In this document: positions 1 to 64,000 of the stretch, piece after piece | Numbering within the stretch: the first letter of the stretch is position 1 | Layout of the letters: each line of letters starts with the position of its first letter | Source: Octopus vulgaris | Lineage: Eukaryota | Length of the DNA: 64,000 nucleotides | Direction: 5' to 3' | NCBI GenBank assembly: GCA_951406725.2 | Contig: OX597826.1 | Location: forward strand, 79,174,001-79,238,000 | Program-made: the position numbers and the translations under genes | Notes under the pieces: model-generated | What the model was told of the DNA's origin: nothing | The model's input: the letters and a program-made list of their open reading frames with translations, nothing else | Database searches by the model: none

Positions 1-329
1 TAGGCTTTTCTTTCCACAGATAAACCTAATCTTGCTTTTTACATTTTCAAAATTTCTTCTGTGATACACAATCCCCTTTGATTGCCTTTTTTTTTTCCCC
101 GATCCCTTTTGATCGGAATTTTACTTCTTTTTCTCTTTTTTTTTCCTTTTTCTTTTCCACCCTCGAAAAGAAAAGCTCTACATTTGTATTTGTCCCCTCT
201 GTGTTCAGCCCTGTGTGGCCAATAAAGAAAGTTATCTATCTATCTCCCTCTCTCCCTCCCTCCTCCTTGATTGTTGGTCTGACCCTGGGGAATGAATTCT
301 CAATGCAAAATACCACATTTCCAGGGGAG

Positions 330-713
330 ACACATCTAGCAGGTCTTCCAGGGATGCTCTTCTGCTTTTGAAGTGCCTGTGCCATTTCAAAAATTGTGTA
401 TGAACCATTACCTCTTCACCGTAAGCTCATCGAAGCATGCTCAATCTTTCTTTCATAGACTTTCCAAGTTTAACACAAAATTTCTCATTGCCGCTTTGTT
501 TCCTGTCCATGACAAAATCGCAGACTACAGCATACACGTGATCACGAAAACAAAACAAACATATTTCACAACTTGTGAAGTAAACACAGCAAAGTCACTC
601 AGCACACTGCTTCATGTAGGTCACTGCTAGCTCTCACTGTGTAAGCAACTGTGTGCTGCCATTTGTTGGCATGCTACAGAACTAGCCCAGGAAGTTTTTG
701 ATAGCATTTCGTA
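330..713 (-). mobile_element. mariner 5' fragment (TIR plus degraded HTH-coding region)
   Basis: Minus strand starts TACGAAATGCTATCAAAAACTTCCTGG (mariner-type TIR) and encodes KFCVKLGKS..LSMLR*AYGEE. Confidence 0.75.
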
Positions 714-1593
714 TGCACAGCTATTCATGAAACAGCTGTAAAGAGACTCCTTTATTTCTATGATACCCTTTACTCCAACAACTCCATTGTAACAACTCTA
801 CAATTATGTTTGAATAATGAACTCCATGCTCTAAAGTGATACCACATGTTTTCCCTGTTCATTCTTTCTTTCTAATATATATTTTCCTCCCACTCAAAGA
901 TGAACCACTTATAGCCATTTGTTGCTAGGCAGCTACAACACCACGTTTCGGTTTAGTTGCAGTTCAAGTCAGAGTGTTAAGTGGTAAACCAAACCCGAGC
1001 ACTTATTGTATATACCTATTACATTACGTCATTAATGCAATTTTATCTGCACTTATACCTATGTATACATACACATATGCGCACACACACACACACACAC
1101 GCGCACGCACAAAACCACACGCACTATTCTACTAAATTTGCTTCAGTACTATTTCTGAAGAATCTGAAAAATGAAACTGTCAGTAAAATAGTTTTCTTGA
1201 ATTTGTTCAGCTTTTTTACTCTCTTTCCAGTATTGAGTACTTCGTAATCATTGATGTTTGTACATCTGTGCAATTACTTAGATTTAATAATATATTTTGT
1301 ATTTTTATTACATAAACGTGTGTGTGTGTATGTGTGTGTGTGTGTGTGATAAAAAGAAAAGCCTAATGAAGAAGATTAAATCCACTCTTTTGAAAAAGAA
1401 ATGTTTGTTAAAAGTTGGCACCTAAACCTCTCTGGTGTCTTATTTCTTCGGTTCCAATCAGATTCCACTGATAATGGTAATTGTTTTTTGGTACGACCTG
1501 GTGGCAGGGGTCAGCTGAAATCTTGCCCCACCCTAGAGAGTACTTCTCATTCTAACCAGCCAGCCTCCTCCTTTACCACACTCATCATGTCTT

Positions 1594-1919
1594 GTGAGTG
1601 TGTGTATGTGTGTGTGTGTATACACATACCTATATACATGCATATATACACACACACACACATATATATATACATACATACACACACACATGTATATATA
1701 CATACACACACATGTATATATACATACACACACACATATATATACACACATATATATATGCATACACACATATATATATATACACACACACTTTTATATA
1801 TATATATATACACTATTATATATATATGTATATATATTTTATATATATATACACATATATCTACACATACATACACACACATTTATATATATATGTATAT
1901 ACACACACACATAAATAAA

Positions 1920-1965
<46 letters not shown>
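1594..1965. repeat. Compound (TG)/(TA)/(CA) microsatellite
   Basis: Direct inspection. Confidence 0.95.
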
Positions 1966-1966
<1 letters not shown>

Positions 1967-2209
1967 GTGGTGCATACATACATGTATTCCTCCACATACT
2001 TGCACACACAAACATACAATATTCTTGTGCGTGAGTGAGAGAGAGAGAGAGAAAGAGAGAGAAGGGTGTGTACGTGACTTTGATTCCAAAGAGGGTTTTC
2101 TTAGCCAGAATTAATGCGAAGTGTTAGTCAGCCTAGATTGCACTCCATCACAACTGGGTGGTTATCAGACCCTGTGCATGTTGAGTCAGAAGGAAAAGTC
2201 TCCTTCCTT

Positions 2210-2244
<35 letters not shown>

Positions 2245-2394
2245 ACACACATACATACATGACCTCCACATATGCATGTTGTCTCACATACACATGCACC
2301 AACACATTCAGGTATCGCATACACACACACACATATACACACACATTTTTGTGATAATCTGGAAGTTTGTTTCTTTGACAGCAACAGTTGCTAT

Positions 2395-2730
2395 GGTGAT
2401 GATGACGATGATGATGATGGTCATGGTAGCAATGTGGTAGAGGTTGCAGTAAAAGTGGTCATGGTCCTTGTAATTACTGCAGTAGTAGTAGTGGTTGTAG
2501 TGATAGTAGTAGTAGTAGTGGTGGTGGTGGTGGTAGTTGAAGTAGTAGTGGTGGTGGTAGTTGTAGTAGTGGTGGTGGCGGTGGTAGTTGAAGTAGTAGT
2601 GGTGGCGGTGGTGATGGTGGTGGTAGATGATGTAGTGGTGGTGGTGGTGGTGGTAGATGATGTAGTAGTATTGGTGGTAGTAGTAGTGGTGATGATGATA
2701 GTTTTTGTAGTAGTAATGGTGGTGGTGGTG
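2395..2730. repeat. Compound (GTA)/(GTG)/(GAT) trinucleotide microsatellite
   Basis: Direct inspection. Confidence 0.95.
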
Positions 2731-3404
2731 TTCCTTGTATGTCCTCACTCTCAATCTTATCCCCTATTTTCTTATCCTAAACGTTTTCTATATTTTCAGC
2801 AAAAAAAAAAAAATAAATACAAAAATAAATGAAAGCAGAAAAAAACAAAAAAGCAGTGAGATAAAATGTAGAAGGAGATGTGTGGAGATAGGGCCTGGGG
2901 TAGACAGAAATAAACCTGTCTTCTGGTAGGAATCTTTGTGAATGAGTCATTCATAGAACGGTGTATTGGTGGTACTGTAGATTAAAATCTAAGGAAACCT
3001 TTAAACTGCAGCATTTATTTTTTGCTTTAGTTAGGGAGGAGCCCTTAACTGATGGAACCCCTGGTCATAAATGAAAGTTACTTCGTTTATTTTCCTCTTG
3101 TATTTTACACACACACACACCAGGCATATCTTGGTCATTTTTGGACTTCTACTGGATCGAGTCACATCTGTTAGTTTTAGGCCTTCCTACCTGTTCATCC
3201 TAGCCAAGTGCAGGTTTCATGAGGTGCTTCTTGTACACAGAGGATTAGCCCTGGCTGTGAACACCTAGGCATAATCTGAGCCTAGAACAACACAATCCTT
3301 GTGGGTTCCATAAAATAAAATAGCTGCCAAGTACTAAGGTCAGCATAATTCACCCACATCTCTTCCTCTCCCAGTTTTTTGACAATTGTATGTGAGAAAT
3401 GAAT

Positions 3405-4290
3405 GATTATTACCTCCGCCTTAGCGAAGGCAGAGGTATTGTTTTCAGTTGTGTTTGTTTGTTTGTCCCTTAGACAAGATATCTCAAAAACTGCTGGATG
3501 GATTCGGATGAAACTTTCAGGGATGTTTGGCCTTGTGACTGGCACAAACTGATTAGATTTTGGGATCGATCTGGTTCCAGACAAGGATTCTGGATTATTT
3601 GTTATATTTACTTTACTTTACATGATTACGATCTTAAGTTGACTTTCAAGTCTTTCTCAATTATCTCCCCTTAGGCTGTTTCCAAAGTTTTATTTTTGTT
3701 TCTCTATTATTAATTTTACTCGCGTCTCTATCTTAGTAGAAACTGATGGATAAAGAAATCAAACTACATAAACAAATGGCAACAAAACCATTCAGAAATT
3801 AAATAACACTAACATATTTTTATAATATATATATATTACATATTATACATACATATTAACACTTTACAGTATAATTACATATATACATACATCTATACAT
3901 CAATCTTTAAAATAACAGGGATACTAAAGGAAGGCCGGAATTTAAGAGAAGAGAAAAGCAAAAGGTCTCATGCTATTCATTTCAAAATTCCTGAATAGAA
4001 CTCATTATTATTACCTCCACCTTTGAAACTATTTTGAATGGGGAATTTGTTAAGTTTGACTTGTATTAGATAAGGATAAATTATTTATTACTATTCCTAA
4101 ATTTTCTACAGCCATCTTCACATTCCATGACTACCATTGAATTCTATCAGGTGCCAGACAAAGATTCTGGATTATTTTTCCAGTTTTTTTACTTAATTTT
4201 TGAGAGTGGTCAGGTTAATTTTTAGTATTCTCATTTGTGAGAGCATTCGAGTTTATTTCAGATATTATCGTTTTAAAAATCATCTCTAGT
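3405..4290 (+). mobile_element. Helentron/DINE-like non-autonomous element, split by an insert at about 3601-4150
   Basis: Starts ATTACCTCCGCC..GGCAGAGGT hairpin, (GTTT)n, then ATATCTCAAAAACTGCTGGATGGATT..ATGAAACTT; the block ccagacaa.gattctggattattt recurs on both sides of the insert. Confidence 0.6.
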
Positions 4291-4299
4291 TGTTGTTAT

Positions 4300-4822
4300 T
4301 GCCCCACTGGCCTCCTTTAACCGAGAGGGGAAAGCAATTTTCATTTGTCTGGTGGTTGTAGCGAAAGAAGTAGTATGGTGGACCCATTTGAAAGGGCTAA
4401 AGTCAGACACTTTCCTCTTTGGCCAAGGCCTCATCAACTTTTTCAAGTTCTACTTGAAAAGGAAAGTGGGAGTAGAGAAGATAGTGTTGTCTTCTAGAGA
4501 ATTTGTTAAAAAGTGGGTGAATGTCGGGAAAATGGCCAGTATGGATGGACCAATTCTGAGATTACACCTGTAAATAAAAAGGTATAAAAGGAGAAAGGGC
4601 TCTTGCCCTGTTGACCAGGCACCTGTGGCTTTTATGGGTTTTTCCATGAGTAACCTTTAAAGCACCCCCCCCTATTGGGAGTTTTACTTGTTACATTGTG
4701 TTTTTATTAGGAAATGTTTACATGGACCTTTTTTTTTTTTTTTGCAAAACCCTTTGTATATCATCTTGTGTTGTCCTTTAATGTTTTGATTTATATTAGC
4801 CCTTGTGGCCAATAAAAAGAAT
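4300..4822 (+). mobile_element. 3' end of a non-LTR retrotransposon (possibly Tx1/L1-like)
   Basis: ORF end AKEVVWW..LINFFKFYLKRKV..FVKKWV, then a UTR ending gcccttgtggccaataaaaagaa; similar tails near 195-232, 63200-63250 and 63420-63478. Confidence 0.45.
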
Positions 4823-4842
4823 TAATTGTTATCATTATTATT

Positions 4843-5060
4843 AAGGCTGTGAGCTGGCAGAAACATTAGCATGATGGACAAAGTGCTTAACAATATTTTG
4901 CCCATTGCTACAATCCGAGTTCAAATTCCGCTGAGGTCAACTTTGCTTTTCATCCTTTCAGGGTTGATAAATTAAGTACCAGTTGCATACTGGGGTAAAT
5001 CAAATCTACTGACCCCCGCCCCCCAAAATTTCAGGCCTTGTGCCTTTAGTAGAAAGGATT
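4843..5060 (+). mobile_element. tRNA-derived SINE, family B
   Basis: GAGCTGGCAGAA head, GAGTTCAAATTCC B box, GCTTTTCATCCTTTCAGGGTTGATAAATTAAGTACCAG central block; many copies in the window. Confidence 0.8.
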
Positions 5061-5217
5061 ATTATTGTTCTTAGTCTTCAGTCAGATCTGAATGGTCTTG
5101 TCTTTGGCAAAAAAAATAATCAATTGTTTGTGGAGAGATCAATCGCCAAATAACACGATTTTGCTGTTGTTGCAGTCACTGTTCAATCCCAATCGATCCT
5201 AATCAAAGATACCTATT

Positions 5218-5352
5218 TCGTTACTGCCCACAAGGGGCTAAACACAGAGAGGACAAACAAGGATAGACAAACGGATTAAGTTGATTATGTCGACCTCAGG
5301 GCATAACTGGTACTTATTTAAATCGACCCTGAAAGGATGAAAGGCAAAGTCA
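5218..5352 (-). mobile_element. SINE family B, 3' half
   Basis: Reverse complement of the family B central block and tail. Confidence 0.75.
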
Positions 5353-6226
5353 AAGATACCACTATTGGAAGGCAATCCAGCCATAACCAACCCATAATGT
5401 TTTTCAGGCATAGTGTACCTTCAAGAACTTTATGTCTCCCCCCCCCCCACCTCCCAGACAGTCGGCTTTGTTTTGAGGAGATTTGGTTGCCATTCTCAAA
5501 GGTCAAACAATTCACACAAAAAGACGAGCCTTGCTATATTAATAACTTGGCTGCATCACACCACAACCTGTTATGTTACACTCTTCCCAGCTTATTTATC
5601 AAACCGTGTGGTTCTGTTGGCTCACAGATTTATCATTTTGCTTTTAATCTTACTGTCCAACTTAATTTAGCAGATATCTTTGATGTTGTTGTTGTTGCTC
5701 TTGTTGTAGCATCTCTTCTTTTCTGCATTGGCTTTGTTCACCTGAGTCTTCAATTCCATCTCTGTATTCCATGCACAATGAACCATTTATCTATTGTGCA
5801 CTGGCCCTCTCCGACTGCCTGCCTCTCTGTCTGTGACTTTGTCACCTACGCCACTGCATCACACTTCTTTTCCGTCATGTTGTGAAGCAAGAATTAGCCA
5901 CAGCTCCAGGCTTGGCTTTATGGCTTATTTATAGGTACAAAGGTGTGGCTGTGTGGATAAGAAGCTTGTTTTCCAATCGTATGACCTTGGGTTCAAACCC
6001 ACTGTAGGATACAATGCTCAAATGGTGTTTTTTTTTTATGTGCCACCTGCACAGGAGCCAAGTCCAGCGGCACTGGCAACGACCTCAAAGACAATAAATT
6101 TCCAGTAATTTAATTTTTAGTAATTAAAAGAAATCAGAAGCACTTTTCTAAGCAAAAAAAGTACAAAGCACATCTGAGAAGCAATTATATTGTGTACTCA
6201 AATCTTCAAAAACTAACTTATTATTA

Positions 6227-6270
<44 letters not shown>

Positions 6271-6421
6271 AGGTCAGATTTACCTGTCATCCTTTTGGGT
6301 CAGTGAAGTAAGTAGTGGGGTCAATGTAATTGACTAGGCCCTTTCTCCAGAATTTCAGGCTTTGTGCTTATAGTGGAAAGGATTATTGTTATCGTTATTT
6401 CTCCTTTACCATTTTGTTTAG

Positions 6422-6589
6422 CGGCTCCTTGAGAACACACCTAAAGACCATCCTGACTCACCGTTACTCATGCAAGCGGAGAAAGTGATGCATGAAATAG
6501 CTTTGAAGATTGGTTCCATCAACGACAGCCAACAGGAAGAAGGCCAGCATGAAACCCTTCGGAAATTAGAGATGCTGCTTATCACAGAT
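6422..6589 (+). CDS. ARHGEF17: ARHGEF17-like exon (end of DH domain: RLLENTPKDHPDSPLL...LLITD)
   Basis: ttgtttag acceptor, gtaagt donor at 6590, phase 0/0. Confidence 0.9.
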
Positions 6590-8171
6590 GTAAGTATCAG
6601 CTTTGTTTGTGTCCCTTACTTTTGGTTCCAGTCCCTAGGCATCACATTACTTTGGTAGTTGCAGGCTCTTTGAAGAAAACCTCAACTTCAGCTCTCTGAT
6701 ATTAACATAAGTCACATTAACATGATCTGAATGTTCCACCCTTTCTCTCTAAGGAAACCTTCTAGTGTCTGTCATAATCAAGGGCAACTGTGGCCCACAG
6801 TGCTTTCCGAATGGTTAGGCCTAATGAAAAATTAACTTAAAATTTTGTGGTAATGTGACTCACCTGATGATGAGCTAGGTCTCATGCACTCCACTTCTTG
6901 AGAAAGGTTACCTATGCGGGTCCAAGACCTGTTTGCATAGCTCAGAAAGTGGCAACAGTTTTATTGCTTTAACACTTTAAATGGAAGGAAAGGCTGCATA
7001 AATGTTTGTGCCAAATGAACAAAAGACACAAAAAATATCTCGGTTTCTTTTGGGGAATTTTCAGACTTATTTTCATTTTAAATAAATACAAAAACCAAAA
7101 TACTTATTTCTCTCTCACACAATAAAATTTAGCTTCATTATTGAAAAATGTTGCGTAATATTCACTTTCCTTTGGTGATGGTCATATGCATGTAAAAGTT
7201 TTGAAATATTAATTGATGATGTCTGCTGCTTAAGGATTAAGGAGAAATTTGGTAACCATAGTGAATATTTGAATAATTTAAAGTGTGTGTCTAGAATCTA
7301 GTGATTTGCAACCAAAGAGAATATTGGGGCATATTGTGGTGATTGTCAAATGTTGAGGATAAGTAAAGTAACAAGACTTTACTGGCTAGAAGCATGAGAA
7401 CAGAGCACAATAGCTATTACAGGGGACCAATATAGGGCCCCTCTTTTAAATCCACATTAATAGTAATCCAGACTTGGTAGAGCATCTATAATAATGTCTT
7501 GTGTTATTTAGCTAGGTACCTTTACTTCTTTTATTGACCCTAGGAAGAGGGTCAGTGAAATTAAGCACCAGTCATGTACAAATCCATAATTACCAGTGGA
7601 CTAATCCACCAATATGTACTACCCTCCAATATGTACCAACCACCCACGGTGTATCAATCCTCCAGTACTGTTGTCATTGTTTTAGTTTCTCTTGTTCTTA
7701 TTGGAACATCAGACAACAAAACTCTGCCCTGGTGATATTTGTTCATCCATTGTTCCAGCTTACTCCCATCCCCCCCTTCATTCCTTTACCAAATCTGTGT
7801 CTAATTCCAGTTATTATTCAACCACAGAATTTGTCTCTCTGTATTTCTTCTCTCCACCATAACACAGTCTGGCCCCTACACCTTCAGTGCTGCACTCATC
7901 AGAGCCTCCTCTTCTCATCTCTTATTTTGTTTTATTTTTGTTTGTAGTTAGCGGCACCTGACCGAACTTACCTGCGCCACGATATGGTACAGATAATGGT
8001 AAGTTCATGCTTTTTTTTACTTCTGTTCCATTGATTTTTTTTTTCCAAAAATCATTTTTGACAGATGATTTATCACTCCTTGTTTCAAAGTAAACCCAAA
8101 ATAAATCTGTCACAGAATCATTTGTATTCATGCACACACACACACACATACACACACACACCAAGAAGCTT

Positions 8172-8202
<31 letters not shown>

Positions 8203-10236
8203 ACTTGTGTAAGTGTGTTTGTATGTGTGAGTTCTTCAATTCTTTGCATGAGTATATCTTCATACCGTGTGTATGTGTGTGTTAGGAGATATAGGCATGG
8301 TTTGTTTGTGGTATATATATATAATGTATTGGTGTGTGATGTCCGTATTTGGTGGTAAGTACATATGTATGATGTTTGCATGTTCAAGAGGTGTGTGTTT
8401 ATGTGTGTATAGTTGATTAAGTTGTGTGTGTGTGTTTGTTTTATATTCATCAAATGTCACAGTGATCAATGAGGTAGATTCTGTGTGTTTACTCAGTCTG
8501 CTAGAAACAACAGCCAAATCTCTCTCATACTCTACTGTCTTGAATAAAAAAGGATGGACATAATGGAAGCTGTAGTGTGTGATTAATTACATCTGCGATG
8601 GTTTTCATCATAGATCTCCTTAATCAACGTCAGCAACAACAACACCAACCATGCTTACCAGTGATTAAAGAGATTTTATACACAGGTCAGTTGTTGTTAC
8701 ATTATGCTGTGTGAGGATACTTCACCAGCTCTTATACATCCGACACAGGTAAAAGATAAGATTTTGATGCACCTGTCCTTGCTGGACAAACTGCAGCATC
8801 ATAGGCTGCTGACCATCGTTGCTTCTAGTGTCCAGTGATGAATCTAGAGCAGTATTTTGGCAACCTGTGGCTTGCAGGCCTTTCTAAATGGCATGCCCAA
8901 CGAAAAGGTACCTTGAATTTTTTTAGCAGTGCAACCCACCTGGTGGTCCCCTTTTTGTAAATGGTGTCCTATGCTCAATCTAGAATATCGTGAAGTCCAG
9001 TCTGAAGAAAATTTATTCACATAGGCACAAGGGTGACTGTGTGGTAAGTATCTTGATTACCAACCACATGGTTTCAGGTTCAGTCCCACTGTGTGGCACC
9101 TTGGGCAAATATCTTCTACTATAGCCTTGGCCCGACCAAAGCCTTGTGAGTGGATTTGGTAGACGGAAACTGAAAGAAGCCTGTCGTATATATGTATATG
9201 TTTGTGTGTCTGTGTTTATCCCCACAACATCGCTTCACAACCGATGCTAGTGTGTTTACATCCCTGTCACTTAGCGGTTCGGCAAGAGAGACCGATAAAA
9301 TAAATACTAGGCTTACAAAGAATAAGTCCTGGGGTCGATTTGCTTGACTGAAGGTGGTGCTCCAGCATGGCTGCAGTCAAATGACTGAAACAAATAAAAG
9401 AATCAGTTAGTGCACCCCCTTGCACTTTTGCATAATGGACAGCAGTTCTTTGGTGTTCAGAACCCGTTGCACTGTCCTTATATATTCTCCCAGTCTCTGT
9501 TGATAGTCTTCAGGATTTCCTGAAAGTGTTGGTACCATGTGGACACTTAGTCTTCCCCATCGGCTTCGTCCCGTGTGTGAGTGTGTGTCAGGGGTGTCCA
9601 TCTTGATGCTGTTTCTGCAAAGTTGATGATCTGACCGAAGTAGTCTGTGACCAACCAGCCAGTTGCATTCTTCCTTTGTTTTATTCTTGTTGTCATTGTT
9701 GTTGTCTGTTGTTGCAGAGCAAGAAAGACCAGTGCTGTATATGGATGTTTAGTGATCTGATCATAATCAGCAGCACCAAGAGGAAGAACGGACCTGTGAC
9801 CAAGAAAGTCTCCATCATTCTGTAAGTCTTTGTTTACTCTTGATACTGGTCATCGTCTTCGTTACTAGGACCACCACTGTCATCACTCATCATGACCACC
9901 ACTCCTCAGCACTCTTCATAACCACCACTTCTGCCTCCTTCTCCATCACCAACATCACCATTATCGTAACCAATACCACCTTTAATGTCTCCACTCCTAT
10001 TAGCAAAACTGTTATCATCATCATCATCATCATCAACAACTGTGGAATCTGGGTGTGTGTGTGAGATGCCATATCTGCAATTTCTCTCTCTCGCTCTGTG
10101 TGTGTGTGTGTATGTGTATGTATATTTATATATGTGGGCATGAATATATATGTATGTATATATGTAAGTGTATATATGTATGTATATATATGTATGTCTA
10201 TGTATATATATGTATGTGTATATGTATGTGTGTGTG

Positions 10237-10267
<31 letters not shown>

Positions 10268-13200
10268 ATGTCATCATCATCATCGTTTAATGTCTATTTT
10301 CCATGCTGACACGGGTTGGATGGTTCGACCGGGGTCTGGGAAGCCAGGAGGCTGCACCAGGCAGTGTTTCTACAGCTGGATGCCCTTCCTAACGCCAACC
10401 ACTCCAAGAGTGTAGTGGGTGCTTTTTTACGTGCAGTGGCCAGAGGGAGCTGGCATCGACCACAATCAGCTATGTAATTGTATATATGTATGTATGTATG
10501 TGTGTGTGTATATATATATATATATGTATATATACACATACATACATACAGGTGCAGGCATGGCTTTGTTGTTAAGAAGTTTGCTTCCCAACCATGGGGT
10601 CTTACATTCAGTTCCATAGCATGGCACCACTTCTGCTAGCCCCAGGCTGACCAAAGCCTTTTAAGTGAATTTGGTAGATGGAAACGATATGTATATATGT
10701 ATGTGTGTGTGTGTGTGCTATCTGCAAAAAAACATGTCTGGCCTTGGAGGAATATGACTTAGTGTGGAGACAGGTGAGGGTTGGCACAGGAATGGCATTA
10801 AAAAAAAAATCTGTCTCTACAAAAACAATGTTAATTTCTCTATCTTCGATGAATGATGTTTTCATTATTGATTTTCATTATTATATTTAATTGAAGATAC
10901 CTTTTATAGTGTTTTTTCCAATTTTGTTAATTTTTTTTTGTGTTGTTCATTATTAATTTTGCAGACAATCACCAACAGGTCAAGATTTTGCTGAGAATAT
11001 AAAACACAAGATTTGCTTAAGAGTTGGACTTGATGATATTGAGGTTTTGAAAGGTGAGGGAGAGCATTTCCTTTTGGTAACCCTTTTGGTAATCATTGGC
11101 GCTTATTACTGAAATACTTTAAAGTGGTCAATCCTGGACACTAGACATTTGGTATTATGCCATTCATTAAATAGACTCGTTTTATTCTACAAGCTTTGGA
11201 AGAGGCAACAGAGAAAATACTAAATTCTCATGCTCTCTACCCTTATGTGTCCTTATGTTTTCAAAGCGGGGAGACAAGCACCTTCACCCAGCAAAGCCAG
11301 CACCCAGAGACTAGTTTCAGAGTCATTGCTCATCATCAGTCTGGAGTAGCATGGTTTGCTAGCTGTTGATGCCTATCCGCCTTTGAAAACAGATCTCAAA
11401 TGAAATACATTCACTGATTTTTGAAAATAGAAAAATATATTTCTAAATCTCTCAGAGGTGCTTTTCTCCACTTTGAAAACATAAGGACACAGGAAATGTG
11501 TCAAGTCCAACAGGAAACGGTGTTTCCCAGGGCTAAATAACAGTAGCATTCTTCCCTTTCATGGGACTCTCACATTAAGTTGACTACATACCGTCACTTT
11601 ATCGTGCTGCTACTGCATAAATCTCTCTGAGAGATTTAGAAATATGTTATTTCTGTTTTCAAAAGTGGGATAAGTTAGAGTTGAATTTAGAATTTGCAGA
11701 GACTGCTGTGGTGTAGGTTATTTGTTGTTGTGTAGAAGAGAAGAGATCTAAAGTTTTGGAGAAGTCCAAATTCTATCACCAGCACTGTACTTTGTCTCTG
11801 ACAAAGACACTTTAAACATTTTTTTCATTCTTTGATTCAATATACCTTCTTTTAAGTGGGAACTACAGGTGAGTTACATCTCGTCATTGTTAACAGGTAG
11901 GATTGGTAATGGCTTTATTAAGTTTCATTTGTTGGTCCAGATTCTCCTCTGAGGAAACTGCATACAATAAAAGGATGTTTCTCATGTCTTCTCTTGGGAT
12001 TATGACGACAACAATTAATCCATTTATGTTAATCCTTGTAATACCAATCTGTATTAGACCAACTTTACTTCTATAATACAATCTTCCCATTTTTAAGTAA
12101 ACTAAAGTAAAACCTTCCATCAAGATTTCATATCAGTTCATGGACAAAGTCATTTTATTTAAATTCTTAATTACTTGCAAAATTAATTGAAATGAAATCA
12201 AGGTATTTCAAAAGAAATATAGTAATGAAAGGGTTGAAGGGCAGCGAACTGGCAAAATGCTTCGCAGCATTTCATCCATTCTGGATTCAAATTCTGCAAA
12301 GGTTGACTTTGCCTTTTGCCCTTTCAGGGTTGATAGAATAAGTACCAGTAAATGACTGGTACCAAGTTGTTGTTGCCTGTTTTTTTTCCTTGGATATCAT
12401 CAGTGATGTGGGAAGAGGAGACTTGCATGCACAACCAACGCTTCTAGAAAAAAAAAAATGAAATATTTGCAAGATCCTCTTCCTTGGAACAGATTCAGAA
12501 ACCAACAATCAGCCATATCTGAAAGATATCTTATATTTATGAATAATGTTTTTTTCTTTTAATGTTTGCCTGAAGAAAAATGGTTTGCAGTGGAAAACAG
12601 TTGTGTATACAGGAAGTTTTCTCAAGACGAATACTGCAGTTTTGTGGCTTTCTTCAGTATATCCCTGTTAAATAATATATAAAGAATGCTATTCCAAACT
12701 AATACTGCTTCCATCTCTAATAATGAATTTTTACTCAGCCTACCAACTATCTGTGACACCAGTGATTTGTTAATCAGTTTTTCTATATAAATAGATGTGG
12801 TAGGAGTAAATTTGTCTGAGCATGCAGTTGTTAGTGAATACTTATTATTGATGATGTGCAAAGACACAGAAATCCAGTTTTATCAATTCCTTCACCACTG
12901 CTTGTCACTTTTCATCTACTACTGATACACTTCTGTGCTTTTTAGCACTACATGTCCATATGAGATGCTTGCTTGCGGCGAATACTGCAGTTCTGTGGCT
13001 TTCAATGATAGTATGTCCACATTAAGTAGGATATCATGTGATTGACCAGACTCTCAGATATCCAACTTTTCCCCTGATTGGAAGGATATTTCGGTGCAGG
13101 GTGACCCCTTTACAGCTAAGTGGACTGGAGCAAAATGAAATGAAGTGTAGTTCCATCCAGGAATTGAACCCACAATTGCTAGATTGTGAGTGCTACACCC

Positions 13201-14185
13201 TAACCACTTGGCCACATGCCTTCACAAGTAGGATATATACTGAATATAGAATATATTGTAACACTCAAGTATACAATAAAATGCCTGCACTGGATTTGAA
13301 CTCAAGATCTGTGAGATGGCAGTCTAGACAACTATATTGCTTTTACTTGTTGTGAATTGTAACTAAGGATTTTACAGGTGAGTATATCACCAGGTGTGTC
13401 AAATATTTTATAGGCTTTACTAAAAATTTCAGAGAGATGAAGGTCAGGTGAGTCTAAAATTCTCTCAGGTATGTCAAGGTGCTTTAAGTAATCATAAGTG
13501 TGTGTACGTGCATGCTCACATCAGGTGTGTTTGAAGTAACCATGTCTGTAACATACATTGTGCTTTGCCCGTTCTGTTGGATTGTCACTTGTTTTCTCAT
13601 CATCATCATCATCACCACCACCATCGTCATCATCCTTAGACCATCAACAGTAGCAGCACCAGCATCATCATCATCACTATCACCATTATTTCCATCCTCA
13701 AAACCATAATCACCATAATTATTGCAATCATTAACACCTTCACCATATTGTCACCACCACCACCACCACCACCACCACCACTAAAATAGCAATGGCTAAG
13801 GTAGTAGTAGAGTGTCACACCAAATGATTTTCTGAATTGAAATCCTCCAAGGATCAACTTTGTCTGTCTTCCTTTTAAGGTTGATGAATGAAGCACTCAT
13901 TAATTACTGATGGTGGTGGTGGTGGTGGTGGGGGGTCATTCCACTCTCCTACTCCTCTCCCCCTACACTTTTCTGTTCAAGTGCCTAATGTTAGAAGTTA
14001 TTACACTCACCAGTGTGCTACCATTTATGTCATCATCCTCATCACCACCATCATTATCATCATCGGTATCATCACCATCATCATCATCATCACCACCATC
14101 ATCATCACTATCATCACCACCACCACCACCGCCATCATCACTATCATCATCACCACCATCATCATCACTATCATCATCACCACCG

Positions 14186-14219
<34 letters not shown>

Positions 14220-15938
14220 CTATGTTGATGGTGCTGCTGCCTGTGTCATCCTGAGATTTAAAATATCTGTAATATTTATCATCTGACGTTTCACCTCTTG
14301 TCTGTCTGTCTGTCGCCGTTTCCAAAGACCCCAGTTCATTGTCCCAACGATCAACAATTGAAAGAGAACAAATTGAGGACGACATGCATTTGTTGAACCA
14401 AATCTCAGATATTTCAAGTCGACTGAACTGTTCTAAACAGGTAAGGCTACACCTTTTTTATTCATTTATTTATTTCTTGTACCCCTGCTGTCTCTCCTTG
14501 TTATATTATTTCATAAGGCGGTGAGCTGGCAGAAACGTCAGCATGCCGGGCGAAATGTGTAGCCGTATTTCGTCTGCCGTTATGTTCTGAGTTCAAATTT
14601 CACCGAGGTCGACTTTGCCTTTCATCCTTTCGGGGTCGATTAAATCAAGTACCAGTTACGCACTGGGGTCAATGTAATCGACTTAATCTGTGTGTCTGTC
14701 CTTTGTTTGTCCCCTCTGTGTTTAGCCCCTTGTGGGTAGTAAAGAAATAAGTATTTCGTCTGTCTGTTATGTCATGAGTTCAAATTCCCAGAGGTGGACT
14801 TTGCTTTTCATCCTTTCGGGGTCGATAAATCAAGTACCAGTTACGCACTGGGGTCGATGTAATTGACTTAATCCATGTGCCTGTCCTTGTTTATCCCCTC
14901 TGTGTTTAGCCCCATGTGGGTAGTAAAGAAATATATATTATTTCGTCTACCTGTCTGTAACAGGTGTAATAAGATCTTTCTAGAAAGTAGCACTGATTTC
15001 TGATTGAACCATTTCACTCAATTTGCACCTCAGTTTTTGTTTTGTTTTTTCATCTCTGACTAAAAAGGGTTGATTAACCTCACATGCTCTGTCCTCTCCA
15101 TGTTTTTTGGATGTGGCAAAAGCCATACAAAAGACCCAGTCTTCAACAATAAGGCAATAATCTATTTTGAACGAAAATTCTATTATGACCCATTTTTACA
15201 TCTTTGTTCTTGATCCACTTCTCATAATCTCACACTCTGTGGATCCTTCCAGCCATTGCTTTCGCTGACTCCTGTCATCTTCTCACCACAGAGAGGACAG
15301 CAATTTTTTTGGTTATGTCCAGTTATCAAAATTGGTACTCTTGAGCCAGATTGAATAAAAGCAACACCGTAGTCATAAGCAAGGTTAGAATTTGCAAGCT
15401 TTAAACTCATAAAGTAGCTGACTGACCTCCTTAAGTTCACAGCCCTAACGTTGCTTATGGAAATGCTTATGAAAGTTCAGCTATTTCATCAATGAATGGT
15501 CCATATTATTGGGACAGTAAAAGACCCACAAGGAAACTACAGTTGTCATTCTGGTGAGAAAGTTCCTATGTAAGCGTTTGGTAAAGAGCAAATGCTGCTA
15601 CCTTAAACTTATCAAAGCAAAACACTGGTTCTCAACCCCTTTTTTTCTTTTTACCTGTGGATCCCTTTGGTTCCTGTTCTACTCTGCTGGACCCCTAGAG
15701 TCATTTGATCTTTTAAAAAATTCCATTATATTTTTATTATCAAGTGTTATTGGAAATTGTATAAAAAAATATTTTAAATGCAGGCGTGGCTGTGTGGTAA
15801 GAAGCTTGCTTCCTAACCACATGGTTCTGGGTTCAGTCCCACTGCGTGGCACCTTGGTAAAGTGCCTTCTTCTATAGCCTTATGCTGACCAAAGCCTTGT
15901 GAGTGGATTTGGTAGATGGAAACTGAAAGAAGCCCATC

Positions 15939-15971
<33 letters not shown>

Positions 15972-18900
15972 CATGTGCGTATGTATGTATTTGCGTGTCT
16001 GTGTTTGTCCCCCACCATTGCTTGACAACCAAAGTTGGTGTGTTTATGTCCCTGTAACTTAGCAGTTCAACAAAAGAAACCAATAGAGTAAGTACTAGGC
16101 TTACAAAGAATAAGTCCTGGGGTCGATTTGTTCTACTAAAGGAAGTGCTCCAGCATGGCCACAACCAAATGACTGAGACAAGGAAAAGAGTAAAAGAAAG
16201 AATATTTTGTGTATTGTAGGAATATAACCGATTTATTGCAGGTAAATTTTTGCAATAAAATCGTAAATGATTCTTCAAGAGCCATAGAGGCCCTGGCCGA
16301 GAAGCACAGATGTAAAGTGTTTGAAAGGGATCTGTGGTTTGAGAGTGTTTGAAGGTATTTGAAAGGGATCTGTGGTTTGGGTATTAGGCTGATTAGCTTG
16401 TGAGAGTTGAAGACAGACAAATATGTAGACAGAAAGAAAGAAAGAAAGAAAGATAGGAAGAGATGAATAAACTATTATGTGTAAATATACTTGGTGTTGT
16501 TGTGAAGATTATTTAGGGATAAAACCTTTGTTAATTAAACTGTGGGATCCTTTGATTTTCTTCAGGTTTGGTAGGTGTATGTCACGTACTCTCTACTTCA
16601 AATCCCAAAGAATCCACACAGTGAGGTCACGTGTTTACATAGACTTAACAAATTACACTCCAAATATTTTTGTGGTGAAAATTTATGATTGGTCCAGGTC
16701 AGTTGTAGCAGAGGAGGAAGGAGAGACGGAAAGAGGAGGAAGGAGAGACAGAAAGAGGAGGAAGATGGGAGAGAGAGGGAGCATGGTTTCACTTAGAAGG
16801 AATAAAAAATAGCTGAGTGCAAATATGTTCAGTATCTGACTCTTTTAGGTTCAAATCCAGCATGGAACGTTCTCTGTATTTCATTGTTTTGGAATAAATG
16901 AAGTAATTATTAGTATAATTAAGAGAAATGTCTAATTGATTTATCTCTCTTCAAAAATGCAGTCTTTTAGCCTATTACCACAATAAGGATAGTAATAGAA
17001 TAAAAAGTAGCAAGCTGGCAGAGACGTTAGCATGCAGGACGAAATGCTTAGTGGTATTTCGTCTGCAGTTACATTGTAAGTTCAAATTCTACCGAGGTCA
17101 ACTTTCATCCTTTCGAGGTCGATAAATTAAGTACCAGTTACACACTGGGGTCGATGTAATCGACTTAATCTCTTTGTCTGTCCACTCTATGTTTAGCCCC
17201 TTGTGGGTAGTAAAGAAATAGGTATTTCGCCTGTCTTTACATTCTGGGTTCAAACTCCACCAGGGTTGACTTTGCCTTTCATCCTTTCGGAGTCGATAAA
17301 TTAAGTACCAGTTGTGTACTGGGGTCGATCTTATTGACTGGCCTCCTCCCCTAGAAAAGAATATTTCATCTTTCAAAGGCAAGAGCTGGCAGAAACGTTA
17401 GCATGCCGGGTGAAATGCTTGGCGGTATTTCGCCTGTCTTTACATTCTGGATTCAAATTCCCCTGAGGTTGATTTTGCCTTTCATCCTAAAATTAATACA
17501 AATAATATAAAGTGAAACAGTCCAGTGGATTATTTCTTTTTCTCCCTAAAACATTGACTCTTTTTTTATACCTGTTTGCTCTAAAGAAATCACCACTGCC
17601 AAATTGAAAATCATTTTGATAAACTTGACTGCGGCAAGTAAAATATGGATCACAAGTTGAACTCCTGATTCTAGCATCTTCCAGAAGAGAGAAAAATTTA
17701 TGTTTGTCTAAAACTTAACTTCTAATTAAGCCTCTCAATGCTAGTTTGTCTCTAACTACTGCCGGTTCTTTACACATATTTTGAAACTAGAAACCTCCTG
17801 TTCTAATTCTACGCAAACACCTTTCTGTTAAGTTGCGTTGTTCCAAATTAACTTCTATCATCATCATCCTCATCACCACCACCATTGCCATCTTCCTGGT
17901 TTCGTCTGTCATGGTTGAAACTTGATATTTTTCTGTGTCTTTCAGAATCTAGATGAAACCATCAAAGAGATTGCCTCCAATTTAACCAAACAGCTCAGCG
18001 ACTACCAGAACCGAATCCATTCGGCTGATGCCAATAAGTTAGAACTTCAGATCACTACACAGTAAGTATGCACTTGCCCTTCAGTTAAACACTTGAGATC
18101 CACATCAAAGACATTCCAACCATGAACATCCTGCCTTTTATTCAGACATAGTGTATCTAGGATACTATTATCCAGAGTGTCTTTTTCAAGGCTGTAGGGT
18201 GTGGTTTGAGGGAAATTTATTTATAATGATGACATCAACAGCCATTTTGCACAAGAAAAAATAATGGCACATCCACACCTGTAAATGATGGGAATATCTG
18301 GAAGCCTAACATTTCTTTGGTGGAAGTCATCTCTGGACTCTTCCTCTCACTGTTGTGTTTTTAGTTGTACTCTTTCTCTGTACTCTTTATTCTTGGTTTC
18401 TCATTGTTTTTATGTTATTCTTTATCCACAGAGAAAAGGTTTTCAATTTGATTGTGGTTTTCTTGACGCCAGAAAAACGACTGTCTTGGGAAACGGTGTT
18501 TTTGGATGCCAAACACAAACTATGTAAGTCTGCTGACAAAATTTCTCTCTTACACACACACACAAATGGACATACAAGCAACGTATATACAATTACACTT
18601 TTGCACCTATTCACACATGCATTTCATTAATCTTCAAGATTCTAGTTCCTTCTCCTTAGTCAAAAACCTACTCTTTTCCAATTTTATCAAATTCTTACTA
18701 ATATTTTAGTGCAAAAGCAAATGAGATGCTGTGATACTCATGCTTTTCTCGTGGGTATCAGTTGGTATTTGTAGCAGCAGATGAGGTGAGCTGGCTTCAA
18801 ATCTTAGACTTGGAAGCGCCATGTTGTCTTGGATTATTTGTTGCTCACCTTCAGTTTCTTTTACTGAAAATTATAACGGCAGTGCATCAGCATGGCCACA

Positions 18901-21900
18901 GCTCTGAGCTGAAACTAGAGAGAAAAAAAAAATAAAGGAACATGAAAATGGGAGTCTGAAGAGTAGGAAAATATCAACCGTGTAAAATTAATTTTATTCT
19001 ACAATAAAAGGCATTTGGCTGTTATTTCTAGTAAGGTTAATCAACTCTGATTGTGCAGTCTTGGGATTAGGAGTGTTCCAGCCATGACCATCACATCATA
19101 TACTGTCCACCATATCTTTTCTTTTATAAGAGAGTAGGGTGTAATTCAAGGGAATTTGGCCTGATGGACATCTGCATTAAGATTCCCTGATGCTGTCAGT
19201 GATGATGGTGATGATGATGATGCTAATGTAGGGTGGTGGTGGTAATGTATGATGGTACTTGTGATGATGTTGATGATTGATGAGGATGTTGACAATGGTA
19301 AATAATGACAATGATGATGATGATGTGGATGGTAACGCCAACGATAACTTAGGATGGTGATGACAATGCGATTGAACAATCATAGTAATTATTGGTAATA
19401 GCGTTGATGATGAAGACAAGGACAATAGAGATGGTAACTCTTCATGAAGAATCATATAAAAAAATTCCTTTTTATATTTCACACACACACACACACACAC
19501 ACATTTTGTTAAATATTAATAAAAATACACATAGACTCATATATTGAGTTCTATTTTTCCTCTTTGCATCACCATACCTGCATATATATATATATATAAT
19601 ATATATATATATATATACAAAATAAGCAACAAGGATATCCAAGGTAGAGTAGTACAATTGTTTCATGCTACTTCATTTTATTAAACAGTTTTAATTTTAT
19701 TACATCAGTTTTAAAATGTCGAGCAATCTTCAGCCACATATAGAATTTTCCAATTAAATGGACAATGCTCATTCTTATACTTATTTCATTTGCCAACATT
19801 TCAAAGAGGGTAGATATATAGACAGTGAGGTTAATTTCATCATTAAGAACATGGTGGTAGTATGTACTCCTCTGTAGATTTTTTATCACTGAGTTCACTT
19901 TGTTATTTAGATCTATCAGTGGACCATACAAAATTCTGGTGCCTTTAACTTAAGTACCATATTCATCTGAATCTAAATTTTGCTGAACTTATATATAAAT
20001 TTACCTATATTTGTGGCAGTTCTTTATTTTTGTTTGTTGTTGATTCTTTTTTTATTTCTTTTTAATGTTTTATATTAATTTTGTAATTGTATTATTTTTG
20101 TATATTTCTTTCCTCTGCAGCTTTGCTATCAGATAAGCGAGCACCAGAGTTCTTGCTTCCGTTACAAATCACCAAAACTAGGGCTGGAATGCAGGTGAGT
20201 TCCTTAAACTCTAATAATCTCTTTCTGCTCTTGATCTCTTCTTCTTTGCTCAGAACAGTTGACGCCTCTCATTTGCAGTGCTTTTTCTTCTCAATAAAGT
20301 CTTAAAGAGAAGATTAACGTATAAAACAAATAATTTTTACTTTTTCAATCTCTAATTCCTAATTTTATCTTGGAGGGAAGGGTACAAGGAGTGAAAGTGT
20401 AACCAACCAAGAGAAGGGTCTAGTCTAGTTGTTTTCTATTAAGGTCCAGTCCATATGATCCTTGTGGGGTCCACATAAGATTCTGTTGTTAAATTTTATG
20501 TACAATAATATATTGGACATATTTTTATAATTTATAAAATATTATTTTAGCAAATTTTTTAATACACTTCCTAATAATATCTAATCAGAAAAATATAATG
20601 GTATTTCTTAAAACATCAAATGGTTATAAGGGTCCACCTGAGTAAAATAGGGATCAGAAGGGTTCTGTAGGTAAAAAAATAAATGGTTGAGAACCTCTGG
20701 TCTAGTCAATAGGGAAATGAAAAACATTGACAAGATTGTGGTGCAAGCAAATCCAAAGGGCCAGTCTTCAGTGAGGTGATGATGTGATGCTAGGAATGAT
20801 GACCATGAAGATAGTGATAATGATGATAATGATGATAAAACAGAATGGTAATGGTTAATAATAGAAATAATTATAGGTGCGATGGTTCTGATGGTGATGA
20901 CAGTTGCTGTGATGGTAATGATGATGGTATTAGGTGATGATTGTAATGATGATGATGCTGGTGAATACAATCATAGTGATGGTGATGATTGTGGAGACGA
21001 TGGTAAAGAGGATACCCTCAGTGATAACGGTAGTGAGGACAATCATGGTTGAAGATGAGGATGATAATGATGATAGTGATATTGATGGTTGTCATGGTGA
21101 TGATGATGATGATAATCTTAGTAATTTGGAAAAAGGACAATCATCATAGTGATGATTGTTCCTATGACAATCATAGTGATGATGGTAGTGATTTATGATG
21201 GTTATGATGATGACTACAAGAGTAATAAACTGCTATCCCACATGTGATAGGTTTCTTTGATGGTAGTACAGTCGATTCTCTCGGAGCCAAAATAAAGCTG
21301 GTGCTTATTTGTCTTCTTTGAGAGCAGAAGGAAGAATCATAAAGCACTACTAGACGAGTCATAGTATAGAGAGCTGGTCATCTAGTGATGAGGAGTCATA
21401 GAGAGTCACCAGGGGAGTCATAGGGAACTTTTAAATTTGTTGTAGCTACTAAAAGAATCAGAGCAGGCTAAGAGAGTTGTCACTAGTGAGAGTCACTAGA
21501 GAAGTCATTAAAAGAGTCTTAGCTGTTAGAAGAGTCATTTACTTTCAGAGGAGTATTTTATTAGATCCCATCATTTGTTGCCAACTGAATTTACCAGCTC
21601 ACGGCCTTTTTTAATATTCCAATCCAAGCCATGGTAAAATGTTGTTTTATTTCTCGTTTGACTTCCTTTATTAATTCTAAGCATTCTTCTTTCTTGCTTC
21701 CTTTGATAAACTGAATCTTCCTTTCTTTTCCTCCCCTTCTTCACCCCCGCCACCCAACTTGCAGTTTTCCTGCGCAGCCTCTATCGATGGAGTCAATGCT
21801 AATGGTTATCGTGAAGTTTGGGTTTGCAACAGTGACGGCTACGTGGGTCACATGTGCCTCCTGAGCCTCCAACCAGAGCCGATCGTAACACTGAACACAC

Positions 21901-24900
21901 CTGTACCTGGGTGTAATGCCAGAATCCTTTGTATATGTGCTGTACCTGCCTACTCAGGTGGCCGACGGTAAGTTTCTTTTATGTTTATGCATTTGGCCTT
22001 TTTTGTGTTTTTTTGGCTTCTCGGTGTTGTTGCAACGCCCCTGCCTCTCCCCTAGGACACCGTTCTTCTGGAAGTCCCTTTTCAACCATTCCTGTGTTTT
22101 GCCTTTTTCTGTCATTGGTCATCATCATTTACTGTCCATTTTCCATCTGGCTTGAGTTGGATGCTTTGACAGGATCCAGCAGGTCACAATGTCTGTTTTA
22201 GCATGGTTTCTATAACTTGGAGAGCCCTTCCTAACATGACCCACTTTACAGAGTGTACTGTCTGCTTTTATGTATGACCAGCATTAGTGAGGTTGCCAAG
22301 AGCCCCTTGATTAAGGGGGATGAGTATTTAGGGAGAAGGCCTGTTGCAGATGTTGAAAGGGAAGAGTATGATAGAGGGGAAGGATCAAAGGTGTTGCTGA
22401 AGGGGAGACACATGGCTACCTCAGCTGGAAAAGAAAAGACAATGATGATGGGGATGAGGTGTTAGGACATACCCACCAAGATACAAGAGGTGTGACTGTA
22501 TGGATGTATAATGGTGAATGGATAAGGAACGCTGAAAAAATGCTAAAGGTTAAATTTAATTGTAATTTAATTTCACTGATGTCTGAGGTCACTGACCCCC
22601 CTCCCCCCAACATATTTCAAAGATTCTCTGAATGGCATGAGTACTGCCCCTTGCACCTCCTTTGACCTCAGAGGTCATTTGAAGGTCAAGGGCACTGCCT
22701 CATCCACCTCCTCTGTCCCTATAACATGTGATGGTCATAGTCACTGCCCATCCACCTTTGACCTCAGAGGTCATCTGAAGGTCATGAGTACTTAAGCTTG
22801 CAATTCCTCTGACCCTTTAAATACCCATAAGGCTCCCTGTAAGTAGTGGAGAGTGTGCTGAAAGCATAGTAGCCAGATTAAAAACTGGGTGGAAAATTTC
22901 AGGGAGTTTTTTACTTCAACTGGTAAAAAAGAGATTCTCTTTTCAGGTGAAGGGCAGATTGTATGATGTTTGTGTATGAAGTGTGATTCTGCATGGGATC
23001 AAGATAATGGCCTTGAATGCTGAAGATTTGTGAAAACTAGGACATAATGAGAGGAACATGCTCTGCTAGATGTATAATGTTATTGTGCATGAAGAACGAA
23101 ACAGAAATGAACTGAGAGAGAAATTGAGTCTAAGAGGAATCTGATGGAATGTTCCAGAAAGAAGATTGGTATAGGTATGGGCAGAGGATTCATATGGGAG
23201 ATGAGAGTTTGGTAAGGGAAGTGCCAAGTGATCCAAATGAAAGGAACCTGCAAAAGTGTAAGACTTGGGAAGAATTGGTGAAGGTTAATTTCAAGGGGCT
23301 GAACTTCACAAAAGAAATGACAAAGGACCGGGACAAGTGATTGGACATCGGATTGGAGAAGATATGTCCAAGTCATGCATTGGACGGGCAGAAATAGATG
23401 TAAAAATTATAATCATGACGAATGTGGGTCTGTGTGGGTTTTTACTCTTAAGAGTTCCATCCATTTTGCTGTGGCCATGCATCAGTGTCTATTAATCTTG
23501 TCTGTGATGATTTCTTTGTTCTTCATACTTCTCTTCCTCCTCCAAATTATTTTCTGAATTATGTTAATTGTATTGTTCTTTTTGGAATAGTGGATCTTGA
23601 AGCACACATATTTACAGTTCTATATCAACACTCCTTGCATTAAATGTGTAAACACTATCTAAACTATAGCATTTTCATGCAAGGACTTATAAAATTCTTG
23701 AAAATTTCAGTTTTCTGTTTATATTCTGCCATGAAAAAGAATTTTGAGTTGTAAAAAAGAAAATATTTGAATATCCAATTGAAATGTTTCAAAATCTGTT
23801 ACCAGAAGCAGTATGAAGAACCGACGGAATCGTAACGCAGACAGTTCCAGTAACAACATGACCAGCATTGACAGGCCTCGGATTAACATCGAATCAGTGG
23901 ACACTTGCATGGAGAGCATCGGTGAAGATGCTGGGTCACCCAGTGAGTCAGAGTCGAGTGATGACGATGTTTATTCAATTCCACACCACATGGAGACAAC
24001 TGAGAAACTGTGTGTTGAAGGTAAGTTCTTTGATTGAAACCATCGGGATAAATTGTTGTTGCTTAAGCCCGGGCCAACCTTGGTTCAACAAGTCCAAGCT
24101 CAGAATCCATGGCTTCAATTCATTTGTTTGTGGGTCATATAAATAAATGGGTTTTGCTTGTTGATTAGAAATAAATATGCAATTAGGAACACAAACCCAA
24201 GTCGATGGCTGATGTTATTTTCGTTTATTGGTTAGCTGGAGTAACACCTTCACCCATCACATTTATTTCTTATTTCTTTATTGCCCACAAGGGGCTAAAC
24301 ACAGAGAGGACAAACAAGGACAGACAAAGGTATTAAGTCGATTACATTGACCCCAGTGTGTAACTGGTACTTAATTTATCGACCTTGAAAGGATGAAAGG
24401 CAAAGTCGACCTCAGCGGAATTTGAACTCAGAACGTAACGGCAGATTTAATACCGCTAAGCATTTCACCTGGCGTGCTAACAACTCTGCCAGCTCGCTGC
24501 CTTTTATTCACATTTATTTCTAGTTAGCTTATTAACATTGTATATTATTAATATTACATATTGATAGTTAGTTTATCAATACATAATCTAAACTATAGCA
24601 TTTTCATGCAAGGACTATGTTATACCATGTGCCATTCCTTTTGTGATTTGAAGTAGTGTTGACTGCTATTTCTTGCCAGCTGAGCAGCCATGTAAATGCT
24701 CCTTCATTCGTCTACTTTTAACTATTAATCTTGTCTGTGATGATTTCTTTGTTCTTCATACTCCTCCTCCCGCTCCAAATTATTTTCTGAATTATGTTAA
24801 TTGTATTGTTCTTTTTGGAATAGTGGATCTTGAAGCGCACATGTTTACAGTTATATATCAACACTCCTTGCATTAAATGTGTAATACTGCAAATACTTTG

Positions 24901-27900
24901 AGATCCATTGTTCCAAAAAAGAATTATTTCATGTTTTCTCAAAGGTTTATAAATTCTTATGGTGTTGACAACATGTTAATTATATATTTTTGTTCTCAAT
25001 GAAGATGTTTAGTTTGTGTGACCACCCACTCCTTGTTATTTACTTTAATCCTAATCCTAACAGATTATAAGGAATTATTTGTATTTATTTGTTTATTTCC
25101 AAAGATGTTGAAAGCTTGAGTATTTCCACAACATCATCATCAACAAGCAATATCCAAGAACAGAATATCTCCGGGCGATGGATGCACGATGCATTAAAAA
25201 GTACTATGTGGTTGGGCACAGAAGACGGATGGTAAAGATTTCATTCCTTAAACCTAAGTTTTTATGGTATATTTTATATTTTGCATGTCAGATTGAATGT
25301 TAGTACACAGTCCTTTCTATATCATGATATCAAAATATCAGCCAGACTATCAGATGTTGTTAAACACCCCTAGTCACAATCTGCTTTGCATTGTTTTAGC
25401 TTTCGAATGATGCCACCCCACTGACTGGTGAGCAGGCCAACATTCCCACCGATTGGAAAGCTATTCCATCACAGGGTTACCTTTTACAGCTTTGTGGAAT
25501 GGAACTATGTGAAATGAAGTGTTCTACTCAAGAAGACAATGCACTGCCCAGTCCAGGAATTGAACCCTTAATCTAGCAATCATAAGTGTAATACCCTAAC
25601 CACTTGGCCTCATGCCTTCACCCCTTCTATATACAGTGTTTGATAATAACATTTGAGTTTGTTATTTATTCTGTTAAGATCAATAAAACAAGAAATAGTT
25701 AGTGGGACTCTTGACTGGGGCAATTCCTATCAAAAGCAGGCCCCTTTATGATGAGTGTTGGATGGGGAGCAGCCTCTAGATATAGGGGTCAGGAGTGAAT
25801 TTGTCCTGGACCAGACATGGGCTGCCCTTTGGCAAGTCATAGCACTTGACAGTCGTCCATATTTGGGTTACAAGTGAAACTGTGGGAATCGTTATGGTTG
25901 ATATGCAGTCTCAGGAATAGAACCATCCAATGATCAATGCTAATGTCCACATGAAGTTGGACAGAGGAACATCTGTGAGGCCTCTGACCAATTCCACTGT
26001 GTTCCTGAAGTCTATTACATCTAAAGTTCAGACACTCAGTGACTGCGGAGGTTACCAGCCAATGCAGGATTGACATCTAAACAAACTCGATCAGGTGATG
26101 ATTGTTTTTAAAGATGACTTAGTATATCAAGGACTACATTGTGCAATGTACCATTCCTTTCTTTTCTTTCTTTTTCTTTTTTTTTTTTTAAGATAGTAGG
26201 ATGTGATTAGAAGAAAAGTTGACTGCTATTTCTTGCCATTTGAGCAACCATGTAAATGCATCTTCATTCTTCTTCCACTTTTAATCTTGTCTGTGATGAT
26301 TCCTTCACTGCCCATTCTCTTCCTCCTCAAAATTCTTTTACTTCACTGGCTGTTGGTGCTGCGTTGGTTTTGATTTGATCTTTACCATCTTCATCATCAT
26401 CATCATCATCACTTAAAACCATTGTGTACATGAACCCTTTTATTACCATATTTCTGTTGGAAAGCATTGAGTTTGTTTCAATGAAATTTGAAAAAAAAAA
26501 AAAAAAAAAAATTTAGTAAAATAAAATGGTCATTAATTAATCTGGTATTTGGGACATAAATGAACATGGAATTTCAAACGAAGATTTTGATTGAGACCAC
26601 CTTACAACAGGAATTTTGTGTCATAGGACCCCAGGGGTGATCTCAGGGGGTGAGTTTGCATGAAACCTTAAGTAATGTTGTGATGATTTCTGTTAAATTA
26701 TTCGTTAATATAAACCATCAACCGTTTCTTTCTCTCCTCTTCTACAGCATTCACATCTTTCTGTGCACTGATAACATCAAAACAACCAAAAACAAGTTGA
26801 AGATCCAACATGTAGCGCCTGTGTATTGTATAATGTAAGTATGGCTCAACTAATTCATAAAAGCTGCTTAATTTGTTATAAACTATGTAGTTTGTAGGGG
26901 GGAGGGGTGCAGTGGAATAATTTCCTAGGTGACATCCTCAGTATTAATTCTGTGATGCTACTAATGTGGACTCTGCAAGCTACAGCAGGAATATAAAGAA
27001 TGGAATGAGAAGAGGAAAGATTAAGAAAATAGATAAACTGCAATCAAAGCGGGAAATGACCACACAAGGCTTTCTCTTTGGTGGCTTTTCACTCTGTCCC
27101 TCTCTTTCCCTGTCTACCTGTCTTTCTCTCTGTTTCCTCTCTCTCTCTCAGTTGTAATTATAAATAAAAACTGATCATCATCATCGTTTAACATCTGCTT
27201 TCCATGCTGGCATGGGTTGGACAATTTGACTGAGGTCTGACGAACCAGATGGCTGCACCAGACTCCAATCTTGATCTGGCAGAGTTTCTACAGCTGGATG
27301 CCCTTCCTAACGCCAACCACTCCAAGAGTGTAGTGGGTGCTTTTACATGCCACCAGCTCGAGGGCCAGTCAGGCTGTACTGGCAACGGCCACGCTCAAAT
27401 GGTACTTTTTATGTGCCACCTGCACAGGAGCCAGTCTAGTGGCACTGGCAACGACCTCGCTCGAATGTTTTTTCACGTGCCACCAACACAAGTGCCAGTA
27501 AAGCGACACGGGTAACAATCACTCTCGAATGATACTTTTTACATGTCACTGGCACAGAGGCTAGTTTGTTGCTCTGGCAACGATCACGCTCGTATGGTAC
27601 TCTTAGTGCTCCACTAGCACAGATGCCAGTCATACACGGATGCAGGGTAGAAAGGCCGTTCTTGTCCTGGCACACAACTCTCTTTGGTGATAATAGGACA
27701 AGGTATAATGCAGGCCAGTTGATGTTGCAGAGTGACTGAGAGACAGGAAGGGCATCCAGCTGTACATAATGACAAAGCATCGTAGTTTCTTCTTCATTAG
27801 GTGTATCATGTGATGAAGGTCTGTGGTAGACATGTCCAATACCATGCAGGCACGAGGAAAATGTATGCTAACAATGATGACAGTAATAATAATTAATATA

Positions 27901-30900
27901 TTACCTATTACTCGGTAGTGTTAATAAGAACACATACAAATGATATTCACACACATGCGTGCATGCATGCACGCGTGTGTGTGTGTAGATGATGTATGTA
28001 TAAACACCTAAATTATATTGCGTGTATGTTTAATACAATTCCGTGTCTGTTATCTTTCCAGTTACCTTGACAACAAAGTGTTTGTATCTTTGGCCAATGG
28101 AGACCTGATAGTCTACAGACGTGATATTGGTAAGTTCTCTTCCATCATACTCGATCGGTTGTTTTTGGAGGAGTCGGCTGGGTGGTGGGGGGATGGGTAT
28201 TATTGTAACTCAGCTTTCTTTATGGGAAGATGAAATCTTCAAGGGCGTTTCTGTGATCTCAGTAGTTTATGGGGCACCCTTCCAGGGTTGATAAAAAAAA
28301 AAGTACTACCCAAATATTGGGGTCACTTATAATCAGTTGTTGACCCCCCCCACTCACACACACGCTAAATGTGGGTCCTTGTGCCTCTTTAGGAAATTAT
28401 TAAATGTAGAGGATCGACAGAAACATTAAATTATTAGAGAGATTGTCTTGTGGCAAAAATAAATGTTTGACAGATGCAACACAGAAAGAATTAGAAGAAG
28501 GCAAATGAATTGTATTCGTGTTCAAAATGTGATGCTTTTATTTAGGGTTTTCAAACAATGCTGAACAAACATGTATTACAGGAAAATTCACTCTGTGTGT
28601 GTGTCATCATCATCATCATCATCATTGTCGTTTAAAGTCTGCTTTCCATGCTAGCATGGGTTGGTCGATTTTGACTGAGGGCTGGCAAACCAGATGGCTG
28701 CACCAGGCTCCAGTCTTGATCTGGCAGAGTTTTTACAGCTGGATGCCCTTCCTATATGCCAACCATTCCGAGAGTGTAGTAGGTGCTTTTTACGTGCTAC
28801 CGGCATGGGAGCCAGTCAAGCGGTACTGGCAATGACCTTGCTCGAATCTTTTTACACATGTCACTGGCACAGGTGCCAGTAAGGCGACGTTGCTAATGAT
28901 CATACTTGAATGGTGCCCTGGTACATGCCACCGGCATGGAAGCCAGTTAACCGCTCAGGCAAGGATCACGCTTGGATGGTGCTCTTGGTACCCTACTAGC
29001 AGGGGCACAAGTGCCAGTAAGGCGACGCTGGTAACGATCACACTTGAATGGTGCCTTTTATGTGCCACTGGCATGGAAGCCGGTTAGCCGCTCTGTCAAC
29101 GATCACACTTGTATGGTGTAGCCTCCTGGCTTCCCAGACCCCAGTCGAACTGTCCAACCCATGCCAGCATGGAAAATGGACGTTAAACGATGATGATGAT
29201 GATCACAAAGCCTACAGGAACTGAGTAAGTTTCATAGACAGAAATTGTGTGGAAGTCTGCTCTGTGTGTGTGTGTGTGTTTGTCTTTGTGTCTGTTTGTC
29301 CACCCCCATCCCAACCACTTCACCACTAGTTGGTTTGTTGGTTTCTATTGTTGAACTGCTAAGTCACAGGGATGTAAACAGAGTAAGTACCAAACTTAAG
29401 AAAATAACTCCTGGGGTCAAATCGACTGAAACCCTCCAAGATGTTTCCCCAACATGGCTGCTGTTTAATGACAAACGAGTAAAAGACAAAAAGGTAAGAA
29501 ATTGAATCCGGCAGTTTTTTGATCCTTAATTTGATTCTTTCCAGATGGCCAATGGGACACTGAACACCCATACACAAGGACTCTCGGATCAGTTACATCG
29601 CCAATTAATAAAATGCATGCTGTTGCTGGCAAGTTGTGGTGTGGTTCTCAAAACAGCATTTGTATCGTCAACCCTCTGACCTTGAAGATTGAGGTGAGTA
29701 ATTTTGTGTTACTCATTATGCTTTAGTCACTTATTATGTATCAAATGTCAGATCAGCTGGTCAAGAACTGCAGATGATTCCACTGGTTACAAAGGCCATG
29801 AGGGAATCATCCACACAATTGCTCAAGCTATTAGGTTGTCAAGAAAGTTATTGCGGTTTTTAACTTTTAAATTCAGATGCATATATCTCGGCTCAAACAA
29901 AACTTTATTAATCGAAGTAAACACCATCAGACTCATCACACTTTTGCCAACGCGAAACAAGTTTATTTATGCCAGTAGCGTAAGAATCCTGCGTTCTGGT
30001 GGTGATGAAGTCGTTGAAGGTGTGTTTGGCATCGTCTTGGTTTTTGAAGCATTTCTCATGCAGGCAGTTGTCGAGATGCTTGAAAAAGTGATGGTCGGTA
30101 GGCGAGAGGTCTGGTATGGCAGATGAGGTAGAGTTTCGTAGCCCAATTCTTTCAACTTCTGCTTGGTCAGCTGTGCGATGTGCGGCTGAGCGTTGTCGTG
30201 GAGAAGAATTGGTCCTTTTCTATTGACCAATGCTGGCTGTTGTTGTTGCAGTTTCTTATGCATTTCATGCATTTGCTGACAGTACTTCTCTGCCGTAATG
30301 GTTTCGTTTGGATCCAAAAAGCTGTGATGGATGAGACGAGCTGCAGATCACCAAACATTCGCCATGACCTTCTTTTGGTGCAACTTTGGCTTTGGGAAGT
30401 GCCGTGGAGCTTTGTCAGCATCCAACCACTGAGCTGAGTATCACTGGTTGTCATAAAGAATCCACTTTTCATTGCAAGTCCCAATCCGGTTGAGAAACGG
30501 GTTCATTCTTGTTGTATAAAAGAAGGAAAGACGACTTTTCAAAACAGCGGGGGTTTTTTTCGGTTGTCATTCAATTCGTGCGGCACCCATTTCTCAAGTA
30601 ATTTTATTTTTCCAATCTCTTTCAAGTGGTTGGAAATTGTCGTATACATTATGTCTAATTCAGAAGCAAGCTCTCGAACACTTAGTTGATCGTTGTCAAC
30701 ATCCAATGGCTGACCACCACGCTTATAATCTTCAAGACTCTCGTCACCACTAGGAAATTTCTTGAACCACCATTGGGCTGTACGTTCCTGGGACAAACGC
30801 ATCGTTGATATCACGAGTGTTTCAGCAACTTTCCGGCCTAACTTGAACTGGAATAAGAAAATTGTGCGAATTTGCTTTTTGTCCATGTTGTATTCAACGT

Positions 30901-31158
30901 TCCGGAAAAAATGGACTAATTATTCAAAAATAAAAAAAGGAACATGATTAGATAGCGCGAAAAACGGGCTTTAAAATTATGTATAAAGTCAAAGTAATTT
31001 AATGAAAATTAATTTGAAAATACATAATTTAAAACCAAAATTAAAAATTTCGCAAGAACTTTTTTGACAACCTAATACTAGAAAAAGCAATCAAAGTTCT
31101 CACAAGTAACGCATAATCATTTGAAGAAGAAAAGAGACACCACCACCAACCTCTGTTA

Positions 31159-31198
<40 letters not shown>

Positions 31199-34100
31199 AC
31201 TGTGTAACATGATTTTTGTCCCTGAGTAACAACTGTTATTTCCTGTTTGCTTACCCACTAGAAATTATGATAATTGAGTAATATTTCCTTCAAACTTTGC
31301 TTCTGTTATGATATTTACTCAAACCCCAAAGAATCTCTTTCAACACATGGCTATGATGCTCCCCGACTACTCCTGCTCCTGATCAGAGATGCACTTGTTA
31401 GCAACTACCATACATGCTAAAGCAGTTAAGGTCAAGCAACTGACAAGCAAATCTGTGGTGTTGAGCAGGATATTTGTTATAACGATATTTCTGCTTCAGC
31501 AACTCAGCGCTGAATCTGTCAGAAATGTAATGGGGAAAAGGTCAGTTTCAAAACATTCATGTCCAGGTCACAAAAGCAAAGTTTGAAGGGAATGGTAGTC
31601 ATTTCCCTTGATGTCTAGACAGAAGCAAATAAGAAATAACACTGACAAAGACAAAAAAATAATAATAATTTTGTTACACATTGTTATTATTGATGTCCAT
31701 TCTTGCAAAGAGCTGACAGAGTTTATCGTGGCAGACTGTTTGAAGCCAGGTGCCCTTCCTGTCACCAATCCTCACCTGTTTCCAGGCAACTTAATATTTC
31801 CTCACACCCAGACATGTTCTCATAGAATATTGGAACCAAATGGCACTGCTTGTTTGCTCAGCGACTCTCACCTGTAATTATCATGTAATGTCAAGACAAA
31901 AATATGCACCACTATACACCGACTCACATATATGTCAGGCTTCATTCAGTTTCCATCTACCAAATCCATGAAACAACCAGTAATATACTAATATCGATTC
32001 AGTTGGCATGACAACTCTGAGAAATTTGTGTTTCAGTTTTTGTTGTCTTTCCAACTGGAAACGGTGTTTCCTAGGGCTAAATAACAGTAGCATTCTTCCC
32101 TTTCATGGGACTCTCACGTTAAGTTGACAACATACTATCACTTTAATTTTTTTTCCATTATCTTGGAATTATGTCTTCTAAGAAATTTGTGTATTTGTGT
32201 GATTTTCATTTCTGCTTTTTCTCTTCCAGCATCAGTTCAATGTGAACCCTGACCCGTCACGCTGTGTCCAGTGTATTGTCTCCTCAGGCCAAGGAGTGTG
32301 GGTTGCCCCTCAACAAAGTGCCAAAGTAAACCTCTACCATGCAACCACCTATGAGTTTCTTCATGAAATCAATGTCACTGCTGCTGTCACACACAAACTA
32401 CAACGTAAGTCGTTCATCTTTTCTGCTCCTTACAAATTTTGCTGACAGAGTTTGCTCCAGCTGGTCGTGGTCATTGTTTGTTGTTGTTGCTGTTGGGTGG
32501 CTAATTAAGTGACCCCCCGGTTAGGTTTCAGAAGTTCAAGGCCCAAAACAGCCTGCGATTACGGCCTTGGGGTGATTCAACAAGAAAGATTCCGATCAGT
32601 AGCTCAATCAACTAGAAATAGCAGTCAAATATTCAATCCAGTGACACTCTGCTGTCTTCAAGAAGGCATAAAATACACATTGGGAACTGTAGTCCTAGAT
32701 ACATGAGAAGAACCCCTTTTGGTCATTAATGACCATGGGATTGTACCTAGAAAGTTCCCCTCTAAGGCACAAGTCCGGGCAAGTTTGTTTTTATGGAAGA
32801 TCAGAAGTCGCCCATGCATACCAGCCTCCCGTCTCCACACCACAGATGTTATCCAAGGGAAAGGTAAAGGGGCCGATACAGCTTGGCACCTGTGACGTTG
32901 CAACTCATTTCTACAGCTGAGTGAATTGGAAATAAAGTGTCTTACTCAAGAACACAACACACAGCCCGGTCCGGGAATCGAACTCACAACCTCACGATCA
33001 TAAGCTTGACACTCTAACCACTGAACCATGCACCTAAACACACATTTTGTTTAAATGAAAGATCGGATGATCAATGCTAAAATGATTTTGATTATCATCA
33101 ATCTGCTTGATCAAGGTTGAACTGGAGAGCTGAACAGCAGCAGCAGCCCCAACAATGATGTTGATGACATCATCATCATCAATGTTGTTTGATAATCGTA
33201 TGAAACTCGTCCCATTAAATAAGTCCATGGGCTCTGGAACGAGGGAAATTTTAAAATATTGAGCAACATTCTTGTTTAAAGAATGTTTGATGAAATCCTT
33301 AAGAAATTGTTTGTGGTTCTTTGCCATGTTTGGAGAAGGTGCACAATTGCTGGCGAGGCAACTTTCCGATGCCTGGTCGAGTAAGAGGGTTAGGGTTAGG
33401 GTGGTGAGCATGCTTGGAAGCCATGGGCACAAGCCTTAGTGAAGCCAACTTGGTGGTAGTCATGTTTGGAGAAGGAAATTGTAAGGTGGGTGGGGGGGAG
33501 AGATTTATTTAGTTGATGATGTAGGATATTCCTAAGTTGTTTATTGTTGGTATAAATATTGATTTTTAATTTTGGCACCAATTTCTGGGGGTGGGGTTAA
33601 GTCGATTACATTGACCCCAGTACTCAACTGGTACTTATTCTATTGATACTGAAATGATGAAAGGTAAGATGGACCTTGGTAGAATTTGAACTCAGGATGT
33701 ACAGAAAGCCAAAATGTCTGCTGAGCATTTTACCTGGTGTGCTAACGATTCTGCCAGTTTGTTACCTCATTTGTTTGTGTCAATATTGATAGTATTTAAT
33801 AGGTCCAGAGCCAGTGCCATCTGAATGGCACCCTTGCCGGTGGCACATAAAAAGCACCGTTTGAGTGTTGGGCCTCATGCAGACAATGAGAACCCGTTAT
33901 CTCTTCAGTTTTATTGCAATGTTAATCGAGGCTATACCAGTAAGACTGATAAGTCAATGAGATCACCATTGCTGTGGCCATGCTACAGCTATACAATCAG
34001 TGTAAAATAACACTCCAGATTGTGTTCCATTTGTGTCCTGTCTGTATTAAATGTTTGCTTTCTTTCTTCCTCTTCTTCTTCAGTGGCTGATGACATCATC

Positions 34101-36505
34101 AGGCAACACAAGACGGCCTGCCTGCGAGTGACGGCTTTGTTAATCTGCAAAGACTTGCTGTGGGTTGGAACCAGTGCTGGAGTGATTCTCACCATTCCTG
34201 TACCGAAAATAACCTCCACCACAACACACAGTAACATCAATTGTCCAGCAGTTACAGGTGAAACTTCTTTATATCCTTGCTCTCCTCTTTTAGCCTTTTA
34301 TGCTCTCCTTCTCTCCATATTTTACCCTCTCTTCATTTCTGTATTAGTAAAGTGTTTGTCCCTTTATGTGTGTGGCGTAATGTGCAAAGTTCTTCCAACT
34401 AGTGACAGACCAGACAACTGGAGGCAGGTGAGGAACCTGGATTTTTACTTGAAGAGTGATAAATATTATTTCTTTTACTTTTTTACTTCAGTCATTTGAC
34501 TTTGGCCATGCTGGAGCACTGCCTTTGGTCAAACAAATCGACCCCAAGGCTTTTTTGTAAGCCTAGTACTTATTCTGTCGGTCTCTTTTGCCAAACTGCT
34601 AAAATTATGGAGACATAAACACACCAACATCAGTTGTCAAGTGATGGTGGGGGGGACAAACACAGATAGTCACACACACAGGCTAACAGATATACACCCA
34701 CACAGGATTGGAGCCTGGTGCAACCTTCTGGCTTGCCAGCCCTCAGTCAAACCGTCCAACCCATACCAGCATGGAAAGCGGACGTTAACATGCACACACA
34801 CACACACACACACATATATGACGGGCTTCTTTCAGTTTCTGCCTACCAAAACGCTTTGGTTGGTCCAAGGCTATAGTAGAAGACATTTGCTCATGGTGCC
34901 ATGCAATGGGACTGAACCCAGAACCATGTGGTTGGGAAGCAAGCTTCTTACCACACAGCCGCTCCTGCACCTGTATTTACCTGTTGCTATAATTTTGTAA
35001 GAACCCCCCCCCCCACAACTCAGTTTGGAATCAGTGATAGAAATTTGCAGAAACTAATTACTACTACTACCTCTACTACTACTATATGCACAAGGCCTAA
35101 AATCTTGAGGGAGGGGGGCTTATTGATTACACCCCCCCCCCCGTGCTCAACTGGTTCTTATACTATCAACCCTGAAAGGATGAAAGTCAAAGCTGACCTT
35201 GCCAGGATCTGAACTCAGCTGGAAGAGACGGCACTGAGCATTCTGTCCAGTGTGCTAACAATTCAGCCAGCTCACCACCTTGATTAGAATAATAATAATA
35301 ATAATGATAATGATTTCAAATTTTGGCACAAGGCCAGCATTTGGTGGGAGTGGGGTAAGTTGATTACATTGACCCACCCCCATCTCTCTCCACACACACA
35401 CACGGGGATCAACTGGTACTTATTTTATCAACTCCAAAAGGATGAGAGGTAAAATCGACCTCAGCAGAATTTGATCTCAGAATATAAGAATGGAAGAAAT
35501 GCTGCCAAGCCTTTTGCCTGGCATGCTAATGACTCTGCCAGTTCACTGCCACCTTAATTTAAGAAAATGAAAATTATAATTTCTTATTAACATAATAATA
35601 ATACAGTTCTATATTTAAGAGATGAGGAATTATGTACATTATTTACATTTGATGGATATTTGTCCTCATCTTTTTGGCTGATATATCCTCCAGCCTTCAT
35701 CAGGTGTCTTGGGGAAATTTCGAACCTGGGTTCTCATTCCTAAGGTATTTTTCAATGTTATTATTATTCATATGGTGTAGTGGTTAAGAGCACTGACTAC
35801 TAACCCCAAGATTCCGAGTTCAATTCCAGGCAGTGACCTGAATAATATTATTAATAATAATAATAATAATAATAATAACAACACAGGAAAATACCTTAGG
35901 AATGAGAACCCAGGTTTGAAATTTCGCCAAGACACCTGATGAAGGCTGGATGGTATATCAGTCGAAATGTGTTAAGAAACAAGATGTAAATGATGTAATA
36001 TAATAATGATTTTAATTATAATAATAATAATAATAATATCTATGTTTTGTTATTTTCCTTGGTTCTAGGTTTAGTTTATGGTCACACTGGACATGTACGA
36101 TTCTTGACAAGTGTGGAATTACCCAACAGCTCTGGACAAAAAACTGAATCTGTGACATCTTGCACTAGCTTTGGTTCCAGTAATAACCAACAACAACAAC
36201 AGCAGCAGAGTTACACCTCCAATACTACTATTACACCTACTACGAATACCACTACCACAGCCACGGTCACGAGCAGCTCAATGAGTGAGACGCCAGAAGA
36301 AGAACCCACATCGCCTGTTGTTGAGGGTAACTTATCCTTGCAGGAGATTCAGCGACGGTCATCCATGGCCACCACCGCAACGATGGCCACTCGCATGCTG
36401 GTGATTAGCGGTGGTGATGGCTACGAAGACTTCCGCAACAACGTTGCTAACGAAGCTGCTGGTCGTGACGACAGCACCAACCATCTCCTGCTCTGGCAGG
36501 TCTGA
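6422..36505 (+). CDS. ARHGEF17: Rho guanine nucleotide exchange factor 17-like gene, 5'-partial; 17 exons: 6422-6589, 7948-7998, 9718-9821, 10965-11053, 14328-14440, 17946-18061, 18432-18523, 20121-20194, 21765-21967, 23806-24020, 25105-25231, 26748-26834, 28062-28129, 29545-29693, 32230-32404, 34084-34257, 36069-36505
   Basis: Exons joined by hand at AG/GT sites give 2442 nt (813 aa + TGA) with consistent phases. Motifs TPKDHPD, KTRAGMQFSCAA, EVWVCNSDGYVG, MWLGTEDG, VFVSLANG, IIRQHKTACLRVTALL, GHTGHVRFLT and GDGYEDFR..GRDDSTNHLLLWQV match ARHGEF17 as I recall it. Earlier exons lie upstream of the window. Confidence 0.95.
7948..7998 (+). CDS. ARHGEF17: ARHGEF17-like exon (LAAPDRTYLRHDMVQIM, start of PH domain)
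   Basis: tttgtag acceptor, gtaagt donor, 51 nt, phase 0/0. Confidence 0.88.
9021..9402 (+). mobile_element. tRNA-derived CORE-like SINE, family A
   Basis: A/B boxes, GGCACCTTGGGCAA CORE-like block, internal (TA/TG)n, tail ATGACTGAAACAAATAAAAGA. Confidence 0.85.
9718..9821 (+). CDS. ARHGEF17: ARHGEF17-like exon (SKKDQCCIWMFSDLIIISSTKRKNG...)
   Basis: ttgcag acceptor, gtaagt donor, phase 0/2; FSDLII PH-domain motif. Confidence 0.9.
10271..10470 (-). mobile_element. RTE-type 3' UTR fragment (family C) with (GAT)n tail
   Basis: Reverse complement of the sequence ending the RTE at about 49800-49930. Confidence 0.7.
10965..11053 (+). CDS. ARHGEF17: ARHGEF17-like exon (QSPTGQDFAENIKHKICLRVGLDDIEVLK)
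   Basis: ttttgcag acceptor, gtgagg donor, phase 2/1. Confidence 0.85.
11244..11668. mobile_element. Inverted-repeat element carrying a hammerhead motif (Penelope-like terminal repeat derivative)
   Basis: IR pairs about 11244-11283/11456-11491 and 11420-11458/11625-11665; the block 11507-11601 recurs at 32052-32145. Confidence 0.55.
11304..11344 (-). ncRNA. Minimal type I hammerhead ribozyme motif
   Basis: Minus strand CCAGA-CUGAUGA-UGAG caauga CUCU-GAAAC-UA-GUC-UCUGG: stem I, intact core, stem II, palindromic ACUAGU stem III, GUC cleavage triplet. Confidence 0.72.
13040..13225 (-). mobile_element. tRNA-derived SINE, family D (degenerate)
   Basis: Minus-strand head GGCATGTGGCCAAGTGGTTAGGG...GGGTTCAATTCC; similar to 25345-25622. 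Confidence 0.65.
14028..14220. repeat. (CAT)/(CAC) trinucleotide microsatellite
   Basis: Direct inspection. Confidence 0.95.
14328..14440 (+). CDS. ARHGEF17: ARHGEF17-like exon (DPSSLSQRSTIEREQIEDDMHLLNQISDISSRLNCSKQ)
   Basis: tttccaaag acceptor (the nearby cag at 14332-14334 is out of phase), gtaagg donor, phase 1/0. Confidence 0.82.
14516..14935 (+). mobile_element. SINE family B, head-to-tail dimer
   Basis: Full unit 14516-14750, then a 5'-truncated unit restarting at GTATTTCGTCTG. Confidence 0.85.
15779..16200 (+). mobile_element. SINE family A, full length
   Basis: Near-identical to 9021-9402 and 51148-51548. Confidence 0.88.
17010..17490 (+). mobile_element. SINE family B tandem multimer
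   Basis: Three successive family B units or partial units. Confidence 0.82.
17946..18061 (+). CDS. ARHGEF17: ARHGEF17-like exon (NLDETIKEIASNLTKQLSD...KLELQITT)
   Basis: ctttcag acceptor, gtaagt donor, phase 0/2. Confidence 0.9.
18432..18523 (+). CDS. ARHGEF17: ARHGEF17-like exon (EKVFNLIVVFLTPEKRLSWETVFLDAKHKL)
   Basis: ccacag acceptor, gtaagt donor, phase 2/1. Confidence 0.9.
20121..20194 (+). CDS. ARHGEF17: ARHGEF17-like exon (LLSDKRAPEFLLPLQITKTRAGMQ)
   Basis: ctgcag acceptor, gtgagt donor, phase 1/0. Confidence 0.93.
20426..20699. mobile_element. hAT/Charlie-type MITE
   Basis: Ends TAGTTGTTTTC.../...GTTGAGAACCTCTG; exact 8-bp TSD GTCTAGTC at 20418-20425 and 20700-20707; related fragment at about 15623-15778. 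Confidence 0.8.
20775..21215. repeat. Degenerate (GAT)n low-complexity tract
   Basis: Direct inspection. Confidence 0.85.
21765..21967 (+). CDS. ARHGEF17: ARHGEF17-like exon (FSCAA...EVWVCNSDGYVGHMCLLSLQPEP...ARILCICAVP)
   Basis: ttgcag acceptor, gtaagt donor, phase 0/2; strongly conserved motif. Confidence 0.95.
22830..23385 (+). mobile_element. Degraded RTE LINE 3' coding fragment
   Basis: VKGRLYDVCV*SVILHG and KTWEELVK..TKDRD motifs, homologous to about 49100-49550. Confidence 0.75.
23806..24020 (+). CDS. ARHGEF17: ARHGEF17-like exon (Ser/acid-rich insert SSMKNRRN...ESESSDDD...LCVE)
   Basis: accag acceptor (in-frame alternatives at 23809 and 23812), gtaagt donor, phase 2/1 fits both neighbours. 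Confidence 0.82.
24265..24503 (-). mobile_element. SINE family B, full length
   Basis: Reverse complement of 14516-14750. Confidence 0.88.
25105..25231 (+). CDS. ARHGEF17: ARHGEF17-like exon (...ALKSTMWLGTEDG)
   Basis: tttccaaag acceptor, gtaaag donor, phase 1/2; WLGTEDG motif. Confidence 0.88.
25345..25622 (-). mobile_element. SINE family D
   Basis: tRNA-like head on the minus strand, followed by a TTCTTGAGTAGAACACTTCATTTCAC block. Confidence 0.7.
26748..26834 (+). CDS. ARHGEF17: ARHGEF17-like exon (CIHIFLCTDNIKTTKNKLKIQHVAPVYCI)
   Basis: tctacag acceptor, gtaagt donor, phase 2/2. Confidence 0.92.
27175..27640 (-). mobile_element. RTE 3' UTR (family C) with internal imperfect tandem repeats of about 60 nt
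   Basis: (CAT)n start, TTCCATGCTGGCATGGGTTGG, repeated GCCAGT..CTGGCAACGA.C.CGCTCGAATG units. Confidence 0.78.
28062..28129 (+). CDS. ARHGEF17: ARHGEF17-like exon (YLDNKVFVSLANGDLIVYRRDI)
   Basis: tttccag acceptor, gtaagt donor, phase 2/1. Confidence 0.94.
28605..29203. mobile_element. Family C copy (minus) fused to a plus-strand family C tail, forming a foldback
   Basis: (CAT)n..TTTCCATGCTAGCATGGGTTGG at the left end; CCAACCCATGCCAGCATGGAAA..(GAT)n at the right end. Confidence 0.75.
29545..29693 (+). CDS. ARHGEF17: ARHGEF17-like exon (DGQWDTEHP...AVAGKLWCGSQNSICIVNPLTLKIE)
   Basis: tttccag acceptor, gtgagt donor, phase 1/0. Confidence 0.93.
29831..31075 (-). mobile_element. Near full-length Hsmar1-like (cecropia subfamily) mariner with a frameshifted transposase
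   Basis: TIRs TTAGGTTGTCAAGAAAGTTATTGCG / CGCAAGAACTTTTTTGACAACCTAA with TA on both sides; fragments MDKKQIRTIFLFQFKLGRK..WWFKKF..WVPHEL and LLHDNAQPH..ELGYETLPH. Confidence 0.93.
32230..32404 (+). CDS. ARHGEF17: ARHGEF17-like exon (HQFNV...SGQGVWV...LYHATTYEFLHEINVTAAVTHKLQ)
   Basis: cttccag acceptor, gtaagt donor, phase 0/1. Confidence 0.93.
32700..33035 (-). mobile_element. tRNA-derived SINE (family D-related, different tail)
   Basis: Minus strand GCATGGTTCAGTGGTTAGAG..GAGTTCGATTCCCGG A/B boxes and a TGTGTTCTTGAGTAAGACACTTTA block. Confidence 0.8.
33565..33770 (-). mobile_element. SINE family B
   Basis: Reverse complement of family B. Confidence 0.72.
34084..34257 (+). CDS. ARHGEF17: ARHGEF17-like exon (ADDIIRQHKTACLRVTALLICKDLLWVGTSAGVILT...)
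   Basis: cttcag acceptor, gtgaaa donor, phase 1/1. Confidence 0.94.
34470..34975 (-). mobile_element. SINE family A with a nested family C fragment (about 34700-34790)
   Basis: Reverse complement of family A, interrupted inside its microsatellite. Confidence 0.8.
35090..35555 (-). mobile_element. Two adjacent SINE family B copies
   Basis: Two reverse-complement family B units separated by (AAT)n. Confidence 0.72.
35602..36000. mobile_element. Palindromic tRNA-head/hammerhead element, copy 1
   Basis: Left arm 35602-35770 inverted relative to right arm 35839-36000; central A box TGGTGTAGTGG and B box GAGTTCAATTCC; the arms carry GACAC-CTGATGA-AGGCTG..CAG(C/T)C-(G)AAA. Confidence 0.78.
35931..35973 (+). 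ncRNA. Hammerhead-like motif (core intact, stem III/cleavage site degenerate)
   Basis: GACAC CTGATGA A GGCTG gatggtatat CAGTC GAAA T GTGTT. Confidence 0.55.
36069..36505 (+). CDS. ARHGEF17: ARHGEF17-like terminal coding exon (GLVYGHTGHVRFLT...GRDDSTNHLLLWQV*)
   Basis: ttctag acceptor, phase 1, TGA at 36503-36505; diagnostic C-terminus. Confidence 0.96.
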
Positions 36506-38381
36506 GACAATTTTTCCCTGACTTTGCTCTTGTTTCCTGTTAATTATTCAACTATTGATTAATCGGGTGATTAATCTCCGTTTCTCTCTATACGATGCCT
36601 CTTTCTCTCCTCCCCCCTTTCTCTCAAACTTTGGTTCCTTACACCCAGATGACCTGTGTGTGCACGCGCGCGCATGCGTGTGTGCATGCATGTGTGTGTG
36701 TGTGTGTATGTGTGTGCAATGTAAGGCTGAAGGGGGTGAGTGTGGAGAACCATTAATTTTTGAGTCGACCCATGCGAGACACTCTCCGCTGTAGAATGGC
36801 GGAACCGAACGAAAGACGAACAACACAAACACGGAAAGACGAAATTTGTAAACATGAGCTTTGGTGTCCAAGAACATTTTACGATAATACATGTAATACA
36901 TATGTACATACATAAGGACATGCATATATACATACATGCATATATATACATATATATATAATGTGTGTGTGTGTGTATATACAGTGAAATGATAGCAAAT
37001 TTGAGGAAATATTTGGTGCTGCGTTGAAAGATATCAATTTGGTTGTGACATCTGATCAGTGAAAAATATTAGTGAGTATTAATTGTTGAATGAATTAACT
37101 AATTAATAATATATATATATAGAGTATTTATTGTTTATTGTATATGTGTATGTACATATCTATATATATACATATTTATATCTATCTATATATATATATA
37201 TTATGTACATATATAGATATATACATACATGTAAATGCAGATGAACGCTAAAAATCACACATTGACGTACAAAATATATATTATAATCGTAAACATTGCA
37301 TACATACATTACATGCATATGTACACACACACACGCATATATACATACATAATCACACTGTGAAGTGTGCGTGCGTGCATGTCTATTTAAAGGAGGGTGA
37401 AGTAAAAGCGTTTCCTATTTAATATCTATTTTTTCTCATATATATATATATATGTATATATATGTGTGTGTGTGTATGTATATATATGTATATTTGTATA
37501 TATATATATATATATATGTGTATATATATATATATATGTATGTATATATATATATATACACATACATGCATACACATACACACTTATATGTGTGTGTATT
37601 TGTTTTGTGTAAAATCAGAATCTATTTGAGACTATTCAACATTATGAGACGACTTCGTTGAAAACAATATTTTTCTATTAACATGGTTATTTTTATACAA
37701 ATAATATATGCATATATATCCATGTGCATATGCATACAAACATTATCAAGTAAATATATATATTTTCTTCTTTATATATATATATATATTTATATGTATA
37801 TATATATATATATATAATGTTGTTCTTCATGATTGTTGGAATTAAAAAAGAATTTTTTTCCATTATTCTAAAGATATTTCTGCCCCATTCCTTCCTGACA
37901 AACTGCTTGGCTCCTGCCTCGCGCCCTGCTCTGCCCCAATCTGTCACAGCATCTACAAACACCACACAAACACATACAAAAAACTTCATTTCAAGGAGAA
38001 AGCTTTCTTCTTTGTTTTTACAATTGGTTAGCAAGCAGGACCCCTCGTTGCCCTTTTTTTTTTTTATCTCTGCTGCCAGTTAATTTCTGAAGGTTTTGGT
38101 TATGAACAAACATAACGATGGGCAGCGCTGAATCACATATTTGTGTGGAAAAAGGATTATTTTTGTGTAGTTTTTGTTTTTTGTTTTGTTTTTTTTTTCT
38201 CTAAAAAAAACTTCTATTTTTTTAAATCCCATTATGGGAGGGAGATTAGGAGTGGATTCATAACCTAATTATATACACCCCCCACCTCTTCTTCTTCCTC
38301 CTAATTAGCCCCTTCACCTCACCCCATCGTCTTTCTGTCTTCATTGTTCCCCCCACCACCTCTTAAGTCAATGACTCACAC

Positions 38382-38414
<33 letters not shown>

Positions 38415-38685
38415 TTCAAGCAGCTGAATGTTGCTTCTGGCTTGTGGTAACCCCCTTGCACTTGTCAGGACCCTAGTTCTCTCAAACAAAAATAGACAAC
38501 GTGATGCACCAGAATGTTCTCTTTATTCCTTCAGAATGTTTAGAATATGTGTGTGTATGGATTATATAATACTGCATACAATATCTATCTGTCTATCTAT
38601 CTATGCCTGTCTGTCTATCTGTTTATCTGTCTATCTACCTATCTATTTATCTGTCTATCTACCTGTCTATCTATCTATCTGCCTG

Positions 38686-38722
<37 letters not shown>

Positions 38723-41700
38723 TTGTCTGTCTATTTATCTATCTATCTACCTATCTATCTATCTATTCCTCTATCTATCAAAAGGATGACAGTTGGACTT
38801 GCTCTCTGTATTCATGATGCTATAATCATTATTGTTGCCCTTCACCAAACTGAAATTATCTGAAATCGTGTGTGTATATGTGTGTGCAAGGTAACCCTAT
38901 GTAAGGGTGGAAGTTCCAAGTGTAACGTTGCCATTCCCACCCAGTAACTGCACAAAGCTGCATCATAAGTCACAAGACTGTTACATGGTGTTACAATAAT
39001 TAAACTATTGGTAATAACGTCCTGTATTGAGTACTTGCACACATCACACTCCCACACTCTATATGTATTCATACACACGTTTCAGAACTAAGGCCTTAGC
39101 AAAGTAGGTTTACTTCCTAAAGTTTATCTTTTTCTAATCCATGCTGGGTTTCATATGATACACAAATTCACAATCAAACAAATACAGAACCCACGGTCTT
39201 ATTCAGATATGTGCAGACCTGAAGAAAGGGATACAGTGAATGTCGGGGTTTGTCCGGCGTTCGCTGGTATTTAACTCCTGGAAATTTCCCAGGTTATTGC
39301 TGTCAAAAGGTAACCCTTTCTTCCAGTGGAAGAACAAATGGAGATTCTTAGGTTTCTCCTGATTTGTGTGTTTAGGATTGAATTCTTGTCAGCTGAATAA
39401 ACTGAGGACATGAAACAAGCCAAAAAGAATTTACAGAGAAATATTCAATCTCTGACTCCCTGCTGGAACTGAAAGACAATGTCTGGAATGATGAGAGAAG
39501 TAGAGGAGACAGTGTGGTCAAAGAAAGGGTGGGGAGTGTCTTCTCGGTTTATTATATCTACCTATCTATATCTATTTATCTACCTATTTTAATCTCTCTC
39601 TATATATACACTTATATCTAACTATCTATCTGTCTAGTTACCTATCGGTCTATCTATTATCCATCTGTATATCTATCTAGCCATACTGGTTTATCTACCT
39701 GTCTATCCATCTATCTTGAAGTGAAAGTAAATAGTTCTATGTAGAGAAATACATCATTGTAGAGTTACTAAACAGAACTGTACAACCTATACACTACAGT
39801 TCAACTATTAAAAACTGAGTGGGTCATACATTACACACACACACACACACACACAATGTTTTGTTTTCTTATCTTCCCCATTAGGGTCTGATTGCTTTAT
39901 TTTTTCTTGGATGTCTCCATCTTAATCCTACCTGTTAATTGCCAAATTATTCAGACAACTGGAATCATTTTTTGTCTTCTTTTCACGGTCAACTGAGGCC
40001 GATGTCTGCACCACAATCGGACGGCTGATTTCTCATCACTGATGGAAACTGGACTATGGTGACCTTTTATTATTCATAATACTGACACTGTTTAGTTGTG
40101 TGCTAATGTAAAGAGGTGAGCTTCCCTCTGGTCGAAAGCTTCAGCAATTTCCTCAATCTGGCTGTTTTTCATTGGACTTGCGATTACTGCTGGTACTTAA
40201 ATGAGATGGGCTTGAACATCATAGAATCTTATTTTGTCTCTTCTATAAGCATCAAGGCCATACATTGTGGCTGTAATAATTAATTAATTAATAATATTTT
40301 GTAATTATTTTGTATTGAATTTGGATAGAATTATAGCATTCCTCTGCAGGTTTCATGGGAAAGTCAATAATAATAATAATAATGTATCTGTGTGTAGTAA
40401 TGTGTATGTATATGTGTGAGTGTGTGTGTATATACATTATATATATAAATATATATATATATATTTATATATATATATATGTATGTATATAGTTATGTGT
40501 ATGTATGAATGTATACAAAATATTTTCAGGGATAAGTGATGATTGGCAGGTATAGCCAAGCTGGTAAATCCAGAATTTCTCTTTGTGGGATCATAGCAGT
40601 GGTGATGGTCACACATGAAATAAACCGTTTCTGTTGTTCTCAGGGATTAAATATCTATGAGAGTCTGTAAAACATTGTTCATTGCTGTTTCTTGAAATTA
40701 CCAGATAAACACTGGAGCAACGTCCTCTGTTGTGGAGATGGCTTCATTCTACCGTTCATGTTACATCTTCACACATTGGACAGTACGTCTGTCTGTGGTT
40801 TGGTACAAAGTACTTGACATCACCTGCTTGAGACCTTACATTGATTTCTGGAGGAATAACTGTATCAGTTAGGTTCTTAGTTCTCAGTAAGAAAAGCCCT
40901 TGATTAACAGTCAGTTGTGGACTGGACTTGAACCTCAGTCCGTTTATATTGGGAAAGCCATCAATGTTGGAGCTTCCACGTTTCCATTTGCAATTCTAAG
41001 GTTTTTCAATACCTTTATAAGCAAACACTCATATTGCTCATTATTATTATTATTATTATTATCTGATTGATTTGCATTTTATTTCATCTGCCGTCCAGGT
41101 CTCAACCAGAGACCCAAGGCACATATATATATATTATTAGACGGAAATAAAACTTCCTGAGAATGTGGGACGGTTGATGTCAACACAATTTTTTGAGTCT
41201 CGTATTTATTACTAGTATTATTTTTAACCACAACAACAATAATAATAATAGCAATAACATTAAATCATCGTATCATATAATAATTGGCCATACTACTATT
41301 GTCCAGTCTCCATACAGTGAGTGTGGCCATCAGCCAACCACAGCTGATGTTTAAAGGTCGGATGATGATGATGTGTGCATATACATATATATTGCATGTT
41401 ATATGCAACGACCTCAAATTGACCTTGATTCATGGCAGTCATAGAATTCAGAACATGTATTTATTTTTATTATTATCATTTATTATCAAAAATCAAGAAA
41501 AAAAATTAATTTTTCTTTTTTTCCCATTTTTTGGGTGGGGCTAAAGAGAAAATAAATTAGACACATGTAGAATGTTTGGTTATTTTTCAACCGGAATGAA
41601 GATTATCTTGAAGGAAATTCCACCTTGATTGGGTTCCCTTGGCAACCATTCCACCATACCCTGTCACACAAATATATTTTCATGCTGGCTTATGAAAAAA

Positions 41701-44450
41701 AAAAACCCTAAAACCCTCTAAATTGTTGCAGTGTGTGTGTATGTGTATATATATATATAACATCTAGTCTTATCTTTTAATTCAGAAGCATCTCATCCAA
41801 ATATTCCTTTATTTATTTTAACACACACACACACACACATATATTCTAAATTATTTTTCTCAAAAGACAATGAAAATATGAATGTTCCATTGTTATTTTT
41901 ATTTTGACAAACAATTGATTGAAGAATGCTCAGATCCCTGTCTACGGCCCCTTTGTTGTTGTGTCCAACAATCTGCTGATCGGGCCATTTCTAGAACCTA
42001 TTAAAACTGCCCTCTCCGAATGATGAACAAGAAATCCTTCCATCTGTTCAAGAGCATTCGTGTACAACAACAGTTGAGGCGAGCCTTCCCTGATGATGAC
42101 AATAATTAAAGGTGATTGTTTTAACACAAAACACCTGAAAAACCCAAGCCAATGTGGGTGCTTCTTGTGTAATCTCCACACCTGTGTAAACCACTTTCTG
42201 TACCAAATTCCCTTGGCATCTTCAAAATAGGGAACACATAACTGAAGACCTAAATATGTTGCATTAAAGATGGAATGGCTACAGGTAGAAATATGGTTGA
42301 AGGCATAATTCATTTGAATGTCTCTAAAACACAGGTGTGTTCAGGTAGAGAGATTACAGAAGCTTCTTCACAGCAACACCCCTGAATCCTTTCCTGTTTC
42401 TCTTATAATAATCCCCACCCCCTTTTTGACAAAAGATGTGGGAATTTTTAAACAGCTTATTAAAAAATAATTTTGTGTTAATTAACATTTGCCCTTGTAG
42501 CCAATTAAAGACATTAATTATTATCGTTATTATTATTAAATTGCATAAATTTCTGATTTTAAACAGTTGTTTCAAATAAGGCAAAGTTTATACAAGTTTT
42601 TATTTTTTATTTTTTTTGCTAAATTAATATTAAATATATTAAATGACTCAATTTGGCTTATTTTGATCTTAACGATCATTTCATTGATGAGTTAGTATTA
42701 GTTATAATTAAAAATAACAAACAACAGCATCAGTAACAAACATTGCCCAACACATAAAAAAAGGAAAAAAAAAAAATAATATCCTCCCCCACTCCCCACA
42801 TATTTGCTGATTCTTAATTAACATGAATAAATTATGTGTAAAGAAATCCCACATCAGATCAAAACATTTGTTGTTTGCAACAAATTTTGACAAAAAGTAA
42901 AGTTTCTTTTTTTTTTTTTACTTTAATCGTAACCAAATTCCAATATTCTTAATCTGTTCGATTCTTTTACCTTATTTCATGAGATACCTCTTGAAAACAA
43001 TGCTTGTGACACACAGACACACACACACACAGTATTGAAATTGGGGGAGAAATGAAAACCCACTACATCACTCAAAATACATATATCTGTGTTCTTCTTA
43101 TCTTTGTCTGTTTACAACAACAACAACAACAAATAAATTACCTTGCTAAAGGCTTTTTTTTTGTTGTTTTTACTTGAAAAAATGATCAAGGTTTGAACAG
43201 ACAAAAACAAATTTTGCTATAATACATCAAAAGGAGAAATAAAATTAAATCAATGCTAAACACTAATATATGTATGTATATATATGTACGTATATGTATG
43301 TATATATGTGTGTGTATATATGTGTATGTATGTATATGTATGTGTATATATATGTGTATGTGTATATGTTCATCATCATATATATATATGTGCATGTATG
43401 TATATATATATATATATATAGTCATATATTCATTATAAGTTTGTGACAGCTCCAGGTTTTGGAAAATGGTTCCAAGGTTGACCTACCATTTTGACACGTT
43501 ATTTAAATAACCATTTCTCTAGAGTTTGTTTCCTCCTGTTCTGGAAATATATCCACTTGGAATTAATTTTCTAAATATTTCTCCTTCTTTAACAATAATA
43601 AATAATGCAAATATTTTAAACAAATAATATTAATGATACACACATATTCTTTCTTTTATCTTAGTAGAAAGAGATAGAAAAACAGCAGACGTATTTGTTC
43701 AATTCAACATATGAAGTTGTTTTTTCAGAGTGTTTTTTTATATATCTGATGTTTCTTTAATATAAAAAGTGTTCATCTGAAAAGGCCACTTATATCATTA
43801 AGAAAATTTAAATGAAATTAATTAAAAAAACAAAAAAACCTCCAAAAACATCCTCAACTAAAACAAAAACCAAAAAACAATAAAATCTCTCAACAAAACC
43901 AAAAAAAAAAGAAAAAAGATATTAAACGAATAACAAGTCTGTTAATTAGATTAATGAAATATCTTAATGAATTTTGTAGTTGACTGGGAATATTTTTATT
44001 TTCCCCATTTCCATCTTGGCTTTGACATTTTTTACTCTCCGAATTGAAGACTTCTGGTGTGACCCTCTTAAATCCTTTCTCCTTGAATCTAAGTCGGAAA
44101 GGCACCAGCGAAACCGATAATTGCAAAAATAAAAACAACAAAAAAAAAAAAAAAACCAACAACAACAACAACAACCCACCAAAAATAAGCAATTGGCACC
44201 TGGACACATTTTGTTATTCGATCAGTTGTCTGTTACTGTTCACATTTATTATATCTTTTTTACAACAGAAAAAAAAAAAAGCAAAACACACAAACAAAAC
44301 ATTCATCATTCGGATTTCAGCATCAGTTGTTTGTTATTTATTTTTATTTATTTATTTATGCTCATTAAATATTTGAAATGTTCTAATTTTGGGCTTTTTG
44401 GTTTTTTTATTATTTTTCTTTTTTTTTTTTTGTTCTTAATGTGTTGCTTT
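36506..44450 (+). other. Probable long 3' UTR of the ARHGEF17-like gene (end uncertain)
   Basis: Follows the stop codon; A/T- and microsatellite-rich with no SINE/LINE copy I could recognise, unlike the rest of the window; several AATAAA (e.g. near 43880). Confidence 0.45.
38580..38780. repeat. (ATCT)n tetranucleotide microsatellite
   Basis: Direct inspection. Confidence 0.95.
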
Positions 44451-44734
44451 TGAATCTCTGTCCCTTGGGGCAGGGACGTCTCATCGCTACTATCGATCAC
44501 TTTGTAGCCCCTACTGATCATCTCCCTTTTCTCTTTCTCCCTGTCCCTTATTAAAAGTCAGTAGCTCTGTAGATCCTCTGGAAGAACCTGCTTTGCACCC
44601 TCCCACCATCCTTTAACCCTTCGTTCCCTAGTATAAAGGTTAAATGGTACGGAATAGAGACAACTGCCTTTGTTTTGCAACCAAAGAACAAAGAGAGGAG
44701 AGTCCTTGTTAAAAAGTGATGATATGATAGGACA

Positions 44735-45734
44735 TACAGTTCTATAACTAAGAGATGAGGAATTATTTACATTTGATGGATATTTGTCCTCATGATTGAT
44801 TCGATTGATTCTAGTTTCAGCTCATGAGCTGTGGCCATGCTGGGGCACCGCCATCTTGTTTGTTATTAACACGTTTTGGGTGATATACCATCCAGCCTTC
44901 ATCACTACACCATATGCCCACAGGCATATGGCGTAGTGTTTAAGAGCATGGGCTACTAACCCAAGATTCCAAGTTCAATTCCAGGCAGTGACTTGAATAA
45001 TAATAATAATAAATGCCCTGATGCAGTACCAGGCAGTGGCTCTCATGGCTTCTGATCTTAACTGATTGGAAGTGTTATCATGTACATTGTTTTGTCTTGG
45101 TTTAAAAGATGGGCTACAGCAAATATTCTGCTCAATACCATAGATTTGCTTGTGAGTTGCTTCACCCTAACCAGTTGAGCATGTCCCCTTGTTGCTGACG
45201 ATATGTGCATCTCTGATCATGAGTAGAAGTAGTGGGGGAGCATCATAGCCATGTGTTGAGAGGAATTCTTTGGGGTTTGAATAATTCACCTTTGGAAACA
45301 TGGGTGGTTCATTCAACATCCTTAAACAATCCTTATTCAGGGACCTTTTGAGTGGGATGGGTTACTTGACCAGAAGAAAATTCTAACTGGGCCCCACCTG
45401 CAAGGTCATGCGCTGTTTATCTTGATATGAGATCACTATCTCGTGCACATATGGTTGTGATGCATGTGCTTGGTGTACCCTTATCAGACAGGTAGTCATG
45501 ATGGGTATACTTCGTACATTTTACCCCAGTGTCACTTTGATGACATGCACTGCTCTCTCACTCAATAATAATAATAATAATAACAACATCGAAAAATACC
45601 TTAGGAATGAGAACCCAGGTTTGAAATTTCCCCAAGACACCGAATGAAGGCTGGAGGATATATCAGCCATAATGTTGTGTTAACAACAACAAAGATGAGG
45701 ACAAATATCTGTCAAATGTAAATAATGTAAATAT
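44735..45734. mobile_element. Palindromic tRNA-head/hammerhead element, copy 2, with nested inserts (about 44793-44852 and 45010-45565)
   Basis: Same arms and tRNA-like head as copy 1; exact 10-bp direct repeat TGATAGGACA at 44725-44734 and 45735-45744. Confidence 0.78.
45010..45565. repeat. Unclassified interspersed repeat inserted in an (AAT)n tract
   Basis: Part of it (about 45120-45280) recurs in reverse at about 31320-31480. Confidence 0.65.
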
Positions 45735-46053
45735 TGATAGGACACAGTTTTATTGGAAGGGAATCACTTGTGTAAGTTGAGGCAGGAGCACACTATGCAG
45801 CCAAATGCAGATATATGGACAAGGACAATGGTCAACAAGGAGACAATATTGAAGAAGGAGTAAGACTTGTAGAGAAACTTCGTAAAGATAAAAGTGAAAG
45901 GATTGGACTTGGCATTGATGCTGATTGAAGGTCAATGGTGAGATGGAATTGCTGGTCAACTGAAAAATGACCGATCCTACTTGGTATGAAAAATAGTGGC
46001 ATAGAGAAATTAGCCAAAATTTGATTGATATTATCCGAAATTAAAAAGAACTA

Positions 46054-47440
46054 CAGTGGGGGGAAATAAATATTCGTACATGTCAAAATTCTTCATTTAT
46101 TTAATTTCTAATGAACATAAATGGGATATTCCAATACTATATTTGCAGACACATGCATAAACTAAGAATATGCAAAAGAAACTAATAAATTATAGTAACT
46201 AATGAATTTATATGCAATCATAAATATTTAGGGGTGAAAAAAGTATTCGTACTGTTAAAATATTTTTTTTTTACTAGAACTTTCTCGTTTGTTCCAAAAA
46301 TCTTATCAGTTGTCATTTTTAAGTGCCAAAACACTAGCTTCTTCATTCAACATTGAGACAACATAAAGTAGTATCGTAATAATGGCGAAAAGTAAAGAAC
46401 TCACAAATTCAGTGAAAAACTTAATTATTGAACAGTGGAAAGCAGGTAAAAGTTACAGGAAAATATCAGAGACCCTTTGTATTCCATTTTCTACCATATC
46501 TTCATTTATTCAAAGATATAAAGAATCGGGAACTGTTGTAAACAGAATAAGATCCGGTGCACCATGCAAGATTTCTCCTAGATCTTTAAGAAAAATGAAG
46601 TGAAGAATCGAAAAAAAAATGCAATGACCACCAGAAAGGAGTTGCAAGATTTGTTAGCTTCAGGGACTAGTGTTACACTACGAACAATCAGCAATGAACT
46701 TCATAGGAATGAACTGAAGTCACACTCTCCTAGAAAAACTCTGCTGTTGATTAAAGGCATAAAGATGCCCGTTTAAAATTTGTTTATGAACATAAAGATA
46801 AATCTGATACATTCTGGGAAAATGTTCTATGGACAGACGAGTCGAAAATTGAATTGTTTGGACGAAATTCGCGTAACCATGTTTGGAGGAAAAACACAAT
46901 TTCTACCGTAAAGTTTGGAGGTGGCAACATCATGGTGTGGGGGTGTTTCTCTGCAAATGGTACTGGCAATTTACATGTGATAGATGGTAGAATGAATGCA
47001 GAGATGTACCAAAATATTTTGAACAATAATTTATGGGACTTTGTAGAAAAGCTCCAGCTTTGTGAAGGGTGGGTTTTACAACAGGGTAACGACCCTAAGC
47101 ACACGGCAAAGTCTACCAAAAAATGGATTGTCGATCACAATATAAAATTATTACAATGGCCAAGCCAGTCACCTGACTTGAACCCCATTGAAAATTTGTG
47201 GCGTGTATTTGAAAATTAAAATTCATTCAAGAGCCCCAACGTGCATTGCAGATTTGAAGAAAATTTGTCAAGAAGAATGGGAAAAAGTTCCTAAAGAAAC
47301 ATGCGAGTCACTGATTATGAACTACAAGAAGAGATTGGTTGAAGTGGAACTGAATAATGGTTATGCTACGAAGTATTAAATCAGAATTATCAGTTATTTA
47401 TGTTCTGTACGAATACTTTTTTCACCCCTAAATATTTATA
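46054..47440 (+). mobile_element. Tc1-family (DD34E) transposon, IR/DR type, pseudogenised, right end truncated
   Basis: TA-CAGTGGGGGGAAATAAATATTCGTAC left end; inner repeat GGGGTGAAAAAAGTATTCGTAC near 46230 has an inverted partner at 47407-47436; WTDESKIELF, VKFGGGNIMVWGCF, QQGNDPKH, WPSQSPDLNPIENLW. Confidence 0.93.
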
Positions 47441-49930
47441 ATGGTCAGGGATTTAGGGACATCCTAATTGAGAAGACTTGTGACATAGAGGGCAACTGGG
47501 AATTCCTGAGGGATAGCTTGCTGAGTGCCACAGACCAAATCTACAGCTGGTGCAAAGTCCCATCCAGACCTAGGGTAACGTCGTGGTAGAATGATGCAGT
47601 AGACAGGTGCATTAGAGCAAAGAAACAGGCGTAGAAGAGTGGGGGTAGCAGGGAAACTAGGGAAACTAGGAGACAAGTATATCTAGCCGAAAAGGGAAGC
47701 AGAAAAGAATAAGTTTGCCCATGTTCAGTAATGTGAGGACCAAAGAACTGAAGTGTTTCAGATTGCAAGTCAGAGTGTGAGAGAAAATCATGATGTCATA
47801 GGCAAGATATGTGTCCAGATGGATGATGGTGCACTTGCATTTAATGATTCTTCAAAGAAAGAGGCTTGGAGATGCCATTATGAAAGACTGCTGAATGTGG
47901 AGAATGAATGGGGAGGAGGAGAGCCTGCCAAATGTTGACCCAACTGAGGGACCAAATTGACAGTTCCTTGGTAGATAAATTGATTAAGGATATGAAGACA
48001 GAGGAAGTCCCCAGCCCATCAGGAATCACTGCTGAGATGCTGAAAATATCCGGCAGTGTGGGTTATGGTCAAGTCACCTGTATTGTAAATCAGGTGGTTC
48101 ACGAAGGAGTCATACCTGTTGACTGGTGTCAACTGCTACAAAGATAAAAGTGATACCTTAGATAAAAATAATTACAGAGGTAACAAATTGTTGGATCAGG
48201 TGATGAAAGTTACAAAAGGTTACAGTCCAACTAATTATAGGGAGAGAGTTAGCCCAGATGAGATGCAGTTTGGTTTTGTGCCAGGGAGAAGCACCACTGA
48301 TGCTATATTTCTGGTAAGGCAGGTGCAGGAGGAATACATAGCCAAAGATAAACCACGATACTTGCCCTTTGTTGATTAGGAGAAAGACTTTGACAGGGTC
48401 CCTTTGATCCCTTATCTGGCAGTCAATGCAGAAACTAGGGATAGGCAAGTGGTGGGTGAGAGCTGTACAAGCTATGTACAGGGATGCTACCAGTAAGGTG
48501 AGGGGTGGCAATGAGTACAGCAAAGAATTCAGGGTACAAGTAGGGGTTCAGCAAGAATCGATGCTCAGCCCCCTCTTGTTCAACAGAGGAATTTAAGACA
48601 GACTGCCCCTTGGAAGTGCCTCTATACTGATGACCTTGCTCTTATTGCTGAATCACTACCAGGACTAGAGAAGAAGTTCCAGGTATGGAAGGATGGTATA
48701 GAATTGAAGGGCCTTAGAGTTAACCAAGCAAAAACCAAAGTCTTAATAAGTTGGAAGGCAGACAAATCACAAATCCCTTCAGATAGATGGCCCTACTTGA
48801 TCTGTAGAAAAGGCATAGGTAGAAACTCCATAAGATGCACCTGATGTAAGCTTTGGACACATAAAAGGTGCAGCAATATCAGAGGAAGGTTAACAAGGAA
48901 AATAGCTTTTGTATGTGGAAGATGCACAAGCACAATAAACGCTGAAAATGTACAGAAAATAGAGTCCATCAACTGCCAGGAGGGAAAACTAGAGGTAGTA
49001 GATAGCGCTTCCGTTATCTTAGCAGTGGAGGTGGATGCTCTGAGAGCGTAGCTGTGAATATAAGATTAGGCTTGACAAGAGCTCCCACCCCTGCTGGTAA
49101 CAAAGGGCTTCTCTCTCAGAGTGAAAGGTAGATTGTATGATACCTGTGTATGAACAGTTATGCTACATGGACGTGAAACAAGGGCTGTGACAGCCGAGGA
49201 CATGTGTAGGCTTGAACGAAATTAAGCCAGTATGCTTTGCTGGATGTGCAATGTCAGTGTGCATGGTCGACAGAGTGTAAGCATCTTGAGAGAAAAGTTA
49301 AGCATAAGAAGCATCAGATGTGGTGTGCAAGAGAGATGACTGGTAATGGTCATGTGATGCGTATGGATGAGGAGAGCTATGTAAAGAAGTGCCAATTGCT
49401 AAATGTGGAAGGAACTTGTGGTATAGGTAGACCCAGGAAGATATGGGACAAAGTGGTGAAGCATGATCTTTGAACTTTGAGCCTCACAGAGGCAATGACT
49501 CATGACCGAGATCTTTGGCGATGTGCTGTGTTTGAGATCTGTCAAGCCAAGTGAAATTGTAGTCATGGCCAATGCTGGTTTCACGTAACTGGTACCTGTG
49601 CCGGAAGCACATAAAGAGCACCGTTCGAGTGTAGGGCCTCACAGAGGCAAAGTGACTGAGTTCCTTTTGAGTGTTGGACCTTATCGAGGCAATGACCGAG
49701 ACCTTTGGCATTATGTTATGCTTGAGAAGAAGACCCATCAAACCAAGCAAAATCGCAGTTGTGGCAGATACTGGTGTCACACAAATGGCACCCGTGTCGG
49801 TGGCACGTAAGAGCACTCATTACACTCTCAGAGTGGTTGGCATTAGGAAGTCCTCCAGCTTACCAGCTCTGGTCAAACCGTCCAACCCAATGCCAGTATG
49901 GACAACGGATGTTAAATGATGATGATGATA
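47441..49930 (+). mobile_element. 5'-truncated RTE-clade LINE, degraded ORF plus 3' UTR ending (GAT)n
   Basis: PSGITAEMLK, NYRG.KLLDQVMKV, FGFVPGRSTTDAIF, EKDFDRVP, LYTDDLAL, GRPRKIWDKVVKHD; many stops and frameshifts. Confidence 0.92.
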
Positions 49931-51147
49931 TATATATGTATATATATATATATATATATAGTACCTGTAGCAGTGCATTGTAAATGCACCCAGTGTACTC
50001 TGTAGGAAGAGCATCCATCCACTGAAAAAACACCAAAACAAACATGGAGCCCAGGCAGCCTTTCAGCTGGTCATCTCCTGTCAAACCATCCAACCCATAC
50101 CAGCATGGAAAATTGGAAAATGGATGTTAAATGATGATGATGGGTATATCTATTTTCCCTCCTCTCTATTAGGAGGAGGAGGGCCCCCAAGCACTTACAC
50201 ACATGACAGAAACTTCTGCCAACCAAATTCAATCTGAAGGCTTTGTAGAAGACACTTGCCCAAAGCGCCACACAGCGGGACTGAACCTGGAACCCCGTGG
50301 CTGGGAAGCAAGGTTCCTAACCACACAGCCATGCCTGTATAAAGGGGGGGAGGGGTAACATAAAGATTAAATTTTGTGGGTTCAAATGACAGTCTTAACC
50401 CTGGCCCGTTTACTGCCACCAGAACCCTTCTAAAACACCATCACTTCAATTCAGCCCAGTCTACCATGAAAAGATAGACAAGTTTAGACATGGCTGAGCA
50501 GCTACAAAGTTTGCTTCAAAATTACAGGATTTCTGGTTCAATTCCATTGTATGGCACCTTGGGCAAGTTTCTTCTGTTTATAGCTTAAGGCTGACCAATG
50601 CTTTACGAGTGAAATTTGTTTGAAAGAAACTGTATAGAAGGATACTGCAAGTGCATGCGTGTGTGTATGCATGGATGTGTGTGCATGTGTCTGTGTGTGT
50701 GCTTATGCATGCAGATGTTTATTTTTGCATATGTCTTCATAGCCACCATTTGAACAACAACAGATGTTTGTTTACATTTCCCGTAAACAAGATGTCCCAC
50801 AGTTTCAAGTAAAACGAAAGCATCTTACTTAAAAAGCAGAAATTGACAAGGAGGACATCCAGCCATTGGAAACTGCTGCCTCATTAAGACTCCTCCAACC
50901 CAAGCAAGCGTAGAACATCAAATGTAAAGACAATGAACAATAGAACATGTAAGCTAAGCAACAACTTCAAAAACTATTGATTCTCAATAATGTGCAGTAT
51001 ACACCACCAGTTAAGTGACAGTCCACCAAGAATCCCCTTTTATCCTTTTGGGGTCAATTAAATAAAGTACCAGTACTGGAGTCAATGGTATTGACTAAGC
51101 CCTCTCCCTAAAACTGCTGGATTTTCGTGTCAAAATCCGAAACAGTA

Positions 51148-51548
51148 GGTGCAGGTGTGACTGTGGTAAGTAGCTTGCTAACCAACCACATGGTTCCAAG
51201 TTCAGTCCCACTGTGTGGCACCTTGGGCAAGTGTTTTCTACTATAGCCTCAGGCCGACCAAAGCCTTGTGAGTGGATTTGGTAGATGGAAACTGAAAGAA
51301 GCCCATCGTATATATGTATATGTATATATGTATGTGTGTGTATGTGTTTGTGTGTCTGTGTTTGTCCCCACAACATTGCTTGACAACTGATGCTGGTGTG
51401 TTTACGTTCCCGTAACTTAGCGGTTCGGCAAAAGAGAACCGATAGAATAAGTACTAGGCTTACAAAGAATAAGTCCTGGGGTTGATTTGCTTGACTTAAG
51501 GCAATGCTCCAGCATGGCTGCAGTCAAATGACTGAAACAAGTAAAAGA
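51148..51548 (+). mobile_element. SINE family A, full length
   Basis: Near-identical to the other family A copies. Confidence 0.88.
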
Positions 51549-52099
51549 CTAACAAGGTGGCAAGCTGGCAGAATCCTTAGAACATCGGACAAATGCTCAA
51601 CACCATTTCTTCCAGCTTCTTACATTCCAAGTTCAAATTCTGGCAAGGCTAACTTTGCCTTCCCATCCTGTTGGGGTCAACAAAATAAGTATCAGCTGAG
51701 TGCTTGTGTTGAGGTAATCAACTTCTCCACCCCTCAAAATTTGGTGGCCCTTGTGTCAAGTTGAGAAAGAATTATTAATCAAATGAGAAGCAGATTAGCA
51801 GAATCCTTATGGTTCTGCACAAAATGTCTTGCAGTGTTTGTTCTGGCCCTCTACACCCTTACTGAAACCAACCCTGCCCTTTGTCCAGCCAGGGTCAATG
51901 AAATAAAACACTTGTCTTGTACTAATGAGGATTTAAATGACTAAAATCAGAACATTTCTGGTCTTCTGTTTGCATTAGAAAATCAGAAAAGAACCATAGA
52001 ATTTCTTAATCACCATTTTGTTGCTCCCAAAAATTCTTCCAAATTGCAAAAAATAAATAAAAATTAAAAAATGAAAGAAATGTGAAAAATCAAACAAAT

Positions 52100-52469
52100 T
52101 TATTTTTTCTTGTGTATTTTCTGTTTTTTATGTTTTACTTCGTGTTTTGATTTCTGAGAAGAATGTCTTTTCCTGTGAGATTGTGTTGTGTCTACAGAAC
52201 CATTTCTGGCATTAGATTCAGGAGAGGAAGAGGGAGACTTTCTGGAGTCTCTTGGTAAATGTTCAGGTTTCCGAGATGAGGAGGCAGGCGAACGATGTCT
52301 GCTACGATGATGGCTCGAGTTTGATGTGTGGCGATTCTTATTGCTTGGGAGGATATTACTTTTGATGACTGCTTCTCTTTGTCTTTGGCGCCGTTTGGAA
52401 TCGCTGACGATGCTGAGCAGAGTGTTATTGAGGAAGACCTTATTTGCCTGTGGAATTGGACATTTGCGC
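52100..52469 (-). CDS. POLR1D: POLR1D-iso2-like exon 3 (WRKCPIPQANKVFLNNTLLS...KIHKKK*)
   Basis: actttcag acceptor; within ORF 52100..52528; TAA stop. Confidence 0.9.
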
Positions 52470-55400
52470 CTGAAAGTAAAGGGTGAATATAGTTTTGTGC
52501 GATGAGAGTAAAATATTTTAGGCTGCAAACTAATTTGTATGGAAGTGATCTATATCTATATATATATACTCTTTACTCTTTTACTTGTTTCAGTCATTTG
52601 ACTGTGGCCATGCTGGAGCACCGCCTTTAGTCGAGCAAATCGGCCCTGGGACTTATTCTTTGTAAGCCCAGTACTTATTCTATCGGTCTCTTTTGCCAAA
52701 CCGCTAAGTGACAGGGATGTAAACAAACCAGCATCGGTTGTCAAGCAATGCTAGGGGGACAAACACAGACACACAAACATATACACACACACTTATATAT
52801 ATATACATATATACGACAGGCTTCTTTCAGTTTCCGTCTACCAAATCCACTCACAAGGCATTGGTCGGCCCGGGGCTATAGCAGAAGACACTTGTCCAAG
52901 ATGCCACGCAGTGGGACTGAACCCAGAACTATGTGGTTGGTAAGCAAGCTACTTACCACACAGCCACTATGTGTATATATATATATATATATATAATAGA
53001 CAAAAATAAAGGGTTATACATAAGGGTGGGCTAAAATGTTCCTAGTTTGACTGTGAAGAAGTGATGCTAGAGCTGTAAAATCTTGGATGCATTAATTTCA
53101 ACTCTTCTTCTTAATAACTGAATTGTTTCTTTTCAGAAAAATAATATCTGACTGTTCAAAGAAGACTTCAAAAGTAAGTAGCAACCTCTGTTGAAAACAG
53201 ACAAAATTTGGTTATCATGGTGTTATCAAATACCTGCAGAAAAAGGGTTCAGCCCTCAAGAACATTCATGCTGACACGGTTGCTGCAGTAGGGGATGATG
53301 CTCCAACTTTATCAACTGTGCAAAAATGGGCAGCTGAATTTAGGAGAAGGAAGAGAGAGCTTTGAAGATGACCCGAGGTCTGAACGTCCTGAAATTGCTA
53401 CACCACATGCTGATAGATGACAGGCAATTAACTATAAATCAAATAACGAATGCTATTAGCATATCCCATGGGAGAGTTGAGAATATTCTGCACAATGAAC
53501 TTAGCATGACGAAGGTTTATGCTTGGTGGGTGCAATGTCTTCAAACACCTTATTAAAAGAGTACCAGGCTGATCACATCATGGGAAATCTGACATGGTTT
53601 GAGGCAGATCCAGCTGGCCTCAAAGTTTTCTAACCTAGGACGAGTGTTGGTTTCATTACTTTGAGCCAGGGGCAAAGAGACAATCCATGCAGTAGCAACA
53701 CTCCTCACCCGCTCTAAAGAAGATCAAAGTTGTTTGATCTGCAGGGAAGGTGATGGCCTCAGCTTTTTGGGATGCAGGAGGCTTTGTGTTTATTGACTAT
53801 CTTCAAAAGGGCCACATCATCAATGCCATCTTGCTGAGGCAGCTGGAAAAGTTTATCAAGACTAAATGCCCAGAAAAACTGACAAAAGGGGCCACACAGA
53901 GTGTACTGGGTGCTTTTTACATGGTACCAGCACTGCTGAGGTTGCCAAGTACCTGCAAAATAAGACTTCCTAACTGAGAAGAATAAGAAAGTATGATAGA
54001 GAGAGAGGAGGTGTTGTTGTCTTGCTGAAGAGGTGAATGCATGGCTTGCCCACCTGGAAAATGAGAAAGAGAAGAGATGTGAGGTCCAGGTACAACATGA
54101 ATATGAGAGAGGTGATTAGAGATACGGAATGAATTGGACACAGAGGATATCAGTTCAATGTCGGGGAAAGTGAAGAAAATAGGGTAACATAAAAGATTGA
54201 TGGAAGAGTGGGTGTCAGAGGATGAGTAGCAGGAGGAGGCTTGATGAAGCCTCAATCCTGCTGAGATGGGAAAGTCTTCTCAAGCACAGTATAATACCAT
54301 TCTTCTCAGTTCCCCGTAATCTCCTCTGAGGTCAGTCTTCACCATTTTGTCCCACATCCTCTTCAATCTACCTCTGCCACATGTTCCTTCAACATTTAGT
54401 CATCAGCATTTCTTTATACAGCTGCCCACATCCATTTGCATCATATAACCATTCCAGATCAGTCTTCGCTCCTGCACACCACACCTGATGCCTCTCGTAA
54501 GCAACTTTTATATACATTTCTCTGAAGTCTTCTTCGCATGGCCTCTGCATTTACAGCCCAAGTTTCACAGCCATGTAGCATTGCCATTTGTACACAGACA
54601 TCATACAACCTGCCTTTCATTCTGAGAAAGAGGCCTTTTGTTATCAATAGAAGTGAAAGTTCACTGAACTTCCTCCAGCCAATTTTCTACTTTCGGAACA
54701 TGCTATGTATGGGTGGGAGGTGGTGGTGCTGGAAAGTTCCTGGCTTTGGGCAAAAGAAGTATAGGATGATCAGTTAATTATGATTCTATTCAACATATTC
54801 CCCTCTCAGATTTACAAACTTCAGTTTTTCTAAGCCCTGTAAAAGAACTTGGAAGGTTTGGCCTCCAACCAGGCCTTTCACGATACCCTTAAAGCCAGGA
54901 ACTTTTCAGCACCCCCTTGTATGTGTGTGTGTGTGTGTTTGTCTCTCAACACTGTTTGACAACTGGTGTTGGTTTGCTTCTTGTGTTCCTATAACTTAGC
55001 AGTTCAGCAAAAGGGGTTGATGGAATAAGTACCAGATTTTAAAAAGTAAGTCCTGGGGTTGATTCATTTGACTAAATGTTTCAAGGCAGTGCCCCAGCAT
55101 GGCCACAGTCTAATGAACGAAACAAGTAAAAAGATAAATGTATCCAATAAATTGGTTGGTAAGACATCGTAATGGTTGAGTGAATTATTATTTACTCTGG
55201 GCCATAAAATAACGTAGGTGCTTTTTGACGTAAAACAAATATGAATACAAGAAAACGTAGTGTGTATACGGAACGAGGATTCTGAACCAGAAGTTGGCGA
55301 TCCATCATGAATTGCTTCAACAGTAGGGGCATTGTATGAAGCATTTGGTTTTAAATCGGTATCATCATTACCGGGAAAAGCTAAACGTGAAAGTACTCAA

Positions 55401-58400
55401 ATGGAAGACTTTGACGAAGCAGCTAAACAGCAACTAGTGACACTAACCAGTACCATATTGCAAAAAGTATGCTCTATCATTAGTCTGGATGATGCTGGAG
55501 GCCTTATAAAAGAGGTTGTTAAAAACGAAGGAGAAGGTGTCATTGATGAAGGCAAATTAGCAGAAAATATTGCAGATAGATACAACCTTAAACTTTGTAC
55601 TTTTGTACACACTGGGGTACAAGATAGTAAAGGCAGTATCGACGCTTATTTTGCCACAGCTATGAGGCATTGTAATATGGGTTCAGAGGTTTTAACTCCA
55701 GTTGAATTAGTTGATGCTTGAAATGCTAATGGCAGTGTAAGTAATACAGTGGCAGAATTGGTTGGTATTAATAGACCTGCTGTTGAACAGTTTGAACAGG
55801 AAAACTTGGTGATAATTGGAAAATTACAAAACATAAGTGATCATATGGAAGTACAGTTTGATTTGACAAGAAATTCCGCTTCAGTTTATATCCCATTCAT
55901 GAAGCGATCCAGCATAATAATGAGTGTTGTGGATTTGAAACCGGATGGGCAAGAACAAGAAAGCACGGTAATAAGTATGGTCGAAAGTATGTGGATCCAT
56001 TTAAACAAGAGATTATCAATATGTTTAATTTGGGTAATGAAAACGAAGCTATGAAACGAGGTCCAGGTAAAATGTTAGGGGAACTTAAACGTAAACATCC
56101 TGGGCGTTTGGATTTACCATCATCATCATCGTTTAGCCAGAAGGCTTCATCAGGCCCAGTCAAATCGGAAACAGAAATTCGAACTGTTATTTCATCCTTG
56201 ATAGCAAAGAAAAGAAAGGGACAATCAACATTGTATGATGCCAGCCGTGGAACCCATGAACCATTCAAGTCAACAGCGCTGGAAATATTTCAGGAAGATC
56301 CTAATATTACACCACGCAGGGCATGGGAATTGTTCCAACAAAGACATCCTCCACACAAGGATATATCCACATATCCAACTGACGCAAAGATAAAGAGCAA
56401 AATATCTTCTTTAAAGGTTATGTATAGGAAAACAAGTGAAATACCTTAGGGATTTAAAGAAAGCATTGTCATTTTTCAAAAAATTGACAATTTCGAGAAA
56501 AAGTATTTTCGAAAATAATATAAATATGCGACACAAAATATATAATATTGCAGCTATAATCACGATTTTACTGAGTTTTGGTAGTTTGGGTCTTTACAAA
56601 ACTGGGTCAAACTTCCAAACTCTGAGACGTTAGATTTGCGCTCATAAAAACTTAAACAAGTGGAAGAATTATCTCCCTTAGATTTATAAAAATTTTTTTC
56701 GTCTTTAAGATAAAGGAAAAGGGTGTGCCCTTATTCTAGTCTTTTTTTAGGGTGAAGGGGAGAGAAATAAATGGGTGAAACTAATAATTAACGCTCAGTT
56801 GGAATTATTAAATATTAGTGCTTACTCATGGTGGATGTATTGAGAGAATCAGCTGAGTAACGGACAAAATGCCTTGCAGTAGTTATGGTCCAACATCAAA
56901 TCCCATCAAATGTTGATTTTGCATTAATCACCATCATCATCATCGATTAACGTCTGCTTTCCATGCTGGCATGGGTTGGACGGTTTGACTGAAGTCTGGC
57001 AAGCCAGAAGGCTGTACCAGGCTCCAGTCTGATCTGGCAATGTTTCTACAGCTGGACGCCCTTCCTAACGCCAACCACTCCAAGAGTGTAGTGGGTGCTT
57101 TTTACGTGCCACTGGCACAGGAGCCAGTCAGGCGACACTGGCATTGGCCACGTTTGGATAGTGCTTTTTATGTGCCACTGGCACAGGAGCCAGTCAGCGG
57201 GCACTGGTCACAGCTACGATTTTGGTTTTACTTGACTCAACAGGTCTTAAGCATATCATATCGCCTGACGCATCAAGGGTACTATTAAATGGGCCGAACA
57301 TGTAAGACTGGCAACTTTAGTTGCCAGGTCTTCTCAATCACAGCATATCTCCAAAGGTCTCGGTCTCATGTCATTGCCTCTGTGAGGCCCAACGTTTGAA
57401 GGTCATGCTTCACTACCTCATCACATCTTCCTGGGTCTACTTCTTCCACAGGTTCCTTCCACAGTTAGAGACCCAAGGACCATCAATTCTATGTCCATGG
57501 TTCCTGTTGTTTTGTACATCTAAGTAATTTTCTTCAGGAAGAGGAGCATCGTCACCATTCAGCATCATCCCACAATTATATTTCCGTTGACCAGCAAATC
57601 TTGCCTCATTAATTACAATAGAGTTGTTGTCTGTTCTAGCCATCTTACCCTGTTGACGATGAGAAGCGATGGTTCCACACACCTCTCTGCACATAGACCA
57701 GGCATTTACCATACTGGAAGACTTTCTGGTTAGAGTCACTGCTTTATTCATGGGTATCTCCATTACAACAAAGAACACCAGAACACTAAGATCTTGCACA
57801 AACTCAAATTGCAGTGCAACTTGTTGTTGATGCCTGTATAATAAAAAAAAAAAAAATGGTAACCTTTCCGAACGCCAAGTTTGACACCCATTTTGAGGAT
57901 AGTGAAATCTAGGCCAGTATTCTCCACTTCTGTTAGATTTTCATTTTTCTTGCCTGACGCCTACCACATCAATGACAAGGGTTTGCTTCTTGTGATGTAT
58001 CCAGAAGATGGTTTTCTAGTAAAAATGCAACTACTGTTTCCTCTGTCAAAATTACACGTCTATAGAAATCCTTCAACAGCAATGTCATGGTTAAAATGAA
58101 CTCAGGTTAAGAAAAGGTAGACCGCACGCTAAAAGTAATTTCACAGCATAGACAGGATACTGCAATGGACTGCACACTAAAGTAGCACAAAATGCTTATT
58201 TTTGTATATTTCCATTTTATATTTGAAAAGTTTTCTTAGTTTTTGTTTTTTAATTGCAAAGTCTTTGATCAGATCCTCAAAATTAATCTATAATTAGTAG
58301 AGAGATAAGACAGCCTAATTATTATTTTAGCAAGTTTAAGAGGATTCTTTTGTGCCATAAACCAGTTATTGCACTGCACTCACTGCACTCACATTTAATT

Positions 58401-59422
58401 TTGATAATTATTTTGTAAAAAAAAAAAAAAAAAGAAATTCTTTAGATATGGCACCAATTTAAGAAACCACTGCTAAAACTATTTCTCTTCTCCAAGAACA
58501 TGTAAGTTTTCTTACATCTTGTAAGGAGTTACCATATTCTCCTCAGTGCAGTGAACTGGCAGAAATGTTTTCTAGCACCAGGTTAAATAAGGTAAAGCAA
58601 GCAAACGAGGAAACCTCTACTGGCCACCTAGTCTGTTAGATATAGCAGCTAAATTCTCTCAAGTAATACTTTATTGTCTAAAACAAAAGGAGGAACACAA
58701 GAGATAATGTAGTCCTAGATAAACGAAAACGATGGAATGGTGAGATCAACTAAATGAGCTGTTCTGAAACCAACAAAAACCAGCCTCGCCATCCATATAA
58801 CGGAAAAAATTTTGAAATTATTCCGCACCCTCAGTGTCTTCATTAATAAAAAGACGAAATAGTCCTTCATTAAGGCGTTGCAACATGGCAACCCATCCGT
58901 CCCCTTTTCGTTCCTCATATCCTCCATAAGGAAGCTTGCCTCTTCTCCTCTTGTGAAAACCACCAAACACCTGCCATGAGTTCGATAAGTAAATTAAAAA
59001 GTAACCTTGGTAACCTAAGAGAAATCAATGATAGCGTTAAGTTAATCATTTAAAGGGAGATAACCTATAAAAATTGAATCTGCCACGATGACGTTAATTG
59101 GATTGACCTGGCCAGCCAAGACACCGCCCCATCCCGCCGCCACATTGTTCTACATTTTTTTGGTTTGCATAAATGAAGTCGGAGTAATTATTTACGGAGC
59201 TGTGTGTTCTTCTTATACTCTCTCTTGAATTAAGAGTACGACTGTATTTTATTCAGAAGCCAGTATGGCTCTGTGCTTAAAGAATTTGTTTCCCCAACTA
59301 CAGGGTTCCTGGTTCAGTCCTCACTATGCGGAACCATGGGCAATGGTCCCTTTCTATAGCGCTGGACTGACCAATGCCTTGTGAGAAAATCTGATTGGCA
59401 GAAACTGCAGAACCCTGTCGCA

Positions 59423-59457
<35 letters not shown>

Positions 59458-61943
59458 GAGTGGCTGTGTGGTAAGAAGGTTGCTTCCCAACCACATGGTT
59501 CTGGGTTTAGTCCCATTGCATAGCACCTTGGGCAAGTGACTTCTACTATAGCCTCGGGCCGACCAAAGCCTTGCGAGTGGATTTGGTAGACAGAAACTGA
59601 AAGAAGCCCATCTTATGTGTGTGTGTGTGCGCGCATGTATGTGTTTGTACCCCTACCATTGCTTGACAACCAATGTTGGTGTGCTTACGTCCCCGTAACT
59701 TAGCGGTTCAGCAAAAGAGAGCGATAGAATAAGTACTAGGCTTACATAGAATAGGTTCTGGGGCCGATTTGTTCGACTAAAGGTAGTGCTCCAGCATGGC
59801 CACAGTCAGATGACTGAAACAAGTAGAAGAATAAAAGAATACATACATACGTATATATACATGTATGTATATATATTCAAGGGCACTTAGCAGAGTGTAA
59901 TGGGAGTCTTTTACATGTCATCAGCAATATTCTAAAGTCAAGTTTCACTATTTCTTCCATGGTCTTTCTCTTCTATTTTTCTTTGAATCATTTGCCACTT
60001 CTTCACCCAACTTGCATCCTTCATACACATCACATGACCATACCATTGCAGTCTTCTCTCTTGCACACTGCAACTGATTTGTCTTGTGCCATTTTTTGTT
60101 CACATATGCTAACATAACACACACAGGGGTTCATGCTCACCTAATTTCTTTGCAACCTTTGTGCATATTTGCTGCCCTCAGTGTCCGTGTTTTGCTACCA
60201 CGAAAAATCTCATTATTCTTGTATACAAATCAAGGCCATTTCTTGCTGTGTTGGAATATTTCAAACTGTTCACAAACACTAGTTTTTGTCATGTAATGTT
60301 TGGACCTATCAACCTCAGTTCTTTGCTTTTTGTTTTAAAAAATGGTGAAGCCAAACTTACCATCCTATTGCTCCCATTTCTTTAGCCCTCTCGGAACCTC
60401 TTTTAGCTTCTTGGAGAAGTTCAGCAACAGCTAACCTGACAATTAAAACATACGAAAAGTTAGATACAGTGTGAGCATTCTGAGATTTGGTGCTAAATAA
60501 ATTAGAGATTTAAAAACCAAAACGACAAGAAATGGGATTCAAGATATAACATTGGTTGCAAAATATATAGAATTGATTGAAGAACGTTTGTTGTAATGCT
60601 GGGTTATTAATCATTTGGTATAAATTCAAGCCTTACAAACCTCCCAGACATGGTCCTCACACACGGGGACAGTTACCTCAGCATAAGGCTATGAGGTCGG
60701 CTATGTAAAACCTATATAAAGCTCTATATAATATAAACGTATATAAAGCTCTAAAAGACGTTTAATTCATTAAGGGCATAATTTGCAGAGATTATTTTAC
60801 AAAAGAAAATGGGCAATGATCATCAATAGAAATGGAAATTAGTCAAAAGATGTAGACATTCCGTCAATTACACTGTGCAGCAGGAAATGTTGGTATCTGT
60901 CATTAAAAGTTGTTAAGGAAGCTAACTGTTGGACAATACAGCGAGTGATTGTAAAGTAAAATTGGCACTTCAACAGCCAAGCACATTCGTGAGCATCTTT
61001 TAATGCCTTATTGTGAGATATCAATGGTAACAGCGACTGAGGAGGACTTTAGATAGTCACGCTACCTGATAGATACAACAGCGAAATGTTCTTTAAATTA
61101 CATTACTGTATCACAAAAAATGAATTCCACAATGTATTCCAAGGTACCGAATACTCAAAAAAGATTGGAAAGCTGTTAATCATAGGTATACTCGACCAGG
61201 GCTGAACTAGGGTTAAGGAACAACGATGTTAGTATCACCTCCATGACAAGAATCAGACGTTTAACACGCATTAATCTCTACAAAATAACCAAACATTGTT
61301 TTCTGCTCAAGCAGAGCACGACAGATTTGCTTTTAAAAGCTAGAACGTGTCAGCTGGGTTCTTCTAAAGCAACACAGTAACATAGTCAAGGTGAATGAAA
61401 AACGATTTTGTTTTTTATTACCATGTTAGGAAAACAACAAGTGGGAATTAAACCCATTGGATATGAAATGATGAAGTTTTTGTTTGTTTTACTTCTGTAG
61501 AATAGTTACACCATTGTTGTTACACAAGAAAATGGAGGAAATATAATATATATATGCGCCATAAAACCTCTTATTAGTTAGAAACTCTTCATTAAGTATT
61601 AACTTAGCCATAATTAAACTACAAAAGGAAGACAGTCACGCAATATTACTATAAACCAAGAAACCTTTAATAACGAAGGACAACCCAAAAGAACGAAACC
61701 CCAAAATGTAAAATATTCAGACAAGAAATGTCTAACAGGTACTCGATGCCTAAAATTTTTTCAAGTGATGGAAACTGAAATTCCGGACCCGAGGAAAATT
61801 TTCTAAATTCATCCCAGACGCAAATTTTGACATCTCAATCCAGGACATGTCGGTACTAGTCCCGGAAACTACGAACGACTGATAACGGCTTAATTACGGA
61901 TATTTCTAAAGTCCACTTACGCATCAAGATCCTCCTCCGCCAT
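52100..61943 (-). CDS. POLR1D: POLR1D isoform-2-like small basic protein, 3 exons: 61943-61921, 60435-60361, 52469-52100 (155 aa)
   Basis: Spliced product MAEEDLDA-LAVAELLQEAKRGSERAKEMGAIGW-RKCPIPQANKVFLNNTLLS... followed by an R/S/K/H-rich tail. This matches recalled human isoform 2 (KAIEELLKEAKRGKTRAETMGPMGWMKCPLASTNKRFLINT). gtaagt donors, cag acceptors, phases 2/2, 468 nt total. Confidence 0.88.
52567..52969 (-). mobile_element. SINE family A, full length
   Basis: Reverse complement of family A, little CpG decay. Confidence 0.88.
53021..53893 (+). mobile_element. Himar1/irritans-like mariner, 3'-truncated and degraded
   Basis: GVIKYLQKKG..TVQKWAAEFRR, SISHGRVENILHNEL.MTKVYAWWV, KVMASAFWDAGGFVFIDYLQKG. 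Confidence 0.85.
54240..54690 (-). mobile_element. RTE LINE 3' coding fragment
   Basis: ITKGLFLRMKGRLYDVCVQMAMLHGCETWAV matches the RTE at about 49100. Confidence 0.8.
54719..54921. mobile_element. mariner-derived MITE
   Basis: TIRs GGTGCTGGAAAGTTCCTGGCTTT / AAAGCCAGGAACTTTTCAGCACC about 200 bp apart. Confidence 0.8.
55240..56449 (+). pseudogene. Intronless, disrupted coding relic, probably a DNA-transposon transposase (Sola-like?)
   Basis: Three consecutive ORF pieces (55332-55721, 55749-56054, 55991-56449) broken by one in-frame stop and a frameshift; FVHTGVQDSKGSIDAYFA..LTPVELVDA motif; antisense within a host intron. Confidence 0.55.
56930..57470 (-). mobile_element. RTE LINE 3' end (ORF end, UTR and (GAT)n)
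   Basis: Reverse complement of about 49400-49930 (VEGTCG.SRPRK). Confidence 0.8.
57471..58468 (-). mobile_element. Merlin (IS1016/IS1595-like) transposon relic
   Basis: VNAWSMCREVC and IVINEARFAGQRKYNCG..DGPWV resemble Merlin DW.N.CREVC / IDES.F..RKYNRGR..WV; candidate end GGTTTCTTAAATTGGTGCC. Confidence 0.72.
59455..59840 (+). mobile_element. SINE family A, full length (older partial copy at about 59258-59425)
   Basis: Near-identical to the other family A copies. Confidence 0.87.
60361..60435 (-). CDS. POLR1D: POLR1D-iso2-like exon 2 (LAVAELLQEAKRGSERAKEMGAIG)
   Basis: attgtcag acceptor, gtaagt donor, 75 nt. Confidence 0.9.
61921..61943 (-). CDS. POLR1D: POLR1D-iso2-like exon 1 coding part (MAEEDLDA)
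   Basis: aacatcATGGCG start context, gtaagt donor. Confidence 0.82.
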
Positions 61944-62120
61944 GATGTTATTGCCAGGCGGTACCGCAGGAAAATACGTCCCCTCCGAAAAGAAACCCCG
62001 ATTGTTATAGCGCTTTCATCATTTTAAAACTTTTCCTTTCGTATTTCAGCTTTGTGTGGTATGCTTCTTGCAAGAGAAGTGATTTCAACGGAAAAGTAAA
62101 GTTTGTCTTTCTATCAGAGA
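61944..62120. promoter_or_regulatory. Promoter/5' UTR region of the POLR1D-like gene, possibly bidirectional
   Basis: Repeat-free, relatively CpG-rich sequence directly upstream of the ATG; divergent exon candidate about 1.9 kb away. Confidence 0.45.
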
Positions 62121-62371
62121 TACTTAACTCTTGTTGTTTAACCCCAGGTCAAACAAAAGATATTGCAACCATCTCATCTTATTCTCTTGGCTTTCTTGAG
62201 AAAATTATGTAGTTTGTAAGCTATTTGTTGTTTAATTTCGGCAATTTCAACCAATCAATGACGTCTACTGAGGTGAATACAATTTCTGCGGTTCTTTGTC
62301 AACAACAATTATTTGCGGTATCATATCAGTTTATTATGGCTAAAGAAAGAAATAGCAAAAAATATTTGAAA

Positions 62372-62950
62372 GTTGGGGTGGGGGTGAAATTTTCGAGCAC
62401 TCCACCTCACCCCGTTTTCCAGACCCCAAAAGGGGTTTTGTAGTATATTAGGAGGTCACCGGAATTCAGTCAACGAAAAAGAAAAATTTCCAATGATTCC
62501 AGGAAATGACGAGGGAGAGGGGTCCGGTTTCCCACCTACCCCTTTTTTCCCCGAACAAAAATAAGGGGTTTGCAGCATATTATGAGGTCAGGGTACTTGA
62601 TTCCATGCAAAAAAAAGATTTTTTTATTTATTTTGCTTAGTGAAAATCGTGCTGGGGGAAAAGATCAATGGGGGTGGGGTGAAATTTCCGAGGATTCCCC
62701 CTCAACCCACACAGTTTTCCGGACCCAAAAATGAGTTTTGTAACATATGCTGTCACCAGAATTCATTCAACAAAAAAAAAAAAATTCCAATGATTCCGGA
62801 ATATGGGATCTGCTGCCCCTCGTTTTTTTTTTCCGAACAAAAAATGAGTTTGCAGCATATTAAGAGGTCAGGGTACTTGATTCCAAGCTAAAAATCCGAG
62901 TTTTTTTTGGGTTTTTTTCTTAGAGAAAATCGTGCGGGTCAAAGGATCAA
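62372..62950. repeat. Tandem duplication, two units of about 298 bp
   Basis: GGGGTGGGGTGAAATTT..GCAGCATATTA.GAGGTCAGGGTACTTGATTCCA..GAAAATCGTGC occurs twice. Confidence 0.85.
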
Positions 62951-63870
62951 AATTTACCCATTTTTATTTCTTAGAGTGTGGCATAATATAAAGAGGACGG
63001 TCAACTGACAAAACCACAGAAATGTCGATATGTATTTCAGCATTTTGCGCTCTGAATTCAAATGTTGTCGAGTTCATTCTTCGGTACTTGATTAAATAAA
63101 GTACTTGTCGAGACTGAGGGCCCTCTCTCTCTCTCTCTCCATCCGTTTTTTCACACTGTATATAAGAAGCGAGTTTGTACCCTAAATGTCCCTTGTCTGT
63201 CCTTGTAATGTCCCCTTTGTGTGAACCTTTTATAGGTTAATAAAGAAATATCTCTTTCTCTCTAAAGCAAAGTCTCCAGTGTGAGTATGTGGTTTGTGGG
63301 GTCAACCGCGTCCTCTGCTTCATTTTTTGTTAATCACTCATTCTCATTTAATTGTATATATTTTAATTGTTTGTTTATTCATACGTTTCGTCTCATTCGA
63401 TACACTGACCCCAATGTTTGTTTTGTCTGTCCCCGTATCGTCCCCTCTTTTTCTCAACCTTATGGTGAATAAAGAAATTCTCTCTCTCTCTCTCTATCAG
63501 AATTGAATGCATTTCTCTGGGAAAAGGACCTTAAGAACCGTATTCCTTTATCCCATTGGAAGAGTGTGATTGCCGGGGCTTTAGCAGAGTCTGGCGTATG
63601 AGGATATTATCTGATTGCTGACACAATTTCGCCGCCTTTCTTTTGTGTTAGTAACGCCTGATCTTCTCTTATCGTTTGAACTTTGACATAATTTACAGGG
63701 GATTTATTTAAACAGGGCAACAAAACACCGCCGACACCGGTTTGTGATTAGCTTAAACAAATATCGATGTTTACATCGAGGAGTTGAGAGATCCTAAAGC
63801 ACCGACCGTTGGCTCTGATCTGGGACAGGACACCAACAGCAAGTGCTTCCAGCGGTTTGACCATATCAAG

Positions 63871-63984
63871 ATGGATCAGTACTTCAGTGGTTACCACCTG
63901 TTGACATTGGGGCTGTCCACACTCGCCTTTGGTTCTCTGTTCGGCCTGAAGCGGTTGGGGTTGCTTTATCAATGGAGACATAAG
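63871..63984 (+). CDS. Putative first coding exon of an unidentified gene (MDQYFSGYHLLTLGLSTLAFGSLFGLKRLGLLYQWRHK; possible signal anchor)
   Basis: aagATGG context, non-repetitive coding-like composition, hydrophobic stretch followed by basic residues, AAG|gtatga donor; candidate upstream acceptors near 63698 and 63715. Confidence 0.5.
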
Positions 63985-64000
63985 GTATGATATTCGTGTT

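Follow-up and report, generated by a model that had tools for sequence, protein, structure and literature searches.

Our main reading of the DNA analysed here, a window of 64,000 nucleotides from Octopus vulgaris, is held with a probability of roughly 0.7. It is that the window contains an octopus repeat that is non-coding, present in high copy number, and about 260 nt long, with a tRNA-like head and a Penelope-type end, for which RNA polymerase III (Pol III) is the likely transcribing enzyme and a Penelope-like element (PLE) the likely source of the reverse transcriptase-endonuclease that inserts it in trans. The original prediction for this DNA had proposed mobilization by Penelope-like rather than LINE machinery, and this core inference holds: the inverted 5′ copy, the 10-bp target duplication, the one-sided tail, the minimal hammerhead motif, and a reading frame that stays open from the arm into the tail all point in that direction.

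The basic unit consists of the tRNA-like head, an (AAT)n tract, and an arm. Profile searches found just two copies of the family in the window, named copy A and copy B. Copy B is the clean example of the unit, preceded by an inverted arm, and it bears out the expectation that the layout of copy A recurs at 35602–36000. Its inverted arm with tail (35602..35768, minus strand) meets the head at the palindrome CATATG. The tRNA-like head of 72 nt (35769..35840, plus strand) is followed by the (AAT)n tract and a right arm without tail (35841..36001, plus strand). The translation of the adjoining last exon is 100% identical to Octopus vulgaris ARHGEF17, and copy B therefore sits in the last intron of that gene. 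Its predicted fold has an energy of −194 kcal/mol (z of −19.9), i.e., it forms a long near-perfect RNA hairpin, and as modelled this intronic hairpin is a candidate ADAR substrate. A low-complexity stretch of 8 nt is the sole candidate for a target duplication of copy B, and it is not convincing. The window list of open reading frames has none of at least 110 aa overlapping copy A or copy B, and no tandem array is present at either copy.

Copy A occupies 44735–45734. The sequence TGATAGGACA occurs exactly twice within the 64-kb window, at 44725 and 45735, as an exact 10-bp target-site duplication of copy A (44725..44734 and 45735..45744, both plus strand; the last base of the left one may be the element's). 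A 10-mer in common within ±5 nt was found for 122 of 200,000 random site pairs, and a complex 10-mer for 33 of 200,000. Family depth was taken from contigs of four public sequencing runs (of 24) aligned to 44560–45940; runs X2, X3, and X6 represent three organisms, and the fourth, X21 (organism D), contributed 2 records. In X2, X3, and X6, the summed contig depth rises from 5–57 in the left flank to 10^5–10^6 inside copy A, falls to 221–2,284 in the first bin past 45734, and reaches 5–46 in the following bin. Since the depth rises where the left duplication lies and falls at the right duplication, the edges of copy A match those of the family, and the predicted 10-bp duplication is confirmed by both the exact pair and the depth steps at the same ends. 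None of the 15 joints listed, out of 795 in the contigs of the sequencing runs, is an empty-site joint for copy A. In organism C, the right flank at 45777–45883 shows substitutions, a 5-nt loss, and small insertions; these differences indicate that an orthologous contig covers that flank.

The order of arm, head, (AAT)n, and arm proposed for copy A stands as far as the head, the AAT tract, and the inverted arms are concerned, but copy A also contains two nested insertions, and its arms are unequal. The left end is formed by an optional PLE-type tail of the left inverted arm (44735..44761, minus strand), found in neither right arm. It is followed by the inverted 5′-truncated arm itself (44762..44904, minus strand), with a GATGG loop variant, a 3-nt loss at the cleavage triplet, and its start at TGATGA. 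This arm is cut at TGATGA, and a TG microhomology connects it with 16 nt of the head start in inverted orientation (44903..44918, minus strand), which form the fold-back centre. The head (44923..44995) and the left part of the AAT tract (44996..45012) lie on the plus strand, as do the right part of the tract (45564..45582) and the right, pLTR-like arm (45583..45734). The latter contains an ATG at 45607, the hammerhead, and the 5′ strand (45693–45701) of a hairpin in whose loop the main 3′ end is located. The inverted arms of copies A and B match with BLAST E values of 1e-39 to 1e-49.

The two nested insertions, which are unrelated, measure 58 nt (inside the left arm) and 551 nt (inside the AAT tract). 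The shorter one (44794..44851, minus strand) is a piece of a different SINE; it is bounded by a CAT duplication of 3 nt and has six other matches in the window. The longer one (45013..45563) was considered as part of the unit and rejected: it is missing in copy B, its depth is 2.3–3.0 times that of the arm, contigs show mixed flanks before 44996, and it contains three TTTT runs (Pol III stops). It is an independent, more abundant AAT-associated repeat. It is non-coding, no recognisable reading frame having been found at 45013–45563, recurs at 31313–31483, and reaches a depth of 1.4–3 × 10^5 times the flank. Many contigs over it run to a variable point and restart at 45012–45013, a pattern suggestive of a retroelement on the minus strand whose 3′ end is fixed and which re-inserts into the microsatellite tail it carries. 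Dong-R4 elements target TAA, and a driver of the Dong-R4 type is our guess. A further dispersed SINE-like family, partly in tandem 185-nt units, lies at 4826–5028, 12277–12349, 14498–14933, 17013–17515, 24271–24437, 33597–33701, and 35120–35486. Short arrays of a 64–66-nt unit are present at 27340–27591, 28787–29118, and 57099–57164, and decayed frames at 29967–30919 (minus strand) and 46755–47219 (plus strand) resemble, by eye, mariner-type and Tc1-type transposases.

The heads of copies A and B are 89% alike. A-box-like sites begin at 44929 in copy A (44929–44939) and at 35773 in copy B, and a B-box-like site, GTTCAATTC, lies at 44973 (44973–44981) with tRNA spacing. The majority letters of the sequencing-run contigs, 44939G and 44977G, improve the A and B boxes, respectively. 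ARAGORN calls no tRNA in the head, five Rfam scans gave no tRNA match, and the predicted fold is not tRNA-like; such a lack of a tRNA call is common for old SINE heads. The head may resemble tRNA-Arg, and the octopus SINE OK is said to be Arg-derived. Matches of the head to phage records (6 and 2) are due to chance and include no tRNA. The sense strand of the unit is free of TTTT; the same holds for 4,097 of 20,000 random 260-nt windows, which makes this weak evidence. The head is also weakly similar to two other window repeats that were read as SINE heads (E of 0.006 and 0.03). These two belong to a second family of dispersed repeats, ~400 nt long and probably a SINE with a tRNA head, at 9026–9410, 15779–16198, 51148–51557, 52572–52968, and 59453–59839.

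Relative to the flanks, depth amounts to ~1–2 × 10^5 at the arm end, 4–9 × 10^4 at the hammerhead core, and 1–3 × 10^4 at the head, values that give an order of magnitude and not a copy number. The head is thus 2.6–4.2 times less deep than the arm, and this gap may reflect either truncation on top of two arms per head or a large number of headless arms. The second possibility leads to the main rival of our reading. It assumes ordinary 5′-truncated PLE ends with an AAT tract, to which a separate tRNA-(AAT)n SINE head was recurrently added by template switching at AAT, the products being chimeras with no master. The excess of arms over heads is what one would see in that case, one head is found with two different arm variants, and PLE ends can take up unrelated sequence, as the consulted part of PMC3846280 describes. 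However, both independent insertions have the head in an identical place and complete from its first bases, the inverted copy of copy A also includes head sequence, and the depth of the head is still ~10^4 times that of the flank. Head sequence is joined to an arm in the same orientation in three of the four window arms, and the fourth meets it at the common CATATG. Head capture seems unlikely to us; it stays the main rival because the linkage of head and arm is shown locally, in the two insertions of the window, and because arms outnumber heads 2.6–4.2 fold.

The two arm variants also bear on how the palindrome arises. The right arm of copy A and the left arm of copy B share the letters 45658A and 45691A, which are minority letters (84–93% and 90–96%, respectively, are other), and the left arm of copy B is deleted across the cleavage region. 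The left arm of copy A and the right arm of copy B, in turn, share the GATGG loop and the 3-nt loss that removes the cleavage triplet. A left arm with a tail that the right arm never had, and with different diagnostic letters, cannot come from the cDNA of the right arm. These sequence comparisons, in two insertions, suggest that two RNA templates may be used per insertion, one primed from each nick, with the products linked once a short fold-back has formed at the start of the head. Alternatively, read-through of a palindromic source or gene conversion between neighbouring copies may account for the pattern. The palindrome looks like something made anew with each insertion and not like a fixed unit.

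The hammerhead of copy A is a decayed motif of the minimal type I at 45636..45681 (plus strand), identified from majority letters and from the features given in PMC4209133. It comprises stem I (45636–40/45677–81), the core at 45641–47, a bulged A, stem II (45649–54/45663–68), GAAA at 45669–72, and a C-G pair, with the predicted cut after 45676. The hammerhead consensus that had been proposed is restored by the majority letters of three runs, but the window has no intact copy, with 0 matches to a minimal descriptor in its four arms, and five Rfam scans found no hammerhead. At the lesions of the copy A right arm, the majority letters in the three octopus runs are 45642T and 45643G (95–99% each), 45669G (70–77%), 45670A (99%), and 45673C (55–68%). 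They were taken from the best 40 of 93 rows and are unlinked between positions; the contigs across the GAAA part amount to about one third of the core depth, so the fractions describe the aligned subset. The majority letters contain CUGANGA, GAAA-N-N-U-H, G10.1-C11.1, the bulged base, the palindromic 15.2–16.2, and a helix I of 5 bp, within the 4–5 bp of minimal hammerheads.

Among the four decayed arms no compensatory helix changes are seen, two of the four have no cleavage triplet, and co-folding of the decayed copies gave no hammerhead dimer, which says little. In all five peptides from other copies, two of them gene models of O. sinensis and O. bimaculoides, the cleavage region is of full length. 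The count of CTGATGA-N-GAAA patterns was set aside as evidence: 6 were found vs. 2.3 expected, and 6 was reached in 4 of 100 shuffles, so it is not significant. Pattern scans yielded 1 chance match in phages, 0 in metagenomes, and 0 in GTDB. The miRNA matches in Rfam reflect simple repeats and, at copy B, the palindrome.

According to the consulted sections of PMC4209133 (Cervera and de la Pena 2014), the minimal hammerheads of metazoan PLEs share with the octopus motif a loop-less palindromic helix III, a 5-bp helix I, and a bulged base before G10.1-C11.1. The same sections describe paired minimal hammerheads on opposite strands, 100–700 bp apart, in S. mansoni. Helix II of the octopus motif has 5–6 bp vs. 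7–8 bp in metazoan PLEs, and the motif is attached to a head of the Pol III type.

A self-cleaving 3′ end, as originally envisaged, was not borne out: 58 nt, or 87 nt with the tail, are kept past the predicted cut. Self-cleavage is unlikely to make the 3′ end, since the priming region would be lost with a cut placed 58 nt upstream of the main end. Hammerhead cleavage is dispensable for insertion of Poseidon_Ac, as far as the consulted text of PMC11167929 goes, and minimal PLE hammerheads are described in the PMC4209133 sections as poor cleavers in vitro. These points weigh on a retrozyme-like reading, in which multimeric or dimerised transcripts are cleaved by the hammerhead and the intermediate is the resulting cut or circular RNA, a route put forward for SM-alpha and animal retrozymes. 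Its merits are that the hammerhead core is intact in the majority letters, that repeats combining Pol III and a hammerhead are known in schistosomes, and that PLEs have been proposed as drivers of retrozymes. The copies are, however, head-to-head and not tandem, neither end lies at the cut site (58–87 nt past it are kept), and the motif is of the minimal PLE type, a poor in vitro cleaver that has lost its triplet in two of the four arms, which leaves this reading very improbable. SM-alpha/Sj-alpha repeats and animal non-LTR retrozymes (PMC6765202, PMC7229834) resemble the octopus repeat in being non-coding and hammerhead-bearing, with a Pol III promoter in schistosomes and PLEs as proposed drivers, but they are tandem, carry canonical active ribozymes, form circles, and have their promoter at the 3′ end of the unit that is cut out. 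The octopus repeat is dispersed, inverted, and uncut, with the predicted promoter at its 5′ end and a minimal motif.

The left arms of copies A and B extend 26–29 nt (~27 nt) past the point at which both right arms stop, and in three runs the depth of this tail is about 1/6 of that of the arm end. Between 291 and 471 contigs per run pass 45733; they have about 12 letters in common and are then heterogeneous (agreement of 0.45). The main 3′ end falls within the loop of a 9-bp hairpin whose 3′ strand lies in the tail, and 8 of 200 shuffles fold equally well. The termini of copies A and B are unequal and their inner junctions variable, i.e., symmetrical fixed terminal inverted repeats are not found. 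It is thus hard to see in them a fold-back DNA transposon, a Mutator-like MITE that acquired a SINE head in its middle. Mutator-like elements typically make 9–10-bp duplications, and long inverted arms with a 10-bp duplication would suit them. Yet the tail is confined to the left, the inner ends vary, the depth climbs in the direction of the outer end, subfamily differences separate the arms, and an oriented hammerhead and a reading frame lie in the arm; we consider this origin most improbable.

An ordinary LINE-mobilised SINE whose copies were inverted and duplicated by twin priming of the L1 type or by DNA repair would explain the tRNA-like head with its A and B boxes, in a genome of which SINEs make up 11.6%, but it is just as doubtful: the AAT tract is internal and each 3′ end is formed by either the hairpin loop or the tail, with no LINE-type terminal simple-repeat tail; twin priming on one RNA inverts the 3′ end without duplicating it; and the one-sided tail and minimal hammerhead are marks of PLEs.

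In P0122, an ORF called on a different copy, arm and tail together stay open for 51 codons. The chance of such an open frame is 1.7% for a given frame and 4.8% for any of the three. Two gene models, P0125 of O. sinensis and P0126 of O. bimaculoides, open with the arm peptide and both depart from it at one residue, adjoining a GTAAAT donor-like site (45718 in the window). One runs into a cysteine-rich membrane protein and the other into a dystrobrevin fragment. Judged from their sequences, exonisation or alternative first exons are possible. P0121, tried as a further relative of the arm peptide, proved to be a chance match to a bacterial repeat protein. Peptide-based locus scans returned five loci (L002–L006), none with arm, head, or tail DNA.

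The features of the arm end are those of PLE insertions. In the consulted portions of PMC3846280 and PMC8557442, these are reported to have an inverted pLTR, a 9–10-bp duplication, an optional 31-bp tail on one inverted end, and junction palindromes. The former also places the ORF start within the pLTR plus tail and considers the pLTR sufficient for mobilization in trans. In vitro, Poseidon_Ac nicks and extends both strands with a preference for ATT, and it uses two internal start sites downstream of the hammerhead, one of them in a stem-loop, the tail being the stretch between them (PMC11167929, in the part consulted). Within the scope of these sources, EN+ PLEs (Penelope/Poseidon, Neptune) and the octopus repeat share a head-to-head inverted 5′-truncated copy, a duplication, a one-sided tail of ~30 nt, a junction palindrome, a hammerhead upstream of the ends, an open frame across end and tail, and AT-rich targets. 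In contrast to EN+ PLEs, the octopus repeat has no RT or GIY-YIG coding, a tRNA-like head replaces the ORF and the Pol II promoter, and its tail of 26–29 nt is slightly shorter.

No autonomous PLE with this end emerged from the protein searches, five arm motifs had 0 matches in the consulted part of the Craig 2021 supplement, and none of the 4 + 2 peptide relatives of the arm has an RT or GIY-YIG domain. Octopus is represented in that part of the supplement by Naiad and Hydra elements, which have (TA)n targets, and the hammerhead of Hydra-1_Obim differs from that of the octopus repeat. PLEs make up 6.83% of the genome according to PMC13282606, which does not describe the families in the sections consulted.

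Under the PLE-driven reading, the following course of events can be envisaged. Transcription would start at the head, a start suggested by the position of the inversion junction, which in both copies coincides with the beginning of the head. A PLE protein would bind the uncut arm, nick both strands of AT-rich DNA ~10 nt apart, and prime cDNA from both nicks. One cDNA would run from the hairpin loop, which gives the right end without tail, to the head start, and the other would begin at the tail end of a second RNA. The first cDNA may then fold back at the CATATG palindrome and anneal to the second at a microhomology, with a new head-to-head palindrome formed at each insertion. The hammerhead would be an inherited part of the recognised end and not the maker of the 3′ end. 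Later insertions and decay would have given copy A its present form. A more far-reaching version, to which we give somewhat less than an even chance, has a SINE-type master parasitising a PLE and not a LINE, with tens of thousands of Octopus copies, two RNAs per insertion as a record of the PLE dimer mechanism, hairpins planted in host introns, and some first exons provided for host genes.

Ohshima and Okada reportedly described the octopus SINEs OK, OR1, and OR2 in 1994, and an octopus SINE named "Twin" is said to come from Albertin in 2015. OR1 is a CORE-SINE. With tRNA-derived SINEs, as characterised in the consulted part of PMC3531059, the octopus repeat has in common that it is short (<700 bp), non-coding, very abundant, and equipped with a tRNA-like head with A-box-like and B-box-like sites. 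It differs from them in a 3′ end and an insertion pattern of the PLE type and not of the LINE type, and in the internal position of the simple repeat. The octopus repeat is inserted like a PLE end and built like a SINE, and it fails one defining feature of each, with no ORF and no LINE-type tail.

Other partial parallels exist. The short non-autonomous Penelope elements of Heliconius demonstrate that non-autonomous PLE derivatives occur, and the consulted sections of PMC6685494 mention no tRNA head. Pol III-type TRIMs, namely Cassandra, Helenus, and Ajax, have small-RNA promoters fused to the ends of non-LINE retroelements, and they parasitise LTR elements (PMC10886601, in the part consulted). 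Neither a PLE parasite with a tRNA head nor this octopus family was described in the literature searched, six arm motifs occurring in 0 papers. The family may nevertheless stand as a plain SINE (OK, Twin) or as Penelope in Repbase, Dfam, SINEBase, or the Zenodo library of PMC13282606.

If the octopus repeat is PLE-mobilised, it would be a genomic parasite of a kind not yet described. The consulted part of SINEBase (PMC3531059) makes dependence on LINEs part of the definition of SINEs, and a Pol III-headed PLE parasite would fill a third slot after LINE-dependent SINEs and the parasites of LTR elements. Self-priming on one template has been proposed as the source of the inverted PLE copy (PMC3846280, in the sections consulted). 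Thousands of short, subfamily-tagged copies would make its origin testable computationally, with one-template self-priming set against two RNAs on both strands. With a substrate of ~260 nt, the minimal cis signal that PLE-driven insertion requires would be defined as well. In octopus, dsRNA potential and hyper-editing are exceptionally high, and an abundant self-folding intronic repeat of this kind may be considered a candidate substrate.
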